DNA of 64,000 bases from Planctomycetota bacterium. GTDB taxonomy: Bacteria > Planctomycetota > Phycisphaerae > SM23-33 > FEN-1343. This document shows, one piece after another, positions 1 through 64,000 of the stretch. The notes beneath the pieces were generated by a model. It saw only the letters and a list, made by a program, of their open reading frames with translations. It was not told where the DNA came from and searched no databases. The stretch's first letter is position 1; each line of letters starts with the position of its first letter. The translations under genes were made by a program, and so were the position numbers. The DNA is taken from the NCBI GenBank assembly GCA_012514895.1, contig JAAYZK010000188.1, forward strand, positions 25 to 64,024, in the 5' to 3' direction.

Positions 1-3000
1 CGTCTGGGGCCAGGCCATGTCGAAGACCGGCGCGCCGGGGTCGGCGTCCACGATCTTCAGCGACCAGGCGTGCAGCGTCACGGCGCCCGCGTCGTCGGTG
101 AGACGGATGCGGATCGTGAACGTTTCGGCCCCGCCGGCCGTGGCCGCGGCGATGCCCGCGGCGGTCCAGGTGAACGTCGCCGACGTGCCGGTGACGTCCG
201 TCAGGTGCATGGTCGCCGCGTCGAGGGGATCCAGCAGCGCGGCCGTGACGGCGTCGCCGTCGGCATTCCACTCGATCTCGTACTGGTAGTCGCCCCCGCC
301 TCGCCTGTTGAAGACGGTGATCGGCTCGGACAGCACCGCCGGCGGCTGGTTGGCGCCCACCGTGAGCGTCAACTGCGTCGTGGCCGCCAGGCCGTACGGG
401 TCGGTCGCCTGCAGGCTCACGGTGAAACTCCGGCCCAGCAGGGCCGGCGGCGGGGTCCACGTCAGGATGCCGAGGTCGGCGTTGAGGACGAGCCCCTCGA
501 CGTCGTCGTTGAGCAGCGCCAGCGCGACCGGGCCGTCGCCGTCGCCGTCGAGGGCGGCGATCTCCAGTTGCCAGGGCTTGCCGGCCTCCGCGGTGTACTG
601 GGCCTGCAGGCCGGTGAAGTAGGGGGGCTGGTTGGGCGTGGTCTGGACGGCCCCGACGTTCACGCCGTCCAGCAACTCGCCGGTGGTGACGGTGACGGGC
701 AGACCCTGCGGGGCGCCGCCCGTCAGCCGCCAGAGCGGCCGGTCGCAGAGGTCCACGCGGAGGGTGTACTGGCCCGGCGCCAGGCCGGGCAGGAGGTAGC
801 GTCCCTCGCCGTCGGTGACGGCGAACGGTTCGTCGGGGACGCCGTCGCTGTCGGTGTCGTCCGGCACGCCGTTGTCGTTCAGGTCGGCGTAGACGGTCCA
901 GCCCGCCAGCGGCCGGTCGAGGATGCGGGCGTATTCCGCTTCGATCGCCCTGGGCAGGTCCTCCGGCTGGACGACCTGGGCCTGGGGGTCGAGGATCCGC
1001 AGGTCCTCCAGCAGGGCGTTGTCGCCGATGCCGAACGCCTTGATGTCGGCCCCCAGGGCCAGCAGGCGCCGCACGGCAGCCTTGATGCCCTCGATGTCCT
1101 TGGTGCCGGTCTCGATCCCGTCGCTGGGCAGGCCGTCCGACAGGAAGATGACGGTGCCTGCGCCCGGGGCGACGTTGTAGTGTTCCAGCAGCTTGGCGGC
1201 GCCTTCGAGGGCCGGGATGTAGGGCGTGTAGGAGAAGGTGTCGGTGTTGACGGCCCGCTCCTCCAGGTCCAGCACGCCGTCGGCGTCGTAGTCGGCCAGG
1301 GGGGTCAGGGCCGCCACGTCGGGTATCGTGTCGTGGCGGATCGACACCCACCCCAGGGCGTCGCTGCCGGGCAGGCCCTCGGGGCAGGGCACGGCGAGGT
1401 CGACGCGGGGGGAGGGGGGCGAGCCGTCCAGCGGCAGGGGGCCGGAGCTGTAGCGCACGAGGGAGACGGCGGTGCTCGTCCCCAGCCCCATGTCGATCAG
1501 GTACCGGTTCAGCGCGAGGAACGCCGCCGCTTCGGCGTCCTTCAGGTTGTGCAGGGAGATGCTGTCGGAGACATCCATCAGGAAGATGATGTGGGGCATC
1601 TCGGCGGGAATACTCTCGAAGTCCATCAGACCGTTGCCGTTGAAGTCCTCGAAGACGGTCCCGGCGACGGCCCCCTCGTCCGGCCCGATGCCACGGCGGA
1701 AGGCGAAGTCGACCCCCTCGGCCACCTCGCCGGGCGCCGGGGCGCCGCCGTCGACGCTGATGCCGCCGGCATCGATCTGGACCACGTGGGGGGCCGCCTC
1801 GGCCGGGGCGGTCTGCACCCAGGGAATCACCTCCGCGCCGTCCAGGGTCCGGACGGGGCCGGTGCGGACGGTGTAGGTTCCTTCGTCCAGGCCGCCGAAG
1901 GTGTAGCACCCGTACTGGTCGGTGACCGTGAACCTCTCGCCATCGTCGAGATATCCATTCAGGTTGGCGTCGATGAAGACCGTCTGGCCGCCTAGCCCGG
2001 GTTCCCACGTGTTGGTCAGGTCCACGCCCCAGCGGCTGGCCAGGACGGTGGTGAAGTCCGCGAGAAACTCCTCCTGCGAAGTGGCGGGGACGTAGTCGCT
2101 GTCCACGCCGGGGGGAGGCAGCATGCCGTAATACGAACAGCCGAATTCCTCCAGGGCTATCCCGCCCCACACGGGGTCGGCGTAGCCTCGGACGACCAGG
2201 GACGGCTCACCGTTGGCGGAGATGCCGTCGTCGCGGTCTTCCACCATGGCGTCCATGGACTGCAATGCCGGGCCGATTCCCCAGGGGTCGCCGGGTCCGT
2301 TGGCCCATCCATCCGAGAAGAACATGACCAGGACGTCCCGCTCGATGGCTTCGTGGAGGCCGCCGGTCAGGGCGCGGACCAGGTCTTCCGTGCCGCCCAG
2401 GGCCGTGGTGAAATCGGTGATGCCTTCGCCGTCGATCCTCTGGGCTGCCTCCAGGATGTCGTAGCGGCCGTCGGCGTCCGTGTCGGCCCCGACAGGCAGA
2501 GCCTGGCAGCCGACGCCGAGGCTCAGGACCTGGGCGTTCCCGCTGAAGCAGACGATGGCGACGTCGACGAACTCGCCCAGGCCCGCATTGATGAGGGCCA
2601 TGTTGGCGCTGGTGAGGTAGTCGATCTGCGTCTGACGGCGAGTGCTGCCCTCATGGGGCAGTTCCGTGCTGCCGGAGACGTCCACGACGTAGACGATCAG
2701 CGGCCGCGTGGAGGACATCGGGAACATGTCACGGACGCCGTTGCCGTTGATGTCGTCGAAGAGCACGCCGCGCACGGCATAGTTGCCCTGGATACCCTTG
2801 ACGGTCAGGCTGAACGGCCGCTCGGCGACGCCGCCCCGCATGTCCGTCACGCGGATGATGAAGTCGAAGGTGGTCTGTCCGGTGGCCGGTGCCGCCGCGG
2901 CGATGGCGTCGGCGTCCCACGTCAGCAGCCCGTGGAGCTCCGAGATCGCCAGTCCGGCCGCGACGGACGGCTGGCCCGCGGCGGGGAGGAGCTCGTACTT

Positions 3001-5532
3001 GTAGACGGGCGCCGAGAGGTTCGCCTGCACCTGGTGGGCCCAGGACAGGTAGGGCGTGCCCGTGCGACCGGTCGGCTCGATGGCGGCCGTCCCCTCCCCA
3101 AGGACCATCGGCGGGGTGTGGGCCGGATCGACGCTGATGCGGAGGCTGCAGGTGTAGTCCGTCGTCGCACCCGTCCAGCCTGTGGCCGTGAGCGTCAGAC
3201 GGATCTCTCTGCCGGCGAGGTCCCGCCCGGCCAGCCGGGGTTCGAACGCGGCCGCGTCGTCCCCGTCGCCGGTGCGGGCGAGGAACAGGACGATCTGCCC
3301 CGAGAACGGGTCGGCGTCGGCCAGGGTGAACCGTTCGGTCACGTCGAGGTCGCCGAACTGGGCGTCGACGAGCACGGCCTCGGCCAGCGCCACCTGCTGG
3401 GCGCCCACCGTCAGGTAGAGGGCCTCGGGGCAGAACGCCCCCGCCGGATCGAGCACGCGGAAGGGCTGGACATAGGTGTCGCCGATGCGGCAGTCGCCCA
3501 GCGGGTCGATCTCGAACGTGGGCGCGACGGCTGCGTCGGTGACCAGCACCGACAGCGTGATGGAGGCGGTCGTGCCGGAGCCGGAAGCCTCGATTCTCAC
3601 GACGTGGCGTCCGGGCGCGGTTCCCTGGAGATCCAGGGTGGACCATGGGTCGTCATGGCGCCAGGTGAACACGCCCTGCCCGGGATCGACGAACATGGCG
3701 GCGTCATAGGAAGGGATCGGAACCCCGTCCAGCCAGGCCGCGTACTGGTACGGGCCGTCGGGATTGGCCAGGGGCAGCGGGCATACGAGGTCCATCCCGC
3801 CGGCGCGGTAGGCGGTGAGGTCCAGACGGTCCGTCTCGAACTGCGGCGGCAGGAGGTCGGGCGCGTCCACGAGGACCTGGATCAGCTTCGATCGGGAGTG
3901 GGCCGGATCGGCCGATCCCTCGTCCGGCCAGGCGACCGTGACGGCGATCGTCCCGGCGACCGCCGCGTGGGCGGCCGGGATGAACCGCAGCGTCGCCAGC
4001 GCGTCGTTGAGGGCATCACGCGCTCCCGACAGGACCAGGGCGTCGTCGCCGGGGGCCGGGCCCGTCGCGGTCACGCCGGCGACGCCGTCCACCTCGAGCG
4101 AGCCGCGATGCGGATCGAGCGTGACGGTGTAGACCGGGCCGGCGCCCGCGCCCAGTCCGTCGGCGATGGCGATCCGCGTGTCGCCGGCGGCTACGGCGAT
4201 CGCGCCGCCGAAGGCGCCTTCGACGGCTGCGGGAACGGTCAGGACGGGTTCGTACACGGTGACGTCGATGGCGGCGTAAGCCGTCTGCCAGCCGGTGTAG
4301 CAGGCGGGAAAGTACTTCGTCGAGTGGATCTCGATGCCCGCCGGGCCCGTGTAGCCTTCCTCGGGGACGAACACCATGGCGTCCAGGGCCGTGTTGACCT
4401 CATCCAGCGTGCCCCCGATCCACCTCTCCTCGGGCGGGCCACCGACCTCGGCCGTCCCGGCGTCGGGGCCGAAGTAGACCCCTCCATGGACGGGCACGAC
4501 GCACGTGGCGCTGTAGAGGAAGAGGTCGCCCTGCGCATCCACGAATCGGATCCCGGTGCCCTGGGCGGTCGTGAAACGCAGCGGCGCGTCGGCCACGGCC
4601 AGCGGCGCCTGCGGCGCGGTGATCGTGTGGGGGACGGTGCCGGCCAGGACGGTGATGGCCGCCATGCCGTGCGAGACGGCATAGCCGAACGCATCGCCCG
4701 GGTACCAGGCACAGACCCACATCTCGAAGCCGGCGGTGCCGACGTGACCGGCGGCGGGGCTGAACACGATGCTGTCGAGGGCGGCGTTCACCTCGGCCAG
4801 CGTGCCCAGGATGAGCAACTCCGAGTTCGGGTCTCCGCTGACCTCCGCGCCGCCGGGGGAGACCGTCACGCCGCCGTGATCCATGATCAGCGTCGCTTCG
4901 TACAGGGCGCCGGGGCCGTCCGGGTCGATGATCTCCAGGGGGGGACTGGCCGGGGAGAAGTGGAACTGGGAGTTCTTCACCATGGCCGCGGAGGCCGGCA
5001 CGCTCAGCACGGGGGCATCCTTGGCGAGGTCGACGGCGATGGCGACGGCGCCCTCGTCGCAGCCGCTGTTGTCGTCGGTCAGGAGGTACGCCATCGCGTC
5101 GACGCCCGCGTAGCCGGCGGCGGGGGCGTAGGTCAGCGTGTTCAGGGATGCGTTCACCTGCGACAGCGTGCCGATGATCTCAATCTGGGGCGCCGAGGCC
5201 GGCTGGCCGCCGGGCAGGACGGCCTGGAGGACGCCGTGACCGACGGTCAGCAGCAGATCGACCGTTTCGTCGACGTGGAGGTCATCCTCGACGCCGAGGT
5301 CCAGGGGTCCTGTGAACGTCAGTTCCCTGCCGGCAGTGACATAAGGCGGCATGTCCGGCTCGTCCATCGCCAGGCTCGCGCTGAGCATCAGCTTCGGTTC
5401 GAGCTCCTCCAGGTCGGCCGGGGGGGCGGCTCTCAGCCCGTGTTCCAGACAGGACTGAAGCAGGCGCATCCGATGCAGGACCACGGCGTACAGGCGGCGC
5501 AGCATGGACATGGCGTGAGATGCCGGCGACAT
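1..5532 (-). CDS. Giant secreted LEPR-xLL protein (>1840 aa, runs off the window start) with cadherin/Ig-like repeats, SdrD-B-like repeats and two VWA domains
   Basis: Absent from the ORF track because it has no stop in the window. Manual minus-strand translation gives an ATG at 5532 with a GGAGG RBS, the planctomycete motif 'LEELEPKLMLSA', repeats 'GTLSQVNASLNTLTY/GTLAEVNAALDSIVF', VWA MIDAS motifs 'VVDVSGS...FFSDG' and 'LMDVSDS...FLSDG', and SdrD-like 'GVLFDDINGNG' and 'EPGLGGQTVFIDANLNG'. The frame stays open to base 1. Confidence 0.85.
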   Translation of the reverse strand, partial: MSPASHAMSMLRRLYAVVLHRMRLLQSCLEHGLRAAPPADLEELEPKLMLSASLAMDEPDMPPYVTAGRELTFTGPLDLGVEDDLHVDETVDLLLTVGHGVLQAVLPGGQPASAPQIEIIGTLSQVNASLNTLTYAPAAGYAGVDAMAYLLTDDNSGCDEGAVAIAVDLAKDAPVLSVPASAAMVKNSQFHFSPASPPLEIIDPDGPGALYEATLIMDHGGVTVSPGGAEVSGDPNSELLILGTLAEVNAALDSIVFSPAAGHVGTAGFEMWVCAWYPGDAFGYAVSHGMAAITVLAGTVPHTITAPQAPLAVADAPLRFTTAQGTGIRFVDAQGDLFLYSATCVVPVHGGVYFGPDAGTAEVGGPPEERWIGGTLDEVNTALDAMVFVPEEGYTGPAGIEIHSTKYFPACYTGWQTAYAAIDVTVYEPVLTVPAAVEGAFGGAIAVAAGDTRIAIADGLGAGAGPVYTVTLDPHRGSLEVDGVAGVTATGPAPGDDALVLSGARDALNDALATLRFIPAAHAAVAGTIAVTVAWPDEGSADPAHSRSKLIQVLVDAPDLLPPQFETDRLDLTAYRAGGMDLVCPLPLANPDGPYQYAAWLDGVPIPSYDAAMFVDPGQGVFTWRHDDPWSTLDLQGTAPGRHVVRIEASGSGTTASITLSVLVTDAAVAPTFEIDPLGDCRIGDTYVQPFRVLDPAGAFCPEALYLTVGAQQVALAEAVLVDAQFGDLDVTERFTLADADPFSGQIVLFLARTGDGDDAAAFEPRLAGRDLAGREIRLTLTATGWTGATTDYTCSLRISVDPAHTPPMVLGEGTAAIEPTGRTGTPYLSWAHQVQANLSAPVYKYELLPAAGQPSVAAGLAISELHGLLTWDADAIAAAAPATGQTTFDFIIRVTDMRGGVAERPFSLTVKGIQGNYAVRGVLFDDINGNGVRDMFPMSSTRPLIVYVVDVSGSTELPHEGSTRRQTQIDYLTSANMALINAGLGEFVDVAIVCFSGNAQVLSLGVGCQALPVGADTDADGRYDILEAAQRIDGEGITDFTTALGGTEDLVRALTGGLHEAIERDVLVMFFSDGWANGPGDPWGIGPALQSMDAMVEDRDDGISANGEPSLVVRGYADPVWGGIALEEFGCSYYGMLPPPGVDSDYVPATSQEEFLADFTTVLASRWGVDLTNTWEPGLGGQTVFIDANLNGYLDDGERFTVTDQYGCYTFGGLDEGTYTVRTGPVRTLDGAEVIPWVQTAPAEAAPHVVQIDAGGISVDGGAPAPGEVAEGVDFAFRRGIGPDEGAVAGTVFEDFNGNGLMDFESIPAEMPHIIFLMDVSDSISLHNLKDAEAAAFLALNRYLIDMGLGTSTAVSLVRYSSGPLPLDGSPPSPRVDLAVPCPEGLPGSDALGWVSIRHDTIPDVAALTPLADYDADGVLDLEERAVNTDTFSYTPYIPALEGAAKLLEHYNVAPGAGTVIFLSDGLPSDGIETGTKDIEGIKAAVRRLLALGADIKAFGIGDNALLEDLRILDPQAQVVQPEDLPRAIEAEYARILDRPLAGWTVYADLNDNGVPDDTDSDGVPDEPFAVTDGEGRYLLPGLAPGQYTLRVDLCDRPLWRLTGGAPQGLPVTVTTGELLDGVNVGAVQTTPNQPPYFTGLQAQYTAEAGKPWQLEIAALDGDGDGPVALALLNDDVEGLVLNADLGILTWTPPPALLGRSFTVSLQATDPYGLAATTQLTLTVGANQPPAVLSEPITVFNRRGGGDYQYEIEWNADGDAVTAALLDPLDAATMHLTDVTGTSATFTWTAAGIAAATAGGAETFTIRIRLTDDAGAVTLHAWSLKIVDADPGAPVFDMAWPQT

Positions 5533-5696
5533 GGCGGAACTCCTCCCGATCGAGGGCAGCCCCTTTACGCACCGATGGGCTTGCCTGGAAATGGAGCCGC
5601 AGTACAACCCCGCGGAAACATCTGCTCCGCGTACCCCAACTCACCTCATCGGCAAGCCTGTAAAAGAGTGTGCCAGGTCTCTCTTCACCCGCAGAA

Positions 5697-5741
5697 TGAC
5701 AATGCACCCGGATTATTAGCTCCCATCGGGTGCATTGTCAA
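5697..5741 (-). promoter_or_regulatory. Sigma70-type promoter embedded in a perfect 14-bp inverted repeat (putative operator)
   Basis: Minus strand reads TTGACA (5741-5736), 17-18 nt, then TAATAAT (5718-5712). The arms tgacaatgcacccg (5697-5710) and cgggtgcattgtca (5727-5740) are exact reverse complements. Confidence 0.65.
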
Positions 5742-5786
5742 CAGTGCGGTAGGGTTTTTTCGTAGGAGGCCGGTCCGCCTTCGGTG

Positions 5787-8114
5787 TTACTCGGCCACCT
5801 CGCTCAGCCAGAAGCAATCGACGGCCACGTGGTTGGCGCCCTTGGGCGCCCGCCGCAGGTTGGTCGAGAACTCGTAGCGGGTGTCGGCGTCGGGTGTCCA
5901 GGGACCCAGGTCGAAGACCCGCCACTCGCTCTGGCTCAGGTCGGCCGCGTCGATCGCGGCGCGCAGCCCGCCCCGCGGGCCGCCGCTGATGCCGAACTGC
6001 CAGACAAGGCCCTCGGCGCCCTCGGCCAGGTCGGCCTTGGCGCGGACGTGCAGCCTGTAGGTGCGGCCGGGGGTGTAGTCGTCGCCGGCCAGGAGGGTCT
6101 TGTTGTACCAGAACCCGCTGAACTGATCGACGAAGGCGGCATAGCCGTCGCTGGCGCCGTCGGCGGGCAGCCACGACCTGGGATGGTTGTCCCACTGGTT
6201 GGCCTGGACCACGTGGAACGTTCCGGGCGCGGCCGCGGCCAGTTCCGCCGGCACCACGGGTCCGCCGCGGGCCTTGGCGGAGGCCATGTACTGCTCGAGC
6301 CACGCGACCCACGGCTCCGGCGACCAGTTGTCCAGGATCTTCGTGACGTTCGACTCCTTCACCACCCGCGCCAGGTTGGCGGCGATCGCCGTCGGATCCA
6401 GCGGGCCGACCTTCGCCTCCACCGTCCGCCACGTCAGCGAGCCGGGCCCGCGCTTGGCCAGGACGTACCACACGCCCATGTGCACGTGGCGCACGCGCCG
6501 GCCGTAGTCGCCGGCCGGGTCCACCTTCGCCTCGGCCTGCCGCAGGATGGCCTCGGCCTCGGCGATGATCTCCGGCCGCAGGTAGGGCGCGTCGAGGTTG
6601 ACCCGCCGGCCGTTGTGGAACGACCGCTCGTGCGCCGGGGCGTGGATGAGGTCGATATACCGCAGGATGTCCTGGCCGGCCGGCCCGTAGTAGCCCCGGC
6701 AGAACTCCTCGATCAGCGCCTGCCCGTCGGCCTGGGGGTTCCACAGCGCCTTGGCGAGCACCCACTGCTTGAGCATCGTCATGTCCGTCGCGGTGCCGAC
6801 GTGCGTGCCCTGGTTGAACACGCCCGCGCAGCCGTGATCGGCGAAGAACTTCATGTTCGGGGCCAGCGTCTCCAGCTCGGCGTTGGGCTGCATGTAGTGC
6901 ACGCGGTTGCCGACGTAGTGCCAGATGAAGATCTTGCGGGCGATCTTCGACCAGCCCTGGATGTCTTCGGCGAACTGCCGGTTCCGCTCGCTGTCACCGG
7001 CAGCGATGGGATGCGCGAAGTCGCACTCGATCGAGCAGAGGCTGATGAACACGTTGTGGCGGGGGCGGATCGTCCTGGTAGGGGCGCGGGACCACTCGTA
7101 GGCGGCCGTGACGATGCACGAGCCCGGCCGCCGCTTCTCGACCTCTTCGGCGACGCGGTTGGCGAAGCGGATCACCTGCCCTGAGTGGGAGGTGTCCATC
7201 CTCGAGCCGGCCTGAACCGCCCGGCCCTCGCGGATGTCCTCCTGGCGGTCGATGGCGGCGCAGTCGGCGCAGCGGCAGTAGTTGTGGTTGTCCATCTGGC
7301 CGACGACGACGAACTCCGCATCGGGCGACTCCTCGAACGCCTTGAGCACGCCGTCCACCATGGCCGCGAGGGTCTTGGGGTTGGACAGGCACGGCTGGTC
7401 GGCCGTCCGCCGCCCGTCCACCAGGGCCAGCATGTCGTCGGTGATCTCATGACCGCTGAGAGCCAGCAGTTGGCTGTAGGAGTGGACGAGGTTGCCGACG
7501 AACTCGTAGCGCCCGCCCAGCGAGTCGGGCACGTCCTTTTCCCACGCGTGGCCGTTGACCTTGTTCCGCGCCATCCACAGGGGGTTGTGGAAGCTCTCCT
7601 CGAACATCATGTCGCGGTATTCCAGGACGGGCTTTTGCCGCAGGAGCGTGTCTGGCACGACGATGGTGGCCGTCTGGGGAATCGTCATCTCGTCGCGGTA
7701 CCACCACCGCACGCCGAGCGACTCCAGGAACGTGTAGACGCCGTACAGCGTCCCGCGCCTGGCGCCGCCGACGATGATGAGCCGCTCGCCCTCCGTGCGG
7801 ATGATGTAGCCCTCGTCGCCCAGGTCGGCCACGTCCAGCCCCGCCGGCGCCGCGCCGATGCCCAGCGCGACGGCCCTGTCCGGCACGGCCCCGCCGCGGA
7901 CGACGATGGGCAGCTTCGCCCCGCTCATCTTCTCGATGTGCGTCTGCAGTTCCTCGGCGGCGAACCGCTCGGACGGGGAGGCCTGGGGGCCGACGACGAT
8001 GACGTAGTCGCTGCGGCCTTCCGCGACCAGCGTGATCGATGCCGCGGCGTCGCGGACGGCGGCAGCCGGCAGGGCGACGGCAAGGATGAGGATGCGCAGA
8101 GTGGTCGGCGCCAT
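5787..8114 (-). CDS. Secreted DUF4838-type putative glycoside hydrolase with GH67/GH20-like N-terminal domain
   Basis: Signal peptide; N-domain 'AAEELQTHIEKMSGAKLPI...DEGYII...RGTLYGVYTFLE.LGVRWW'; 'QPCLSNP' and 'CRCADC'; 'ALWNP...LIEEFCRGYYGPA'. Confidence 0.75.
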   Translation of the reverse strand: MAPTTLRILILAVALPAAAVRDAAASITLVAEGRSDYVIVVGPQASPSERFAAEELQTHIEKMSGAKLPIVVRGGAVPDRAVALGIGAAPAGLDVADLGDEGYIIRTEGERLIIVGGARRGTLYGVYTFLESLGVRWWYRDEMTIPQTATIVVPDTLLRQKPVLEYRDMMFEESFHNPLWMARNKVNGHAWEKDVPDSLGGRYEFVGNLVHSYSQLLALSGHEITDDMLALVDGRRTADQPCLSNPKTLAAMVDGVLKAFEESPDAEFVVVGQMDNHNYCRCADCAAIDRQEDIREGRAVQAGSRMDTSHSGQVIRFANRVAEEVEKRRPGSCIVTAAYEWSRAPTRTIRPRHNVFISLCSIECDFAHPIAAGDSERNRQFAEDIQGWSKIARKIFIWHYVGNRVHYMQPNAELETLAPNMKFFADHGCAGVFNQGTHVGTATDMTMLKQWVLAKALWNPQADGQALIEEFCRGYYGPAGQDILRYIDLIHAPAHERSFHNGRRVNLDAPYLRPEIIAEAEAILRQAEAKVDPAGDYGRRVRHVHMGVWYVLAKRGPGSLTWRTVEAKVGPLDPTAIAANLARVVKESNVTKILDNWSPEPWVAWLEQYMASAKARGGPVVPAELAAAAPGTFHVVQANQWDNHPRSWLPADGASDGYAAFVDQFSGFWYNKTLLAGDDYTPGRTYRLHVRAKADLAEGAEGLVWQFGISGGPRGGLRAAIDAADLSQSEWRVFDLGPWTPDADTRYEFSTNLRRAPKGANHVAVDCFWLSEVAE

Positions 8115-8223
8115 TGCGGGTCTCCTTCACGTGTCGGCAGCGCGGTTCAGCCGGTCTCATGGCGGAACCGGCGCCGAGGATTGCCACTATACGTGACCCC
8201 CGGCGCCGGCCGCAAGAGGGGCT

Positions 8224-11200
8224 TCACGCCGGCAGGCGATGGAGATCGGCCAGCAGGTCGGCGCCCCCGGCGCGGGGGGCATGCATCCTGCGGCGCCCGC
8301 GGCGCAGCGGCGCCGGCCGCCTGGACCCCGCCGCCGCAACGTCCGCGGGTTCCGCCGCACCGCCACCCGAATCGGACCACTCCAACGGTCCCACGGAGGT
8401 GCCGAATCGCTGCTTGAGGATGACGAAGTCATCCAGGTCCACTGCGCCGCTCAGGTCGAAATCGCCGTGGCCGGTCCCCGCACCGGTCTGGCCGAAATAC
8501 TGCTTGAGGATGACGAAGTCGTCAAGATCCACCGTGCCGGTGCCGTCGGCGTCGGCGGGCAGGTTGGCCACGTAGAAGACGTAGTCCTCCTCCAGGCCGG
8601 TGATCGGCGTGGCGCGGACGGTCACCTCCAGCCAGCCGCCCAGTACGGCCTCGTTGGGGTCGGCGACGGCGTCCCGGTCGTTGGTCGCCCAGGCCAGGGT
8701 TACGCGGTCGCTGCCGTCATCGCCGTCGCGGCTGCGGACGAGGATGTCCATGGGTTCGGGCGCGGCGCCCCACGCGCCGGGATCGCCACCCTGGCCGGTG
8801 CGGAACAGGAAATCGGACGTACTGAGCGACCCACCGGGCAAGTTCATGTCGATCATCAGGCCCGTCAGACCGTGGCTGAAGGCCGTGATGTGGGCCGGGC
8901 CGCCGGTGCCGCCGGGCAGCAGCACGCCCTTGCCGGTGTCGATCGCCCCGTCGTCGGCCGCGTTGACCGCCGGGTCGAAGCCGTCCAGGACCGAGTCGTT
9001 GTAGAACACGTGCGCGGCCAGGACGACGCCGTGGTCGATGACGCCGAAGTTGACGTCCCTAACCGAGTCGTTGTCGAGGAGCGTCACGTCCTGGACGCCG
9101 TTGGGGGGGGCGAAACGCACCCAGGGGGGCAGCGTCTGGAGGGCCACAACACACTCGCCCGGCAGCACGCCGCTCAGCAGGTAGTCGCCCTGGGCGCCGC
9201 TGGTCGCCGCGGGGTCCCCCGTGGTCACGGAGACCTCCCACTGTGCCAGGACGCCGCTGTTGCCGGGGACGAAGTCTCGGACCTCCAGCCGCCACAGGCC
9301 GTTGGGGTCCTGGCCGTTCAGGGCCGCCAGGGCTTCCATGGGCCTGTAGCTGCCGCTGAAGGGCCAGGTGGCGTAGCTGATGGGCCAGGCGGCCTGGTCG
9401 TCCAGGAGGGTGCCCATGAAGCCGTCGGCGTCGCCCCCGATCCCGGCCATCAGCAGCACGCGGGTGCCCTGCGGGCTGAGGAGGTAGACCGCCAGGTCGC
9501 TGTCGCACGTGTGCATGAGGGTCAGGCGGACGTTGACGTCGAGGATCCGTCCGTTCAGCCCCTCGACGGGGATAGTCGATGCGGCCGCGCCGTTGTCGAT
9601 GAGAGTCGTCGAGGCGGTCTGCGCCAGGGTCGTGGGCGGATCGAGATCCCTCTGCCCGTCGCCGTCGACGTCCAGGTAGACGGTCTGGCCTTCCACGCCC
9701 GGTTCGCGCGGACCGCGGTGGCCATTCTCGTCCCGGTCATCCCAGACGGCGCCCTGCACCTGCGCGACGCGCGTGCAGGCGAAGTCGACCGGCCAGAGGA
9801 CTCCGCCGCCGCCCATGGGCAGGACGTGCCAGGGCAGGGGTCGCGGGGCCGTCTGCACCCAGCCGGCCGGCACCTCCTGGGCGACGGCGTACCACCGCGC
9901 CGGCAGGGCCGCGCCGAGGTAGAAGCCGTTGGCGTCGGTGGCCACGTCCAGATCGCCGACCTCCAGCGATAGGGTGAAGTTGTCCAGGAGCCCCTCGACG
10001 CCGTTGGCGACGTCATCGCTGACGACCAGGCGCCAGACGCCGTTGGGGTCCTCGCCGACCAGGTCGGCCAGGGACCCCTGGGGGCGGTACTCCCCCGACA
10101 GCGGCCAGGCCGCCTCGGCGATGGACACTGCGGCGGTGTCGCGGAACCAGGTGTTGTCGAAGTCGTCGTTGTTGCCTCCCACGCCGTGGACCAGCGCCAC
10201 CCGGGTGCCCCAGGGGCTGACCAGGTCGACGCTCAGATCGCCGACGCGGCTGTGGTCGATGTCGATCCGCGCGGCGGCCTGCCGGATGAATCCAGCCAGG
10301 CCGTTGACGCGGATTTCCGACACGACGGTCCCGCGGTCGTCGATCCCCCAGTTGGACGTGTTGGTCGCCATGGCCGGGCGGGTGTCGAAGATGCCGTTGA
10401 GGTTGCCGTCTGCGTAGATCCGAACGCCCGCCAGGCCGCTGTCACCGGCCGTGGGGCCGTCGCCGCTGGTGTCCTGGAAGACGGTGCCGGCCAGGAGGCC
10501 GTCGGCGGCCGAGCCGAAGCTCACGGACGCCCCCTGGGCGGAGGCGGTCAGAACGGTCTGCCCCGTGTCGCGGCGGACGCTGACGTGGTCGATGTAGTAG
10601 TCCGGGAAGCTCGCCGACAGCTTGCCGCGGAAGGCGAGCGTGCCCTCCTCGACGGGCCACGGCGCCACGGCGTGTGCTTCCCACGCAGTGGCGGGGCTGC
10701 CGTTGGCGGGGAAGAGCCGCGCGGTGATGGTGTCGGTCAGGCCCCATTCGATGTCCAGGCGGTACCACAGGCCGGCGGCGAGCGTGCCGAACGTCTCGTC
10801 GGTCAGGCAGAACGTCCGGACGTCGGCGGTGTCCCACCCGCCCGTCCACTGCCAGATGGCCAGGCGGCCGGGTCCGCCGCCGGCCATGCTCAGCCCGGGG
10901 TGCACCGCGACGGCGAGCGTTCCGGCGTCGCAGGCCCCGAAGCCCACCCACGCCCAGCCGCCCTGGCTGGCGCCGGCGGGGAAGCTCAGGTACGCCGAGA
11001 TCGTGTCGCCCCTGCGGACGACAGGCGCCGCCTCGGTGCCGACCAGCCATCGGCCCGCGATCAGACCTTGCGCGCCCTCGTAGGCCGCCTCGGCCGACAG
11101 CGTGCCGCCGCCGCCGGCCTCCCGCTGGACATAGCGGCTCAGGTCGGCCTCGAAATCCTCGATGACGCTCTGGCCGGCCGGTCGGGGCCGCGTCGGTGAA

Positions 11201-13935
11201 CGCAGGGCCGTAAGCTGCTGGCGGATCGTCAGCGGTCCGGGCGGCAGGTTTTCGAAGGCGTAGGCGCCCTGGGCGTCCGTCGTGGTGACGATATCGCCCA
11301 AGGTCAGCTTGAGCGACCAGAAGGCCAGCGTCCCGGCCTGGCCGTCGTATGTGTCGGTCACCCGCAGCGTCCAGTTCCCCCCGGGCAGTTCCCCGTCGAA
11401 GTCGGCCAGCGGGCTGCAGGGCCGCCATCTGCCGGTAAAGGGGTTGTGCTGCCCGCTGGCCTCTTCGATGCTCCAGCCGGCCTCGTCGTCGAAGATCGTC
11501 CCGGTGAAGTCCTCCCCGTCCTCGCCGTTGAGGCGGGTCAGCCGGACGGTGGTGCCCTGGGGGCTGATCAGATCGACGACAAGGGTGCCGACATGGGGAT
11601 GGGTGATGTTGAGGTAGACATCGACGTCGGCGATGGGGGCGGAATCGCTGCCGATGGGGATGATCGATTCGACGGTGCCGGGGTCGGGGATCGCCACGGG
11701 GCCGGTCGAATCGCCCTGGACCGTGACGGTGTTCATGACGCCGTTGTCGTCGAGGTCGACGTACACGGGAATCCCCGCCAGTCCACCCTCGGCCGGTCCG
11801 GGCACCGTGGCGATGAGCCCCCAGAGATTCAGCGTGCCGACGTCGCCGGCGGCCTCGTCGCAGACCTCCAACGTCCAGGTGCCGCTGAGCGTCTCGCCGT
11901 CGAAGGCCGCCAGCGGCTGCTCGGGCCGATAGGCGGCAGTGAAGGGCGCGTCGGAGGGGGTGACGGTGCCGATGCCCGCGGGGGCCTCGTCGTCCAGCAC
12001 CGTGCCGCTGAAGTCGTCTCCCGGCCCGCCGGCGTGCGCCACGAGGATGACGCGGGTTCCGGCGGGGCTGACCAGGTCCACCCTCAGGTCGCCGACGAAG
12101 GTGTGGGCGATGTCCAGGTACACGTCGAGGTCGGCGACGGTGGCCCCGGGGCGGTCCAGGACGATCGTCGAGACGGCCATGGATCCGTCGGGGATGGGCA
12201 GAGCGGGCGTCGCCGAGGCGCCCAGCGTCTCGGTGAGCCAGTCCTGGTGGACGCCGTCGGCGTTGCGGTCGTCGAAGACGCGTCCGCGGACGTCGCCGGC
12301 CGGGCCGATGCCGAAGTTGACCGTGTGGTACTCGCCCTCGTCGAGGGTGACCAGTTCGGTGCCCGGGCGAAGGTTTCCGCCCCAGGTGACGTCGTCGCCG
12401 CCGAAGGGGGATTCCAGGACGATGCGGTACGAGCCGGCGGGCTGGTTGAGCAGTTCGAAGCGGCCCTGGGCGTCCGTGAAGTCGCTGACCTCGTCGGCGT
12501 CATGACGGTTGTTGCCGTTGGCGTCAAGGAAGACCTTCTGCATGGCCGCGGGGGCGGCGTTCTCGCCCGGGTCCTTCACCCCGTTGCCGTTGGGGTCGAT
12601 GAAGACCTGCCCGCGGATGCCGACGGCGTGGTAGACGTGGCTGAAGTTGATGTACTCGACATCCGTGCCGCGCAGTTCGACAGGCCGGTCGGTGAAGCCG
12701 TCGGGGATGTACTCCAGCCCCTCGATGACGTAGGGTCGGGCCCAGCCGCCGAAGTCGTTCCACCCGTCGGGGATGCCGAAGTCGAAGCTCGAACGGATGG
12801 TGGTGGTGTGGCCGTTGGCGGGGTTGACCGTCCCCAGTCCGTCCGAGGCGGTCCAGAACGTCAGGGTCTGGGGGTTCCATTCGGCGGCCGCGTCGCCGAC
12901 CTGGGCCTCGATCCGCTCCAGTTGGGCCCCGGTGGCCTTGTCGATGCGAAAGAGCTTGCCGGCGAACACGTAGAGGTTGCCGTTTGCGTCGAACTGGATG
13001 TCGCCCGGCCAGTCGTTGTCGCCGCCCAACAGCCACACGGTACCCACGTCGTCGGTGCCGTCGTTCAGCGGGCCGATGTCGTCCAGGTCCGTCTTCCACA
13101 GCCATCGGCGGTTATACGTGGTGTTCCACGGCCAGGCGTAGTCGTCGCCCAGGCCGCCGTAGACGACACGGCCGCTGCCGGTGGGGTCGAAGTCCAGCCC
13201 GCCCCCGTACGAAAGGTCGTGGTCCGGGTCGGTGACCCACGCGGCCTGGGCGAAGGGCATTCCCGGCTCCCAGTGGAGCGACACGAGATGTGCTTCACAG
13301 TCGAAGAACAGGTTCCACGACGCCGAGCCCTGGTCCTGGGTCTGCGTCAGGTACCAGCCGGGCCGGCCCGGGACGGCGGTCAGCCCGGCGTAGTTGACGC
13401 GGTGCGGGCTCTGGCCCCCCAGGGGCGAGCTGGTGTCGAGGATGGGAAACCGGTTGGCGGCGAAGCCGGTGTCGGGGTCGATCTCCCAGAGGGAGGCGTA
13501 GTTGTCGGTCGTCTGGTCGGAGGCGTAGGGGCCGATCCTGCCGGAGTCCTCCCACGAGCCCAGGCCGATCAGGCGGCCGAAGGTCTCGGCCGTCCAGTAC
13601 CGGCTGTCCTTCGGCATCGCGGCGATGTTGTAGTTCCCTGGCGGCGTGTCGGCAAACTCGTAACGTCCGGCGGCGTCGGTCACGACGGCGCGTTCGCCGG
13701 CGTCCACCTTGCCGTTGCGGTTGTCGTCCATGAACACCGTCGCCCCCGCCACGCCGCCGCCGCCGTTGGCCTGGATGACGTAACCGCTGATGGAGGCCGC
13801 CAGCAGCACCCGCCTCTCCAGCGGCTCGAAGGCCGCCGGACGGTCTCGAAGCTCCCGGACGCCCCGCGTGCCTTCGAGAAGGGGAGAACCGCCCCGTCCA
13901 TTGCCGCCCTCGCCGGCCCACCCATTGTGTGACAT
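8224..13935 (-). CDS. Giant secreted LEPR-xLL protein with SdrD-B-like repeats, four proprotein-convertase P domains, a planctomycete C-terminal domain and a dockerin-like module
   Basis: 'FEPLERRVLLAA'; five 'G.V..D.N.NG / TDA.G.Y.F' repeats; four 'H....L.V.L.SP.GT...W.L.V.D' P domains; C-terminal 'DLDDFVILK..FG' twice. Start placed at ATG 13935 (the track begins at 14034). Confidence 0.85.
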   Translation of the reverse strand: MSHNGWAGEGGNGRGGSPLLEGTRGVRELRDRPAAFEPLERRVLLAASISGYVIQANGGGGVAGATVFMDDNRNGKVDAGERAVVTDAAGRYEFADTPPGNYNIAAMPKDSRYWTAETFGRLIGLGSWEDSGRIGPYASDQTTDNYASLWEIDPDTGFAANRFPILDTSSPLGGQSPHRVNYAGLTAVPGRPGWYLTQTQDQGSASWNLFFDCEAHLVSLHWEPGMPFAQAAWVTDPDHDLSYGGGLDFDPTGSGRVVYGGLGDDYAWPWNTTYNRRWLWKTDLDDIGPLNDGTDDVGTVWLLGGDNDWPGDIQFDANGNLYVFAGKLFRIDKATGAQLERIEAQVGDAAAEWNPQTLTFWTASDGLGTVNPANGHTTTIRSSFDFGIPDGWNDFGGWARPYVIEGLEYIPDGFTDRPVELRGTDVEYINFSHVYHAVGIRGQVFIDPNGNGVKDPGENAAPAAMQKVFLDANGNNRHDADEVSDFTDAQGRFELLNQPAGSYRIVLESPFGGDDVTWGGNLRPGTELVTLDEGEYHTVNFGIGPAGDVRGRVFDDRNADGVHQDWLTETLGASATPALPIPDGSMAVSTIVLDRPGATVADLDVYLDIAHTFVGDLRVDLVSPAGTRVILVAHAGGPGDDFSGTVLDDEAPAGIGTVTPSDAPFTAAYRPEQPLAAFDGETLSGTWTLEVCDEAAGDVGTLNLWGLIATVPGPAEGGLAGIPVYVDLDDNGVMNTVTVQGDSTGPVAIPDPGTVESIIPIGSDSAPIADVDVYLNITHPHVGTLVVDLISPQGTTVRLTRLNGEDGEDFTGTIFDDEAGWSIEEASGQHNPFTGRWRPCSPLADFDGELPGGNWTLRVTDTYDGQAGTLAFWSLKLTLGDIVTTTDAQGAYAFENLPPGPLTIRQQLTALRSPTRPRPAGQSVIEDFEADLSRYVQREAGGGGTLSAEAAYEGAQGLIAGRWLVGTEAAPVVRRGDTISAYLSFPAGASQGGWAWVGFGACDAGTLAVAVHPGLSMAGGGPGRLAIWQWTGGWDTADVRTFCLTDETFGTLAAGLWYRLDIEWGLTDTITARLFPANGSPATAWEAHAVAPWPVEEGTLAFRGKLSASFPDYYIDHVSVRRDTGQTVLTASAQGASVSFGSAADGLLAGTVFQDTSGDGPTAGDSGLAGVRIYADGNLNGIFDTRPAMATNTSNWGIDDRGTVVSEIRVNGLAGFIRQAAARIDIDHSRVGDLSVDLVSPWGTRVALVHGVGGNNDDFDNTWFRDTAAVSIAEAAWPLSGEYRPQGSLADLVGEDPNGVWRLVVSDDVANGVEGLLDNFTLSLEVGDLDVATDANGFYLGAALPARWYAVAQEVPAGWVQTAPRPLPWHVLPMGGGGVLWPVDFACTRVAQVQGAVWDDRDENGHRGPREPGVEGQTVYLDVDGDGQRDLDPPTTLAQTASTTLIDNGAAASTIPVEGLNGRILDVNVRLTLMHTCDSDLAVYLLSPQGTRVLLMAGIGGDADGFMGTLLDDQAAWPISYATWPFSGSYRPMEALAALNGQDPNGLWRLEVRDFVPGNSGVLAQWEVSVTTGDPAATSGAQGDYLLSGVLPGECVVALQTLPPWVRFAPPNGVQDVTLLDNDSVRDVNFGVIDHGVVLAAHVFYNDSVLDGFDPAVNAADDGAIDTGKGVLLPGGTGGPAHITAFSHGLTGLMIDMNLPGGSLSTSDFLFRTGQGGDPGAWGAAPEPMDILVRSRDGDDGSDRVTLAWATNDRDAVADPNEAVLGGWLEVTVRATPITGLEEDYVFYVANLPADADGTGTVDLDDFVILKQYFGQTGAGTGHGDFDLSGAVDLDDFVILKQRFGTSVGPLEWSDSGGGAAEPADVAAAGSRRPAPLRRGRRRMHAPRAGGADLLADLHRLPA

Positions 13936-14064
13936 GGCCCCAGCCTTTCGATGCGGAGCGGCCCCGCGGACCGGCGCCCTCCGCGCGCCGTGATGTACCC
14001 CGAGTCCCCGCAGTGATCGCTGCGTCAGACCCACCAGCCTGACGGGGAGAGGAGAGGACCCCTT

Positions 14065-14094
14065 ATATTAGGGGACGCGGGGATCGGATGTCAA
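14065..14094 (-). promoter_or_regulatory. Sigma70-type promoter of the giant P-domain protein gene
   Basis: Minus strand TTGACA (14094-14089), 18 nt, TAATAT (14070-14065), an AT-rich island in GC-rich DNA. Confidence 0.55.
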
Positions 14095-14189
14095 CGGCCC
14101 GCGCGGAAAAAACCGCCCCGCCCGCCGCGCTGCCGGCCGGCCGGAGAGCGGCAGCCCGCCGGCAGCGCAAGCGGCGTACGACCCGACAG

Positions 14190-15476
14190 TTATCCGCGGC
14201 GCCGCGCGTAGCTCGACGCCACCTTGCCGATGGCCGCGGCGGTCTGGCGGACGTCGTCGTCGCTCCAGAACTCGGTCATCGAGAGGATGACGGCCGTCCG
14301 CAGGACCAGGTCCGCGTTGGGACAGTCGGCGGCGGCGTAGGGCAGGCGGCCGGGGGGGTACTGCGGCAGGTCGTAGGGGCAGACGAAGCCGTCGGCGCGG
14401 GGCGGGTAGATGGTCATCTTCTGGAACAGCTCCATCTGGTCCATCCGCTTGAGATAGAACGACGCCGGCACCCCCTCGGCGGCCAGAGCCCTGATCACCT
14501 CGTTGCGGCCGACGCCAAGGACATTCTCGTCGACGCGGAACATGTAGTAGTAGTGCGTCGATTCGCACCCGGCGGGGATCTCCGGCGGCAGAATGCCCGG
14601 CACGCCGGCGATCAGGCCGGTGAGCATGCGGCCGATCTCCGCGCGGCGGGCGCAGATGGCCTCGACCCTCCGCACCTGGGCCAGGCCCACGGCGCCGCAC
14701 AGTTCGCTCATGCGGTAGTTGGGGGCGAGGAACTGGCACTGGCGGCCCGTGCGCATGCCCCAGTGGTCGCGGGGATAGCACTTGTCGCAGAAAAGGGCCA
14801 TCCGCTGCGCGAGCGCCTGGTCGCCGGTGATGCACAGCCCGCCCTCGCCGGTGGAGATGTGCTTGAAGTCGTTGAGGCTGAAGCAGCCGATGTCCCCGAT
14901 CGTCCCGACCAGGCGGTCCCTGTACCGCGCCAGGTGCGCCTGGGCGCAGTCCTCGATGACGGCGATGCCGCGCGGACGGCACAGCTCGACGATGGGATCC
15001 GTGTCGGCGGGGGTGCCCGACAGGTGAACGACGATCACCGCCCGGGTCCGCTCGGTCAGGCGCGCCTCGACGGTGTCAGCCGTCATGTTGTACGTCCGCG
15101 GATCGACGTCCGTGAAGATCGGCACGGCGTTCTGGTACAGGATGCCGATGAACGTCCCGGCGTCCGTCAGCGTGCTGGTGACCACCTCGTCGCCCACCGT
15201 CACCCCGGCCGCGCCCATCGCCACGTGCAGCGCCGCCGTCCCGCTGGACGAGGCGGTGCAGTACGGCTTGCCGTACATCGCGGCGAACCGCTCGCAGAGC
15301 TCCCGCACCTTGCGCCCCTTGGCGTAGAACAGCGTGTTCTGCTCCAACGCCTCGCGCAGCTCCTCCATCTCCTCGTCGCCGAATCGCCGCCCGGTCGTGT
15401 AGGGCGTGGGCTTGGCCTTGGGGCCGCCTTCGAGAGCGAGCGGCTCGGCAGTAGTGTCACGGCGTGCGGTGGTCAT
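14190..15476 (-). CDS. DegT/DnrJ/EryC1/StrS family PLP-dependent aminotransferase
   Basis: 'SSGTAALHVA', 'VIEDCAQAH', 'FSLNDFKHISTGEGG' (PLP Lys), 'NYRMSEL'. Confidence 0.92.
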   Translation of the reverse strand: MTTARRDTTAEPLALEGGPKAKPTPYTTGRRFGDEEMEELREALEQNTLFYAKGRKVRELCERFAAMYGKPYCTASSSGTAALHVAMGAAGVTVGDEVVTSTLTDAGTFIGILYQNAVPIFTDVDPRTYNMTADTVEARLTERTRAVIVVHLSGTPADTDPIVELCRPRGIAVIEDCAQAHLARYRDRLVGTIGDIGCFSLNDFKHISTGEGGLCITGDQALAQRMALFCDKCYPRDHWGMRTGRQCQFLAPNYRMSELCGAVGLAQVRRVEAICARRAEIGRMLTGLIAGVPGILPPEIPAGCESTHYYYMFRVDENVLGVGRNEVIRALAAEGVPASFYLKRMDQMELFQKMTIYPPRADGFVCPYDLPQYPPGRLPYAAADCPNADLVLRTAVILSMTEFWSDDDVRQTAAAIGKVASSYARRRG

Positions 15477-17184
15477 GAATCAGGCTCCCTTCAGTGATGC
15501 CCTCGACCGCCAGGCCGTTGCAGGCGGAACGGTCGATGCCGGTGGTGCGGACAAGGACCTCGACCGGGTGCAGCCGCGGGTCGGGGTTCTCGACGATGAG
15601 TTGGTGCGCCTCGGCGTCGTAGCGCCACGCGTCGATCCGTTCCCCGTCGCGGAGGACGCCGGCCGGCCGCTCGGCCAGGGCCGCGCGCCACGTGTCGCCG
15701 TCGCGCGTCCAGCCGGTCACCGGATCGGCGCCGCTGACGATCACGCGGGCGCCCTCGGCGGCGCGGATCGTGAGGTCGTCGACGGTGGGGCGAATCGTCT
15801 CGCGGTACACCCCGGCACGGACCTCGATCGTCTCTCCGGCCGCGGCCGCGGCCACGGCGGCGCCGAGGGTCCTGAACGGCAGGCCGGGATAGCCGTAGAA
15901 GTCGTCGCTCGCCCCCGCGTGGGCCACGTCGACGACGTAGACGTTCGGGTACGCCAGGGCGCCGATGTCGCTGCCGTCCGGTCCGGCGTCGATGGCCGGG
16001 CTGCCCGGCCGGAGGCGGACGTTCGGCAGGGCGGCGCCGGGCGGCGCCTTGGGGTCCACGAACATCGGATCGGCGGTGACGGCGTGCGGGCCGCCGTTGC
16101 CGCGACGGATCGGTGAGAGGTTGTAGTCCACGATCGGAGCGTCGGCCTCCTGCTCGACGTAGCTGCGCACCCCCCCCTCGGGGCAGGCGAGGATGTTGCC
16201 CAGGACGAAGGCGCCGTGCGCCTTCGTGCCGACCTTCACGCCCTGGTACTTGCCGCCGATGACGGTGTTGTGCAGGGCGACGGCCCCGTGGTAGGCCGAG
16301 CCCTCGGGGGCCATGCGCGGCGTCCAGGACAACTGGAGGGGCACGCCGCCGCCGTCGGAGATGATGTTGCCCACGACCAGCGGACGGCCGGGGGCGCCGC
16401 GACGTTCGTTGCCCTCGATCATGAGGGCCTCGCTGCGGATGTGGTGCATCACGTTGCCGATGATGCGGAAGTTGCGGTTGTCGCTGTGGATCTCGATGGC
16501 GTCGGTGTGCGAGGGCGGCGGCGACTGGATGTTGTGGATGTAGTTGAAGGCCACGACGGTGTCGCGCCCGCTGCCGAGCTGGATGCCGTCTTCGACCTGG
16601 TTGGTGTGGATGCGGTTGCGGCTGAAGGTGCAGCGGTCGACGTCGTAGGTCCACCCGCCGCCCTGGATGCCCTGGCCGCCCAGGTCGTGGATGGAGTTGG
16701 CGTCGATGAGGCAGTCGCTGCCCCGGGGGATCCGCACACCGGTGCCGGCGGTATGGTGGATGTGGTTGGCGACCAGTTCAAGGTGGTCGCCTTCGTCCAT
16801 GTGCACGCCGACGCCGGCGGCGTTGCGGATCTCGAAGCCCTCGACGCGGATCCACGCCCGCTTGCTCAGATCGACGCCCGGAGCGCCTCCCTCGATGACC
16901 GGCCGCGCGTCGCCGTCGGCGACGCCGACGAACCGGATCGGCGCGGCGGGCGCCCCGCTGCGGGCCGGGCGGAACGTGCCGGGATAGCTGCCCGGCAGGA
17001 CGCGGACGGTGTCGCCCGGCCGGGCGGCCTCGGCCGCGCGGGCGAGCGTCGCCCACGGGCGGGCCTCGTCGCCGGGCCCGTCATCGCCCGCCCGGGGATG
17101 GGCGGGGTCGACGACATGCTCGGCCGCCGGAGCCGGCAGGGCCGGAATCCACAGCGCCAGGACTACAAGCGCCCATCGTGTCAT
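15457..17184 (-). CDS. Secreted right-handed parallel beta-helix (pectate-lyase-like, DUF1565-type) protein
   Basis: Start reassigned to ATG 17184 (GAAGGAGG RBS, signal peptide MTRWALVVLALW). '[25 protein letters not shown]', N-x-I-H beta-helix repeats, 'LRPGSPAIDAG...DIGA'. Confidence 0.8.
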   Translation of the reverse strand: MTRWALVVLALWIPALPAPAAEHVVDPAHPRAGDDGPGDEARPWATLARAAEAARPGDTVRVLPGSYPGTFRPARSGAPAAPIRFVGVADGDARPVIEGGAPGVDLSKRAWIRVEGFEIRNAAGVGVHMDEGDHLELVANHIHHTAGTGVRIPRGSDCLIDANSIHDLGGQGIQGGGWTYDVDRCTFSRNRIHTNQVEDGIQLGSGRDTVVAFNYIHNIQSPPPSHTDAIEIHSDNRNFRIIGNVMHHIRSEALMIEGNERRGAPGRPLVVGNIISDGGGVPLQLSWTPRMAPEGSAYHGAVALHNTVIGGKYQGVKVGTKAHGAFVLGNILACPEGGVRSYVEQEADAPIVDYNLSPIRRGNGGPHAVTADPMFVDPKAPPGAALPNVRLRPGSPAIDAGPDGSDIGALAYPNVYVVDVAHAGASDDFYGYPGLPFRTLGAAVAAAAAGETIEVRAGVYRETIRPTVDDLTIRAAEGARVIVSGADPVTGWTRDGDTWRAALAERPAGVLRDGERIDAWRYDAEAHQLIVENPDPRLHPVEVLVRTTGIDRSACNGLAVEGITEGSLIHDHRTP

Positions 17185-17201
17185 TTCGCCGCCTCCTTCA
17201 C

Positions 17202-18362
17202 TCAGCCGTCTGTCAGCCGCTTCCACGTGTCGATCATCGCCAGCGTGCTCTCCCACGGCATGATGGAGTGGGCCGAGACGCCGGGGGCGAAGATGAAGCC
17301 CGGGTGGTCGGCGAAGACCTCGAACGTCCGGCGCGACGCCTCGGCCGTGACCTGGGGGCCTTTCCACAGGTGATAGGTGCTGCTGGGGCCGATCCAGAGG
17401 CTCTTGGTCGCGCCCAGCCGGTCGCGGATCTGCTCCAGGTCCACGCCGTGGAAGCCGATGTCGATCCCGAACAGCGAATCGACGGACAGGGTGTCGAGGT
17501 AGTCGAGGATGGGCATCACGCCGGTGTGCAGGACGTAGCGGCTGAGCAGCCCGGCCGCCCGGGCGGCGTCGGCTTCGCGGTGAAGGGGGCCGCGGACGAA
17601 CCGTTCGAGCATGGCCGGACTGTAGAAGTCGCCCGTCTCGTAGAACCCGTTGCGGGAGATCATGTCGGCGCCGCACTCGGCCGCCAGCGCGACCCGCTTG
17701 AGGTTCACCTCGTTTTCCAGCTCCATGTACGCCTCGACCAGGGCCGGCTGGTCGACCGCCGCCACCATGAGCGGCTCGGCGCCGAACATCTTCATCGCCC
17801 CGGTGAGCCCCTCGCCGAACTGCGCCGCCAGGGCCAGCCGGTACTTCCCGGCGACCGGGCGGTACTCGGCGAAGATCCGACGCGTCGCCTCCTGCGAACG
17901 GCCGGTCGTGTCCCACCGCAGGATGTGCCGCAGGCAGTCCAGATCCCGCTCGTCGCGGATCCACGGCTTGACGAAATGGCCGACGTTGAAGTCGGACATC
18001 AGCGGGATGTCCTGCCCGTGGGCCCACAGCTCGTTGTAGCGGACCGACGCGTGCATCTCGCCGGCGGGGGTGTCGTAGGCCTTGTGCAGCAGCCCGTCGG
18101 CAATCCAGGTCCGCGACGTCACGCCCTCGGACGGGCGGCAGCCGTCCACGCCCACCGAGAGGACCTGGTCCAGGCCGAGCTGCCCGACCTGGTACGCCGT
18201 CCGCTCGGCGACCGTGGCCTCCTGCGGCCAGGGGAAGTTCCAGCACGTCCGCTGAGAGGGATACAGCGGGTTGAACGATATCGCACACGGCACGCGGTCG
18301 ACGGGCTGGCGGCGCATCGCCGCCAGGATCCGCTCACGGGGGGTCATGCTTTCAGCCACCAC
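17202..18362 (-). CDS. Uroporphyrinogen decarboxylase-superfamily (URO-D/MtaA-CmuA-like) protein
   Basis: N-terminal 'MTPRERILAAMRRQPVDRVP', 'YDTPAGEM', 'KPWIRDERDL', C-terminal 'GFIFAPG.S.....PWES'. Confidence 0.75.
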   Translation of the reverse strand: MVAESMTPRERILAAMRRQPVDRVPCAISFNPLYPSQRTCWNFPWPQEATVAERTAYQVGQLGLDQVLSVGVDGCRPSEGVTSRTWIADGLLHKAYDTPAGEMHASVRYNELWAHGQDIPLMSDFNVGHFVKPWIRDERDLDCLRHILRWDTTGRSQEATRRIFAEYRPVAGKYRLALAAQFGEGLTGAMKMFGAEPLMVAAVDQPALVEAYMELENEVNLKRVALAAECGADMISRNGFYETGDFYSPAMLERFVRGPLHREADAARAAGLLSRYVLHTGVMPILDYLDTLSVDSLFGIDIGFHGVDLEQIRDRLGATKSLWIGPSSTYHLWKGPQVTAEASRRTFEVFADHPGFIFAPGVSAHSIMPWESTLAMIDTWKRLTDG

Positions 18363-18488
18363 GATGCTCCATTTGCTCGAAAAGAGACTCTCTTACGCCA
18401 CGGCCCTCCAGTGTAACCGGGGGCCTTGGCGCTGTCGTTGGGCGATGCTACAATCGGTTGCACAGAATAACTTTTGCGAGAAGCACCC

Positions 18489-19337
18489 ATGACCAGCGCG
18501 GACACGCAACTCTGGAATGACGCATTTTATCGGGCCGTCGACCCTCTCGTCCAGAAGATGGGCCTGATGCCGGCGACGCCGGGGCAGGTCTTCCGGCCCG
18601 TACACCAGCTCATCGAGGACTTCGACCTGTGGTACACGGTTCGCGGCCGCGGGCGGGTGCTTATCGATGAGCAGTGGGTCGACTTCGCCGGCGGCGACCT
18701 GCTGCTCATCCGCCCCGGGGAGCACTACCGCGAGGACCAGGCCGACGCGACCGACCCGTTTGAGCAGTACTACGTCCACGTGCTGCCCCTGGGCGGGCGC
18801 CACGACAAGCTGGACAGGGCCCTGGCCGCCGCCTGGCCCCGACGGCTGTCCTTCGCGCACCAGCCGGCGCTGGAGGGGCTGTTCGCCGAGCTGTTCGAGG
18901 TCTGGACCGCCCGTGCCGATGGGTACGACCTGCGGCTGAAGGCCCTGATGCTCTCGATCTTCCAGATCATCTTCACCCGCCTGCGCCACGAGACGTGCGA
19001 GACCCTCCCGCCGGCCTGGCCGAAGCTCATGCGGGCCCGCGACTTCATCGTCCGCCATCACTGCCGCGACCTCACCCTCGACGAGATCGCCGAGGCCGCC
19101 GACTTGAGCTCCAGCTACCTGCTGACGCTCTTCCGCCGCCACCTGGGCCGCTCGCCCATCCAGTACCAGACCGAACTGCGCCTCCGCCACGCCCGCAACC
19201 TGCTGGCCCGCGGCACGAGCGTGGGCGAGGTGGCCGACCGGGCCGGCTTCCACTCCCTGCACTACTTCAGCCGCACCTTCCACCGCCACGTCGGCCTCTC
19301 GCCGACGGCTTTCGCCCAGCGAAGCCGGCGGAAGTGA
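18489..19337 (+). CDS. AraC family transcriptional regulator (cupin + HTH)
   Basis: 'LTLDEIAEAADLSSSYL..LFRR..G.SP..Y' and 'VADRAGFHSLHYFSRTFHRHVGLSP'. Divergent from the URO-D operon. Confidence 0.93.
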   Translation: MTSADTQLWNDAFYRAVDPLVQKMGLMPATPGQVFRPVHQLIEDFDLWYTVRGRGRVLIDEQWVDFAGGDLLLIRPGEHYREDQADATDPFEQYYVHVLPLGGRHDKLDRALAAAWPRRLSFAHQPALEGLFAELFEVWTARADGYDLRLKALMLSIFQIIFTRLRHETCETLPPAWPKLMRARDFIVRHHCRDLTLDEIAEAADLSSSYLLTLFRRHLGRSPIQYQTELRLRHARNLLARGTSVGEVADRAGFHSLHYFSRTFHRHVGLSPTAFAQRSRRK

Positions 19338-19411
19338 CGGTGGACAACTCACCGGGACCTATAATGAAGGCAGCTTGCAGGCTGTAGCCTTCTGTTCACG
19401 CGAGGTGCACC

Positions 19412-21895
19412 TTGAGCAGCGATACGAACGCCCCGCAACGGATCTCCCTGCCCGTCAAGGGTATGCATTGCGCCTCGTGCGTGGCGCGGGTGGAGAAGGC
19501 CCTGCGGCGGGTGGAGGGGGTCGAGGACGTGGCCGTGAACCTGGCGACCGAGAAGGCCGCCGTTACGGCCGCGGCGGGGACGGACCCGGGGCGGCTGGTC
19601 GACGCCGTCGCCGGGGCCGGGTTCGAGGTGCCTTCCGAGACGGCGACGCTGGCGATCGAGGGGATGCACTGCGCCTCGTGCGTCAACCGCGTCGACAAGG
19701 CCCTGGCGGACCTGCCGGGCGTGCTGGAGGCGAGCGTCAATCTCGCGGCCGAGACCGCGACGGTCCGCTACGTCGGCGGCGCAGTCGGCCGGCGGGACAT
19801 GGAGCAGGCCGTCGCCCGGGCCGGGTACGTCGTGGCGCCCCAGGCCGAAACGCCGCCGACGGCCGAGGACGAGGAGGCGAAGAGCCGCCGCAAGGTCGCC
19901 CTGGCCCGCCGGCGGGCGGTAACGGCGTGGGCCTTCACGCTGCCGATCATCGTCTGGATGATCCTGGAGATGGTCTTCGGCATCGTCTGGCCCAGCGAGG
20001 AGGTCTTCCATCTCGGCATGATCGTCCTGGCGGCCCCGGTGCTCGCCTGGGCGGGCTGGGCCACGTACTCCAGCGGCCTGCGGGCCCTGGTCGGCGGACG
20101 GGCGAACATGGACTCGCTGATCGTGCTCGGCTCGGGCGTCGCGTTCCTGACCGGCCCGGCGTCGTTGGTCGCCGACGTCGCCAACTACGCCGGCGTCGCC
20201 GCGATGATCATGGCCTTCCACCTGACCGGCCGGTCCATCGAGCAGTCGGCCAAGGGCCGCGCGTCGGCGGCCATCCGCAAGCTGATGCACCTGGAGGCCC
20301 GCAGCGCCCGCGTCCTGCGGGACGGCCGCGAGCAGGAGGTGCCCATCGACCAGGTCGCCCCCGGCGACGTGATGGTCGTGCGGCCCGGCGAGAAGATCCC
20401 CACCGACGGACGGGTCGTCGAGGGCGACAGCGCTGTCGATGAGTCCATGGCCACCGGCGAGAGCATGCCCGTGGCCAAGACCGCCGGCGACGACGTCATC
20501 GGCGCGACGATCAACCAGGATGGGCTGCTGAAGGTCGAGGCGACCCGCGTCGGCCGCGACACCTTCCTCGCCCAGGTCGTCCGCATGGTCGAGCAGGCCC
20601 AGTCGACCAAGGTGCCCATCCAGGCCCTGGCCGACCGCATCACCGGCGTGTTCGTCCCGGTGATCATCGCCGTCGCCCTGGCGACCCTCGCCGCCTGGCT
20701 GATCGTCCCCGGGGTGATGCGCCCGCTGGTGGAGGCGGGGTCGTTCCTGCCGTGGGTCCTGGCCGACCTGGGCGTCGCGACGCTGGCGGTGACGAGCATG
20801 GTCGCCGTCTTCGTCATCGCCTGCCCGTGCGCGTTGGGCCTGGCCACGCCGACGGCGCTGATGGTCTCCAGCGGCATCGGAGCCGAGCACGGGATTCTCA
20901 TCCGCTCCGGCGAGGCCGTCCAGACGCTCAAGGACGTCCGCGTCATCGTCTTCGACAAGACCGGCACGCTCACGCAGGGGGCGCCCCAGGTCACCGACGT
21001 CGTCTGCGCGGCCGGCTGGAGCGAGCGGGACCTGCTGGCGGCGGCCGCCGCGGCCGAGCGGGGCAGCGAGCACGCGCTGGCCCGGGCCATCGTCGCGCGG
21101 GCCGAGGCCGCCGGGGCCGCCGCGGGCGAGCCGCGGGGCTTCGAGGCCGTGCGCGGCCGGGGGATCCGCGCGACGGTCGGGGGGCGGAGCGTCCTGGTGG
21201 GCACGCGGGAGCTGATGGCCGAGGGCGGCGTGGACGTCGGACCGCTGGCCGAGCGGATGGGGGCGCTGGAGCACGAGGCCAAGACGGCGATGCTCGTGGC
21301 GGTCGATGGGGCGCCGGCGGGCGTGATCGCCGTGGCCGACACGATGAAGGCCGACTCGGCCGACGCGATCAAGGCGCTGCACGCCCTGGGGCTGAAGACG
21401 GCGATGCTCACCGGCGACAACGCCCGCACCGCCGAGGCGATCGCGGGCCAGGCGGGCATCGACCACGTCGTCGCCGGCGTCCTGCCGGACGGCAAGACCG
21501 CGGAGATCCGCCGCCTGCAGGCCGAGCACGGCCGCGTCGCCTTCGTCGGCGACGGGATCAACGACGCCCCGGCCCTCACGGCCGCCGACGTCGGCATCGC
21601 CATCGGCACCGGCACCGACATCGCCATCGAAGCCGCCGACGTCACGCTCGTCCGGGGCGAACTGTCCGGCGTCGTCGAGGCTGTGAACCTCAGCCGCGCA
21701 ACCTTCCGCACGATCCAGCAGAACCTCTTCTGGGCCTTCTTCTACAACGTCGTCATGATCCCCCTGGCCGTCATCGGCTGGATGCACCCCGTCCTGGCCG
21801 AGATCGCCATGGCAACCAGCTCCATCACCGTCGTGGGCAACGCCAACCGGCTGCGGCGCGTGGACATCCGCCCGCCGTATCGGCGGAGGAGTTGA
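19412..21895 (+). CDS. copA: Copper-translocating P1B-type ATPase
   Basis: Two HMA 'GMHCASC' motifs, TGES, '[12 protein letters not shown]', 'DKTGTLT', 'SEH', '[10 protein letters not shown]', 'FFYN' and 'AMATSS'. Confidence 0.95.
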
Positions 21896-21978
21896 CCCGT
21901 TGCTGCGCAGACTACGTGACATGCCCCCACGAGAAGCCCTGCTCAATGGCAGCGCGGAGAAGCGGGCGCCGGGGCGAT

Positions 21979-22665
21979 TCAGCCATCGCTTTCGAAGCGG
22001 TAGCCGATCGGTCTGACGGTCTGGATGAAGCGGGGGCGGGCGGGGTCGGCTTCGATCTTGGCGCGGAGGGTGTTGACGCAGCGGTCGACGCTCCGGGCGG
22101 TGACGAAGACGCCGTGGCCCCAGATGCGCGAGAGGATCTCATCCCGCGTGAGGGCGCGGCCGGGACGGCGGAGGAACAGGGCCAGCAGGTCGAATTCCTT
22201 GGGGGTGAGGGCCACCGGCTCGCCCCCGCGGGTCAGGCGGCGGGCGGCCAGGTCCAGCGCGAAGGCCCCGAACCGGTGGACCGGGCCGTCCTCCCGGCGG
22301 CGCCGGCGCAGAAAGGCGCGGGCGCGGGCCAGCAACTGCTTGATGCTGAAGGGCTTGGTGACGTAATCATCGGCCCCGAGGTTCAGGCCCAGGATGATGT
22401 CCTGCTCCTGGCCTTTGGCCGTCAGCATGATGATGGGGGCGTCCAGCCCCGCGGCGCGGATCCGCCGGCAGATCTCGTAGCCGTTGATGTAGGGCAGCAT
22501 GATGTCCAGGACGATCAGGTCGGCGTTGACCGACAGGGCGGCCTGCAGGCCCCTCTCCCCGTCGGCGGCTGCGGCGACGTTGTAGCCCTCGAACTGGAAG
22601 TTGTCCTTCAGCCCGCGAAGCATCGTCGGATCGTCTTCAATGATCAGAATCGTCTCGCCCGCCAT
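21979..22665 (-). CDS. OmpR/PhoB family DNA-binding response regulator
   Basis: 'LIIEDD', 'LDIMLP', 'GADDYVTKPF', winged helix 'IQTVRPIGYRF'. Confidence 0.95.
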   Translation of the reverse strand: MAGETILIIEDDPTMLRGLKDNFQFEGYNVAAAADGERGLQAALSVNADLIVLDIMLPYINGYEICRRIRAAGLDAPIIMLTAKGQEQDIILGLNLGADDYVTKPFSIKQLLARARAFLRRRRREDGPVHRFGAFALDLAARRLTRGGEPVALTPKEFDLLALFLRRPGRALTRDEILSRIWGHGVFVTARSVDRCVNTLRAKIEADPARPRFIQTVRPIGYRFESDG

Positions 22666-24646
22666 GGTCCTGATGCTCCGCCGGCGCCCCGTCCGCGGGC
22701 AGGCGCATTGTGAAAGTGGTTCCCTGTCCCGGCTGGCTCCGCACGCTGACGGTGCCGCCGTGGGCGTCGACGATGAACTTGACGATGGCCAGCCCCAGCC
22801 CGCACCCGCCCTGGCGGCGGGCGAGGGTCTGGTCGACCTGGTAGAACCTGTCGAAGACCCGCCGCTGGGCCCGGCGGTTCAGGCCGATGCCGTTGTCGGC
22901 GACGTCCAGGCGGACCCGCCCGCCCTCGGCGGCGGCGCGGACGGCGATCTCCTTGCGGTCGCCGGTGTACTTCCAGGCGTTGTCCAGCAGGTTGAGCACG
23001 ACGGTGACCAGGGCGTCGCGGTCGCCGCGGACGGGCGGCAGGTCGGCCGGCAGGTCGACGTCCACGCGGGCCTCGGCCGCCGCCGGCCGCTCCCCCATGG
23101 CCGCGACGGCGGTGCGGACGACGCCGGCCAGGTCGGACGGCTCGAAGGTGAACACGCGCTTGTGGCGCTCCATCCTGCTGAATGCCAGGAAGTTATCGAT
23201 CAGGCGGCTGAGCCGCTCGTTCTCGCGGGCGATCAGGCCGAGGTACTGGCCGGCCTGGGCGGCGTCGCGGGTGCGGCCCTCCTGGAGGGTGTCGACCAGG
23301 ACGCGCATCGAGGCCAGCGGCGTCTTCAGTTCGTGGCTGACAGTGGCGATCAGGTCGTTCTTGAGGCGGGTCAGGCGGATCTGGCGGCCGAGATACGCCG
23401 CCGCCGCCCCCGCCAGCGCGACGATGACGGCCGTCGCCGACAGCCCCGCGATGAGATACGCCGTCTGCGCCCGGGCCGCCGAGGCCGCCAGGGGGTCCTC
23501 GTCGAGGTACACCGCCAGCGTCCAGCCGGGCAGGGGCTCGCCCGCCGGGACGGTCAGGAACGGCACCTCCGCCCGCCGGTCGCCCGGCGGGTGCAGGACG
23601 GTCGCCACGCCGGCCAGCGGTTCGTCGAGGCCGGCGGCGGCCGTAAGCTCTTCGATGAGCCGCCCTTCGCGGAAGACGCCCACGACCCGCCCATCCTCCG
23701 ACGCGACCTGCCACAGCCCCGGAGCGCCCGCGGGGGTCACCGTGCCGCGCTCGGCGGCGGCCGAAGCGTACGCGAGGTACTCCTGCCCCAGGCGTTCAGC
23801 CTCCAGCATGGGGAAGGACACCCCCTCGATCCCCATCGCGCCCAGCAGCTCCATCAGCAGCAGCCGCTGTGGCGCCGCCGGCGCCGGCGGGGCGGCCGCG
23901 TAGGCGTTCAGCTCGCCGGCGAGCTGCAGGGCAAGCGGCTGCCGCCGGCTGTCGTCGCGGCCCATCCACTGCAGGGCCAGCATGCGGGCGTCGAGGGGGA
24001 TGGATCGACCCGACCCATCCCGCGCCGCGGCCAGCGACGGGGCGGCCAGATCCTCCAGGAGGATCCGCATCGCCTCCTCCCGCTGCCCCGCGCGGTGCAG
24101 GCAGCGGGCCCGGGCAAGACGCACCGCCGCCTGCGCGGAGGGCTGCCCGCACGCGGGATCCTCCGCGGCGCGGCGGTAGTCCTCGGCGGCCGCGCCGTAC
24201 TGGCGGAGGACGAACTCCGCATGGCGGGCGCGGTCCAGGAAGGGGGACGACGCGGCCCCCTCGGCGTCCGCCGGCGCGGCCGGGGCGGGGTAGGCGGGCC
24301 TTCCCTCCCCATCCAGGATGATGACGCTCTGGGCGGCTCCCCGTCCGACGAGGTCGGCGAAACGGGCAGGGGGGGCCATCGCGCCGGCCCCCTGGGACCC
24401 CGCCGCCTCCAGTGGCGCACGGGCCGACCAGAAGGAGGCGATCTCCTCCCGGTCGGCCCCGACCCGCTGGCGGTAGGCCTCGGCCAGGCGCTGGCGCACG
24501 GCCAGCTCCGCGTTGCGCATCGCGGCTGTCATGAAGGCCAGGACGCACGCCGTCGGGACCAGCGCCGCGGCCAGGGCGGCCGCGAAGACCAGCCAGGGGC
24601 CGCCGCCGCGCGGCGCCGGTCGCGGTGTGGTGCGCCGGCGGCTCAT
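22637..24646 (-). CDS. Membrane sensor histidine kinase (HisKA + HATPase) with TPR-like extracytoplasmic domain
   Basis: Two TM segments, H-box '[10 protein letters not shown]', N-box 'NLLDNAWKY', G boxes 'DNGIG' and 'GCGLGLAIV'. Confidence 0.92.
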
Positions 24647-26541
24647 GGGGTGGCATCTCCGCCGCCCTGCTGCCCGAGGGCCTTTTCGAGGCCGGAGGCA
24701 GCCTCGGCGTTATCCGGCTCGACGGCCAGCCACATCCGGTAGTAGGTGACGGCCTGGTCGTACTGCCCCCGTTCGCCCAGCGCGGCGGTCAGGCCCTGCA
24801 GCGATGCCGTCGCGTTCGGATTCGCCGCGACGGCCTTCTTCCAGTACTCGATCGCCCCGTCGACGTCCCCCCGCTGCTTGGCCAGGTACCCCAGGCCGTT
24901 CCAGGCGCCCGCCGTCTTGGGGTCGAGGGCGACGGCTTTCTCGAAAGCCTCCTGGGCGTCGAGGCGCTTGCCCTGGTTGAACTGAGCCCAGCCCAGGCCG
25001 TTCCAGGCGTCGGCATAGGCGGGATCGGCCTGGACGGCCTGGCGGAAGCGGGCCTCGGCCTGGGGCAGTTGCTGTTGCTGCCAGAGCTGCCAGCCCTCGG
25101 CGTGGAGACTCTCCGCCTGCCGCCTGCCGGCCGCGGGCCTTGACGAAGGCGCCGTGCTCCCGGCGCCGGCCGGGGCGAGGATCGCGGTGACGGCGTGCGT
25201 CGTCTCGGGCGTGACGTCGCGCTGGAAGCAGTAAATGTCGTACCCGCCGGCCGAGCTCTTCGAGTCCGGCGGCACGGAGGTCTCGATCACCCGGCGCCCC
25301 GCGGGCACGACGAGGTAGAACTGCTGAATGCCGTGCGCGCCGAGGCGGTTGCCCATGCGGACCTGCAGGCCCTCGGGCGTGTGCGGCAGGGGCCCGGCGG
25401 CGGGGCTCTGCCAGACGAACATCTGGGAGTCGCCGGGGTTGAGGGGATACCTGGGCGTCCACATCAGGGCGTGGGATCCGCCGCCGCCGGTCTTCTTGAC
25501 GAGGCGGTAGTCCGGACGCGGCCCGGCGGGGTCCTTGGCGTCGAACAGGAGCACGTCGTCGCCGTCCATGGACGTGATCCTCACTTCGTCCGTCCACGGC
25601 TTGCCGGTGGCGTTGTAGACGGCGATCAGCCCCGCCAGCACGCGGCGGTCCTGGTCGGTCACCAGGTGGATCTGCGCGCCGGCCTCCTGACCGCGCTGCC
25701 AGTAGGGCATGGCCGCGGCAAGGAAGCCGCCGAGCACCTGGTAGAGCGCCGCGTGGGGGATCGCCAGCGTGTTGAGGCGCTGCGGCCCGCGGCCGGCGTT
25801 GATCTCCCTGGCCTGTTGAACCAGGGCCTCGGGCAGGGGCGTGGGGCTCCCGTCGGCGGCCCGTGTGGCGAAGAGGATCACGTACGGCGGGGCCGGCGTG
25901 CCGTCGGCGGCCTGGAAGCCGTCGTGGCCCGGGGCGTTCACGCCCACCCAGTACACCGTCCCGCTCTGGAGTTTCACCGGCAGCGTGCAGGTCGTGCCCG
26001 CCTTGTCGTAGCTGATCGGGCCGCTCCGCTCCGGGAACATCCCGCCGCTGCGGATGAACGCCCACCGATCCGTCAGCATCGGCCGGTCGAACGTGACGCT
26101 GACGGCCTCCAGCGACGGGTCGACGTCGTCGGCGAAGGCCTTCGGCACGGTGGCCGCCACGCGCGGGGCGGCGTCAGCGGCCGGCCCATCCGCCCTGAGC
26201 TTCGCCAGCTCCCGCTGCGCCAGCTTCACCACTCCGGTCTCCTGCGGATACGCCGTCAGCACGGCGTTCAGCTCCGCCGCGGCCCTGGCGGCGTCGCCCT
26301 TCCTGGCGTAGCACATCGCCAGCCGGTACTGCGCCTGAGCGGCGCACGACTGGCCCGCCGCGGCCTCCTTGACGACCTGCCGGTAGATCACAATGGCCGC
26401 GTCGAGGTCCCCGACCGTCTCTTCCGTGTAGATGCCCCGTTCCAGCAGCATCGCCGGCGTCTGGGCCGTCTGGGCCCGCCCCGCGCAGGGCCACGCCGCC
26501 GCCGCCATCCACAACGCCATCACCATCATCCTGCGTTTCAT
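24643..26541 (-). CDS. Secreted TPR + Ig-like (Big_5-type) protein co-transcribed with the HK/RR pair
   Basis: Signal peptide from ATG 26541; N-terminal TPR 'AQAQYRLAMCY'; Ig-like 'PRVAATVP..FADDVDPSL..VSVTFDRPM'; C-terminal TPRs 'AWNGLG' twice; 4-bp overlap with the HK gene. Confidence 0.8.
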   Translation of the reverse strand: MKRRMMVMALWMAAAAWPCAGRAQTAQTPAMLLERGIYTEETVGDLDAAIVIYRQVVKEAAAGQSCAAQAQYRLAMCYARKGDAARAAAELNAVLTAYPQETGVVKLAQRELAKLRADGPAADAAPRVAATVPKAFADDVDPSLEAVSVTFDRPMLTDRWAFIRSGGMFPERSGPISYDKAGTTCTLPVKLQSGTVYWVGVNAPGHDGFQAADGTPAPPYVILFATRAADGSPTPLPEALVQQAREINAGRGPQRLNTLAIPHAALYQVLGGFLAAAMPYWQRGQEAGAQIHLVTDQDRRVLAGLIAVYNATGKPWTDEVRITSMDGDDVLLFDAKDPAGPRPDYRLVKKTGGGGSHALMWTPRYPLNPGDSQMFVWQSPAAGPLPHTPEGLQVRMGNRLGAHGIQQFYLVVPAGRRVIETSVPPDSKSSAGGYDIYCFQRDVTPETTHAVTAILAPAGAGSTAPSSRPAAGRRQAESLHAEGWQLWQQQQLPQAEARFRQAVQADPAYADAWNGLGWAQFNQGKRLDAQEAFEKAVALDPKTAGAWNGLGYLAKQRGDVDGAIEYWKKAVAANPNATASLQGLTAALGERGQYDQAVTYYRMWLAVEPDNAEAASGLEKALGQQGGGDATP

Positions 26542-26594
26542 CGTCGCTCCCTTTCCCAAAGAGGATACACTGAACGCATTGCCACTGCAGCGGG

Positions 26595-26626
26595 ATTATC
26601 GGGCGCGACTGTCACGCTTGTGTCAC
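26595..26626 (-). promoter_or_regulatory. OmpR/PhoB-type tandem box (GTGACA-N5-GTGACA) plus -10 element
   Basis: tgtcac at 26610-26615 and 26621-26626 (11-bp period), followed on the minus strand after 9 nt by GATAAT (26600-26595), upstream of the TPR-HK-RR operon. Confidence 0.6.
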
Positions 26627-26683
26627 GGCCCCGTCCTTTTCCGGTCCGATCCGCGGCGGGGGCGGACGGCCTTCCGCGGGCGC

Positions 26684-28597
26684 CTACACGGTGCGCCGGC
26701 CGTGGCGGCGGATGGTATCCAGGAGGAGGTCGGTCGAGCCGCTCTTGGTGAGGTAGGCGACGGCACCGGCGTCGGTCATGGCGCCGGCGCGGTCGGCCTC
26801 GACGTACATGGACAGGCCGATGATGCGGATGTCGGGGTGGTCGGCGAGGATGAGGCGGGTGGCGGCCACGCCGTCCAGGCGGGGCATGGAGAAGTCCATG
26901 AGGACCACGTCGGGATGGAGCCGCCGCGCCAGGTCGACGGCCTCCTGGCCGTCGGCGGCCTGGCCGATGACGGCGATGTCGTCCTCCATGCCCAGGAACT
27001 GCGCCAGCCCCTCGCGCATGACGCTGTGGTCGTCGGCCAGCAGGACGGTGATCCGGCCGGCGGGGGCCGGCGGGATCTCGTGCGCCTCGCCGGCCGGTAT
27101 CGCCCTGGCCGCCGGCGCCTCGGACGTCTCGCACGGCGCCAGCAGCGTGACGGCGGCGCCGCCGCCGGGGACGGCGGCGATCTCCATGCAGCCGCCGAGC
27201 ATCTGCAGGCGCTCGCGGATGCTGAACAGGCCGAACCCGCCGGCCGACACGCCCCCCTTGGGGGAGGAGTCGACCGCCTCGGTGTCGAAGCCGGCGCCGC
27301 GGTCGCTGACGGTCAGGCGGATGCGGCCCTCCTCATCGGCGGCCAGGTCCACGCGGGCCTCGTTGACGCCGGCGTGCTTGATGACGTTGAACAGCAGTTC
27401 CCTGGCCGCCTGGAAAAGCAGCACCTTGCGGTCCTCCCGCAGCGGCGGGATGTCGCCGGCGACCTCCACCTCGACCGCCAGCCGGTACCGCTGCCGCATG
27501 AACCGCCCCAGCCACTCCAGCGCCGCCGGCAGGTCGGCCTCGTAGAGGATCGGCGGGGACAGTTCGGCCGTCAGCGAGCGGGCGGCCTCGATCGCCTCGT
27601 CGAGCAGATCGTGGACCTGGTGGACGGAGGCGGCGTGTTCGTCGCCCACGCGGGAGGCCAGCATGTCCAGGGCGAAGCGGCCGGCGGCCAGCAGTTGCTG
27701 AAGATGGTCGTGCAGCACCTGGGCCAGCCGCTGGCGCTCCCGCTGCTCGGTCAGCGTCAGCTCCGACGTCAGGCGCGCCAACTGCCCGGCCCGCCGCTCC
27801 AGTTCGGCGGTGCGGTCGGCGACCCGCTGCTCGAGTTCGTCGCGGGCCTGCTGGAGCCGCTGCTCGGCGCGCTTCCGCTTGGTCACGTCGCGCCCGTAGA
27901 TGTTCACGTACGCCTCGCCGGGGGGCTGGACGGCCGACACCCAGAGCGTCAGGTCGTCGGCGCCGGTGATCTCGGCCTCGACCACCCCGCAGTGCCGGTG
28001 CACGTCGGCGGCGACGTCGCGGACGGCCGCCGGGAGCGGCCCGCCGGGCGACCAGCCCAGGGCGGCCAGCCAGCGGCGGGCGGGGGCGTTGGCGTAGCCC
28101 AGGCTGCCGTCCGGGTCCAGCCGCATCACAGGGTTGGGGTTCTCCTCGGGGAACTGCGACAGCCGCCGCAGGGCCTCCTCGGTCGCCTTGAGGTCGGTGA
28201 TGTCCTGCACGATGCCGAAGCCGCTCTGGACCGCGCCGCCGGCGTCGAACTCCATGTAGGCCTTCTCGCGGACCCAGCGGACGGCGCCGTCGACGAGGAT
28301 GCGGTGTTCGATGTCGTAGGGCTCGCCCCGCAGGCACGCCTGCCACATCGCCTGGACGTACGTCCGGTCGTCGGGGTGGACCGATTCCAGAAACCGCTCG
28401 TACGTCAGGGGCGTGCCCTCGGGGATGCCGAAGATGCGGTAGGTCTCGGCCGACCAGGTCAGCACGTTCCGCCGGGTGTCGAGCCGCCAGTTCCCCAAGC
28501 GGCCGACGGCCTGGGCGCGCTGCAGGTCCTGCCGGGTCGCCAGGTGGCGATCCGTAGACCGGTCGTCATGCGATTCTGCTGGAATGCGGTCGGTCAT
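26684..28597 (-). CDS. Cytoplasmic PAS-PAS hybrid histidine kinase (HisKA_3/NarX-type) with C-terminal receiver
   Basis: PAS_3 'WSAETYRIFG...VHPDDR', 'ERQRLAQVLHDHLQQLL', 'ELLFNVIKHA', 'GFGLFSIRERL', REC 'LLADDH...LMDFSMP'. Confidence 0.9.
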   Translation of the reverse strand: MTDRIPAESHDDRSTDRHLATRQDLQRAQAVGRLGNWRLDTRRNVLTWSAETYRIFGIPEGTPLTYERFLESVHPDDRTYVQAMWQACLRGEPYDIEHRILVDGAVRWVREKAYMEFDAGGAVQSGFGIVQDITDLKATEEALRRLSQFPEENPNPVMRLDPDGSLGYANAPARRWLAALGWSPGGPLPAAVRDVAADVHRHCGVVEAEITGADDLTLWVSAVQPPGEAYVNIYGRDVTKRKRAEQRLQQARDELEQRVADRTAELERRAGQLARLTSELTLTEQRERQRLAQVLHDHLQQLLAAGRFALDMLASRVGDEHAASVHQVHDLLDEAIEAARSLTAELSPPILYEADLPAALEWLGRFMRQRYRLAVEVEVAGDIPPLREDRKVLLFQAARELLFNVIKHAGVNEARVDLAADEEGRIRLTVSDRGAGFDTEAVDSSPKGGVSAGGFGLFSIRERLQMLGGCMEIAAVPGGGAAVTLLAPCETSEAPAARAIPAGEAHEIPPAPAGRITVLLADDHSVMREGLAQFLGMEDDIAVIGQAADGQEAVDLARRLHPDVVLMDFSMPRLDGVAATRLILADHPDIRIIGLSMYVEADRAGAMTDAGAVAYLTKSGSTDLLLDTIRRHGRRTV

Positions 28598-28779
28598 GGT
28601 GTCCCGTATCCAGAACTATGAAACTATAGTACACTACGCCCCATCGGACCGCCACGATCGACAGTTTCGTAAGATGTTCGGCGTCCCGGCCTTGGGCGCC
28701 CCTGCCCGAGGCGGCCTTCCCGCCGCGGCGGGGGAGCCGGCCGGGCGGACGGTCGAGGGGGCCGCGGGTATAATGGGGC

Positions 28780-29424
28780 ATGGCGACGATACGGGACCAG
28801 GCGACGTCGGCGATCGCGGTGCTGCTGGTGGAAGACAGCGAGATCTTCGCCAGGGTGCTCAAGCAGGCCCTTGCCGAGACGGACTTCGCCGACTTCGAGA
28901 TCACCCACGCCGTCTCGCTGGCCCAGGCGGAGGCTCGCCTGGGCGAGGCGCCCTTCGACGTCCTGCTGCTGGACCTGTCGCTGCCGGACAGCCGGGGGAT
29001 GCGGACGCTGGATGCGGTTCACGCCGCGTCGCCGCAGACGCCGATCGTCGTGCTGACGGCCAGCGACGACGAGATGCTCGGGCGCGAGGCAGTCCGCCGG
29101 GGGGCGCAGGACTTCCTCATCAAGGGCCAGGCCGACGATCGGCTGGTCGCCCGCGCGATCCGCTACGCCATTGAACGCCGCGAGATCCTCCAGGAGCGCG
29201 ACCGGCTCATCGGCGAACTGCAGTCGGCCCTCGACCGCGTCAAGCAGCTCAGCGGGCTGCTGCCGATCTGCAGCAACTGCAAGAAGGTCCGCGACGACCG
29301 GGGGTACTGGAGCCAGATCGAGTCGTACATCCGCGAGCACTCCGAGGCGGAGTTCAGCCACGGCCTGTGCCCCGAGTGCGCCGCCAAGCTCTACCCGGAG
29401 ATCTTCTCCGAGGAAGAGGCGTGA
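28780..29424 (+). CDS. Response regulator receiver protein with Cys/His-rich C-terminal domain
   Basis: REC 'LLVEDS...LLDLSLPD...GAQDFLIK'; tail 'LLPICSNCKKVRDD.GYW...SHGLCPEC'. A perfect TATAAT lies at 28769-28774. Confidence 0.88.
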   Translation: MATIRDQATSAIAVLLVEDSEIFARVLKQALAETDFADFEITHAVSLAQAEARLGEAPFDVLLLDLSLPDSRGMRTLDAVHAASPQTPIVVLTASDDEMLGREAVRRGAQDFLIKGQADDRLVARAIRYAIERREILQERDRLIGELQSALDRVKQLSGLLPICSNCKKVRDDRGYWSQIESYIREHSEAEFSHGLCPECAAKLYPEIFSEEEA

Positions 29425-29560
29425 GGCCTGAGCTACGGCGAATGGCTTCCTGCGGTTGGGGACGTTTGCGTTCCCGGCGCCCCGCGCTTCAAGCTTCGAG
29501 CCTTCCCTGGCGCGTATGATTCTGCTGGGACGGCTGTTCGGTCGGCAAGGAAGGCGGAGG

Positions 29561-31672
29561 ATGCCGCGGGACGCATTAGTCACGCTTGCCCAACTGTTCG
29601 GGGTGCAGACATCCTACTTCGACACCCGGGGCAGACTCGTCGAGGCGGGGATCGAGCCGCTGCTGGCGGTGCTGCGCGAGCTGGGGGCCGAGTTGGCGCA
29701 TCCGGGCGAGGCGGCCGACGCCTGCCGCCGGCGGCGCCAGGGGCTGTGGCGGGAGGTGCTGCCGAAGGCGCAGGTCCGCTGGCGGGAGGCGCCGGGGGGT
29801 GTCCGGCTGCGTCTGGCGGCCGACGAGGCGGCCGGGGCCTTCGCCTGCCGTCTGCACAGCGAGGACGGGCAGGAGCGCCGCTGGACGGGCCGCCTGGAGG
29901 ACCTGCCGGTGCGGCGGGGCGCGTCGGTGGAGGGCGTGCCGTACGTCCGCACGGCGCTGCCGCTTCCGGATGATCTGCCGGCTGGCTACCACCACCTGGA
30001 CGTCGACTGCGGGGGCCGCACGCACGGCACGATGGTCATCGTCGCCCCCGGCCGCGCGTTCGCCCCGCCGCCGCGCCGGGTCTGGGGGCTGTTCCTGCCG
30101 GTCCACGCCCTGCACCGCCAGGGCAGTTGGGGCGCCGGCGACCTGGGGGACTTCAAGGCCCTGCTGGACTGGACGGCCGACCACGGCGGGTCGGTCGTGG
30201 GCTGCCTGCCGCTGCTGGCGCGGGCGTGGGAGCTGGGGGGGGACGTCAGCCCGTATTCGCCGATGAGCCGCCTGTTCTTCGACGAGTTTTACATCGACGT
30301 TGCCGTCGCCGCCGAGATGAGCGAATGCCGCGCGGCCCTGGAGCTGATGCGGTCGGACGAGTTCCAGGCGGCCGTCCGTGGGCTGTGGTCGGCCGACCTG
30401 GTGGACTACCGCCGGCAGATGACCCTCAAGCGGCGGGTCCTGGAGATCCTGTCGGACTGGTTCTTCGCCGAGGCGCCGGACCGGTCGGATTTCGAGCGTT
30501 TTCTGCGGGAGGTGCCCGACGCCGAGCGTTTCGCCCGGTTTCGGGCCGTCTGTCGCCGCCAGGGCCGTCCGTGGGGTCAGTGGCCCGAGGCGCTGCGGAA
30601 CGGGCACCTGCGGCCGGAGGACTACAGCCAGCGGGACGTGCGGTACTTCCTGTTCACGCAGTGGCAGGTCCGCCGCCAGCTTCAGGCCGTCGCCCGCCGC
30701 GCCGACGAGCGGGGCGTGTCGGTGTACCTGGACCTGCCGCTGGGGTCCAGCCCGGACGGCTACGACCTGTGGGCGTGGCGGGACAGCTTCGCCGCGGGCA
30801 TGGCGATGGGGGCCCCGCCGGACGATTTCCACCCCGGCGGTCAGAACTGGGGGCTGGCCCCGCTGCACCCGCGACGGCTGCGGGACCACCAGTACGCGTA
30901 TTTCCGGGCGATCGTCGCCGCCCAGCTCGACCTGGCGGGGATGCTCCGGCTGGACCACGTGATGGGGCTGCACCGGCTGTTCTGGATCCCCTCGGGGATG
31001 GCGGCGGCCCAGGGCGTGTACGTCCACTCGTGCGCCGAGGAGCTGCTGGCGGTGCTGACGGTGGAGAGCCACCGCCGGCAGGTGGTCCTGGTGGGGGAGA
31101 ACCTCGGCACCGTGCCCGACACGGTGGGCCGCTCGATGGACCGTCACGGCCTGATGGGGATGTACGTGCTGCCCTTCGAGATCCGCCCCGGCGCCGACCC
31201 GCCGGTGCGGCCGCCGCGGGCCGATCATCTGGCGTCGCTGAACACGCACGACATGCCCCCCTTCGCCGGCTTCTGGCAGGACGCCGACGTCGAGGCCCGT
31301 CGCGCCGCCGGCGAGCTGGCCGACGACAACGTCGGCGCCGAGCACGACCGGCGGGACAGCCTCCGCCGGGCGCTGCTGGAGGCGCTGGGCGGCCTGGGCC
31401 TGCACCCGGCGGCCGACGACCTGTCGGCGGTGCTGGACGCGTGCCTGGAACTGCTGGGACGCAGCGCCGCCCGGGTAGTGCTGGTGAACGTGGAGGACCT
31501 GTGGCTGGAGACGCAGGAGCAGAACCGGCCCGGCGTGGACGATCCGGCCAACTGGCGCAGTCGAGCGCGCCATCGCCTGGAGGAGTTCGACGCCCTGGAC
31601 GCGGTGGCGGGGCGCCTGCGGCGGCTGGCGGCGGCGAGGGACGCCCCGGTCGCCCGGCGGGGCGGGGGATGA
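29561..31672 (+). CDS. malQ: 4-alpha-glucanotransferase (amylomaltase, GH77)
   Basis: 'SPYSPMSRLF', 'YLDLPLG', 'GAPPDDF..GGQNWG', 'LRLDHVMGLHRLFWIP', 'GENLG', 'NTHDMP'. Start at ATG 29561 after GGAGG. Confidence 0.93.
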   Translation: MPRDALVTLAQLFGVQTSYFDTRGRLVEAGIEPLLAVLRELGAELAHPGEAADACRRRRQGLWREVLPKAQVRWREAPGGVRLRLAADEAAGAFACRLHSEDGQERRWTGRLEDLPVRRGASVEGVPYVRTALPLPDDLPAGYHHLDVDCGGRTHGTMVIVAPGRAFAPPPRRVWGLFLPVHALHRQGSWGAGDLGDFKALLDWTADHGGSVVGCLPLLARAWELGGDVSPYSPMSRLFFDEFYIDVAVAAEMSECRAALELMRSDEFQAAVRGLWSADLVDYRRQMTLKRRVLEILSDWFFAEAPDRSDFERFLREVPDAERFARFRAVCRRQGRPWGQWPEALRNGHLRPEDYSQRDVRYFLFTQWQVRRQLQAVARRADERGVSVYLDLPLGSSPDGYDLWAWRDSFAAGMAMGAPPDDFHPGGQNWGLAPLHPRRLRDHQYAYFRAIVAAQLDLAGMLRLDHVMGLHRLFWIPSGMAAAQGVYVHSCAEELLAVLTVESHRRQVVLVGENLGTVPDTVGRSMDRHGLMGMYVLPFEIRPGADPPVRPPRADHLASLNTHDMPPFAGFWQDADVEARRAAGELADDNVGAEHDRRDSLRRALLEALGGLGLHPAADDLSAVLDACLELLGRSAARVVLVNVEDLWLETQEQNRPGVDDPANWRSRARHRLEEFDALDAVAGRLRRLAAARDAPVARRGGG

Positions 31673-31676
31673 AGGC

Positions 31677-33759
<2,083 letters not shown>

Positions 33760-33770
<11 letters not shown>

Positions 33771-36183
33771 CGCAATGTCCCAACCCGTCGCGACCTACCG
33801 CCTGCAGCTTCAGGCCGGCTTCGGTTTCGACGACGCCGCCGCGGTCGCCGGCTACCTGGCGGCGCTGGGCGTCAGCCACGTGTACCTCTCGCCCGTCCTG
33901 GCGGCGCGGCCCGGCAGCACGCACGGCTACGACGTGATCGACCCCACGCGGGTCAGTCCCGAGCTGGGGGGCGAGGCGGGCTTCAGACGGATGGTCGGCG
34001 TCTTCCGGGAGCACGGCCTGGGCGTCGTGCTGGACATCGTGCCCAACCACATGGCCGTCTGGCCGGCCAACCACCTGTGGCTCGACGTGCTCGCCCGCGG
34101 CCGCGACAGCCGCTGGGCCGGCTTCTTCGACATCGACTGGGACCCGCCCTGGGAGGAACTGCGGGGCAAGGTCCTCCTGCCCATCCTGGGCGACCACTAC
34201 GGGGCGATGCTCGCCGACGGGCGGATCGCGCCGGTCCTGAAGGACGGCCGCCTCGTCCTGCGGTGCGGCGAGCTGGAACTGCCGCTGAGCGGCGCCGAGG
34301 CGACGGCCGAAACGGTCGAGGCCCTCGCCCGCGATCCCCAGCGCCTCCACCGCCTGCTGGGCGAACAGCACTACCTCCTGGCGTACTGGCCCGCCGCCGC
34401 CAGCATGATCAACTACCGCCGGTTCTTCGACATCACCCACCTGGTCGGCCTGTGCGTCGAACGGCCGGAGGTCTTCCAGCACATCCATCAGCTCCCGCTG
34501 GCGTGGATCGCCGAGGGCCTCGTCCAGGGCCTCCGCGTCGATCACCCGGACGGCCTGCGGGACCCGAAGGCGTACTTCGACCACCTGCGCTCAGCGGCGC
34601 CGGAGGCGTGGATCGTCGCCGAGAAGATCCTCACCGGCCAGGAGCGCCTCCCCGCCTGGGCCGTGGACGGCACGACCGGCTATGACTTCGCCAACGCCGT
34701 CGGGGGGCTTTTCATCGATCCCTGCGCCGAGCGGCCCCTGACCGACTTCTACGCCGAGTTCACCGGGGCGACGGACGGCTTCGCCGACGTCGCCCGGCGC
34801 GGCAAGCGCGAGATGCTCGACGCCCTGTTCGGCGGGGACCTCGACCGCCTCGTGGAGCGCCTCGTGCGGATCGCCCAGCGCCGGCCCGCCTGGCGGGATC
34901 TCACCCGGCGGCAGCTCCGCGGCGCCCTGCGGGAACTGGCCGCCTGCCTGCCGACCTACCGCACCTACGTCGACGACGGTCCGGCGGGCCCCTTGGCCGC
35001 CGACGCCGCCCGCATCGGCCGCGCGGTCGCCGAGGCGCGGGGCGACGGCGACGACCCGTTGGTCTGGGACTACCTGGCGGCGGTGCTGAGCAAGCGGGTG
35101 GACGACCCCGAGGCCATGGAGGTCGTCGCGCGATTCCAGCAGCTCACCGGGGCGGCGGCGGCCAAGGGCGTCGAGGACACGGCCCTGTACCGCTACCTCC
35201 GCCTGGCGTCGCTCAACGAGGTCGGCGGCGACCCGGGGCGTTTCGGGGTGCCGGTCGAGGCGTTCCACCGCTTCTGCCTGGACCGCCAGTGCCGCTGGCC
35301 GTCGAGCCTGCTGGGCACCTCGACGCACGACACGAAGCGCAGCGAGGATGTCCGCCTGCGAATCAGCGCGCTTACGGAGATGCCCGACGCGTGGATCGAC
35401 GCCGTCCGCCGCTGGGGAGGCGTCGGGCGCGGGGTCCGGCCGGGCCGCAATGACGAGTACCTGCTCTACCAGACGCTCATCGGTGCCTGGCCGCTCGAAC
35501 GCGAGAGGCTGGACGCCTACGCTGTCAAGGCCGCCCGCGAGGCCAAGGTGCACACCTCCTGGACGTCGCCTAGCGAGGCATACGAGGATGCGCTGAAGGG
35601 GTTCATCGCGGCCCTGCTGGCCGACGCGGCCTTCCTGGATGACCTGAAGCGCCTCGTGGATCGGCTGGCCCCCGCGGCCCGCATTCACTCGCTCGCCCAG
35701 ACGCTGCTCAAGTGCACCTGCCCGGGCGTGCCGGACTTCTACCAGGGCAGCGAGCTGTGGACCAACAGCCTGGTCGATCCGGACAACCGCCGTCCGGTCG
35801 ACTTCGACGCGCGCCGGCGCCTCCTGGCCGAGGCGCCGCCCGCCATGGACACGGCGGCGCCCAAGCTGAGGGTCATCCACACGGCCCTCCGGGTCCGCCG
35901 GGGCTGCCCCGAGGCGTTCGGGCCGCAGGGCCGGTACGAGCCGCTCCAGACCGAGGGCGCCGCCGCCGACCACCTGGTCGCCTTCGCCCGCGGCGATAGG
36001 GTCGTGACCGTCGTCCCCCGCCTCGTGCTGCACCTGGACGGGTGCTGGGGCGGCACGGCGTTCCGCCTGCCGGCAGGGCGCTACCGCGATGCCTTTACGG
36101 ACCGCGTCTTCCAGGGCGGCTGGGTCCGCGTCCGAGACGTTTTTGGCACCTTGTGCGCAGGACTTCTGGTGAAAGAGGGGTGA
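33760..36183 (+). CDS. treY: Malto-oligosyltrehalose synthase
   Basis: 'ATYRLQL', 'GSTHGYDV', 'DIVPNHM', 'NYRRFFD', 'GLRVDHPDGL', 'STHDTKRSEDVR', 'SLVDPDNRRPVDF'. Confidence 0.95.
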
Positions 36184-36187
36184 GAGC

Positions 36188-37954
36188 ATGGAACGGTTGA
36201 CCCTGTGGGCGCCGTACTGCCGGTCGGTGGCGGCGCTGATCGGCGACGCGGCGCATCCGCTGGAGCCGGCCGGGCACGGCTGGTGGGCCGCCGACGTCCC
36301 GGACACGGTCCGCGAGCACGGCTACCTGTTCAGCCTGGACGGGGCCGCGGGCATCCCCGACCCCCGGTCGCCCTGGCAGCCCTGGGGCGTGCACGGGCCG
36401 TCCCATCCGCTCGACCACGGCGCCTTCCTCTGGCACGACGACGGCTGGCGGGCGCCGCCGCTGTCGGCCGCCGTGATCTACGAGCTTCACGTCGGCACCT
36501 TCACGCCGGACGGCACGTTCGAGGCGGCGGCCGACTACCTGGACAACCTGGTGGACCTGGGCGTCACGCACGTCGAACTGATGCCGGTGGCCGAGTTCGC
36601 CGGCGACCGGGGCTGGGGCTACGACGGGGTGGCCCTCTTCGCCCCGCACCACGCCTACGGCGGGCCGGCGGGGTTGAAGTACCTGGTGGACGCCTGCCAC
36701 CGCGCGGGCCTGGGGGTGATCCTCGACGTGGTGTACAACCATCTCGGCCCCGAGGGCGCCTACGCCCCCCGGGCCGCGCCCTACCTGACGGGGCACCACC
36801 GCACCAACTGGGGCGCCGCGGTCAACTTCGACGGCGCCGACAGCGACGAGGTCCGCCGCTTCGTCCTGGACAACGCCGTCATGTGGCTGAGGGACTACCA
36901 CGTCGACGGCCTTCGCCTCGACGGGACGCACGCCATCGCGGATCAGTCCGCCACGCCCATCCTCGAAGCCCTGGCCGAGCGGGTCGAGCGGCTGGCGGCC
37001 GAGCTGGGCCGTCCCCTGGTGCTGATCGCCGAGAACGACCGGAACGATCCCCGCCTGGTCCGTTCCCGCCAGGCCGGCGGGTCCGGCCTGGACGGCGTCT
37101 GGGCCGACGACCTCCACCACGCCCTCCACGCGGTGCTGACCGGCGAGCGGCGGGGCTATTACCGCGACTTCGGCACGCTGGCCGACGTGGCCAAGGCCTG
37201 CCGCTGCGCCCTGGTCTACGATGGGCAGTACTCCGCCCATCGCCGCCGCCTCCACGGGCGCCCGGCGACGGGACTGTCCGGCCACCGGTTCGTCGTGTGC
37301 CTGCAGAACCACGATCAGGTCGGCAACCGCGCCGCCGGCGACCGCATCGGCCAGCAGGCCGGGGCCGACATGCAGATGATCGGCGCCGCCGTGATCTTCT
37401 TCAGCCCCTTCGTGCCGCTGCTGCTGGCGGGTGAGGAGTGGGGGGCGTCCAGCCCGTTCCAGTACTTCACCTCCGTGGAGGATGAGCGCCTGGCCCGCCA
37501 GATCGTCGAAGGCCGCCGCCGCGAGTTCGCCGCCTTCGGCTGGCCGCCGGAAGAGGTGCCCGACCCGCAGGATCCCGCCACGTTCGCCCGCTCCAAGCTT
37601 CCCTGGGCCCAACGCCCCGAGGGCCCCCACGGGCGGATGCTCGACTGGTACCGGCGGCTCATCCACCTGCGCCGCTCGGCGCCCGCCCTGTGCGACGGGG
37701 ACATGTCGGGGGTGCGGACCGCCTGGGATGAACAGGCGCGGTGGCTCGAGATCCGCCGCGGCGACCTCGTCCTCCTGGCCAACCTCGCCGACCACGGACT
37801 GGACCGCCCGCTCGCCGACGGCCTGGACGACGCGGCGATCCTGCTGGCGTCCAAGGACGGCTGTGCGATCCGCGACGGGGCCGTGAGCCTGCCCCACCGC
37901 AGCGCGGCCGTCTACGGCTGCTCGATCCGCAGGCGGGGCAGGGCGTCGGGGTAG
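36188..37954 (+). CDS. treZ: Malto-oligosyltrehalose trehalohydrolase
   Basis: 'IYELHVGTFT', 'WGYDGV', 'DVVYNHLGPEG', 'DGLRLD', 'QNHDQVGNR', 'PDPQDPATF'. Confidence 0.95.
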   Translation: MERLTLWAPYCRSVAALIGDAAHPLEPAGHGWWAADVPDTVREHGYLFSLDGAAGIPDPRSPWQPWGVHGPSHPLDHGAFLWHDDGWRAPPLSAAVIYELHVGTFTPDGTFEAAADYLDNLVDLGVTHVELMPVAEFAGDRGWGYDGVALFAPHHAYGGPAGLKYLVDACHRAGLGVILDVVYNHLGPEGAYAPRAAPYLTGHHRTNWGAAVNFDGADSDEVRRFVLDNAVMWLRDYHVDGLRLDGTHAIADQSATPILEALAERVERLAAELGRPLVLIAENDRNDPRLVRSRQAGGSGLDGVWADDLHHALHAVLTGERRGYYRDFGTLADVAKACRCALVYDGQYSAHRRRLHGRPATGLSGHRFVVCLQNHDQVGNRAAGDRIGQQAGADMQMIGAAVIFFSPFVPLLLAGEEWGASSPFQYFTSVEDERLARQIVEGRRREFAAFGWPPEEVPDPQDPATFARSKLPWAQRPEGPHGRMLDWYRRLIHLRRSAPALCDGDMSGVRTAWDEQARWLEIRRGDLVLLANLADHGLDRPLADGLDDAAILLASKDGCAIRDGAVSLPHRSAAVYGCSIRRRGRASG

Positions 37955-38961
37955 TTCTGCTGGACGAAGGTCAGGAGCTTCTCGCGGACCTCGCAGCGGA
38001 GGGCCCAGGCGGCCGAAGCGTCGTCGGCGCTCATGATGGCGCGGATCTCCATGGTGCGGTCCGTCGCGTCGGTGACCTGCAGGGAGCTGACCCGGCGGTT
38101 CCAGTGCGCCGAACCCTGGAGGATCCGGTCCAGTTCCTCGCGGAGGGCCTGGACGGGGACCGTGTAGTCCACGTGGATCTTGACGGCGCCGATGATCTCG
38201 CTGGTCGCGCGGGTCCAGTTCTGGAAGGGCTTGTCGATGAAGTAGGTGATCGGCAGCACGAGCCGCCGCAGGTCCCAGATCCGCACGACCACGTAGGTCA
38301 GCGTGATCTCCTCGATGCGCCCCCATTCGCCCTCGACGATGACCACGTCGTCGATGCGGATGGGCTGGGCCAGGGCGATCTGGATGCCCGCCAGCAGGTT
38401 GCCCAGCGTCTTCTGGGCGGCGAAGCCCGCGACGATGCCGATGATGCCCGCCGACGCCAGCAGGCTGACGCCCAACTGGCGGACGGCGTCGAACGTCGTC
38501 AGCGCCGTGGCGAACGCCACGACGATGACGGTGACCGCGGCGATGCGGCCCAGGACGCGCAGGTGGGTGTGGATCTTCCGCGCGTGGAGGTTGTCGGCGA
38601 CGTCGACGCGGAAACGCTGGTTGGCCAGGTCCATCAGGGCCCGGACCAGGGCCAGCAGGGCCCAGGCCGACACGGCGATCATCGCCAGGGCCCAGAAGTG
38701 TTCGAGCGTGAAGTCGGCCCCCGGGGTCTCGGACGTCACGTCCGGCATGCCCAGGCGGGCGAACAGCAGGACCACCCCGGCCGCGACCGGGGCGCCGCAG
38801 CAGCGCAGCACCGTGTGGCCGACGCGGCTGCGGCGTTCGGTCAGCACGCGGCGCAGCACGGCCCAGCCGACCAGGGCGACCAGGGCCCCGGCCGCCGACC
38901 ACGCCGCCACGGGCCCGAAGGTCCCGGCGATCCACGGCCGTAGGTGGAGCAGCGCGTTCAT
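37912..38961 (-). CDS. mscS: Small-conductance mechanosensitive channel (MscS family)
   Basis: TM helices followed by 'GFAAQKTLGNLLAGIQI...PIRIDDVV..EGEWG.IEEI.LTYV' and 'PFQNWTR'. Confidence 0.9.
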   Translation of the reverse strand: MNALLHLRPWIAGTFGPVAAWSAAGALVALVGWAVLRRVLTERRSRVGHTVLRCCGAPVAAGVVLLFARLGMPDVTSETPGADFTLEHFWALAMIAVSAWALLALVRALMDLANQRFRVDVADNLHARKIHTHLRVLGRIAAVTVIVVAFATALTTFDAVRQLGVSLLASAGIIGIVAGFAAQKTLGNLLAGIQIALAQPIRIDDVVIVEGEWGRIEEITLTYVVVRIWDLRRLVLPITYFIDKPFQNWTRATSEIIGAVKIHVDYTVPVQALREELDRILQGSAHWNRRVSSLQVTDATDRTMEIRAIMSADDASAAWALRCEVREKLLTFVQQNYPDALPRLRIEQP

Positions 38962-38973
38962 GGGGTGGCGGGG

Positions 38974-40242
38974 CTACTTGTGAGGCCGGGCGATGGCTTC
39001 GACCTCCGGATCGGGTTCCAGCATCGCCTGCTCGATCTGGTGGTTCTCGCGCACGTGGAAGTGCACCTCGAACGAGTTGAGCAGGTCGATGTACTGTTCC
39101 AGCAGGCGGGTCAGCAGGAACTTCCTGCGGACCGTTTCCCGGGCGGCCTCGCCCATGCGGGCGCGCAGGCCGTCGTCCTTGAGCAGTTGGACGATCCGGC
39201 CGGCGGCCTCGGTCGTCGAGGCCACCAGATAGCCGTTGATCCCGTCGCGGATCTGGTAGCGGATGCCGCCGACCTTTCCGCCGATGACGGGCGTGCCCTT
39301 CCACATGGCCTCGGCGACCGTCAGGCCGAACCCTTCGCGCAGGGACTTCTGCAGCACCACCGCCGCCCGCCGCTGCAGGGCGTTGACCAGCAGGCTGTTC
39401 TCCTGGTGGATGATGAGGATGCGTTCGGACTGCTGGCTGAGCAGCGACTCGTAGATCGCCTGGCCTTCCGGGTCGTCGGTCGCCGGCGCGCCGACGAGCA
39501 CCAGCGTGGCGTCCACGTCCCGCTGGGCGATGCGGAACGCCTCGATCACCCCGTTGGGGTCCTTCCACCGGTCGAACCGCGACACCTGCGCCACCAGGGG
39601 CAGGTCGGTGGGGATGTTGTACTTGGCCAGGATCGCGTCGATGTGCTCTTCGCCCAGCGGCACGTTGGTCATGCTGAACGGATCGATCGCCGGCATGAAG
39701 AAGAACTGCGGGGGATGGATGTCCTGCTCGTAGTCCGGGATCGACACGATGACCGCCTGGTACTGGTCGATGAACCGCCGCAGGTACTTCCACAGGGCCA
39801 TGTTCGGGCTGGTGAGGTCGATGTGGCACCGCCAGATCCACGGCCGCGACTGCGGGTACGACTCGATCAGCGGCAACGGCTGGGGGTCGTGCACGACCAC
39901 GAAGTCGTGGTGCAGGTGGTTGCGGACGGCGTTCTCGCGGTTGACCTGCTCGTAGACCCACTTGGGGTGTTCCAGCAGCTCGATCTCCGCGCCCTGGATG
40001 GCGTTGTGGACCGACTTGGTGAACGCGAAGAAGTCCGGGTTGCCCTGGATGATCCGCCACTCGGTCTTGATCTCCAGGTTGTTCATCAGGATGCTCAGGG
40101 GCGCCAGCATCGTCGCGACGCCCCCGCCGTAGTACGTCGAACTCATGTGCACGACCTCGCGGTCGTGCAGCGGCCTGGCCTTCTTCCAGATCCGCTCGAT
40201 GGTCTCCTCGCCGACGAACTGGGCGTATTCTTCGAAAGCCAT
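38974..40242 (-). CDS. treT: GT4 trehalose synthase, TreT-like
   Basis: 'SSTYYGGGVA', 'FF.FTKSVHNAIQG', 'VHDPQP', 'WRCHID', 'QVSRFDRWKDP', 'QKSLREGFGLTV.EAMWKG'. Confidence 0.88.
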   Translation of the reverse strand: MAFEEYAQFVGEETIERIWKKARPLHDREVVHMSSTYYGGGVATMLAPLSILMNNLEIKTEWRIIQGNPDFFAFTKSVHNAIQGAEIELLEHPKWVYEQVNRENAVRNHLHHDFVVVHDPQPLPLIESYPQSRPWIWRCHIDLTSPNMALWKYLRRFIDQYQAVIVSIPDYEQDIHPPQFFFMPAIDPFSMTNVPLGEEHIDAILAKYNIPTDLPLVAQVSRFDRWKDPNGVIEAFRIAQRDVDATLVLVGAPATDDPEGQAIYESLLSQQSERILIIHQENSLLVNALQRRAAVVLQKSLREGFGLTVAEAMWKGTPVIGGKVGGIRYQIRDGINGYLVASTTEAAGRIVQLLKDDGLRARMGEAARETVRRKFLLTRLLEQYIDLLNSFEVHFHVRENHQIEQAMLEPDPEVEAIARPHK

Positions 40243-40337
40243 GAAACCTCCTCCGCCCGCGGCGCGGGCCCGCGATGCCCTGTCCGAACTGCCTGTTCCG
40301 TTGGAATTCTAGACAGGGACGCCGGGCGGGCCGATGG

Positions 40338-41573
40338 CTATCGCCGGCCGGCGAGGCGCTGGTGGGGGCGGAGGCGGGGCGGGTCGGCGGTCTGGCCGGC
40401 CCAGAATCTCAGCAGGTCGGGATCGACCGTCACGAACGCCGGCACGTGGGCCGCCACGCAGTGCAGGGCGCCGCCCAGGCGGATGAGGGAGTCGACGTTG
40501 ATCGGAACGATCTGCCACGTCGGAAGCAGCCGCCTGTACAGGTCCAGCACCTGCCGCTCGACGGCCGGGTCGACGTCGGAGTAGGAGGGGACCAGCAGGA
40601 CGCCGTTGGCGAAGATGACGTTGGTGTAGCTGCGCCACACGCCGTCACCGTTGGCAGGCATGGGGACGCGGTAGACCTTCAGGGGCCCTTTGCTGGTGGG
40701 CAGCCCGCTGAGCCGTTCGGCCGCCTGCTCGAGGATGAAGGCGTTGATGGGGTCCTCGGCGGCGTCGCACTGGGCGACGACGGCGACGTCGGGGGCCGTG
40801 AACGTCACGAACATGTCGGCGTGCTCGGTCTCCTCCCCGTCCAGCGGGCGCAGGTTGACCCAGGTCCTGACGCGGAAGAGGTACTGCAGCAGGACGCGGA
40901 TGTGTTCCTCGCCGTAGCCGCGGTCGATGTTGGAGTCGACCAGGGCGCTGGTGGTGACGCACAGCCCGTCGCCGTTGTTGATGAAGTTGCCCCCGTCCAG
41001 GCGGAGCGGCACCGGCGTGGCGTCCAGGCCGAACTGCCAGCCCAGCCACGCCGGGGCGATGTCCTCGGCCGCCGCCTCGGTGTCGTAGATGCCCTGGGCG
41101 TACTCGGTGTCGATGATCTCGACGGTCCCGTCGTCCTGGCGGACGAACAGGGGGCCGAAGTCCCGGGCCCACATCGTCCGCGCCGGGCTGATCACGAAGG
41201 TCACGGCATCGGCGGGGACGCCCTTGTCGCTGAGCAGCTTGCGGGCGATCTGGCGGTGCAGGTCGCCGGGCACCAGCACGATCAGGCGCACGCGGGTGTG
41301 GGTCGCGGCGACCAGCGTGGCGAAGACCTCCCCGTGCTGGGCGATCAGTTCGCCCCCGCCGAGGATGAGGGCCGACTGCGGCTGGAACTCGCCGGCCACG
41401 CCGGCGACCGGATCGAGAGGGGCGATCGCCTCGCGTGCGGCGGCGCCCGCGACGGGGCCGCCGGTGCGATCCGCGTCGGCCGCGAAGACCGCAAGGGCCA
41501 TGCACACCGGCACAGCCAGCGCCGCCCCCAGCCGGCGCCGTCTTCCAAGGCTCATCCTGTCAGGCGTATCCAT
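40338..41573 (-). CDS. Agmatine deiminase / peptidylarginine deiminase family protein with predicted signal peptide
   Basis: 'WARDFGP', 'LDGGN', 'TEHADM', 'SYTN', catalytic 'GGALHC'. Start reassigned to ATG 41573 (GAAGGA RBS); N-terminus 'RRRRLGAALAVPVCMALAVFAADA'. Confidence 0.85.
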   Translation of the reverse strand: MDTPDRMSLGRRRRLGAALAVPVCMALAVFAADADRTGGPVAGAAAREAIAPLDPVAGVAGEFQPQSALILGGGELIAQHGEVFATLVAATHTRVRLIVLVPGDLHRQIARKLLSDKGVPADAVTFVISPARTMWARDFGPLFVRQDDGTVEIIDTEYAQGIYDTEAAAEDIAPAWLGWQFGLDATPVPLRLDGGNFINNGDGLCVTTSALVDSNIDRGYGEEHIRVLLQYLFRVRTWVNLRPLDGEETEHADMFVTFTAPDVAVVAQCDAAEDPINAFILEQAAERLSGLPTSKGPLKVYRVPMPANGDGVWRSYTNVIFANGVLLVPSYSDVDPAVERQVLDLYRRLLPTWQIVPINVDSLIRLGGALHCVAAHVPAFVTVDPDLLRFWAGQTADPPRLRPHQRLAGRR

Positions 41574-41634
41574 GGGTGTTCCTTCGGCTCCCGCCGGGCC
41601 GCGGCCCGCCGGCGCGGACGCCGCGGCCGCTCCG

Positions 41635-42951
41635 TCATTCCGCCGCGTCGAGCGGGACGACCGGCGGAATCGGCTTGATGAAGTCCTGGCGAAGGCTGTA
41701 CGTGTACGCGCCCTGGCTGGGCACCAGCAGCACGTCGCCCGGCGCGATGCTTTCGCCCCAGTAGGCATACCCCCAGATGTCGTGCGGCGTGCACAGGCAG
41801 CCGTGGACGTCGCAGGCCTGCTCGGCGAGGGCCGGGCGGGTCAGGTTGACCACGGGGAAGAAGTCGGTCTCGAACCGCTCCCAGCCGACGGCGTTGGTGC
41901 CGGCGTCGGTGATGACCAGGTCCGGCGCCTTGCGGTCGACCACGCGCATCAGCAGGTGCATCCCGTCGTTGCACAGCCAGCGGCCCGGCTCCAGGCAGAT
42001 CGTCGCGCCCTCCAGCGGCAGGTGCTCGGCCGCAGCGGCGGCCAGCGCCGCCGCGAAATCCTCGATGGGCGTGCCCGCCTTCCACCATCGCCGCGGGTCG
42101 GGCAGGGCGTCGGCCGACAGCATGTGCCGCAGCGTCCCGGCGGGCGTAGCGGCGGTCTGGAGCCACTCGCCCGACTCGGGCCAGTAGCCGCCGCCGATGT
42201 CCACGAATTCCAGGGCCGACACCTGCCGGGCGGGCAGCGCCCGCAGCGTGCGGCCCAACTGGCCGAGGAAGTCCGTCTGGGCGGACGGCCGGAGGTTCCA
42301 GCTCGTGTGGAACTGCAGCCCCCGCAGGTCCACGTGTCCGCAGCGGTCCGCCTCGTCGAAGAAGCGTCCCAGGTCGGCCAGGGGGATGCCGAACTTCCGC
42401 CAGAACCCCCGCGGGTCGACCGTCAGGCGCACGCCGGCACGGACCGTCGCCCCGCGGGCGGACGCCAGGGCCTCCAGCCGGGCCAGCTCGGAGAAACTGT
42501 CGATGAGGATCGTCACCCGCCCGGCGTGCCCGACCGCCAGGGCCAGTTCCGCGTCGGTCTTGCCCGGACCGCTGAAGATGATCGACTCGGCCGGGAGGTC
42601 CAGGGCCACCTGCAGTTCGCGCCCGCTGGAGACGTCCAGCCCCAGCCCGCACGCCACCATGACAGCGGCGACGTCCGGGCAGTTGTTGCTCTTCATCGCG
42701 TAGTAGACGCGGGTCGGGCGGCCCATCGCGGCGGCGAACGCGTCGCTGAACCGCCGCGCCCGGTCGCGAAGGGCCTGGCGGTCCAGGACGTACAGCGGCG
42801 AGCCGTGGCGGCGCACCAGGGCCAGGTACGACTCGGCGCGGGCGACGTGGCGGGCCACCATCGACGCGATGGCCTCCGCCGGCACCTCCGGCAGCGGCTC
42901 GTTCATCGCAGCGGCCGCCTTGGCGAGCAGCGCGGCATGGGGATCGTTCAC
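41635..42951 (-). CDS. PLP fold-type III (Orn/DAP/Arg) decarboxylase family protein
   Basis: 'SPLYVLD', 'YYAMKSN' (PLP Lys), 'SGPGK', 'KFG', 'DIGGG', 'EPGR', 'GCLCTPHD', 'GAYT'. GTG start at 42951 overlaps the upstream TGA (GTGA). Confidence 0.88.
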   Translation of the reverse strand: MNDPHAALLAKAAAAMNEPLPEVPAEAIASMVARHVARAESYLALVRRHGSPLYVLDRQALRDRARRFSDAFAAAMGRPTRVYYAMKSNNCPDVAAVMVACGLGLDVSSGRELQVALDLPAESIIFSGPGKTDAELALAVGHAGRVTILIDSFSELARLEALASARGATVRAGVRLTVDPRGFWRKFGIPLADLGRFFDEADRCGHVDLRGLQFHTSWNLRPSAQTDFLGQLGRTLRALPARQVSALEFVDIGGGYWPESGEWLQTAATPAGTLRHMLSADALPDPRRWWKAGTPIEDFAAALAAAAAEHLPLEGATICLEPGRWLCNDGMHLLMRVVDRKAPDLVITDAGTNAVGWERFETDFFPVVNLTRPALAEQACDVHGCLCTPHDIWGYAYWGESIAPGDVLLVPSQGAYTYSLRQDFIKPIPPVVPLDAAE

Positions 42952-44210
42952 GCCGCGTCCTCCATGACCACCTGGACGCCGGCCAGCAGTTCCTCGCACT
43001 GGACCGCCACGGCGCGCTTGGGGTCCGGGCGGAAGATGATGAATCCCAGGACCCACAGGTCGTAATGCTCGGGCGGCAGGATGACGCGATGGCCCTTCTG
43101 GCGGATCAGCGTCACCTGGCAGACGCGGGGGTCGGCGGCGGCCTTGCGGGTGTCGATGTGGTGGATCGTGCCGCTCTGCGTGGCATGGATCCGGACAGCG
43201 ACGTGGCGTTTCCACCGGTTGGCGGGCGGCAGGTGGATGGGGCGTCCTTCGGCGACGTCCAGCGCCAGGCCGATCATGTCCACGTCGCCGGCGCGGAGGA
43301 TCAGGTCCGGCAGGCAGTCCCCGCCCGGGCGAGGGGCCAGTTCGAGCATCATCGGGCCTTCGGGCGTGACGATGAAGTCCGCCATGCACACCGAGCGGCT
43401 CAGCCCCACGGCGCGGGCGGCGCGCTGGAGGACATCGGTCAGGCGGGTGCGGCCCAGGCCGCTGGGCAGGCCGGCGGGAACCTCATAGCCGTGAATCGTG
43501 CCGAACGGGCCGCGCCGCAGGCGAACCTTCTTGGCCAGCCGCACGATCCGCAGCCCCTGTTCCTCCAGCAGGAAATCGCAGCTGTACTCGTCGCCGACGG
43601 CGTACTGCTCGGCGACGATCCGCTCGCGGGCGCCGGCGTACATGCGGTTGCCCGCCTGGCGGACCATCGCCTGCTGGATCGACGTGACGCCCGCCGCCGC
43701 CTCGTCGGGGCCGTTGCACAGGAAGACGTACTCGCTGCCCGAGCCGGTGGGGGGCTTCAGGACGCAGACGCCGCCGACGCGCTGTTGGAAGGCGACCGCC
43801 TCGGCGGCGGTGTGGATGATGGCGCCGTCGGGGCAGGGAACATCCGCCGCCCGCCAGACGCTCTTGCACTCGAACTTGTCGCGGCACAGCTCGACGGTGT
43901 CGAGGGAGGGGTAGGGAAGCTCCAGCGCCTGGGCGAGCTTGGCCGCCAGGGCGAGGGCTTCGCAGTCGTAGCAGGTGATGCCCCCCAGGCGGATGTCGTG
44001 GCGGCGCAGATGTGCGGTCAGGGCCCGGCGGACCCGCTGGGAGTTGCGCAGATCCTCCAGCAGTTCGGTCCGCTCATCCGGCGCCGGTTCGATCCCGCGG
44101 CTTCGCTCGGCCGGGTCGGTGACAAAGAGAGCACGCCCGGGCCACGTCCGGTCGATCCAATGGACGTAGTCCGTGGTGGTGCCGACCACGAGCACGCGCG
44201 TGTCAGGCAC
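42948..44210 (-). CDS. ATP-grasp ligase family protein
   Basis: 'CRDKFECK', 'VLKPPTGSGS', 'AEQYAVGDEYSCD', 'MLELAPRPGGD'. GTG start at 44210 overlaps the GNAT stop. Confidence 0.87.
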   Translation of the reverse strand: MPDTRVLVVGTTTDYVHWIDRTWPGRALFVTDPAERSRGIEPAPDERTELLEDLRNSQRVRRALTAHLRRHDIRLGGITCYDCEALALAAKLAQALELPYPSLDTVELCRDKFECKSVWRAADVPCPDGAIIHTAAEAVAFQQRVGGVCVLKPPTGSGSEYVFLCNGPDEAAAGVTSIQQAMVRQAGNRMYAGARERIVAEQYAVGDEYSCDFLLEEQGLRIVRLAKKVRLRRGPFGTIHGYEVPAGLPSGLGRTRLTDVLQRAARAVGLSRSVCMADFIVTPEGPMMLELAPRPGGDCLPDLILRAGDVDMIGLALDVAEGRPIHLPPANRWKRHVAVRIHATQSGTIHHIDTRKAAADPRVCQVTLIRQKGHRVILPPEHYDLWVLGFIIFRPDPKRAVAVQCEELLAGVQVVMEDAA

Positions 44211-45162
44211 GGCCGCGGAGGACCTCAGTCCGGTCGGAGGCGGTGTCGGCGCCGGCGTCATCGTTTCGCACCTGATACAGAGGGCGAGGCGTCAGGTGGA
44301 ACCGCTCTTTCCACCCGAAGTCGCCGCAGAGGAAATCCACCAGGTCAAAGCGCTGATGGCACGCCCAGTCCATGTGATGGAAGTTGATTACCTTGGCGAT
44401 CCCGGGCAGGGCCGGATCGGTTCCCCCGGCCAGGACCGTGTACGTGTTGCGGTACACCGCACCGATGTCGACGGCCGCGACGCGATCGCCGGCCAGGACC
44501 GTCGTGACCCGCAGCCAGCCCCGCTCGTGCAGAAAGGCCACCAGCGCCCGGAAGGACTCCAGGAACCGCCCGTCGGCGAAATACGATCGTTCCCCCAGCG
44601 ACGCCAGGTTCATCTCGAAGACCCTGTCGGCGTCGCGCAGGTCGTCGTGGCGGAAGCTCAGGCCGCCGCAGGCCAGCGCATCCATCTCGCGCTGAAGTTT
44701 CTTGCGGCTCTTGCCGGAGAAGCACTCGAAGTACCTGTCGAAGCTGTAGTTGTAGTCCGGCGGTCGGAACAGATACCCGATTTCGTCGACCGCCTCGTTC
44801 GCCGGCGCGGCGGGGAAGGACCCGGCCGTCAGGTAGCGCAGGTGCGCCGGTCGGGGGCAACCGGCGAGCAGGGCCTCGGTGACGTCGGGCGAGGCCGCGA
44901 CGATGCGGTTCTGTTCCAGCCAAGTCTTGCCGTGGTAGGTCTCGCCTGGGAAGCAGCCCCAGTAGCCGTGATCCTCGATGTCGCTCAGCGCCAGCAGTCC
45001 CTGGGGGGCCGACGGGCCGCCCGGGACGATGAACAGCGGGCGGTAGCGGTAGTGCCGATGAAAGCACAGCCGCACCTCCCACAGGTCGAACAACGTGGCC
45101 GTACCCACCAGGTGCTGCCACAGACGACCGCACGTCTCGATGTTGTCAATGACAGCGACCAT
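44203..45162 (-). CDS. GNAT-fold acyltransferase (Acetyltransf_6/FemAB-like)
   Basis: 'SFDRYFECFSGKSRKKLQRE', 'GWLRVTTV...RVAAV', 'PGIAKVINFHHM', 'VDFLCGDFGWKERF' (typical DFxxGxxxYK-like end). Confidence 0.78.
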   Translation of the reverse strand: MVAVIDNIETCGRLWQHLVGTATLFDLWEVRLCFHRHYRYRPLFIVPGGPSAPQGLLALSDIEDHGYWGCFPGETYHGKTWLEQNRIVAASPDVTEALLAGCPRPAHLRYLTAGSFPAAPANEAVDEIGYLFRPPDYNYSFDRYFECFSGKSRKKLQREMDALACGGLSFRHDDLRDADRVFEMNLASLGERSYFADGRFLESFRALVAFLHERGWLRVTTVLAGDRVAAVDIGAVYRNTYTVLAGGTDPALPGIAKVINFHHMDWACHQRFDLVDFLCGDFGWKERFHLTPRPLYQVRNDDAGADTASDRTEVLRGRA

Positions 45163-45166
45163 GAAG

Positions 45167-45556
45167 CTACTTCCTCAGCGTCACATGCATTGTGCTGGAC
45201 CGGCCGGCGAAGTACCGCTGGGCGAAGTCCCGGACGACGTCGGGGTCGTAGGGCTTGCAGCTGAACACGTCCAGGTAGGTGGCGTTGGTCAGGTTGGCGA
45301 AGTGGGCCGAGATCAGCGAGGTCTCGATCAACTGCACCATCGAGAAGCCGGCGACCTTCTCGTCTTCGCCGAAGTGGACCACCTGGGTCTCACCGAACCG
45401 CTTCATTTCGATGAGTTCGCACAGGTCGACCACGAACTGCTTGATGTAGTCGGCCGAGCGGATCAGGTCCGGATCGCAATCATAGATGTCGATGCTGGAC
45501 GCCACTCCCCAGACGCCCTGTTCGATGGCACTCTCCTTCACGGCTTGTCCATTCAT
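45167..45556 (-). CDS. speD: Pyruvoyl-dependent S-adenosylmethionine decarboxylase (SpeD) family proenzyme
   Basis: 'IDIYDCDP', 'VVHFG', 'GFSMVQLIETSLISAH', 'YLDVFSCK'; 129 aa; GAGGAG RBS. Confidence 0.85.
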   Translation of the reverse strand: MNGQAVKESAIEQGVWGVASSIDIYDCDPDLIRSADYIKQFVVDLCELIEMKRFGETQVVHFGEDEKVAGFSMVQLIETSLISAHFANLTNATYLDVFSCKPYDPDVVRDFAQRYFAGRSSTMHVTLRK

Positions 45557-45708
45557 CGCTACACTCCTCTGTCAGACGGATTTGGCCCGCCTGATCTACC
45601 TGTGGGTCCGCCGTCGGCGTCCCCGGGTCTCCGTATCCCGCAGCCAGTGGCCGTCACAGGGGCGGCACACCCGGCGTGGTATACGCCGCGCCGTTAGGGG
45701 GGCGTATC

Positions 45709-45723
45709 GCACACTGCGTGCCA
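45709..45723 (-). promoter_or_regulatory. Sigma54 (-24/-12) promoter of the speD operon
   Basis: Minus strand TGGCACGCAGTGTGC, i.e. TGGCAC-N5-GTGC with GG-N10-GC spacing, next to a sigma54 activator gene. Confidence 0.75.
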
Positions 45724-45838
45724 GAGAAATGCCAGAGGCCCGAAGAAATTCGATGCGGCGGTTTCTGGGCGATCTGCGCAAAAAATGCCGACCGGTTTCC
45801 GCAGACCGGCCACCTGAACCACCCCCGAAGGGCGATCT

Positions 45839-46009
45839 TCGGTATGCAGATACCGATTGTGGAGCGGCTTGGGAACCTCCACAATCCCTTGCAGTCCCGC
45901 CGGAGGAGCAGCCACGAAAAAACTGCTCAGGAAAGAGGAAAAGTCGCTTCCGTCCTCATGGTGTCGGTACGATAATGCCGAAATCTGCGGTCAGGTATCA
46001 GCGTACCGA
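45839..46009. promoter_or_regulatory. Three related palindromic boxes (TCGGTAy-N4-rTrCCGA), putative enhancer/operator sites
   Basis: tcggtatgcagataccga (45839-45856, perfect 7-bp arms), tcggtacgataatgccga (45964-45981) and caggtatcagcgtaccga (45992-46009). Confidence 0.55.
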
Positions 46010-46029
46010 TTTGATGGACTGGAGAGCTC

Positions 46030-47442
46030 ATGCTTCTGCGAACGATCGTGGCCGTCCGCGGCGGTCGCCTGCTTCGCTGCCTGTCGGAGCGGCTGCCGGC
46101 GCCGGACGTCGTCGTCGAGCGCGTCCGCCCCTCGGAGGGCGCGTGGGACCGGATCCTCCGCAAGGGCGGGGATGTCATCGTGGTCAGCGAATCGCTGATC
46201 CCCGACCCGCTGGAGCGCAGCATCAGTCTCCTCAACGACTTGCCGGAGATCCCCACGTCGGTCGTCATCACCCAGAGCTCCTCGCCCCAGACGCACGCGG
46301 ACCTGCTGGCGTGCGGGTGCGACACGGTCCTGTACGCCGCCCTGCCCGAGGACCAGCTCGTGGACGCCATCGACGCGACGATCGAGAATCGCCGCCAACT
46401 GGTCAGCCGCACGCTGGTCGATCACGGGGCCGGCCACCGCCCCAAGCTGGCCGATTTCGTCTCGGAAGGGCCCACGATGCAGATGTTCATGCAGGTCGTC
46501 CGCCGCGTGGTGCCCAGCAGCGCCACGTTGCTGCTGCTGGGGGAGACCGGTGTGGGCAAGGAGCACCTGGCCCGGGCGATCCACGCCGAGAGCCCCCGTT
46601 CGGGCGGCCCCTTCGTGGCCATCAACTGTGCGGCCCTGCCCGAGCAACTGCTGGAGAGCGAGCTGTTCGGCCACGAGGAGGGGGCTTTTACGGGCGCGAC
46701 CCGCAGCCGGCGGGGGGCCTTCGAGCTGGCCCACGGCGGGACGCTCTTCCTCGATGAGATCGGCGAGATGCCTTTGCACCTGCAGGCCAAGCTGCTGCGG
46801 GTCCTCCAGGACTTCGAGGTCCGCCGCGTGGGCAGCGAGCGCGGCGTCGAGGTCGACGTGCGGGTGATGGCGGCCTCCAACCGCAGCCTGAAGGATGAAT
46901 CCGAGGCCCACCGATTCCGCCAGGACCTCTACTACCGGCTCAGCGTCATCGAACTGGTCGTCCCGCCCCTGCGGGACCGCCCCGAGGACATTCCCGCGCT
47001 GGCCGGCGGATTCCTCGCACGCATCGGCCCCAAGATCGGCATCGACGTCCGGTCCATCGCCGCCGACGCCATGGAGAAGCTCTGCCAGTACGACTGGCCC
47101 GGCAACGTCCGCGAGCTGTCGAATGTCCTGGAGCGGGCCATGCTTCTGTGCGAAGGCGACCAGATCACCCTGGACGATCTGCCCGTGAGCATCACCGGCG
47201 CGCGGCCCAACTCCCACGCGTCGTCGGCCCCCTTCACCGCCGATCAGTGGCGGGGCAAGACGCTCCACGAGGTCACCGCCGCGGCGATCGAGCAGGTCGA
47301 GCGAGCCTACCTCGAGATGCTCCTGGGCGAGACCGGCGGACGGGTCGGCGACACCGCCCGGCGGGCGGGCATCCACCCGCGGGGCCTCTACAACAAGATG
47401 CGCAGGCACCGGCTGCGGAAAGAGGACTTCCGCCGGCGATAG
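46030..47442 (+). CDS. Sigma54-dependent enhancer-binding protein (degenerate receiver - AAA+ - HTH)
   Basis: Walker A 'GETGVGKE', 'ESELFGH..GAFTGA', '[12 protein letters not shown]', 'FRQDLYYRL', 'WPGNVREL', C-terminal Fis-type HTH. Confidence 0.95.
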
Positions 47443-47460
47443 ACGCCCGGCCTGCCGTCC

Positions 47461-47910
47461 TCAGTGCGCCGCCCCGCGCCTCCGCTCCAGTTGCCTGGCG
47501 TAGTCGATGCAGTACTTCGCCCAGGGCCGTGCACGCAACCTGCTGATCGAAATGGGCTTGCCCGTCGCCAAGCAGATGCCGTACGTCCCGTCCTCGATGC
47601 GGGCCAGCGCCTCTTCGACCTCGCGGAGTTCCGCCCGCTGGCTGCTGTAGAGCCCGGCGTTCAACTCGATGTGCTCGGTATCGATGGCCTGTTCGGGCAG
47701 CTCGGAATTGTCGCGGCTGCCCTCCATCGAACGGCTGACCGCCGAACTGATGTCCGTGATATGGCCCAGCAGTTCCCGTCGCTTCTCGATCAGGCGCTCG
47801 CGCAACTCCTCGAGGTCCCCGGGAGCCAGTTCCGTTTCGACTGCCGCCTTGCGACCGGACCGGGACGCCCGCGATGCTGACGCGCTGCTGTCTGACAACT
47901 TCGAAGTCAT
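47461..47910 (-). CDS. DksA/TraR family protein (two-Cys variant)
   Basis: Coiled coil followed by 'ELREVEEALARIEDGTYGICLATGKPISISRLRARPWAKYCIDYA'. Confidence 0.85.
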   Translation of the reverse strand: MTSKLSDSSASASRASRSGRKAAVETELAPGDLEELRERLIEKRRELLGHITDISSAVSRSMEGSRDNSELPEQAIDTEHIELNAGLYSSQRAELREVEEALARIEDGTYGICLATGKPISISRLRARPWAKYCIDYARQLERRRGAAH

Positions 47911-48139
47911 GCTTCCCTCACCTTGACTGAAGGGACCAACTCTTTTCCGATACGCCGCTCAAGGGGGAGACGCTGCTGACGCCCCCCCTGCGTCGGCCCT
48001 CCGACACACGGCAGGTTCTCTGCCTGAGGCTATTCTAGCGCGGTGGCCGTTGCGAATTGGTCTTTCCCGGATTTCTCCCCCCCCCGGCCGTCCGCGCCGG
48101 CCGCCGACGGGGAGGAACGCTTCGCGGTTACGTTGACTC

Positions 48140-48155
48140 TGGCACAGGTTATGCT
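48140..48155 (+). promoter_or_regulatory. Sigma54 (-24/-12) promoter of the Re-citrate-synthase-like operon
   Basis: TGGCACAGGTTATGCT with GG-N10-GC spacing, about 105 bp upstream of ATG 48262. Confidence 0.75.
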
Positions 48156-48261
48156 TACTCCATTGCTCTGCCGCTCCCATGGTGCGGAGCGGGACAGCCG
48201 TGACAACCCCATTGACGCAGACGCCCCGGCGTGCGCGCCGGGTGCGCCAGGAGTTGCCCAG

Positions 48262-49647
48262 ATGGCCCTGCATTACGACAAGGCGACGCGTTCGTTCTAC
48301 ACCAACCTGCGGCCCCCGGCCCTGCAGGACGTCGATGAACCCAACCTGTACCGGGACATCTTCCCGTACAGCCAGTTTCCCAAGATCCCCTTCAGCCACG
48401 AGCGGGTGCCGACGACCATCCCCGAAGAGACCTGGCTGACCGACACGACCTTCCGCGACGGCCAGCAGGCGCGGGCGCCGTACACAGTCGAACAGACCGT
48501 GCAGTTGTTCACCTTCCTGCACCGGCTGGCCGGCCCGGCGGGGCTGATCCGCCAGAGCGAGTTCTTCCTGTATTCCCAGAAGGACCGCCAGGCGGTGGAA
48601 AAGTGCATGGAACTGGGGTTCGAGTACCCCCAGATCACCGGCTGGATCCGCGCCGTCAAGAGCGACTTCGCCCTGGTCAAGGACATGGGGCTGAAGGAAA
48701 CCGGCATCCTGACGTCCTGCAGCGATTACCACATCTTCCTGAAGCTCCGCCGCAACCGTCGCGAGGCCATGGAGATGTACCTGGACATCGTCCGGACCGC
48801 CCTGGACAGCGGCATCGCGCCGCGCTGCCATTTCGAGGACATCACCCGGGCCGACTTCGACGGCTTCGTCATCCCCTATGCCGCCGAGCTGATGAAGCTG
48901 GCCGAGCAGTACGACACGCCGGTCAAGATCCGCATGTGCGACACGCTGGGCTTCGGCGTCCCCTACGTCGGGGCCGACCTGCCCCGCTCGGTCGCCAAGA
49001 TCACCTACTACCTCCACCAGCAGGCCGGCGTGCCCAGCGAGTGGCTGGAGTGGCACGGGCACAACGACTTCCACAAGGTGCTCGCCAACGCCACCACCGC
49101 CTGGCTGCACGGCTGCTGCGCCGCCAACGGCACGCTGCTGTCGATCGGCGAGCGGACCGGCAACCCGCCCATCGAGGGTCTGCTGGTCGAGCACGCGATG
49201 CTGTGGGGCGAGGGCAAGGGCGTCGACTACGCCGCGATCACCGAACTGGCCGATTACTACCGCGTCGAGATCGGCTACGACATCCCCCCGCTCTACCCGC
49301 TGGTCGGCAGGGACTTCAACGTCACCCGCGCCGGCATCCACGCCGACGGCATGCTCAAGAACGAGGAGATCTACAACCCCTTCGACACCGAGCGGATCCT
49401 GCGCCGGCCGCCCCGCGTCGCGCTGACCGACAAGAGCGGCGTCGGCGGGGTCTGCCTGTGGGTCCAGGAGAACTACGAACTCGACGGGGAACTGGCCAAG
49501 GCCGATCCGCGGGTGCAGGCCATTGCCGCCTGGATCGACGCGCAGTACGCCGCCGGCCGCATTGCCGCGATGAGCGACGAGGAAATGGCCGATAAGGTAA
49601 CCGAGGTCTTCGGCGAGGAAGCCCGCCGCAGGCCTGAGACGCTGTAG
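48262..49647 (+). CDS. DRE-TIM metallolyase, Re-citrate synthase-like (isopropylmalate/homocitrate synthase superfamily)
   Basis: 'DTTFRDGQQ', 'HGHNDF', 'IGERTGN', 'AGIHADG'. N-terminal 'EPNLYRDIFPY' extension and no LeuA regulatory domain. AGGAG RBS before ATG 48262. Confidence 0.8.
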   Translation: MALHYDKATRSFYTNLRPPALQDVDEPNLYRDIFPYSQFPKIPFSHERVPTTIPEETWLTDTTFRDGQQARAPYTVEQTVQLFTFLHRLAGPAGLIRQSEFFLYSQKDRQAVEKCMELGFEYPQITGWIRAVKSDFALVKDMGLKETGILTSCSDYHIFLKLRRNRREAMEMYLDIVRTALDSGIAPRCHFEDITRADFDGFVIPYAAELMKLAEQYDTPVKIRMCDTLGFGVPYVGADLPRSVAKITYYLHQQAGVPSEWLEWHGHNDFHKVLANATTAWLHGCCAANGTLLSIGERTGNPPIEGLLVEHAMLWGEGKGVDYAAITELADYYRVEIGYDIPPLYPLVGRDFNVTRAGIHADGMLKNEEIYNPFDTERILRRPPRVALTDKSGVGGVCLWVQENYELDGELAKADPRVQAIAAWIDAQYAAGRIAAMSDEEMADKVTEVFGEEARRRPETL

Positions 49648-49670
49648 GCGGCAGGACGAACGGCAACAGG

Positions 49671-49777
49671 GAATATCGAACAAGGAACGTCGAATGTCGA
49701 AGTGAACGGCCAACGACCGCCGGCAGACCCTGCGGCACCCGCTTGCTTCGAGATTCGATGTTCCTTGTTCAGTATTC
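49671..49777. repeat. 32-bp imperfect inverted repeat built from GAA-led heptamers
   Basis: Left arm gaatatcgaacaaggaacgtcgaatgtcgaag (49671-49702) matches the reverse complement of 49746-49777, gaatactgaacaaggaacatcgaatctcgaag, at 28/32 positions. Confidence 0.85.
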
Positions 49778-49875
49778 GATAGTCGTCGCTGCCAGCGTGA
49801 GTTAGGGGGTATTCGACGATCAGGGGGGACAGCAACCATCTTCGCCACGGATATCCGGGGCAGGCGGCGCTTGTC

Positions 49876-50463
49876 GTGGTCGCCCACCCGGATGATGAAA
49901 CCATCTGGTGCGGCGGGCTGATCCTGCGCCGCCCGGACTGGCAGTGGACTGTCCTGAGCCTCTGCCGCGCCGACGACGACGACCGGCGGGAGAGGTTCGG
50001 CCGCGCCTGCCGTCGCCTGGGGGCGCGGGCCATCATCTCCGACCTCGACGACGGCGCCCCCCTGGCGCCCCTGGACGGGCCCAGGGACATCGGCCGGCGG
50101 ATCCTCCGCCATGCGGGCGGCCGGAGGTGGGGGCTGGTCCTCACCCACGGCGCCAACGGGGAGTACGGCCACCAGCGCCACCGGGAGGTTCACGACGAGG
50201 TCCTGCGCCTCGCCGCCGGCGGCGAACTGCCCCACGAGGACCTGTGGACCTTCGCCTACGACTGCGCCGCGGCGACCGGCCGGTGCGTCCCGCAGGCCGA
50301 TGCGACCGTCCGCATCGACCTGACCGAAGCCCAGCTCGCCGGCAAGCGCCGCATCATCCACGACACGTACGGATTCGGGGAGGAAGCCTTCGAGTGCCGC
50401 GCCTGTATCAGCCCGGAGGCCTTCCGCCGCCACAGCCCCGGTCCGCAGGGGGAACTGCCATGA
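49876..50463 (+). CDS. PIG-L/LmbE family deacetylase
   Basis: 'VAHPDDE', 'LTHGANGEYGH..H'. The true start is probably upstream (frame open back to 49801). Confidence 0.82.
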   Translation: MVAHPDDETIWCGGLILRRPDWQWTVLSLCRADDDDRRERFGRACRRLGARAIISDLDDGAPLAPLDGPRDIGRRILRHAGGRRWGLVLTHGANGEYGHQRHREVHDEVLRLAAGGELPHEDLWTFAYDCAAATGRCVPQADATVRIDLTEAQLAGKRRIIHDTYGFGEEAFECRACISPEAFRRHSPGPQGELP

Positions 50464-51662
50464 AGGTTCTCGTGCTCTATGACTATCCACCCGCCCCGGG
50501 CGGCCTGGCCACCCAGGGGGACCTGCTCTACCGGGGACTGCGGGAGATCGGCGTCGATGCCCATCCCGCCCACTACGAGTCGCCGCAGGAGAAGGAGTGG
50601 TACTACCGCTGGCTGGCCCCCGACGTCGTCGTCGGCGTCGGCTACTGGGGCCACGCGCCCCACATCATCCTGCACCCGCAGCGCTTCGGCGTGCGGGCCG
50701 TGCCGTGGGTCGTTGCCGACGGGTACGTCGCCAACTACCAGGAGGTGTTCAACAAGCTGCCGCTCATCCTGGCGACCTCCAACTGGGTCCGCGACGTCTA
50801 CAAGCGGGACGGCCTGGACGTGTCGAACTTCAAGATCCTGCCGGTCGGCTGCGACACAGACGCGTTCGTCCCTCGCGACCGCGACGACCCGAAGGTCAGG
50901 ACCATCCGCGAGTCGCTGGGCATCGCCCCCGACGAGATCATGATCCTCACCGTCGGCGGCGACGCCGCCAGCAAGGGCGGGCAGGAGGTCATGCAGGCCC
51001 TGGCGATGATCGACCACAAGGCGCCGGACTGGAAGTACGTCTGCAAGGTCTGGCCCCAGGTCCGCACCGAGCACCAGAACCTCGCCGACATGCAACTGGC
51101 GGCCCAACTGGGGATCGACAAGAAGGTGATCTTCGCCACCAGCCGCATCAGCCGCGGGTTCATGCCCTACCTGATGGCGGCCTGCGACATCTACGCCGCC
51201 CCGTCGCGGCTGGAGGGGTTCGGCATGATCCAGGTCGAGGCCAACGCCTGCGGCAAGCCCGTCATCGGCATCAAGGCGATGGGCCTGCTGGACACCATGG
51301 TCCACGGCGAAACCGCCTTCCTGGCCGACGTCGCCCAGGAGATCCGCGCCCGCGAGACGATCGTCGGGGCCGACCAGGGCTACAAGGAAGGCCACCGCGT
51401 GATCTTCAAGCGGCCGCGGACCGTGGACTTCCGCGCCAGCATCCATGACATCGCCAACTACCTGATGGACCTGATGACCGACGCGGCCCTGCGGAAGACC
51501 ATGGGCGAGGCGGGGCGAAAGCGCGTCGTCGAACTGTTCGACTACCGCGCGGTCGCCAGGCAGTTCGTGGACATCACCACCAGGACACTGGGCAGGCGGA
51601 AGCGAAGCAATGGCACTCAACGACAACGGCCAGGTCGAACGGGCGAAACGCGCGGCGATTGA
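50460..51662 (+). CDS. Glycosyltransferase family 4 (GT-B)
   Basis: ATGA overlap with the PIG-L gene; 'PGGLATQ', 'GCDTDAF.P', 'SKGGQE', 'APSRLEGFGMIQVEANACGKPVI', 'GEAGRKRV...FDY'. Confidence 0.9.
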   Translation: MKVLVLYDYPPAPGGLATQGDLLYRGLREIGVDAHPAHYESPQEKEWYYRWLAPDVVVGVGYWGHAPHIILHPQRFGVRAVPWVVADGYVANYQEVFNKLPLILATSNWVRDVYKRDGLDVSNFKILPVGCDTDAFVPRDRDDPKVRTIRESLGIAPDEIMILTVGGDAASKGGQEVMQALAMIDHKAPDWKYVCKVWPQVRTEHQNLADMQLAAQLGIDKKVIFATSRISRGFMPYLMAACDIYAAPSRLEGFGMIQVEANACGKPVIGIKAMGLLDTMVHGETAFLADVAQEIRARETIVGADQGYKEGHRVIFKRPRTVDFRASIHDIANYLMDLMTDAALRKTMGEAGRKRVVELFDYRAVARQFVDITTRTLGRRKRSNGTQRQRPGRTGETRGD

Positions 51663-52806
51663 GGTGCTCCTGAGCAACCTGCACGGGCCTTACCGCGGGC
51701 TGCCCCGCACCGCCGGGTGGGGCTACCCCGAACCCTACACGCGGGACCTGCTCATCTCCGGCCTGGGGTTCCTTGTCTCCGGCGAGCAGCGGCTGATCGC
51801 GTCGCTGCGGCGGGTCCTGGAGACCCTGGCGGCCAACCAGACCCCGCGGGGGCACATCCCTTCCCTGGTCCACGATCCCGAGGACCGCGGCGCCAGCGAC
51901 ACGACCCCGCTGTTCCTGCTGATTCTGGCGATCTACCGCCGGGCCGCCGGCGAGGGCGATTTCCTCGCCGACGCCGCCGCCAGGGCCCTGACGTGGATGG
52001 AGTACGCCAGCCCCGCCGACCGGGCGCTGGTCGCCCAGCTTCCCACGACCGACTGGCGCGACGAGCAGGCTGTCACGGGCTTCGGCCTGTACGTCAACGC
52101 GCTGACGTACGCCTTCCTCCGCCTGCACGGCCGCCGTGAGCGTGCCGACCAACTGGCCGAGATGATGTGCCGCTTCACGATCACCGCCGAGGACGAGGCC
52201 AGCCGGCGGGTGCACGAGGGGCTGACGCTCAAGCGCAAGCCCTATTACGCGATGTGCTCGTTCAAGATCTTCTCCAGCGAGCGGTTCGACCTGCTGGGCA
52301 ACAGCCTGGCCATCCTGACGGGCATCGCGCCGCTGTCGCGGGCCAAGGCGATCCTCGCCTGGATCGAACGGGAATGCCAGGTGATGCGGGCCCGCGGGGA
52401 CCTGGCGGTGGACCTGTCGCCGAACTTCTTCCCCTTCGTCCGCCCCGGCGACCCCGAGTGGTCCCGCCGCTACGAACTGCACAACCGCCCGGGGATCTAC
52501 CATAACGGGGGCGTCTGGCCCTTCGTCAGCGGCTTCCACATCGCCGCCATGGTCGCCGCCGGCCGCATGCACCTGGCCCGCCGCAAGCTGGCCGTCCTGA
52601 CTGAACTGGTCCGGCGCCCCAAAGACCCCAGCCTCGACTACGGTTTCAACGAGTACCTCCAGGCCCAGGACGGCCACCCCCGCGGGCAGGACTGGCAGAC
52701 CTGGTCGGCCGCCATGTACCTCTACGCCGCCGCCTGCGTCCAGCAGGGGCGCACGCCCTTCTTCGACGAGGTCCGGGCGATCGGGGGGCCGGGCAACCCG
52801 TGCTGA
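51610..52806 (+). CDS. (alpha/alpha)6 glycoside hydrolase, GH100 (alkaline/neutral invertase)-like
   Basis: 'YTRDL', 'ASDTTPLF', 'TTDWRDE', 'FDLLGNSLAIL', 'YHNGGVWPF', 'QTWSAAMYL'. Confidence 0.72.
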   Translation: MALNDNGQVERAKRAAIEVLLSNLHGPYRGLPRTAGWGYPEPYTRDLLISGLGFLVSGEQRLIASLRRVLETLAANQTPRGHIPSLVHDPEDRGASDTTPLFLLILAIYRRAAGEGDFLADAAARALTWMEYASPADRALVAQLPTTDWRDEQAVTGFGLYVNALTYAFLRLHGRRERADQLAEMMCRFTITAEDEASRRVHEGLTLKRKPYYAMCSFKIFSSERFDLLGNSLAILTGIAPLSRAKAILAWIERECQVMRARGDLAVDLSPNFFPFVRPGDPEWSRRYELHNRPGIYHNGGVWPFVSGFHIAAMVAAGRMHLARRKLAVLTELVRRPKDPSLDYGFNEYLQAQDGHPRGQDWQTWSAAMYLYAAACVQQGRTPFFDEVRAIGGPGNPC

Positions 52807-52967
52807 GCGCGGCCCCGCATCGTGTCCGTCGGTCGTCTCGCCACCGCCCGGCCCGCATCTGTGCTCTTGCGGGACGCGTTGGGATCCGGCACTATGGCGG
52901 GGCATCGCCGCGCCGGCAGAGTCGTTTCGGGCCAGGAGCGCCGGCGGCAGACCCGGAAGGAGCGACC

Positions 52968-54200
52968 ATGGTTGGCAGCAAGGGCAGGAGCACTGCGTCG
53001 GAGGCCGCACGGGCGTTGGACCAGGGGCGGGGCATCCTTCGCCTGGCGCCGGCGTGGGTGCCGCGGTCGTTCTGCGTGCCGGGCCGGCGGATCAAGTTGC
53101 ACCCGGACGACTACTACGCGTACGGCGGCGTGCGGGGGGGGATCGACGAGCGGTGGTTCGCCTCGACCACGCCGGCCGACAACGGGCCGCTGACCAGCGA
53201 AAACGAGGGGCTCAGCCAGATCGTCGTCGAGGACGGCCGGACTGTCCGGCGGGTGCTGCTCCGCGACGCGGCGGCCGAACTGAAAGGGGCGCTGATCGGC
53301 GATCGGTTGTGGAACCAGTACGGCCGCTGGCCGATGTACTCCAAGTTCTTCGACAACATGGGCGCGCTGCCGCACCACGTGCACCATCGCGACGAGCACG
53401 CCGCCGCGACCGGCCAACTCGGCAAGCCCGAGGCGTATTACTTTCCGCCGCAGGTCAACAATCACGGCGGCGATTTCCCCTACACCTTCTTCGGCCTGGA
53501 GCCCGGCACGACGCGCGAGCAGGTGCGCGAATGCCTGGTGAACTTCTCCAAGGGCGACAACCGGCTGACCAACCTGTCCCGCGCCTACCGCCTGCGGCCG
53601 GGAACCGGGTGGAACGTGCCCCCGGGCGTCCTGCACGCGCCGGGCAGCCTGTGCACGTACGAGCCCCAGAAGGCCTCCGACGTCTTCGCAATGTACCAGT
53701 CGCTGGTGGGCGACCAGGTCATCCCCGAGGAACTGCTGTGGAAGAACACCCCGCCGGAGAAGGTCGGCGACGTCGACCACCTGCTGGAGGTGCTGGACTG
53801 GGAGGAGAACGTCGATCCGCGTTTCGTCGAGCGCCACTTCATGGCGCCCCGGCCGGTGCGGGACGTGGCCGAGATGGAGGCCCAAGGGTATGTCGAGCAC
53901 TGGATCTGCTACCTCTGCAACGCCTTCAGCGCCAAGGAACTGACGGTCCTGCCGGGCCGCACCGTCACGATCCGCGACGGCGGGGCGTACGGGATGATCA
54001 TGATGCAGGGGCACGGCACGATGGGCGTCTGGCCGATCGAGACGCCGGCCCTGATCCGTTTCGGCCAGTTGACGCACGATGAGTACTTCGTGTCCGAGCA
54101 GGCCGCCCGGGAGGGCGTGACGATCGTGAACCTTTCGCCGAGCGATCCGATCGTGATGCTCAAGCACTTCGGACCGGAGAATCCCGAGCTGGCGGTATAG
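52968..54200 (+). CDS. Cupin-fold protein resembling type I phosphomannose isomerase
   Basis: 'PHHVHH', 'GKPEAYYF', 'VPPGVLHAPG', 'YEPQKASD'. Start at ATG 52968 after GAAGGAG. Confidence 0.6.
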   Translation: MVGSKGRSTASEAARALDQGRGILRLAPAWVPRSFCVPGRRIKLHPDDYYAYGGVRGGIDERWFASTTPADNGPLTSENEGLSQIVVEDGRTVRRVLLRDAAAELKGALIGDRLWNQYGRWPMYSKFFDNMGALPHHVHHRDEHAAATGQLGKPEAYYFPPQVNNHGGDFPYTFFGLEPGTTREQVRECLVNFSKGDNRLTNLSRAYRLRPGTGWNVPPGVLHAPGSLCTYEPQKASDVFAMYQSLVGDQVIPEELLWKNTPPEKVGDVDHLLEVLDWEENVDPRFVERHFMAPRPVRDVAEMEAQGYVEHWICYLCNAFSAKELTVLPGRTVTIRDGGAYGMIMMQGHGTMGVWPIETPALIRFGQLTHDEYFVSEQAAREGVTIVNLSPSDPIVMLKHFGPENPELAV

Positions 54201-54227
54201 GCAACGCCGGAAAGAGGCGGCAGAACC

Positions 54228-56339
54228 ATGGAACGTCCCTGGTACCAGCGCGGCTACCGCCGCATGCTCGTGGACATGCACATCCCGGACGGGGATCCGG
54301 CGTTTCTGGCCAGGTACGACCCGGCCGAGATGGTCGGCCTGTACAAGGCCGCGGGCCTGACGTCGGTGATGTTCTACACGCAGTCGCACGTCGGGCTGTG
54401 CTACTGGCCGACGGCCACCGGCAGGATGCACGAGGGCCTCCGCGGCCGCGACGTCGTCGGCCGGACCGTCGGCCTGCTGGCCGAGGCCGGCATCGCGAGC
54501 TGCGCGTACTACAGCGTGATCTTCAACAACTGGGCGTGGCTGGAGCACCCCGACTGGCGGATGGTCGCGGCGAGCCCCTCCTCGGAACTGGCCACCGCCG
54601 GCCGTTACGGGCACGTCTGCCCGAACAACCCCGGCTACCGCGCGTTCTGCCGCGACCAGACGGCCGAGCTGCTGACGGCGTATCGCTTCGACGGCCTGTT
54701 CTACGACATGACCTTCTGGCCGGGCGTCTGCACGTGCGAGCACTGCCGCCGGCGGCTCGGCGAGGAGACCGGGGGGGAGATTCCCGACGCGGTCAACTGG
54801 TTCGACCCCGCCTGGTGCCGCTTCCAGGAGGCCCGCGAGCGGTGGATGCTCGATTTCGCCGAGTTCCTCAACGCCGCCGCGCGGCAGGCGCAGCCGGGGA
54901 TCACGGTCTACCACAATTTCGCCAGCGCCCTGGCCGACTGGATGGGCGTCGGCTTCCGCAACGCCGCCGCCAACGATTTCCTGGGCGCCGACTTCTACGG
55001 CGATCCGGTCGAGCAGCTCACCGTCAGCAAGCTGATGGTCAACCTCTCGGAGAACCAGCCGGTCGAGTTCATGACCAGCCGCTGCCTGAACCTGGTCGAG
55101 CACGAGAGCACCAAGGACGAAGAGACGGTCCGCATGCAGGCCCTGGCCACGGCGCTGTTCGGCGGGGCGATGCTCTTCATCGACGCGATCCACCCCGACG
55201 GGACCGTCAACCCGGCCCCGTACGCGATGATCCGCCGCGTCTACGACGAGATGAGCCGCTACGAGCCGTACCTGGGCGGCCGGGCGGTCGAGGACGTGGG
55301 AGTCTACTTCAGCAGCGATTCGCGGATGGACTTCGCCGAGAACGGCACGCCGCTGGGCGAGGCCCACTTCCGCCGCAGCTACCCCCACCTGCGGGCCGTG
55401 CGCGGCGTGTGCCGTACGCTCGCCGAGGCCCACGTGCCCTTCGGCGTCATCACCCGCCGGCAACTGGACGAGCTGGACCGCTACAAGGTGATCGTCCTGC
55501 CCAACGTGCTGCGGATGGACCGCCGGGACGTCGACGCCCTGCGGCAGTACGTCCGGAGCGGCGGGTGCCTGTACGCCAGCCGCAGCACGTCGCTGACCGA
55601 CAGCAGCGGCATCCGCCACGAGGACTTCATGCTGGCCGACGTCTTCGGCTGCCACCTGGCCGACGACGATCTCGGCCGCGTCGCGTACCTCAAACCGGCC
55701 TCGGCGGCGCTGCGCGACGCGATCGCCCCGCAGGACTGCCTCGGCCACATGAGCCTGCCGTCGGGCCCCAACGCCGGCGCCGGGATGGTGCGCCTGGCCG
55801 AGCGGACCGAAGGCCGGGTCCTGGCCACGCTCACCGAGCCGTACGGCCGCGAGTGGGGGACGATCCAGACGCGGAACTGGGCGAGCATCCACAGCGCCCC
55901 GCCCTGGCGCGACACCGACGTCCCGGCCATCGTCGAACACGCCTTCGGCGAAGGCCGCGCGATCTACTGCGCCGCCGACATGGAAGTCATCGACTGCGCC
56001 GCCGACCGCCGGACGCTGCTGGCGCTGATCGGCGACCTCCTGGCCGGCCGGGCCGGGGCCTCCGCCGAGGCGCATCCCTGCGTGTGGATGTCCGTGGCCG
56101 ACCAGCCGGACCGCCGGCGGATGGTCGCGGGCTTCCTCAACTACCAGCCCCATCTGCCCGCCGTCCCCATCGCGGCCATCCCCTTCACCCTCCGGCCCCC
56201 GGCCGGCCGGCGCTTCGTCGCCCTGCGGTCGGCGCCCGATGGTGGCGAGGTGCCGTTCACCACCGGCGACGACGGCGTGCTGAGGGCGACCGTCCGCGAT
56301 CTCGAGGCGCTTCAGATGCTCGTCGCCGACTACGGATAG
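54228..56339 (+). CDS. Putative glycoside hydrolase (GHL6/alpha-L-fucosidase-like TIM barrel + GH42 trimerization-like domain)
   Basis: 'RRMLVDMHIPD', 'SHVGLCYWPT', 'HPDWRM', 'YRFDGLFYDM', 'CTCEHC', 'LDRYKVIVLPNV...LRQYVRSGG'. Confidence 0.7.
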   Translation: MERPWYQRGYRRMLVDMHIPDGDPAFLARYDPAEMVGLYKAAGLTSVMFYTQSHVGLCYWPTATGRMHEGLRGRDVVGRTVGLLAEAGIASCAYYSVIFNNWAWLEHPDWRMVAASPSSELATAGRYGHVCPNNPGYRAFCRDQTAELLTAYRFDGLFYDMTFWPGVCTCEHCRRRLGEETGGEIPDAVNWFDPAWCRFQEARERWMLDFAEFLNAAARQAQPGITVYHNFASALADWMGVGFRNAAANDFLGADFYGDPVEQLTVSKLMVNLSENQPVEFMTSRCLNLVEHESTKDEETVRMQALATALFGGAMLFIDAIHPDGTVNPAPYAMIRRVYDEMSRYEPYLGGRAVEDVGVYFSSDSRMDFAENGTPLGEAHFRRSYPHLRAVRGVCRTLAEAHVPFGVITRRQLDELDRYKVIVLPNVLRMDRRDVDALRQYVRSGGCLYASRSTSLTDSSGIRHEDFMLADVFGCHLADDDLGRVAYLKPASAALRDAIAPQDCLGHMSLPSGPNAGAGMVRLAERTEGRVLATLTEPYGREWGTIQTRNWASIHSAPPWRDTDVPAIVEHAFGEGRAIYCAADMEVIDCAADRRTLLALIGDLLAGRAGASAEAHPCVWMSVADQPDRRRMVAGFLNYQPHLPAVPIAAIPFTLRPPAGRRFVALRSAPDGGEVPFTTGDDGVLRATVRDLEALQMLVADYG

Positions 56340-56441
56340 ACCGCCGCCAGATGCGCAGAAACCCATTACGACATCGGGTGCGGGGGCTGTTGCCTGGATG
56401 TTCCGATCTGCCGGGCGGAGGCCGGTGAAGGGAGGTCGCTG

Positions 56442-57470
56442 ATGGGTGGTCGCCTGCGGTTGGCCGTCATGGGGCCTGGGATCTACTGGAACAAGGCGCA
56501 TCGTCCGGCGCTGGCCCGGCGGGACGACGTGGAGGTCGTCGCGTTCTGCGCCTCCAGCGACCGCCGGCGTGCGGAGGTGGCGGCGGCCTTCCCGGGCCGC
56601 CCGTTCTACACGGACGCCGACGCCTTCCTGGCCGAGGTCGCCGCCGATGCGGTGCTGCTGACCCTGCCGCTGCCGCTGAACGGCCCGATGGCCGCGCGGG
56701 CCCTGGAGGCCGGGCATGACGTCATCGTGGAGAAGCCCCTGGCCCGGTCGGCCGCCGAAGCCTTCGCCCTGGCCAGCCGGGCCGAGGCGGAGGGGCGCCA
56801 GTTGATGGTGGCCGAGCAGTTGGCCTATGCGCCGATCCTGGCGGAGATCCGGGCGAGGCTCGACGCCGGGGCGATCGGCCGGCCCGTCGTGTTCGACATG
56901 GTCACCCACATCCGCCTGGACGCCTCCCACCCCGACGGGTACGGCCGCGGCTGGCGGAAGGAGGCCGACTTCCCCCTGGGCGCCCTGTTCGACGGGGGCG
57001 TTCACCAGATCGCCATCCAGTCCCGCCTGTTCGGGCCGCACCGCCGGGTGTACGCCAGGGGGACCTCCCTGCGCGAGGGGTTCGGCGAGTTCGACCACGT
57101 CCTGATGCACTTCGCGTTCGACGGCGGCTTCTGCGGCACGTTCAGCCACGCCGGCAGCATCGACGGGCCGCGCAACCACTTCCACATCCACGGGACCGAA
57201 GGGCTGATCGACGTCGAGGGCGACGCCTTCACCCTCCTTCGCCCGTCCGCCGCGCCGCAGCGCGTCGTCGTCGAGGGCGACGACGCCCGCACCACGATGT
57301 GGACCCACCTGCTGGCGCGCCTCCGCGACGGCGCCCCGCCGGCCTACTCTGCCTTCGACGCCGCCGGCGACGTCGCGACGCTCGAGGCGGTGGCCGCATC
57401 GTGCCGCACGGGCCGGTCCGTGGACATCGGGCCGGGCGAGGCGCCAGGCCCCGCCGATCGCCCGTGCTGA
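56442..57470 (+). CDS. Gfo/Idh/MocA family oxidoreductase
   Basis: 'LAVMGPG', 'ALEAGHDVIVEKPLA', 'GALFDGGVHQI', 'IHGTEG'. Confidence 0.92.
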   Translation: MGGRLRLAVMGPGIYWNKAHRPALARRDDVEVVAFCASSDRRRAEVAAAFPGRPFYTDADAFLAEVAADAVLLTLPLPLNGPMAARALEAGHDVIVEKPLARSAAEAFALASRAEAEGRQLMVAEQLAYAPILAEIRARLDAGAIGRPVVFDMVTHIRLDASHPDGYGRGWRKEADFPLGALFDGGVHQIAIQSRLFGPHRRVYARGTSLREGFGEFDHVLMHFAFDGGFCGTFSHAGSIDGPRNHFHIHGTEGLIDVEGDAFTLLRPSAAPQRVVVEGDDARTTMWTHLLARLRDGAPPAYSAFDAAGDVATLEAVAASCRTGRSVDIGPGEAPGPADRPC

Positions 57471-57490
57471 GGGCGCGGCCGGGCCGCCGA

Positions 57491-58519
57491 TCAGTACTGG
57501 ACGCCGAAGTTGTTCTTCAGCAGGACGAAGTCGTCGAGGTCGACGTCGCCGTCGTCGTCGAAGTCGCCCTGGGCGCAGGTGGCGCCGGTGGCCGTGCCGA
57601 AGTTATTCTTGAGGATGACGAAGTCGTCGAGGTCCACGTCCCCGTCGCCGTCGGCGTCGCCGGGATTGCAGGCGGTGCCGATGTCCTCGATGCGGTCGAG
57701 GGTGAACCCGTCAGGGTCGATGGCGATGGTGTCGATCCAGGCGGTGCGATCGAAATCGGCGCCGCCGTGGAAGAACTTCAGGTTGAGCACGCCGTTGTTG
57801 TCGTGGTTTCTGTTGTAATGGTCCCACCACGCCTGGCCGCCGCTGTGGGTCATCTGGATGGGCGTGCCGCCGTCGGGGGCGACCCAGATCTGCATCGTGT
57901 CGTTGGGATTGTCGATCCACAGCCACAGTTCGTACCACTGGCCGGCCTGGATGGTGAGATCCTGGGGCTCATGCCAGGTGTAGGAGCCCGACGCGTACGA
58001 GCCGCTGGCGGCGCGGAAGTACTGCCCGTCGCCGCTGAGGCGAACGCGGGCGCCCTGGGAGGCGTAGTTGGTGGTGCCCTGGTACTGCGGGTCGTTGGCG
58101 TCGCCGCCCAAGGTGTTGTAGCCGCCCCACAGGTCGTTGGTGCCCAGGATGAGGTCGTTGGCCACGGTGGGCTTCCACCGCAGGTAGACGGTGGTTTCCG
58201 ACCCGGCCAGCATCCGGTCGTAGCCGAAGTACAGGGCGGTGTAGACGGTGCTGAACGTGCCGGTGCGGTTGAGGTTGGTCATGCGGAGGGCCTTGTCGCC
58301 GTCCTCGACGACGACGACGGACCCCGGATGCTCCGCGATGGTGGCCGCGTTCGCCTGGGTGTACCACATGGGCATGCCCTCGTCGGCGATCAGCCCCTGG
58401 CCGTGAATGCTGCTGCCGGCCTCGTAGCTCTCGAAATCGTCGATCAGCGTCAGTGCCGCCGGGGCGCCGGCGGCCGCCGTCAGAACAGTGAGGGTCATCG
58501 CAAGGAGGGTCCGTTTCAT
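57491..58519 (-). CDS. Secreted protein with beta-sandwich (lectin-like) domain and C-terminal dockerin-like module
   Basis: Signal peptide; 'DDFESY', 'GQWYELWLWID'; 'GDADGDGDVDLDDFVILKNNFG...GDFDDDGDVDLDDFVLLKNNFG'. Confidence 0.8.
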   Translation of the reverse strand: MKRTLLAMTLTVLTAAAGAPAALTLIDDFESYEAGSSIHGQGLIADEGMPMWYTQANAATIAEHPGSVVVVEDGDKALRMTNLNRTGTFSTVYTALYFGYDRMLAGSETTVYLRWKPTVANDLILGTNDLWGGYNTLGGDANDPQYQGTTNYASQGARVRLSGDGQYFRAASGSYASGSYTWHEPQDLTIQAGQWYELWLWIDNPNDTMQIWVAPDGGTPIQMTHSGGQAWWDHYNRNHDNNGVLNLKFFHGGADFDRTAWIDTIAIDPDGFTLDRIEDIGTACNPGDADGDGDVDLDDFVILKNNFGTATGATCAQGDFDDDGDVDLDDFVLLKNNFGVQY

Positions 58520-58769
58520 CGCTGCACCTTCTCAAGGAGTAAAAAGAACAACGCGGGGTTGCAGGCATCGCATCCGTCTTCTCAACTGCTCCCGACAGCC
58601 GAGGTCGGTCCGAGAGCGGTCGCCGGAACGCGAGAGACTGGAGATTCTTGTAACGCGCCGTGGCGATTGCGTCAAGCCTTCTGTCGGCGAACCGGTGTCT
58701 CCGCGGCGCTGGTGGCCGCGCATGGGCGCCCCTGCCGGCCCTGGGGGGCCTTAAGGAGCAGGAGAGCGA

Positions 58770-59759
58770 TCAGATGCCCCCGCGCCGGCGGCGCAGGATC
58801 GGCGCCGCCAGTGCCAGCAAGGCGGCCGTCGCGGGTTCCGGCACGGCACACTGGTCCCAGAAGCAGCGCTTCAGCAGGGCGAAGTCGTCGAGGTCCACGG
58901 CGCCGTCGTCGTTGAAGTCGCCTTCGGCCCAGCCCCCCCAGACGCCGGTACGGCCGAAGTTGTTCTTGAGGAGGGCGAAGTCGTCGAGGTCGACGTCATA
59001 GGGGCAACGCGGGTCGCGATGGGCGATCACGTCGGCCAGAGCGGTGATCTCAACGCCCAGGCCGTTCGGCAGCGTCGTGGCGGGATCGTCCCATTCCGGC
59101 AGCACACTGATGTCGCCGGCCCCGTGGGCGACCCACATGCCGACATACGTCAGAATGGGCGGTAACGGCGGGTCGGTGTCTGCGGGGTTCCCGACATACC
59201 GGTGCATCGCCGTCAGGCCCGTGATGGGCGCCTCGCTGATGTACCGTGCCTGGCCCCCCGGGGTGGACGGGTATGGCGCGAGGCCCACCAGGCACGGGCT
59301 GAGTGAATCCGCGATCCAGGTCCGCCCCGGGGTGCAGGCCAGGCCCGCCACGTCGCCGGCGGTCTGCCATTGGGGCCCGAGATAGTCTCCGTTCATCGTG
59401 TGCCGCGTGACCGTCCTGTCCGCGCCGACCCACAGTTCGTTCTCCGCCTGCGCGATGGCGGTGATCCGGCTGGAGACATGCTCGATGTGCCGTTCCCCCA
59501 CGACGTTGCCGTCCAGGTCCAGGACCGTCACCATGCCGCCCGGGGCGCCGGCGACCCAGACCTCCTCATCGACCTGCGTCATGGCATAGATCGGGTGGGA
59601 CAGCCCCGGGTCGAAGGACGCCAGGGGCGTGGCGTCCTCCGGATCGAGCAGGTGAATCTGCCCCGTATCATCCGCCGCCCACACGCCGTAATACCCCGCC
59701 GGCGCCGCGACGGCCCACAACCCCACGACCGCGACCGCGATGATGCATGCCCTGTTCAT
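58770..59759 (-). CDS. PEP-CTERM protein with beta-propeller-like N-terminus and dockerin-like module
   Basis: Start at ATG 59759 with a signal peptide; 'DLDDFALLK' twice; C-terminal 'VPEPATAALLALAAPILRRRR'. Confidence 0.85.
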   Translation of the reverse strand: MNRACIIAVAVVGLWAVAAPAGYYGVWAADDTGQIHLLDPEDATPLASFDPGLSHPIYAMTQVDEEVWVAGAPGGMVTVLDLDGNVVGERHIEHVSSRITAIAQAENELWVGADRTVTRHTMNGDYLGPQWQTAGDVAGLACTPGRTWIADSLSPCLVGLAPYPSTPGGQARYISEAPITGLTAMHRYVGNPADTDPPLPPILTYVGMWVAHGAGDISVLPEWDDPATTLPNGLGVEITALADVIAHRDPRCPYDVDLDDFALLKNNFGRTGVWGGWAEGDFNDDGAVDLDDFALLKRCFWDQCAVPEPATAALLALAAPILRRRRGGI

Positions 59760-59815
59760 GATTGCGATCTCCCCAAGAAGGTACCCGCTGAAGCCCGGGA
59801 ACAACCCACGGCCCT

Positions 59816-59892
59816 AATATACGGCGATAGATATTTTCCGTCAAGGCCCGATCCAGCCGCCTCTTGCACTCGTCCCGCCCGGCCGGTATGAC
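59816..59892. promoter_or_regulatory. Divergent sigma70-type promoter pair
   Basis: Minus strand TTGACG (59844-59839), N17, TATATT (59821-59816). Plus strand TTGCAC (59864-59869), N17, TATGAC (59887-59892). Confidence 0.5.
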
Positions 59893-59903
59893 TGGCGGAG
59901 CCC

Positions 59904-60752
59904 ATGTGTGCAACGACCGCCTTCTTCGCCCTGACGTTCATCCCGCCGACGGCCGACGACCCGGTGCGCTTCATGCTGCTGGCGTCGCTGGCGGCGGCGA
60001 TCTTCGGGGCGACCAAGGCGGGATTCGGCGGGGGGCTGGGGATGGTGTCGACGCCGCTGATGATCTACGCGTGCGGGGATCCCCCCACGGCCCTGGCGAT
60101 CATGCTGCCGCTGCTGATCACGGCCGACTACGTGACGGCGGCGATGTGGTGGCGGCAGTGGGACGGGCGTAACGTCCTGGCCCTGCTGCCGGGGGCCCTG
60201 GCGGGGATCGCCGCCGGCGGGGCGGTCCTGGCGCTGTTCCGCCACCTGGGAGCCGAGGCGGGCAAGGAGCTGACCGGCGCCGCCCTCGCCCTGGCCATCG
60301 GCCTGCTGGCGACGGGCTTCGTCGCCCTGCACGTCGTCCGCGCTGTCCGCGGCGGTATCGCCGTTTTCCGACCCGGCCGAGCCCACGCCCTGGGCTTCGG
60401 CGCCGCCGCCGGCCTGTCCAGCACACTGGCCCACGCCGCCGGGCCCGTCACGCAGATGTACCTGCTGCCCCAGCAGATGCCCAAGGGCCGCTACGTGGCC
60501 ACGACGGTCCTGTTCTACTGGATCATCAACCAGGCCAAGCTCGTGCCCTACTTCGCCCTGAAGATGGTCTCCACCGGGACCCTCGGCGCGGACCTGGTCC
60601 TCCTGCCCGCCGTCGTCGTCGGCGCCCTGGCGGGGCTGGCGCTGCACCGGCGGATCAATACCGTCTGGTTCAACCGCCTCGTGTACGGCCTGCTGGGAGT
60701 GATCGGCCTGCACCTGGCGATCACCAGCGCGATGGCGCTGTTCGGTGGCTGA
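59904..60752 (+). CDS. TauE/SafE family sulfite exporter
   Basis: 'GATKAGFGGGLG', 'AIMLPLL', 'GLSSTLAHAAGP', 'INQAKLVPY'; multiple TM segments. Confidence 0.88.
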   Translation: MCATTAFFALTFIPPTADDPVRFMLLASLAAAIFGATKAGFGGGLGMVSTPLMIYACGDPPTALAIMLPLLITADYVTAAMWWRQWDGRNVLALLPGALAGIAAGGAVLALFRHLGAEAGKELTGAALALAIGLLATGFVALHVVRAVRGGIAVFRPGRAHALGFGAAAGLSSTLAHAAGPVTQMYLLPQQMPKGRYVATTVLFYWIINQAKLVPYFALKMVSTGTLGADLVLLPAVVVGALAGLALHRRINTVWFNRLVYGLLGVIGLHLAITSAMALFGG

Positions 60753-60888
60753 GCGGATCGGCGAAGCAGGAGACAGGATCGGGGCCGCGGCCTGCAAAGC
60801 CGTGCCGTCGGCCGCCGGTCATCGACCTGGGGGGTGGAACTCCGCAGATCGCGGAACCCTTTGGGGCACCGTTTCCCGCGACCTCCGC

Positions 60889-61521
60889 TCAGCCCCCGGC
60901 CTGCCGCCTGCCGTTAGCCAGGCGGGTGGCGATCGTTGCGACGTGGCGGCCCTGGTAGGCGGCGATGGCCAGCTCGTTCTCCGTGGGCAGGCGAGAACCG
61001 TCCGCGCCGGACATCGTCGTGGCGCCGTAGGGCGTGCCGCCGGTGACTTCCTCCATGTTCAGAAGACGTTTCTCAGCATAGGGCACGCCGACGATGATCA
61101 TCCCCAGGTGCAGCAGTGTCGTGTGGAAGCTCGTGATCGTCGTTTCCTGCCCCCCGTGCTGCGACGCCGTGGAGGCGAACACGCTGGCGACCTTGCCGAC
61201 CAGCGCCCCGGCCAGCCAGAGCCCGCCGGTCTGGTCGAGGAAGTTGCGCATCTGGGCGGCCATGTTCCCGTAGCGGGTGGGGGTGCCGAAGATCAGGGCG
61301 TCGGCCTCGGCCAGGCGGTCCACCCTGGCGACAGGGATGTGGCCAAACGCCTCGCGGGCCTTCTTGGCGCCCGACCTGGCCAGGGCTTCCTCCGGCACCA
61401 GCTCGGGGACCTGGTAGAGCGACACCTCCGCGCCGCTGACCTCCCGGGCGCCGGCGGCAACCGCCTCGGCCATCCGGTAGATGTGGCCGTACATGCTGTA
61501 GAAGATGATCTGGATGTTCAT
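60889..61521 (-). CDS. wrbA: NAD(P)H:quinone oxidoreductase WrbA
   Basis: 'IFYSMYGH', '[10 protein letters not shown]', '[12 protein letters not shown]', 'GGTPYGATT'. ATG 61521 follows a GGAGA RBS. Confidence 0.95.
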
Positions 61522-61697
61522 GGTTGTCTCTCCCGCGGCCTGCAAAGTCCCTCCGCGCCGGGCGGCACGTGAAGGCCCAATCATTGAAGTATAGTCCCCG
61601 ACCCCGGGATTGTCGGCAGGAAGGCCCCGCCGGCCTGGAGGCCCTGCTTATAATGAAGTAACGCAAGGGGCGCGATTTCGCTTGCTGGAGAGGGTCC

Positions 61698-62981
61698 ATG
61701 TCCACGTCTGAGATGCCGCCGGGGTTCGACGCGCTGCGGGGGTTCGGTCTGATCGACGCCCTGATGGGGCGGCGGTCGCGGCGGGTGTTCCGGGGGGCCG
61801 AGATTCCCGACGGGGTCCTGGCGTTCCGGTCGGCCCACGCGCCGATGCCGCTGTCGGAGCTGGAGACGCTGCTGGTGGTCGCCGCCTGCGGGGCCAATAC
61901 CGGCTGGCACCACCTGATCTACCGCGCCGAGCGTTACGCGCCGCACCTGTCGAACTATGCGGGGGCGGCGGGGGGGCGGACGTTCCCGTCGGCGGCGGGA
62001 TTCCACACCTCCAAGACGTTCTACACGGACGACACCGGCCTGTACGTCCTGGACGACCGCGACGCGCCGGCCTTCGCCGAGCGGCGAGCCGACGGCGGGC
62101 TGGACTTCGACGAGGTCCTCTCGGCCCTGCGCGGCTGCGTCCGCCGGGTCCATCCGGGCCGTCTGCGTCTGCCGCCCAGGACGCCCCAGGTCGAGCCGCA
62201 CAACACGTGGGTGGTCAACCATCCCGGGACGCTGCTGGTCATCCCCGTGGGAGACCTGGCCCAGCAGGTCCTGCTGGCCCTGTGCTACATGCTGCAGAAC
62301 GGGCTGGTGATCACCGACGACGTCCACCGGCGGCCGGTGCCGGGGATCGAGCAGTTCGCCGACATCGTCGACGTGGAGAACACCTGGACGCTGACGTTCC
62401 TGGAGCAGTTCGCCCTGGGCGAGCTTGCGGTCGAACTGGGCGCGAGCTGCTACGCCGGGGCGCTGACGCTTCAGGCGATGGGGCTGGGCGGGTGGATGTT
62501 CAGCGGCATCGACCCCTTCGCCCTGCTGGGGGCGTCGGAGGACCCGGAGGTTCCGGGCATGGGCTTCCGCTGCGACAGGGACGACCGCTGGCCGTACCCC
62601 AACCCCACGGGTCTGGCGGGGGTCATGGAGGGGTTCTGCCCGCCGCACCACGCGACGATGCGGGATGCCGTCGAGGCGGTCTGCCGGCGGAAGTTCGGTC
62701 CCGGCGGCCCGTTCCACCCGCAGACGCCGGGGCCGTGGAAGGACACGCCGGCCGTCCGCGGCGCCGCCGAGGTGCACGGCGAGCGCTTCCGCCGGTGCGT
62801 GGCGCACCAGGCGCAGTACGTCTACGACGCGTTCGGCAAGTTCCCCGGGACCGTCCCGTCCATCTACGCGCTGATGTACCTGCAGGCCCAGCACCTGGAC
62901 CTGGACTTCTACGACCGGTTCTTCGCGCCCGGGGCGTACCTGGCGACGCACGCCGAGCACATGCGTCAGTGGCATCCGTGA
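61698..62981 (+). CDS. Conserved hypothetical protein with nitroreductase/SagB-like FMN-binding motifs
   Basis: 'RRSRR', 'LSELE', 'GRTFPSAAG', 'ELG......L.LQAMGLGG'. A TATAAT lies at 61649-61654. Confidence 0.55.
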   Translation: MSTSEMPPGFDALRGFGLIDALMGRRSRRVFRGAEIPDGVLAFRSAHAPMPLSELETLLVVAACGANTGWHHLIYRAERYAPHLSNYAGAAGGRTFPSAAGFHTSKTFYTDDTGLYVLDDRDAPAFAERRADGGLDFDEVLSALRGCVRRVHPGRLRLPPRTPQVEPHNTWVVNHPGTLLVIPVGDLAQQVLLALCYMLQNGLVITDDVHRRPVPGIEQFADIVDVENTWTLTFLEQFALGELAVELGASCYAGALTLQAMGLGGWMFSGIDPFALLGASEDPEVPGMGFRCDRDDRWPYPNPTGLAGVMEGFCPPHHATMRDAVEAVCRRKFGPGGPFHPQTPGPWKDTPAVRGAAEVHGERFRRCVAHQAQYVYDAFGKFPGTVPSIYALMYLQAQHLDLDFYDRFFAPGAYLATHAEHMRQWHP

Positions 62982-63028
62982 CGATTCCTGTTGAGCCGGT
63001 GCCCGCCGGGGCGTAGACTCCGCTTCCC

Positions 63029-64000
63029 GTGGATGAGCCTCGCCCCCGACATGATCCGTACGCCGCCTTCCGCGTCCCCGCGTTCCGCCGCCTGCTGATC
63101 GGCGGGCAGATCGTGCGCATCGGCACCAGCGGGCAGGCCCTGGCGATCAGTTGGGAGATGTTCCAGCGGACGAGGGATCCGATGGCCCTGGGGCTGGTCG
63201 GGCTGGTGCAGGCGATCCCGATGCTCCTGCTGACCCTGCCGGCCGGCTACCTGGCCGACGTGCTGGACCGTCGCAGGCTGATGGTGGCGGGCATGCTGCT
63301 GACCAGCGCCACCAGCTTGGGTCTTGCGGCATTCAGTTGGATGGAAGGCTCGATCGCGATCATGTACGTCCTGCTGTTCATCGACCGGGCGGCCCTGCAG
63401 TTGGCGTGGCCGGCTTCGGCGTCGCTGCTGCCGCTGATCGTCCCGGCCGAGACGTTCGAGAACGCCATGAAGTGGCGGACGAGCCTGGGGCAGATCTCCA
63501 ACGTGATCGGCCCGGTGGTGGGGGGGTTCCTCATTGCCTGGTCGATTCCGGCGGCGTACCTGCTCAGCGCCGCCTCGACGCTGGCGAACATCGTCCTGCT
63601 GCTGTCGATCGACATCCCCGACGCGCCGCGGGCGGTCCGGGGGCGGATGATCCGCCAGGTCGCCGAGGGCGTGGCGTTCGTGTGGCGCCGCAAGGTGCTG
63701 CTGGGGGCGATCTCGCTGGACCTGTTCGGCGTCCTGCTGGGCGGGGCGGTCTACCTGCTGCCGATGTACGTGGACGGCATCATCGACCTGTCGGGCACCG
63801 GCCTGTCGCCCGAGAAGGCCCTGGGCTGGCTGCGGTTCGCCCCGGCCGCCGGGGCGCTGGTCATGGCCCTGATCCTCACCCACGCCCCGCCCTTCCGCCG
63901 GGCCGGCCGCACCATGCTGCTGGCCGTCGCCAGCTTCGGGGCCGCGACCATCGTGTTCGGCTTCTCGCGGAATTTCTGGCTGTCGATGGCGATGCTCGCC
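63029..64000 (+). CDS. MFS transporter (DHA3/EntS-like), 3'-partial
   Basis: Absent from the track (no stop in window). GTG 63029, then 'HDPYAAFRVPAFRRLL', 'ALGLVGLVQAIP', 'GYLADVLDRRRL', 'GAISLDLFGVLLGG'. Confidence 0.88.
   Translation, partial: MDEPRPRHDPYAAFRVPAFRRLLIGGQIVRIGTSGQALAISWEMFQRTRDPMALGLVGLVQAIPMLLLTLPAGYLADVLDRRRLMVAGMLLTSATSLGLAAFSWMEGSIAIMYVLLFIDRAALQLAWPASASLLPLIVPAETFENAMKWRTSLGQISNVIGPVVGGFLIAWSIPAAYLLSAASTLANIVLLLSIDIPDAPRAVRGRMIRQVAEGVAFVWRRKVLLGAISLDLFGVLLGGAVYLLPMYVDGIIDLSGTGLSPEKALGWLRFAPAAGALVMALILTHAPPFRRAGRTMLLAVASFGAATIVFGFSRNFWLSMAMLA

Follow-up and report, generated by a model that had tools for sequence, protein, structure and literature searches.

Two separately distributed enzyme cassettes meet beside a sigma-54 activator in a planctomycete genome

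Several described systems resemble parts of the locus analysed here. The pathways for mycothiol (MshA/B/C/D) and bacillithiol (BshA/B/C) combine, as this locus does, a GT4 glycosyltransferase and a PIG-L deacetylase with a subsequent ligase and GNAT. The Fem-type GNATs, such as Orf11/Sba18 of streptothricin analogues, FemX, PacB and VlmA, display a tandem-GNAT fold and, according to the accessible text of PMC12945691, attach an amino acid to a free amine. In the formation of the butirosin side chain (BtrI/J/K) and of rhizoferrin and staphyloferrin B (FslA/FslC, SbnG/SbnH), a fold-III PLP decarboxylase acts on a ligase-attached amino acid. Neofunctionalised SpeD homologues have been described that keep a small class-1b SpeD fold in genomes lacking SpeE, and those that are pyruvoyl arginine or ornithine decarboxylases cluster with speE, speY, hss or casdh/casdc, as far as the accessible text states (Li et al. 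2023, PMC10407285). Finally, NtrC-family enhancer-binding proteins found with divergent operons provide the regulatory counterpart: an AAA+ domain with a GAFTGA motif, a Fis-type HTH, upstream palindromes and a -24/-12 promoter, all of which recur here.

The locus covers 12.5 kb (positions 40338-52806) of the window, that is, the whole 64,000-nucleotide stretch of planctomycete DNA under analysis, which belongs to an assembly bin with 95% completeness and 8.4% contamination. Pfam searches and inspection of start codons recovered two outward-facing arms with an activator between them, and the divergent arrangement given in a first-pass annotation held for all eleven genes. None of the proteins of the region reaches an NCBIfam equivalog cut-off, which upholds the earlier statement that no known pathway is matched in full. 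These are accessory paralogues and not housekeeping genes: elsewhere the genome encodes a true LysA (contig C303), a canonical citrate synthase and two further HMGL proteins. Genes for TreT, MscS and an amylase/DUF3459 protein (Pfam) lie next door, and related loci are flanked by MscS, CorA, Usp and P-type ATPase genes, a recurring stress or osmotic context that agrees with the one first suggested. On balance, we favour the reading that the region is a mosaic stress-response island of separately inherited modules, with stress as the presumed inducing signal. It would thus join two independently widespread, uncharacterised enzyme cassettes: a putative amine or pseudo-peptide maker with its own activator (module A) and a putative amino-sugar glycoside trio (module B).

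Module A occupies the left arm, on the minus strand. Its first gene (45167..45556) encodes a SpeD-like pyruvoyl decarboxylase with a class-1b AdoMetDC fold (Pfam AdoMet_dc, 79.6 bits; 28.4 against TIGR03330, cut-off 75.65), whose predicted model (pLDDT 93.4) matches the T. maritima AdoMetDC 1vr7 with a TM of 0.78/0.84. It is the sole AdoMet_dc gene of the genome, in which, at 95% completeness, SpeE was not found. Unlike the neofunctionalised SpeD proteins, this clade always lies 5' of GNAT, ATP-grasp and PLP decarboxylase genes, and it is unusually conserved, the column identity averaging 78% across 22 orthologues of several phyla. The second gene (44203..45162) encodes a tandem-GNAT, Fem-type transferase (Pfam Acetyltransf_6; model pLDDT 90.4), and its best structural matches are the aminoacyl-tRNA-dependent peptide synthases Sbb17/Sba18, FemX and A-PGS/MprF, while an Atlas structure search led to FemAB_like. 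The enzyme is therefore predicted, from its fold, to be probably aminoacyl-tRNA-dependent, but its donor is uncertain because the matches are moderate (TM 0.58-0.65, about 0.6 for the Fem-type systems, at 11-19% identity) and include acetyl-CoA-dependent glucosamine N-acetyltransferases. Some of the top matches are enzymes with the amino sugar streptothrisamine bound, and the accessible text of PMC12945691 describes double-GNAT enzymes that aminoacylate amines, among them Orf11, which acts on an amino sugar. The surroundings of this GNAT (two decarboxylases, an ATP-grasp protein and sigma-54 control) match none of the Fem-type pathways listed above.

The third gene (42948..44261) encodes an ATP-grasp ligase of the L-amino-acid-ligase type (Pfam ATP-grasp_4), with the L-amino acid ligase BL00235 as the nearest solved chain (3vot, E 4e-12); orthologue alignments begin at residue 17-22, and the true start may be the GTG at 44210. 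The fourth (41635..42951) encodes a fold-III PLP decarboxylase (Pfam Orn_Arg_deC_N and Orn_DAP_Arg_deC), a LysA paralogue that scores 148.6 bits against lysA (cut-off 297.9) and 70.9 bits against FslC (cut-off 500), although N-citrylornithine decarboxylase (7kh2, FslC), LysA and BtrK are its nearest solved relatives. In contrast to the butirosin, rhizoferrin and staphyloferrin B systems, the cassette has neither a carrier protein nor an IucA/IucC-type synthetase. These four genes are tightly coupled, as judged from the 4-nt gap between SpeD-like and GNAT genes, the 8- or 59-nt overlap of GNAT and ATP-grasp genes and the GTGA overlap between the last two. Since two amide-forming and two decarboxylating steps are foreseen, the product of module A would be a small decarboxylated pseudo-peptide or aminoacyl-amine, similar to a polyamine or a compatible solute.

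The distribution of module A was traced from 264 ATP-grasp relatives in species genomes, with synteny counted at 80 loci from about ten phyla. The gene order is the same in essentially all of these 80 loci, where the ATP-grasp gene is accompanied by the GNAT gene in 79, by the PLP decarboxylase gene in 79 and by the SpeD-like gene in 59. Judged by this synteny, module A is a self-contained cassette. The right-arm trio is missing beside it in 77 of the 80 loci, and the GH100-like gene was absent from all five complete genomes with module A that were tested.

As to its control, a sigma-54 -24/-12 promoter (TGGCACGCAGTGTGC, positions 45709-45723, minus strand) with one mismatch to consensus precedes the left cassette and is kept in L050, one close relative of the window that was used to assess promoter and gene conservation. 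The right arm is preceded by TGGCACAGGTTATGC (48140-48154, plus strand), also with one mismatch, whose L050 counterpart is TGGCACGCCTTATGC. Both TGGCAC-N5-TGC sites thus lie where they had been annotated, facing outward, and they are the only ones in the 64 kb with at most one mismatch to TGGCAC-N5-TTGC. Shuffled versions of the 64 kb yielded 3.57 +/- 1.74 such sites, with two or more in 90 of 100 shuffles, so their number is not above chance. They do stand out from chance by where they lie, how they are oriented and how well they are conserved: the sites fall in the two spacers, each points into its own operon, and both are preserved in L050. In the left spacer, three palindromes TCGGTA-N6-TACCGA (45839-45856, 45964-45981 and 45992-46009; span 45839-46009), which are putative enhancers, represent all the matches in the 64 kb at up to two mismatches, and two of them are kept in L050. 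Across loci, 26 of 40 spacers between activator and cassette contain the palindrome, at a density of 1.51 per kb versus 0.019 per kb elsewhere, an approximately 80-fold difference.

The activator itself (46030..47442, plus strand; Pfam Sigma54_activat, 231.9 bits, with AAA_lid_14 and HTH_8) presents an N-terminal receiver-like domain, a GAFTGA motif and a Fis-type HTH. It departs from the NtrC family in that no partner kinase gene adjoins it, it reaches no NCBIfam equivalog cut-off, and the acceptor position of the receiver-like domain is Ser in most orthologues, as read by eye from the alignment. Full-length orthologues with 48-59% identity adjoin the cassette in other phyla, and a divergent one was found in 40 of the 74 evaluable module A loci, a TetR gene taking its place in 22 loci. 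The -24/-12 motif is present in 37 of the 40 loci with a divergent activator versus 3 of the 34 without it, with reverse-strand controls of 4/40 and 3/34. These patterns across phyla strongly support sigma-54/activator control of the left arm, and rpoN is present in the genome: the activator would bind the palindromes and open the left promoter, driving the four genes of module A.

Module B, on the plus strand of the right arm, comprises a PIG-L/LmbE-family de-N-acetylase (49876..50463; Pfam PIG-L, 34.6 bits), a GT4 retaining glycosyltransferase (50460..51662; Pfam Glycos_transf_1) and a GH100-like/MGH1-like (alpha/alpha)6 glycoside hydrolase (51610..52806). The latter is matched by Pfam Glyco_hydro_100, MGH1-like_GH and GDE_C in its C-terminal part only, and alkaline/neutral invertases are its nearest solved chains (E 3e-7). 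For the GT4 protein these are MshA (3c4q), sucrose-phosphate synthase (6kih) and the BshA-type 2jjm and 3mbo (E ~1e-12). The trio would make a GlcNAc-type glycoside, N-deacetylate it and hydrolyse it. At least 593 relatives of the GH100-like protein were found in metagenomes; among 80 of their loci examined, GT4 is present in 75, with 65-76% identity and at GC contents from 34 to 66%, and PIG-L in 59, always 5' of GT4 in related loci. Module A, HMGL and PAD genes were found in none of these 80 loci. In the phylum sample the trio was intact in all eight genomes bearing module B, six of which lack the left cassette. By this conservation, the trio is an autonomous cassette, and the earlier proposal that the arms are halves of one conserved pathway does not hold in that form: a gene-neighbourhood check shows each module to be conserved on its own, whereas only a handful of loci, all planctomycete and with differing layouts, have the two side by side.

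Three such layouts were found, all with orthologous activators ahead: that of the window and L050, that of L109, and that of L155, which has a different ATP-grasp protein. L109 is a single, tightly packed 11-gene array of module A, orf347, module B, a Ser/Thr kinase, CorA and MscS, with a UAS and a sigma-54 site upstream, while L067, from the same record set, carries A-orf347-kinase without module B. In L155 the activator is followed by a UAS-like palindrome, a sigma-54 site, an ATPgrasp_ST ('sugar-transfer associated') gene and, directly after it, PIG-L and the rest of module B. In a quick ATP-grasp tree the window and L050 group beside L109 and L067 (SH-aLRT 82), and the window/L050 and L109 layouts may therefore share one origin. 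Since adjacency recurs in these loci, once as a single operon, co-regulation of both modules in the window is plausible, and a common product is possible.

These loci also speak for an alternative that we consider unlikely, in which both arms make one conjugate following a mycothiol-like logic. GT4 would form a GlcNAc-glycoside, perhaps on an acceptor from the HMGL-like synthase, PIG-L would free the amine, the ATP-grasp and/or Fem-type enzyme would add an amino acid to it, and the decarboxylases would trim the product. The MshA- and BshA-type relatives of GT4, the streptothrisamine-bound enzymes and glucosamine N-acetyltransferases among the GNAT folds, the action of Orf11 on an amino sugar and the orf347 and CorA orthologues adjoining A and B loci alike are consistent with it. 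Moreover, the association of ATP-grasp with PIG-L/GT4 in three independent layouts is easier to reconcile with a common amino-sugar conjugate than with co-regulation alone and counts against the mosaic. However, the modules occur mostly apart, their co-occurrence within family f53 does not exceed the expectation from shared ancestry (our own count), and GT4 remains far below the equivalog cut-offs (72.9 for MshA, cut-off 462.5; 43.9 for BshA, cut-off 273.7). The locus further differs from both thiol systems in having an ATP-grasp ligase instead of MshC/BshC, a Fem-type tandem GNAT, two extra decarboxylases, and GT4/PIG-L and ligase/GNAT pairs that are separable modules. Nor is the proposed acceptor synthase a regular companion of module B. 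The HMGL-like 2-oxoacid/acetyl-CoA condensing enzyme (48262..49647, plus strand; Pfam HMGL-like; homocitrate/citramalate/isopropylmalate synthase family) is the third HMGL gene of the genome, resembles most closely citramalate synthase 3ble among solved chains, and scores 127.5 bits against nifV (cut-off 462.9); its orthologues, present in 47 of 400 phylum genomes, never adjoin PIG-L, which speaks against its earlier assignment to the right-arm pathway. Under the mosaic reading, the window genome and a few planctomycete relatives would have put both modules behind orthologous activators, where they are probably co-induced, while in most organisms each would work alone.

It is rather improbable, in turn, that the right arm is a functionally unrelated operon for glycoside or compatible-solute turnover, governed by another sigma-54 activator and only incidentally adjacent. 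Several observations would suit this view. The right spacer contains no TCGGTA-N6-TACCGA even at up to four mismatches, and the right promoter lies 2.1-2.3 kb away from the enhancers, with a DksA-like gene in between. In addition, no sigma-54 motif was found within 1 kb upstream of PIG-L in 50 related loci. Because the enhancer motif is absent there and the genome has about 11 sigma-54 activators, we can only infer that the local one acts on the right promoter. Against an unrelated neighbour, module B stands behind orthologous activators in four architectures (window/L050, L109, L155 and G016), which would be unlikely by chance proximity.

Very improbable is the notion that module A performs ordinary polyamine biosynthesis, its SpeD-like enzyme being either a genuine AdoMetDC or a decarboxylase of arginine or ornithine on the way to putrescine or spermidine: the AdoMet_dc membership and fold, the proven arginine or ornithine decarboxylases among SpeD homologues without SpeE (PMC10407285, accessible text), the agmatine-deiminase-like gene downstream and the homospermidine-type genes beside orf347 in L155 would suit it. 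However, no SpeE was found in the 95%-complete genome, genes for an aminopropyl transferase, a homospermidine synthase or an agmatinase are missing from the cassette, neither ATP-grasp nor GNAT is mentioned in the accessible text of PMC10407285, and the deiminase-like protein is apparently exported and missing from 79 of 80 cassette loci.

That PAD_porph-family gene (40338..41573, minus strand; Pfam PAD_porph, 140.5 bits) starts at ATG 41573, preceded by GAAGGAA, 61 nt after the PLP decarboxylase gene, and its product appears to carry a twin-arginine-type signal. Outside the window, L050 is the sole locus in which it accompanies the cassette (79% identity), and it scores 65 bits against aguA (agmatine deiminase; cut-off 382). 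From their distribution, both it and the HMGL-like gene are lineage-specific additions. So is the DksA/TraR-like factor (47461..47910, minus strand; Pfam zf-dskA_traR; 73.8 bits against DksA_like, cut-off 105), which is convergent with the activator gene and had been overlooked when the activator was correctly placed between the two promoters. It is kept in L050 with 76% identity, and relatives with 36-40% identity lie 3' of the cassette in L063 and L070. The 228-nt gap between HMGL-like and PIG-L genes holds a long imperfect palindrome, REP/MITE-like (49672..49778; predicted fold energy -77.4 kcal/mol, z -7.8), whose arms are partly preserved in L050 and which, as a junction mark within the arm, would also suit an unrelated right arm; the repeat recurs on contigs C46, C115 (twice) and C234. 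In G016, a 41% identical PAD-like orthologue has its own 10/10 sigma-54 site.

The cluster belongs to a bin of 4.9 Mb in 504 contigs (95% complete, 8.4% contamination), of which the window is one contig, with a GC content of about 70%, and its genes were called from Pfam matches and inspection of start codons. On the minus strand, the left arm is made of a SpeD-like AdoMet_dc gene (45167-45556, 79.6 bits), an Acetyltransf_6 GNAT gene (44203-45162), an ATP-grasp gene (42948-44261) and a fold-III PLP decarboxylase gene (41635-42951), denoted here as module A, with a PAD_porph-like gene (40338-41573) downstream. The right arm, on the plus strand, starts with an HMGL-like gene (48262-49647) and continues, after a gap of 228 nt, with the trio PIG-L (49876-50463), GT4 (50460-51662) and GH100-like (51610-52806), denoted as module B. 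Between both arms lies the gene of a sigma-54 activator (46030-47442, plus strand; Pfam Sigma54_activat, 231.9 bits, and HTH_8). All these genes had been listed in the first-pass annotation, which omitted, however, a DksA/TraR-like gene (47461-47910, minus strand). The GC3 of all listed genes is 0.84-0.95, matching that of their neighbours, and Pfam places TreT, MscS and an amylase/DUF3459 gene just left of the cluster. An Rfam search (E<=1) over 36000-57000 gave no match, and thus no known riboswitch or leader.

The outward-facing -24/-12 sites claimed upstream of both arms were located where proposed: at one mismatch or fewer, TGGCAC-N5-TTGC occurs only twice in the 64 kb, at 45709-45723 (minus) and 48140-48154 (plus). 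However, shuffled sequence gives 3.57 +/- 1.74 such sites, so that their number by itself is not above chance; the promoter evidence lies in position, orientation and conservation. Both motifs are kept in L050, a locus from an uncultured Planctomycetales bacterium (record title), although the rest of the spacers has diverged; this locus has the window's gene order, except for the lack of an MscS match, and an ATP-grasp that is 82% identical. The genome encodes RpoN (Sigma54_DBD, 200.5 bits, contig C115) and carries about 11 sigma-54 activators.

For the left arm, an orthologue of the activator, full-length including the N-terminal domain and 48-56% identical, is divergently placed upstream in 40 of 74 evaluable module A loci, and a -24/-12-like motif is found on the cassette strand in 37 of these 40 loci versus 3 of the 34 without the activator (reverse-strand controls, 4/40 and 3/34, respectively). 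The activator matches the AAA+ sigma-54 interaction domain and HTH_8, and its GAFTGA columns are invariant in alignment A4, in which, read by eye, the receiver-like domain mostly has a Ser at the presumed phospho-acceptor position (S53 in the window). Footprinting of the window against L050 revealed TCGGTA-N6-TACCGA palindromes, matched in the window only three times (at two mismatches or fewer), all of them in the stretch that separates the activator gene from the left promoter (45839-46009). This palindrome is present in the activator/cassette spacer of 26 of 40 loci with the activator versus 3 of 31 without it, and its density is 1.51 per kb in spacers versus 0.019 per kb elsewhere, that is, an enrichment of about 80-fold. 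Such elements are candidate upstream activator sites (UAS) of the left arm. With promoter element, activator, rpoN and predicted UAS all present, the sigma-54 control originally put forward for this arm is well supported, as well as comparison alone can support a predicted circuit. A TetR gene takes the place of the activator, directly upstream, in 22 of 80 module A loci (for instance, 7826-8551 in L053 and 1648-2379 in L034); these TetR-type loci have no -24/-12 motif, and the type of regulator tracks clades on a quick ATP-grasp tree.

The spread of module A was explored by scanning one genome per species with A1, an alignment built from ATP-grasp orthologues, which yielded 264 relatives, and the best 80 loci were examined by tblastn with all window proteins. 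GNAT and PLP decarboxylase were each found in 79 of the 80 and the SpeD-like protein in 59, contig edges accounting for part of these misses, and the genes found always kept the order of the window. Nine SpeD-less loci (L055, L069, L092, L094, L102, L105, L106, L115 and L121) have instead a C39-like peptidase (about 250 aa, Peptidase_C39-like) after the PLP decarboxylase. According to record titles, the majority of the best 80 loci come from Thermodesulfobacteriota/'delta proteobacteria' and 18 from Planctomycetota; two cultured sulfate reducers that are not pathogens, Desulfosarcina alkanivorans PL12 and Desulfospira joergensenii DSM 10085, are among the sources, and other carriers are Nitrospirota, Acidobacteriota, Zixiibacteriota, Omnitrophota, Krumholzibacteria, Hydrogenedentota, Ignavibacteriales and Verrucomicrobiota. 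Gene content and order mark the left arm as a cassette that is complete in itself and widely distributed.

Module B has its own distribution. Among 400 sampled genomes of the phylum (67-100% complete), GH100-like orthologues occur in 8 genomes, all 8 with the trio intact, and ATP-grasp orthologues (E<1e-50) in 5; only G143 and G319 possess both, with the cassettes on separate contigs. A metagenome scan returned at least 593 relatives, and the best 80 loci, spanning a GC of 34-66%, contain GT4 in 75 cases, PIG-L in 59, and module A genes, HMGL or PAD in none. Likewise, a GH100-like relative is absent from all five complete genomes carrying module A. Genes that recur beside the trio encode GH130 (16 loci), a 777-aa GT4 protein (15 loci), Usp, a P-type ATPase, an AI-2E transporter and PvlArgDC (pyruvoyl arginine decarboxylase). 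As for the HMGL-like gene, orthologues exist in 47 of the 400 phylum genomes, and none of the 11 loci examined has PIG-L, DksA or activator adjoining it, which led us to discard it as a constant partner of module B. The gap that separates it from PIG-L contains, at 49672-49778, a long imperfect palindrome (fold energy -77.4 kcal/mol, z -7.8), considered a REP/MITE-like repeat because related copies are found on other contigs of the genome (C46, C115 with two, and C234); its arms are partly kept in L050, and its position fits a module junction. The right arm is thus best described, from these comparisons, as an autonomous cassette (the trio) plus an HMGL-like add-on.

Both cassettes meet in a few loci. 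Among the best 80 module A loci, B adjoins A in L050 and L109 only. In L109 (Planctomycetota bacterium, record title), a divergent activator, a UAS (one mismatch) and a sigma-54 site accompany a packed array of 11 genes: SpeD, GNAT, ATP-grasp, decarboxylase, orf347, PIG-L, GT4, GH100-like, Ser/Thr kinase, CorA and MscS. L067, from the record set of L109, has module A, orf347 and the kinase without B, so that B acts like a block that can be inserted. The metagenome contig L155 carries a fragment of an activator (59% identical) together with a UAS-like palindrome and a sigma-54 site, after which come orf937, an M28 peptidase, a 7TM-transglutaminase, an ATPgrasp_ST ('sugar-transfer associated') ligase and then B; at 14321-19274, a second sigma-54 motif precedes orf93, an orf347 orthologue, PvlArgDC, and deoxyhypusine-synthase-like and arginase-family genes, a homospermidine-type gene set beside module B. 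In L139 (G016:C28:14000-33999), where module A is absent, a sister-type activator with a different HTH is surrounded by five 10/10 TGGCAC-N5-TTGC sites in 20 kb, one directly before a PAD_porph orthologue and one upstream of a GH130-PIG-L-GT4-GH100-like array. Orthologues of CorA and of orf347 (347 aa; weak P-loop similarity, DUF1611_C/CbiA) lie beside both A and B loci, the latter at 6768-7811 in L109 and also in L067, L063, L084, L155 and L178 (57-93% identity). On the quick ATP-grasp tree, the window and L050 stand next to L109 and L067 (SH-aLRT 82), and this group neighbours the TetR-type clade and is separate from the main clade of activator type. Finally, module B may have left a remnant in L057, a Pirellulales contig: a 61-residue fragment matching the GH100-like C-terminus (52% identity) lies at 149-331, immediately ahead of TetR/module A.

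These observations could be integrated by assuming co-regulated but autonomous modules, a reading towards which we lean slightly. The notion of one regulon, as first proposed, stands in part: the right promoter motif is conserved in L050, but the right spacer (47911-48261) contains no enhancer of the left type, even at four mismatches or fewer, and the right promoter lies 2.1-2.3 kb from the enhancers, with the DksA-like gene between. Of 50 loci searched over the 1 kb that precedes PIG-L, none has a sigma-54 motif. The comparison of gene neighbourhoods recommended in the first-pass annotation bore out the order of module A across phyla and the recurrence of the module B trio, and did not bear out their co-occurrence; since each cassette is overwhelmingly found alone in the loci examined (the best 80 of each scan), they cannot be the obligatory halves of a single pathway that had been envisaged. 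The same solitary occurrence argues against a single conjugate made by both arms, which we regard as a minority possibility, and yet the repeated joining of an ATP-grasp ligase (of two different families) to the GT4/PIG-L pair, together with a GNAT fold whose relatives acylate amino sugars, leaves room for a shared product specific to the lineage, namely an aminoacylated glucosaminide. That the right arm is unrelated to the left agrees with the enhancer-less right spacer and appears improbable: B lies repeatedly behind activators orthologous to that of the window, which suggests that the local activator would control the right arm too. Ordinary polyamine synthesis by module A, to which the fold of the SpeD-like protein would be suited, is very unlikely on account of its equivalog score and the missing SpeE partner.

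The model of the SpeD-like protein (pLDDT 93.4) has the T. maritima AdoMetDC proenzyme 1vr7 as its best Foldseek match (TM 0.78/0.84), a fold comparison that was needed because PDB searches with the single sequence and with a profile gave no AdoMetDC chain. However, TIGR03330 gives it 28.4 bits against a cut-off of 75.65, and no Spermine_synth match, and hence no SpeE, was found in the 95%-complete genome, so it is unlikely to act as the AdoMetDC of spermidine synthesis. Being the sole AdoMet_dc gene of a genome without SpeE, it is an 'anomalous' SpeD by the criteria of Li et al. 2023 (PMC10407285), a paper that nowhere mentions ATP-grasp or GNAT. The protein is unusually conserved (78% mean column identity over 22 sequences), with invariant IETSLISAHFAN and FSC. 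The GNAT model (pLDDT 90.4) adopts a double-GNAT fold, best matched by the aminoacyl-tRNA-dependent peptide synthases Sbb17/Sba18 (one with bound streptothrisamine), FemX and A-PGS/MprF, with acetyl-CoA-dependent glucosamine N-acetyltransferases lower in the list (TM 0.5-0.65 across matches); an Atlas structure search names FemAB_like, and PDB sequence searches with GNAT and with PIG-L gave no matches. Double-GNAT enzymes of this sort are described, in a 2026 review (PMC12945691), as aminoacyl-tRNA-dependent transferases, one of which aminoacylates an amino sugar, and aminoacyl-tRNA is a candidate donor for the modelled Fem-type enzyme.

The solved chain nearest to ATP-grasp is the L-amino acid ligase BL00235, and those nearest to the PLP decarboxylase are N-citrylornithine decarboxylase, LysA and BtrK. 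The concern that the cluster might hold housekeeping LysA or LeuA was not borne out: the PLP decarboxylase scores 148.6 bits with TIGR01048 (cut-off 297.9) and a 450-bit LysA lies on contig C303, while the HMGL-like protein, the third HMGL paralogue of the genome, was discarded as housekeeping citrate synthase or LeuA because the genome holds a canonical citrate synthase elsewhere, along with two HMGL genes that match more strongly. Its assignment is one of HMGL-like family membership, with citramalate, isopropylmalate and homocitrate synthases as the nearest solved chains, and the Re-citrate-synthase-like label of the first-pass annotation is tentative. The PAD-like protein falls short of agmatine deiminase AguA, a cytoplasmic enzyme (TIGR03380, 65.3 bits; cut-off 381.8); read by eye, its N-terminus has RRRR and a hydrophobic stretch, a putative signal. 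The cluster differs from mycothiol synthesis in that GT4 falls below the MshA cut-off (TIGR03449, 72.9 versus 462.5 bits) and no MshC-like cysteine ligase is among its Pfam matches, and from bacillithiol synthesis in that GT4 also misses BshA (TIGR03999, 43.9 versus 273.7 bits). No protein of the cluster reached any NCBIfam equivalog cut-off, in line with the initial view that the set matches none of the compared pathways in full.

With two enzymes that would form amides and two that would decarboxylate, module A may make a small decarboxylated pseudo-peptide or aminoacyl-amine. A broader proposal, unlikely when all its parts are taken jointly, is that module A is an undescribed pathway over some ten phyla, in which an ATP-grasp ligase would work with a tRNA-dependent Fem-type transferase and two decarboxylases towards a new small amine metabolite, the pathway being switched on, through a definable enhancer, by a sigma-54 activator with a pseudo-receiver, and that in one planctomycete lineage the amide-forming enzymes would be coupled to GT4/PIG-L, yielding a mycothiol-like aminoacyl-glucosaminide stress metabolite. 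Both modules are very widespread cassettes of familiar enzyme families with no assigned product. An amidoligase survey by Iyer et al. (Mol Biosyst, 2009) may have predicted related systems. Neither cassette is described in the literature searched, and the supplements of PMC10407285 may list the SpeD clade. Module A brings with it a regulatory handle (activator, palindrome and promoter) and this handle, together with the cultured carriers, opens both its product and the signal that induces it to direct testing. A new substrate for the SpeD-fold enzyme, if there is one, would add to the neofunctionalisation of AdoMetDC that has been recognised of late; and if the donor of the Fem-type GNAT is indeed aminoacyl-tRNA, primary or stress metabolism would include a small-molecule pathway that depends on tRNA, far beyond actinomycete antibiotics. 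The region also teaches that adjacency in a single genome can overstate pathway unity.

Several minor features deserve mention. An inverted repeat, CCGCTC...GAGCGG, at 48260-48300, in the 5' leader of the right arm between promoter and HMGL-like start, is conserved with L050 (alignment A6). In L139, the site adjoining the activator is followed by two small ORFs without annotation. After the GH100-like gene, on the same strand, comes an ORF without Pfam match (probable start near 52968, GC3 0.90), inside which the L050 sequence stops, followed by genes for a GHL6/Glyco_hydro_42M-like protein and a Gfo/Idh/MocA oxidoreductase; the three, in 52800-57470 (plus), may be an extension of the right operon. 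Lastly, the DksA/TraR-like protein, in a translation read by eye, keeps a cysteine at only two of four zinc-finger positions (C-x2-T ... C-x2-Y), in which it presumably resembles zinc-independent DksA paralogues, and relatives of it (36-40% identity) come after module A in L063 and L070.
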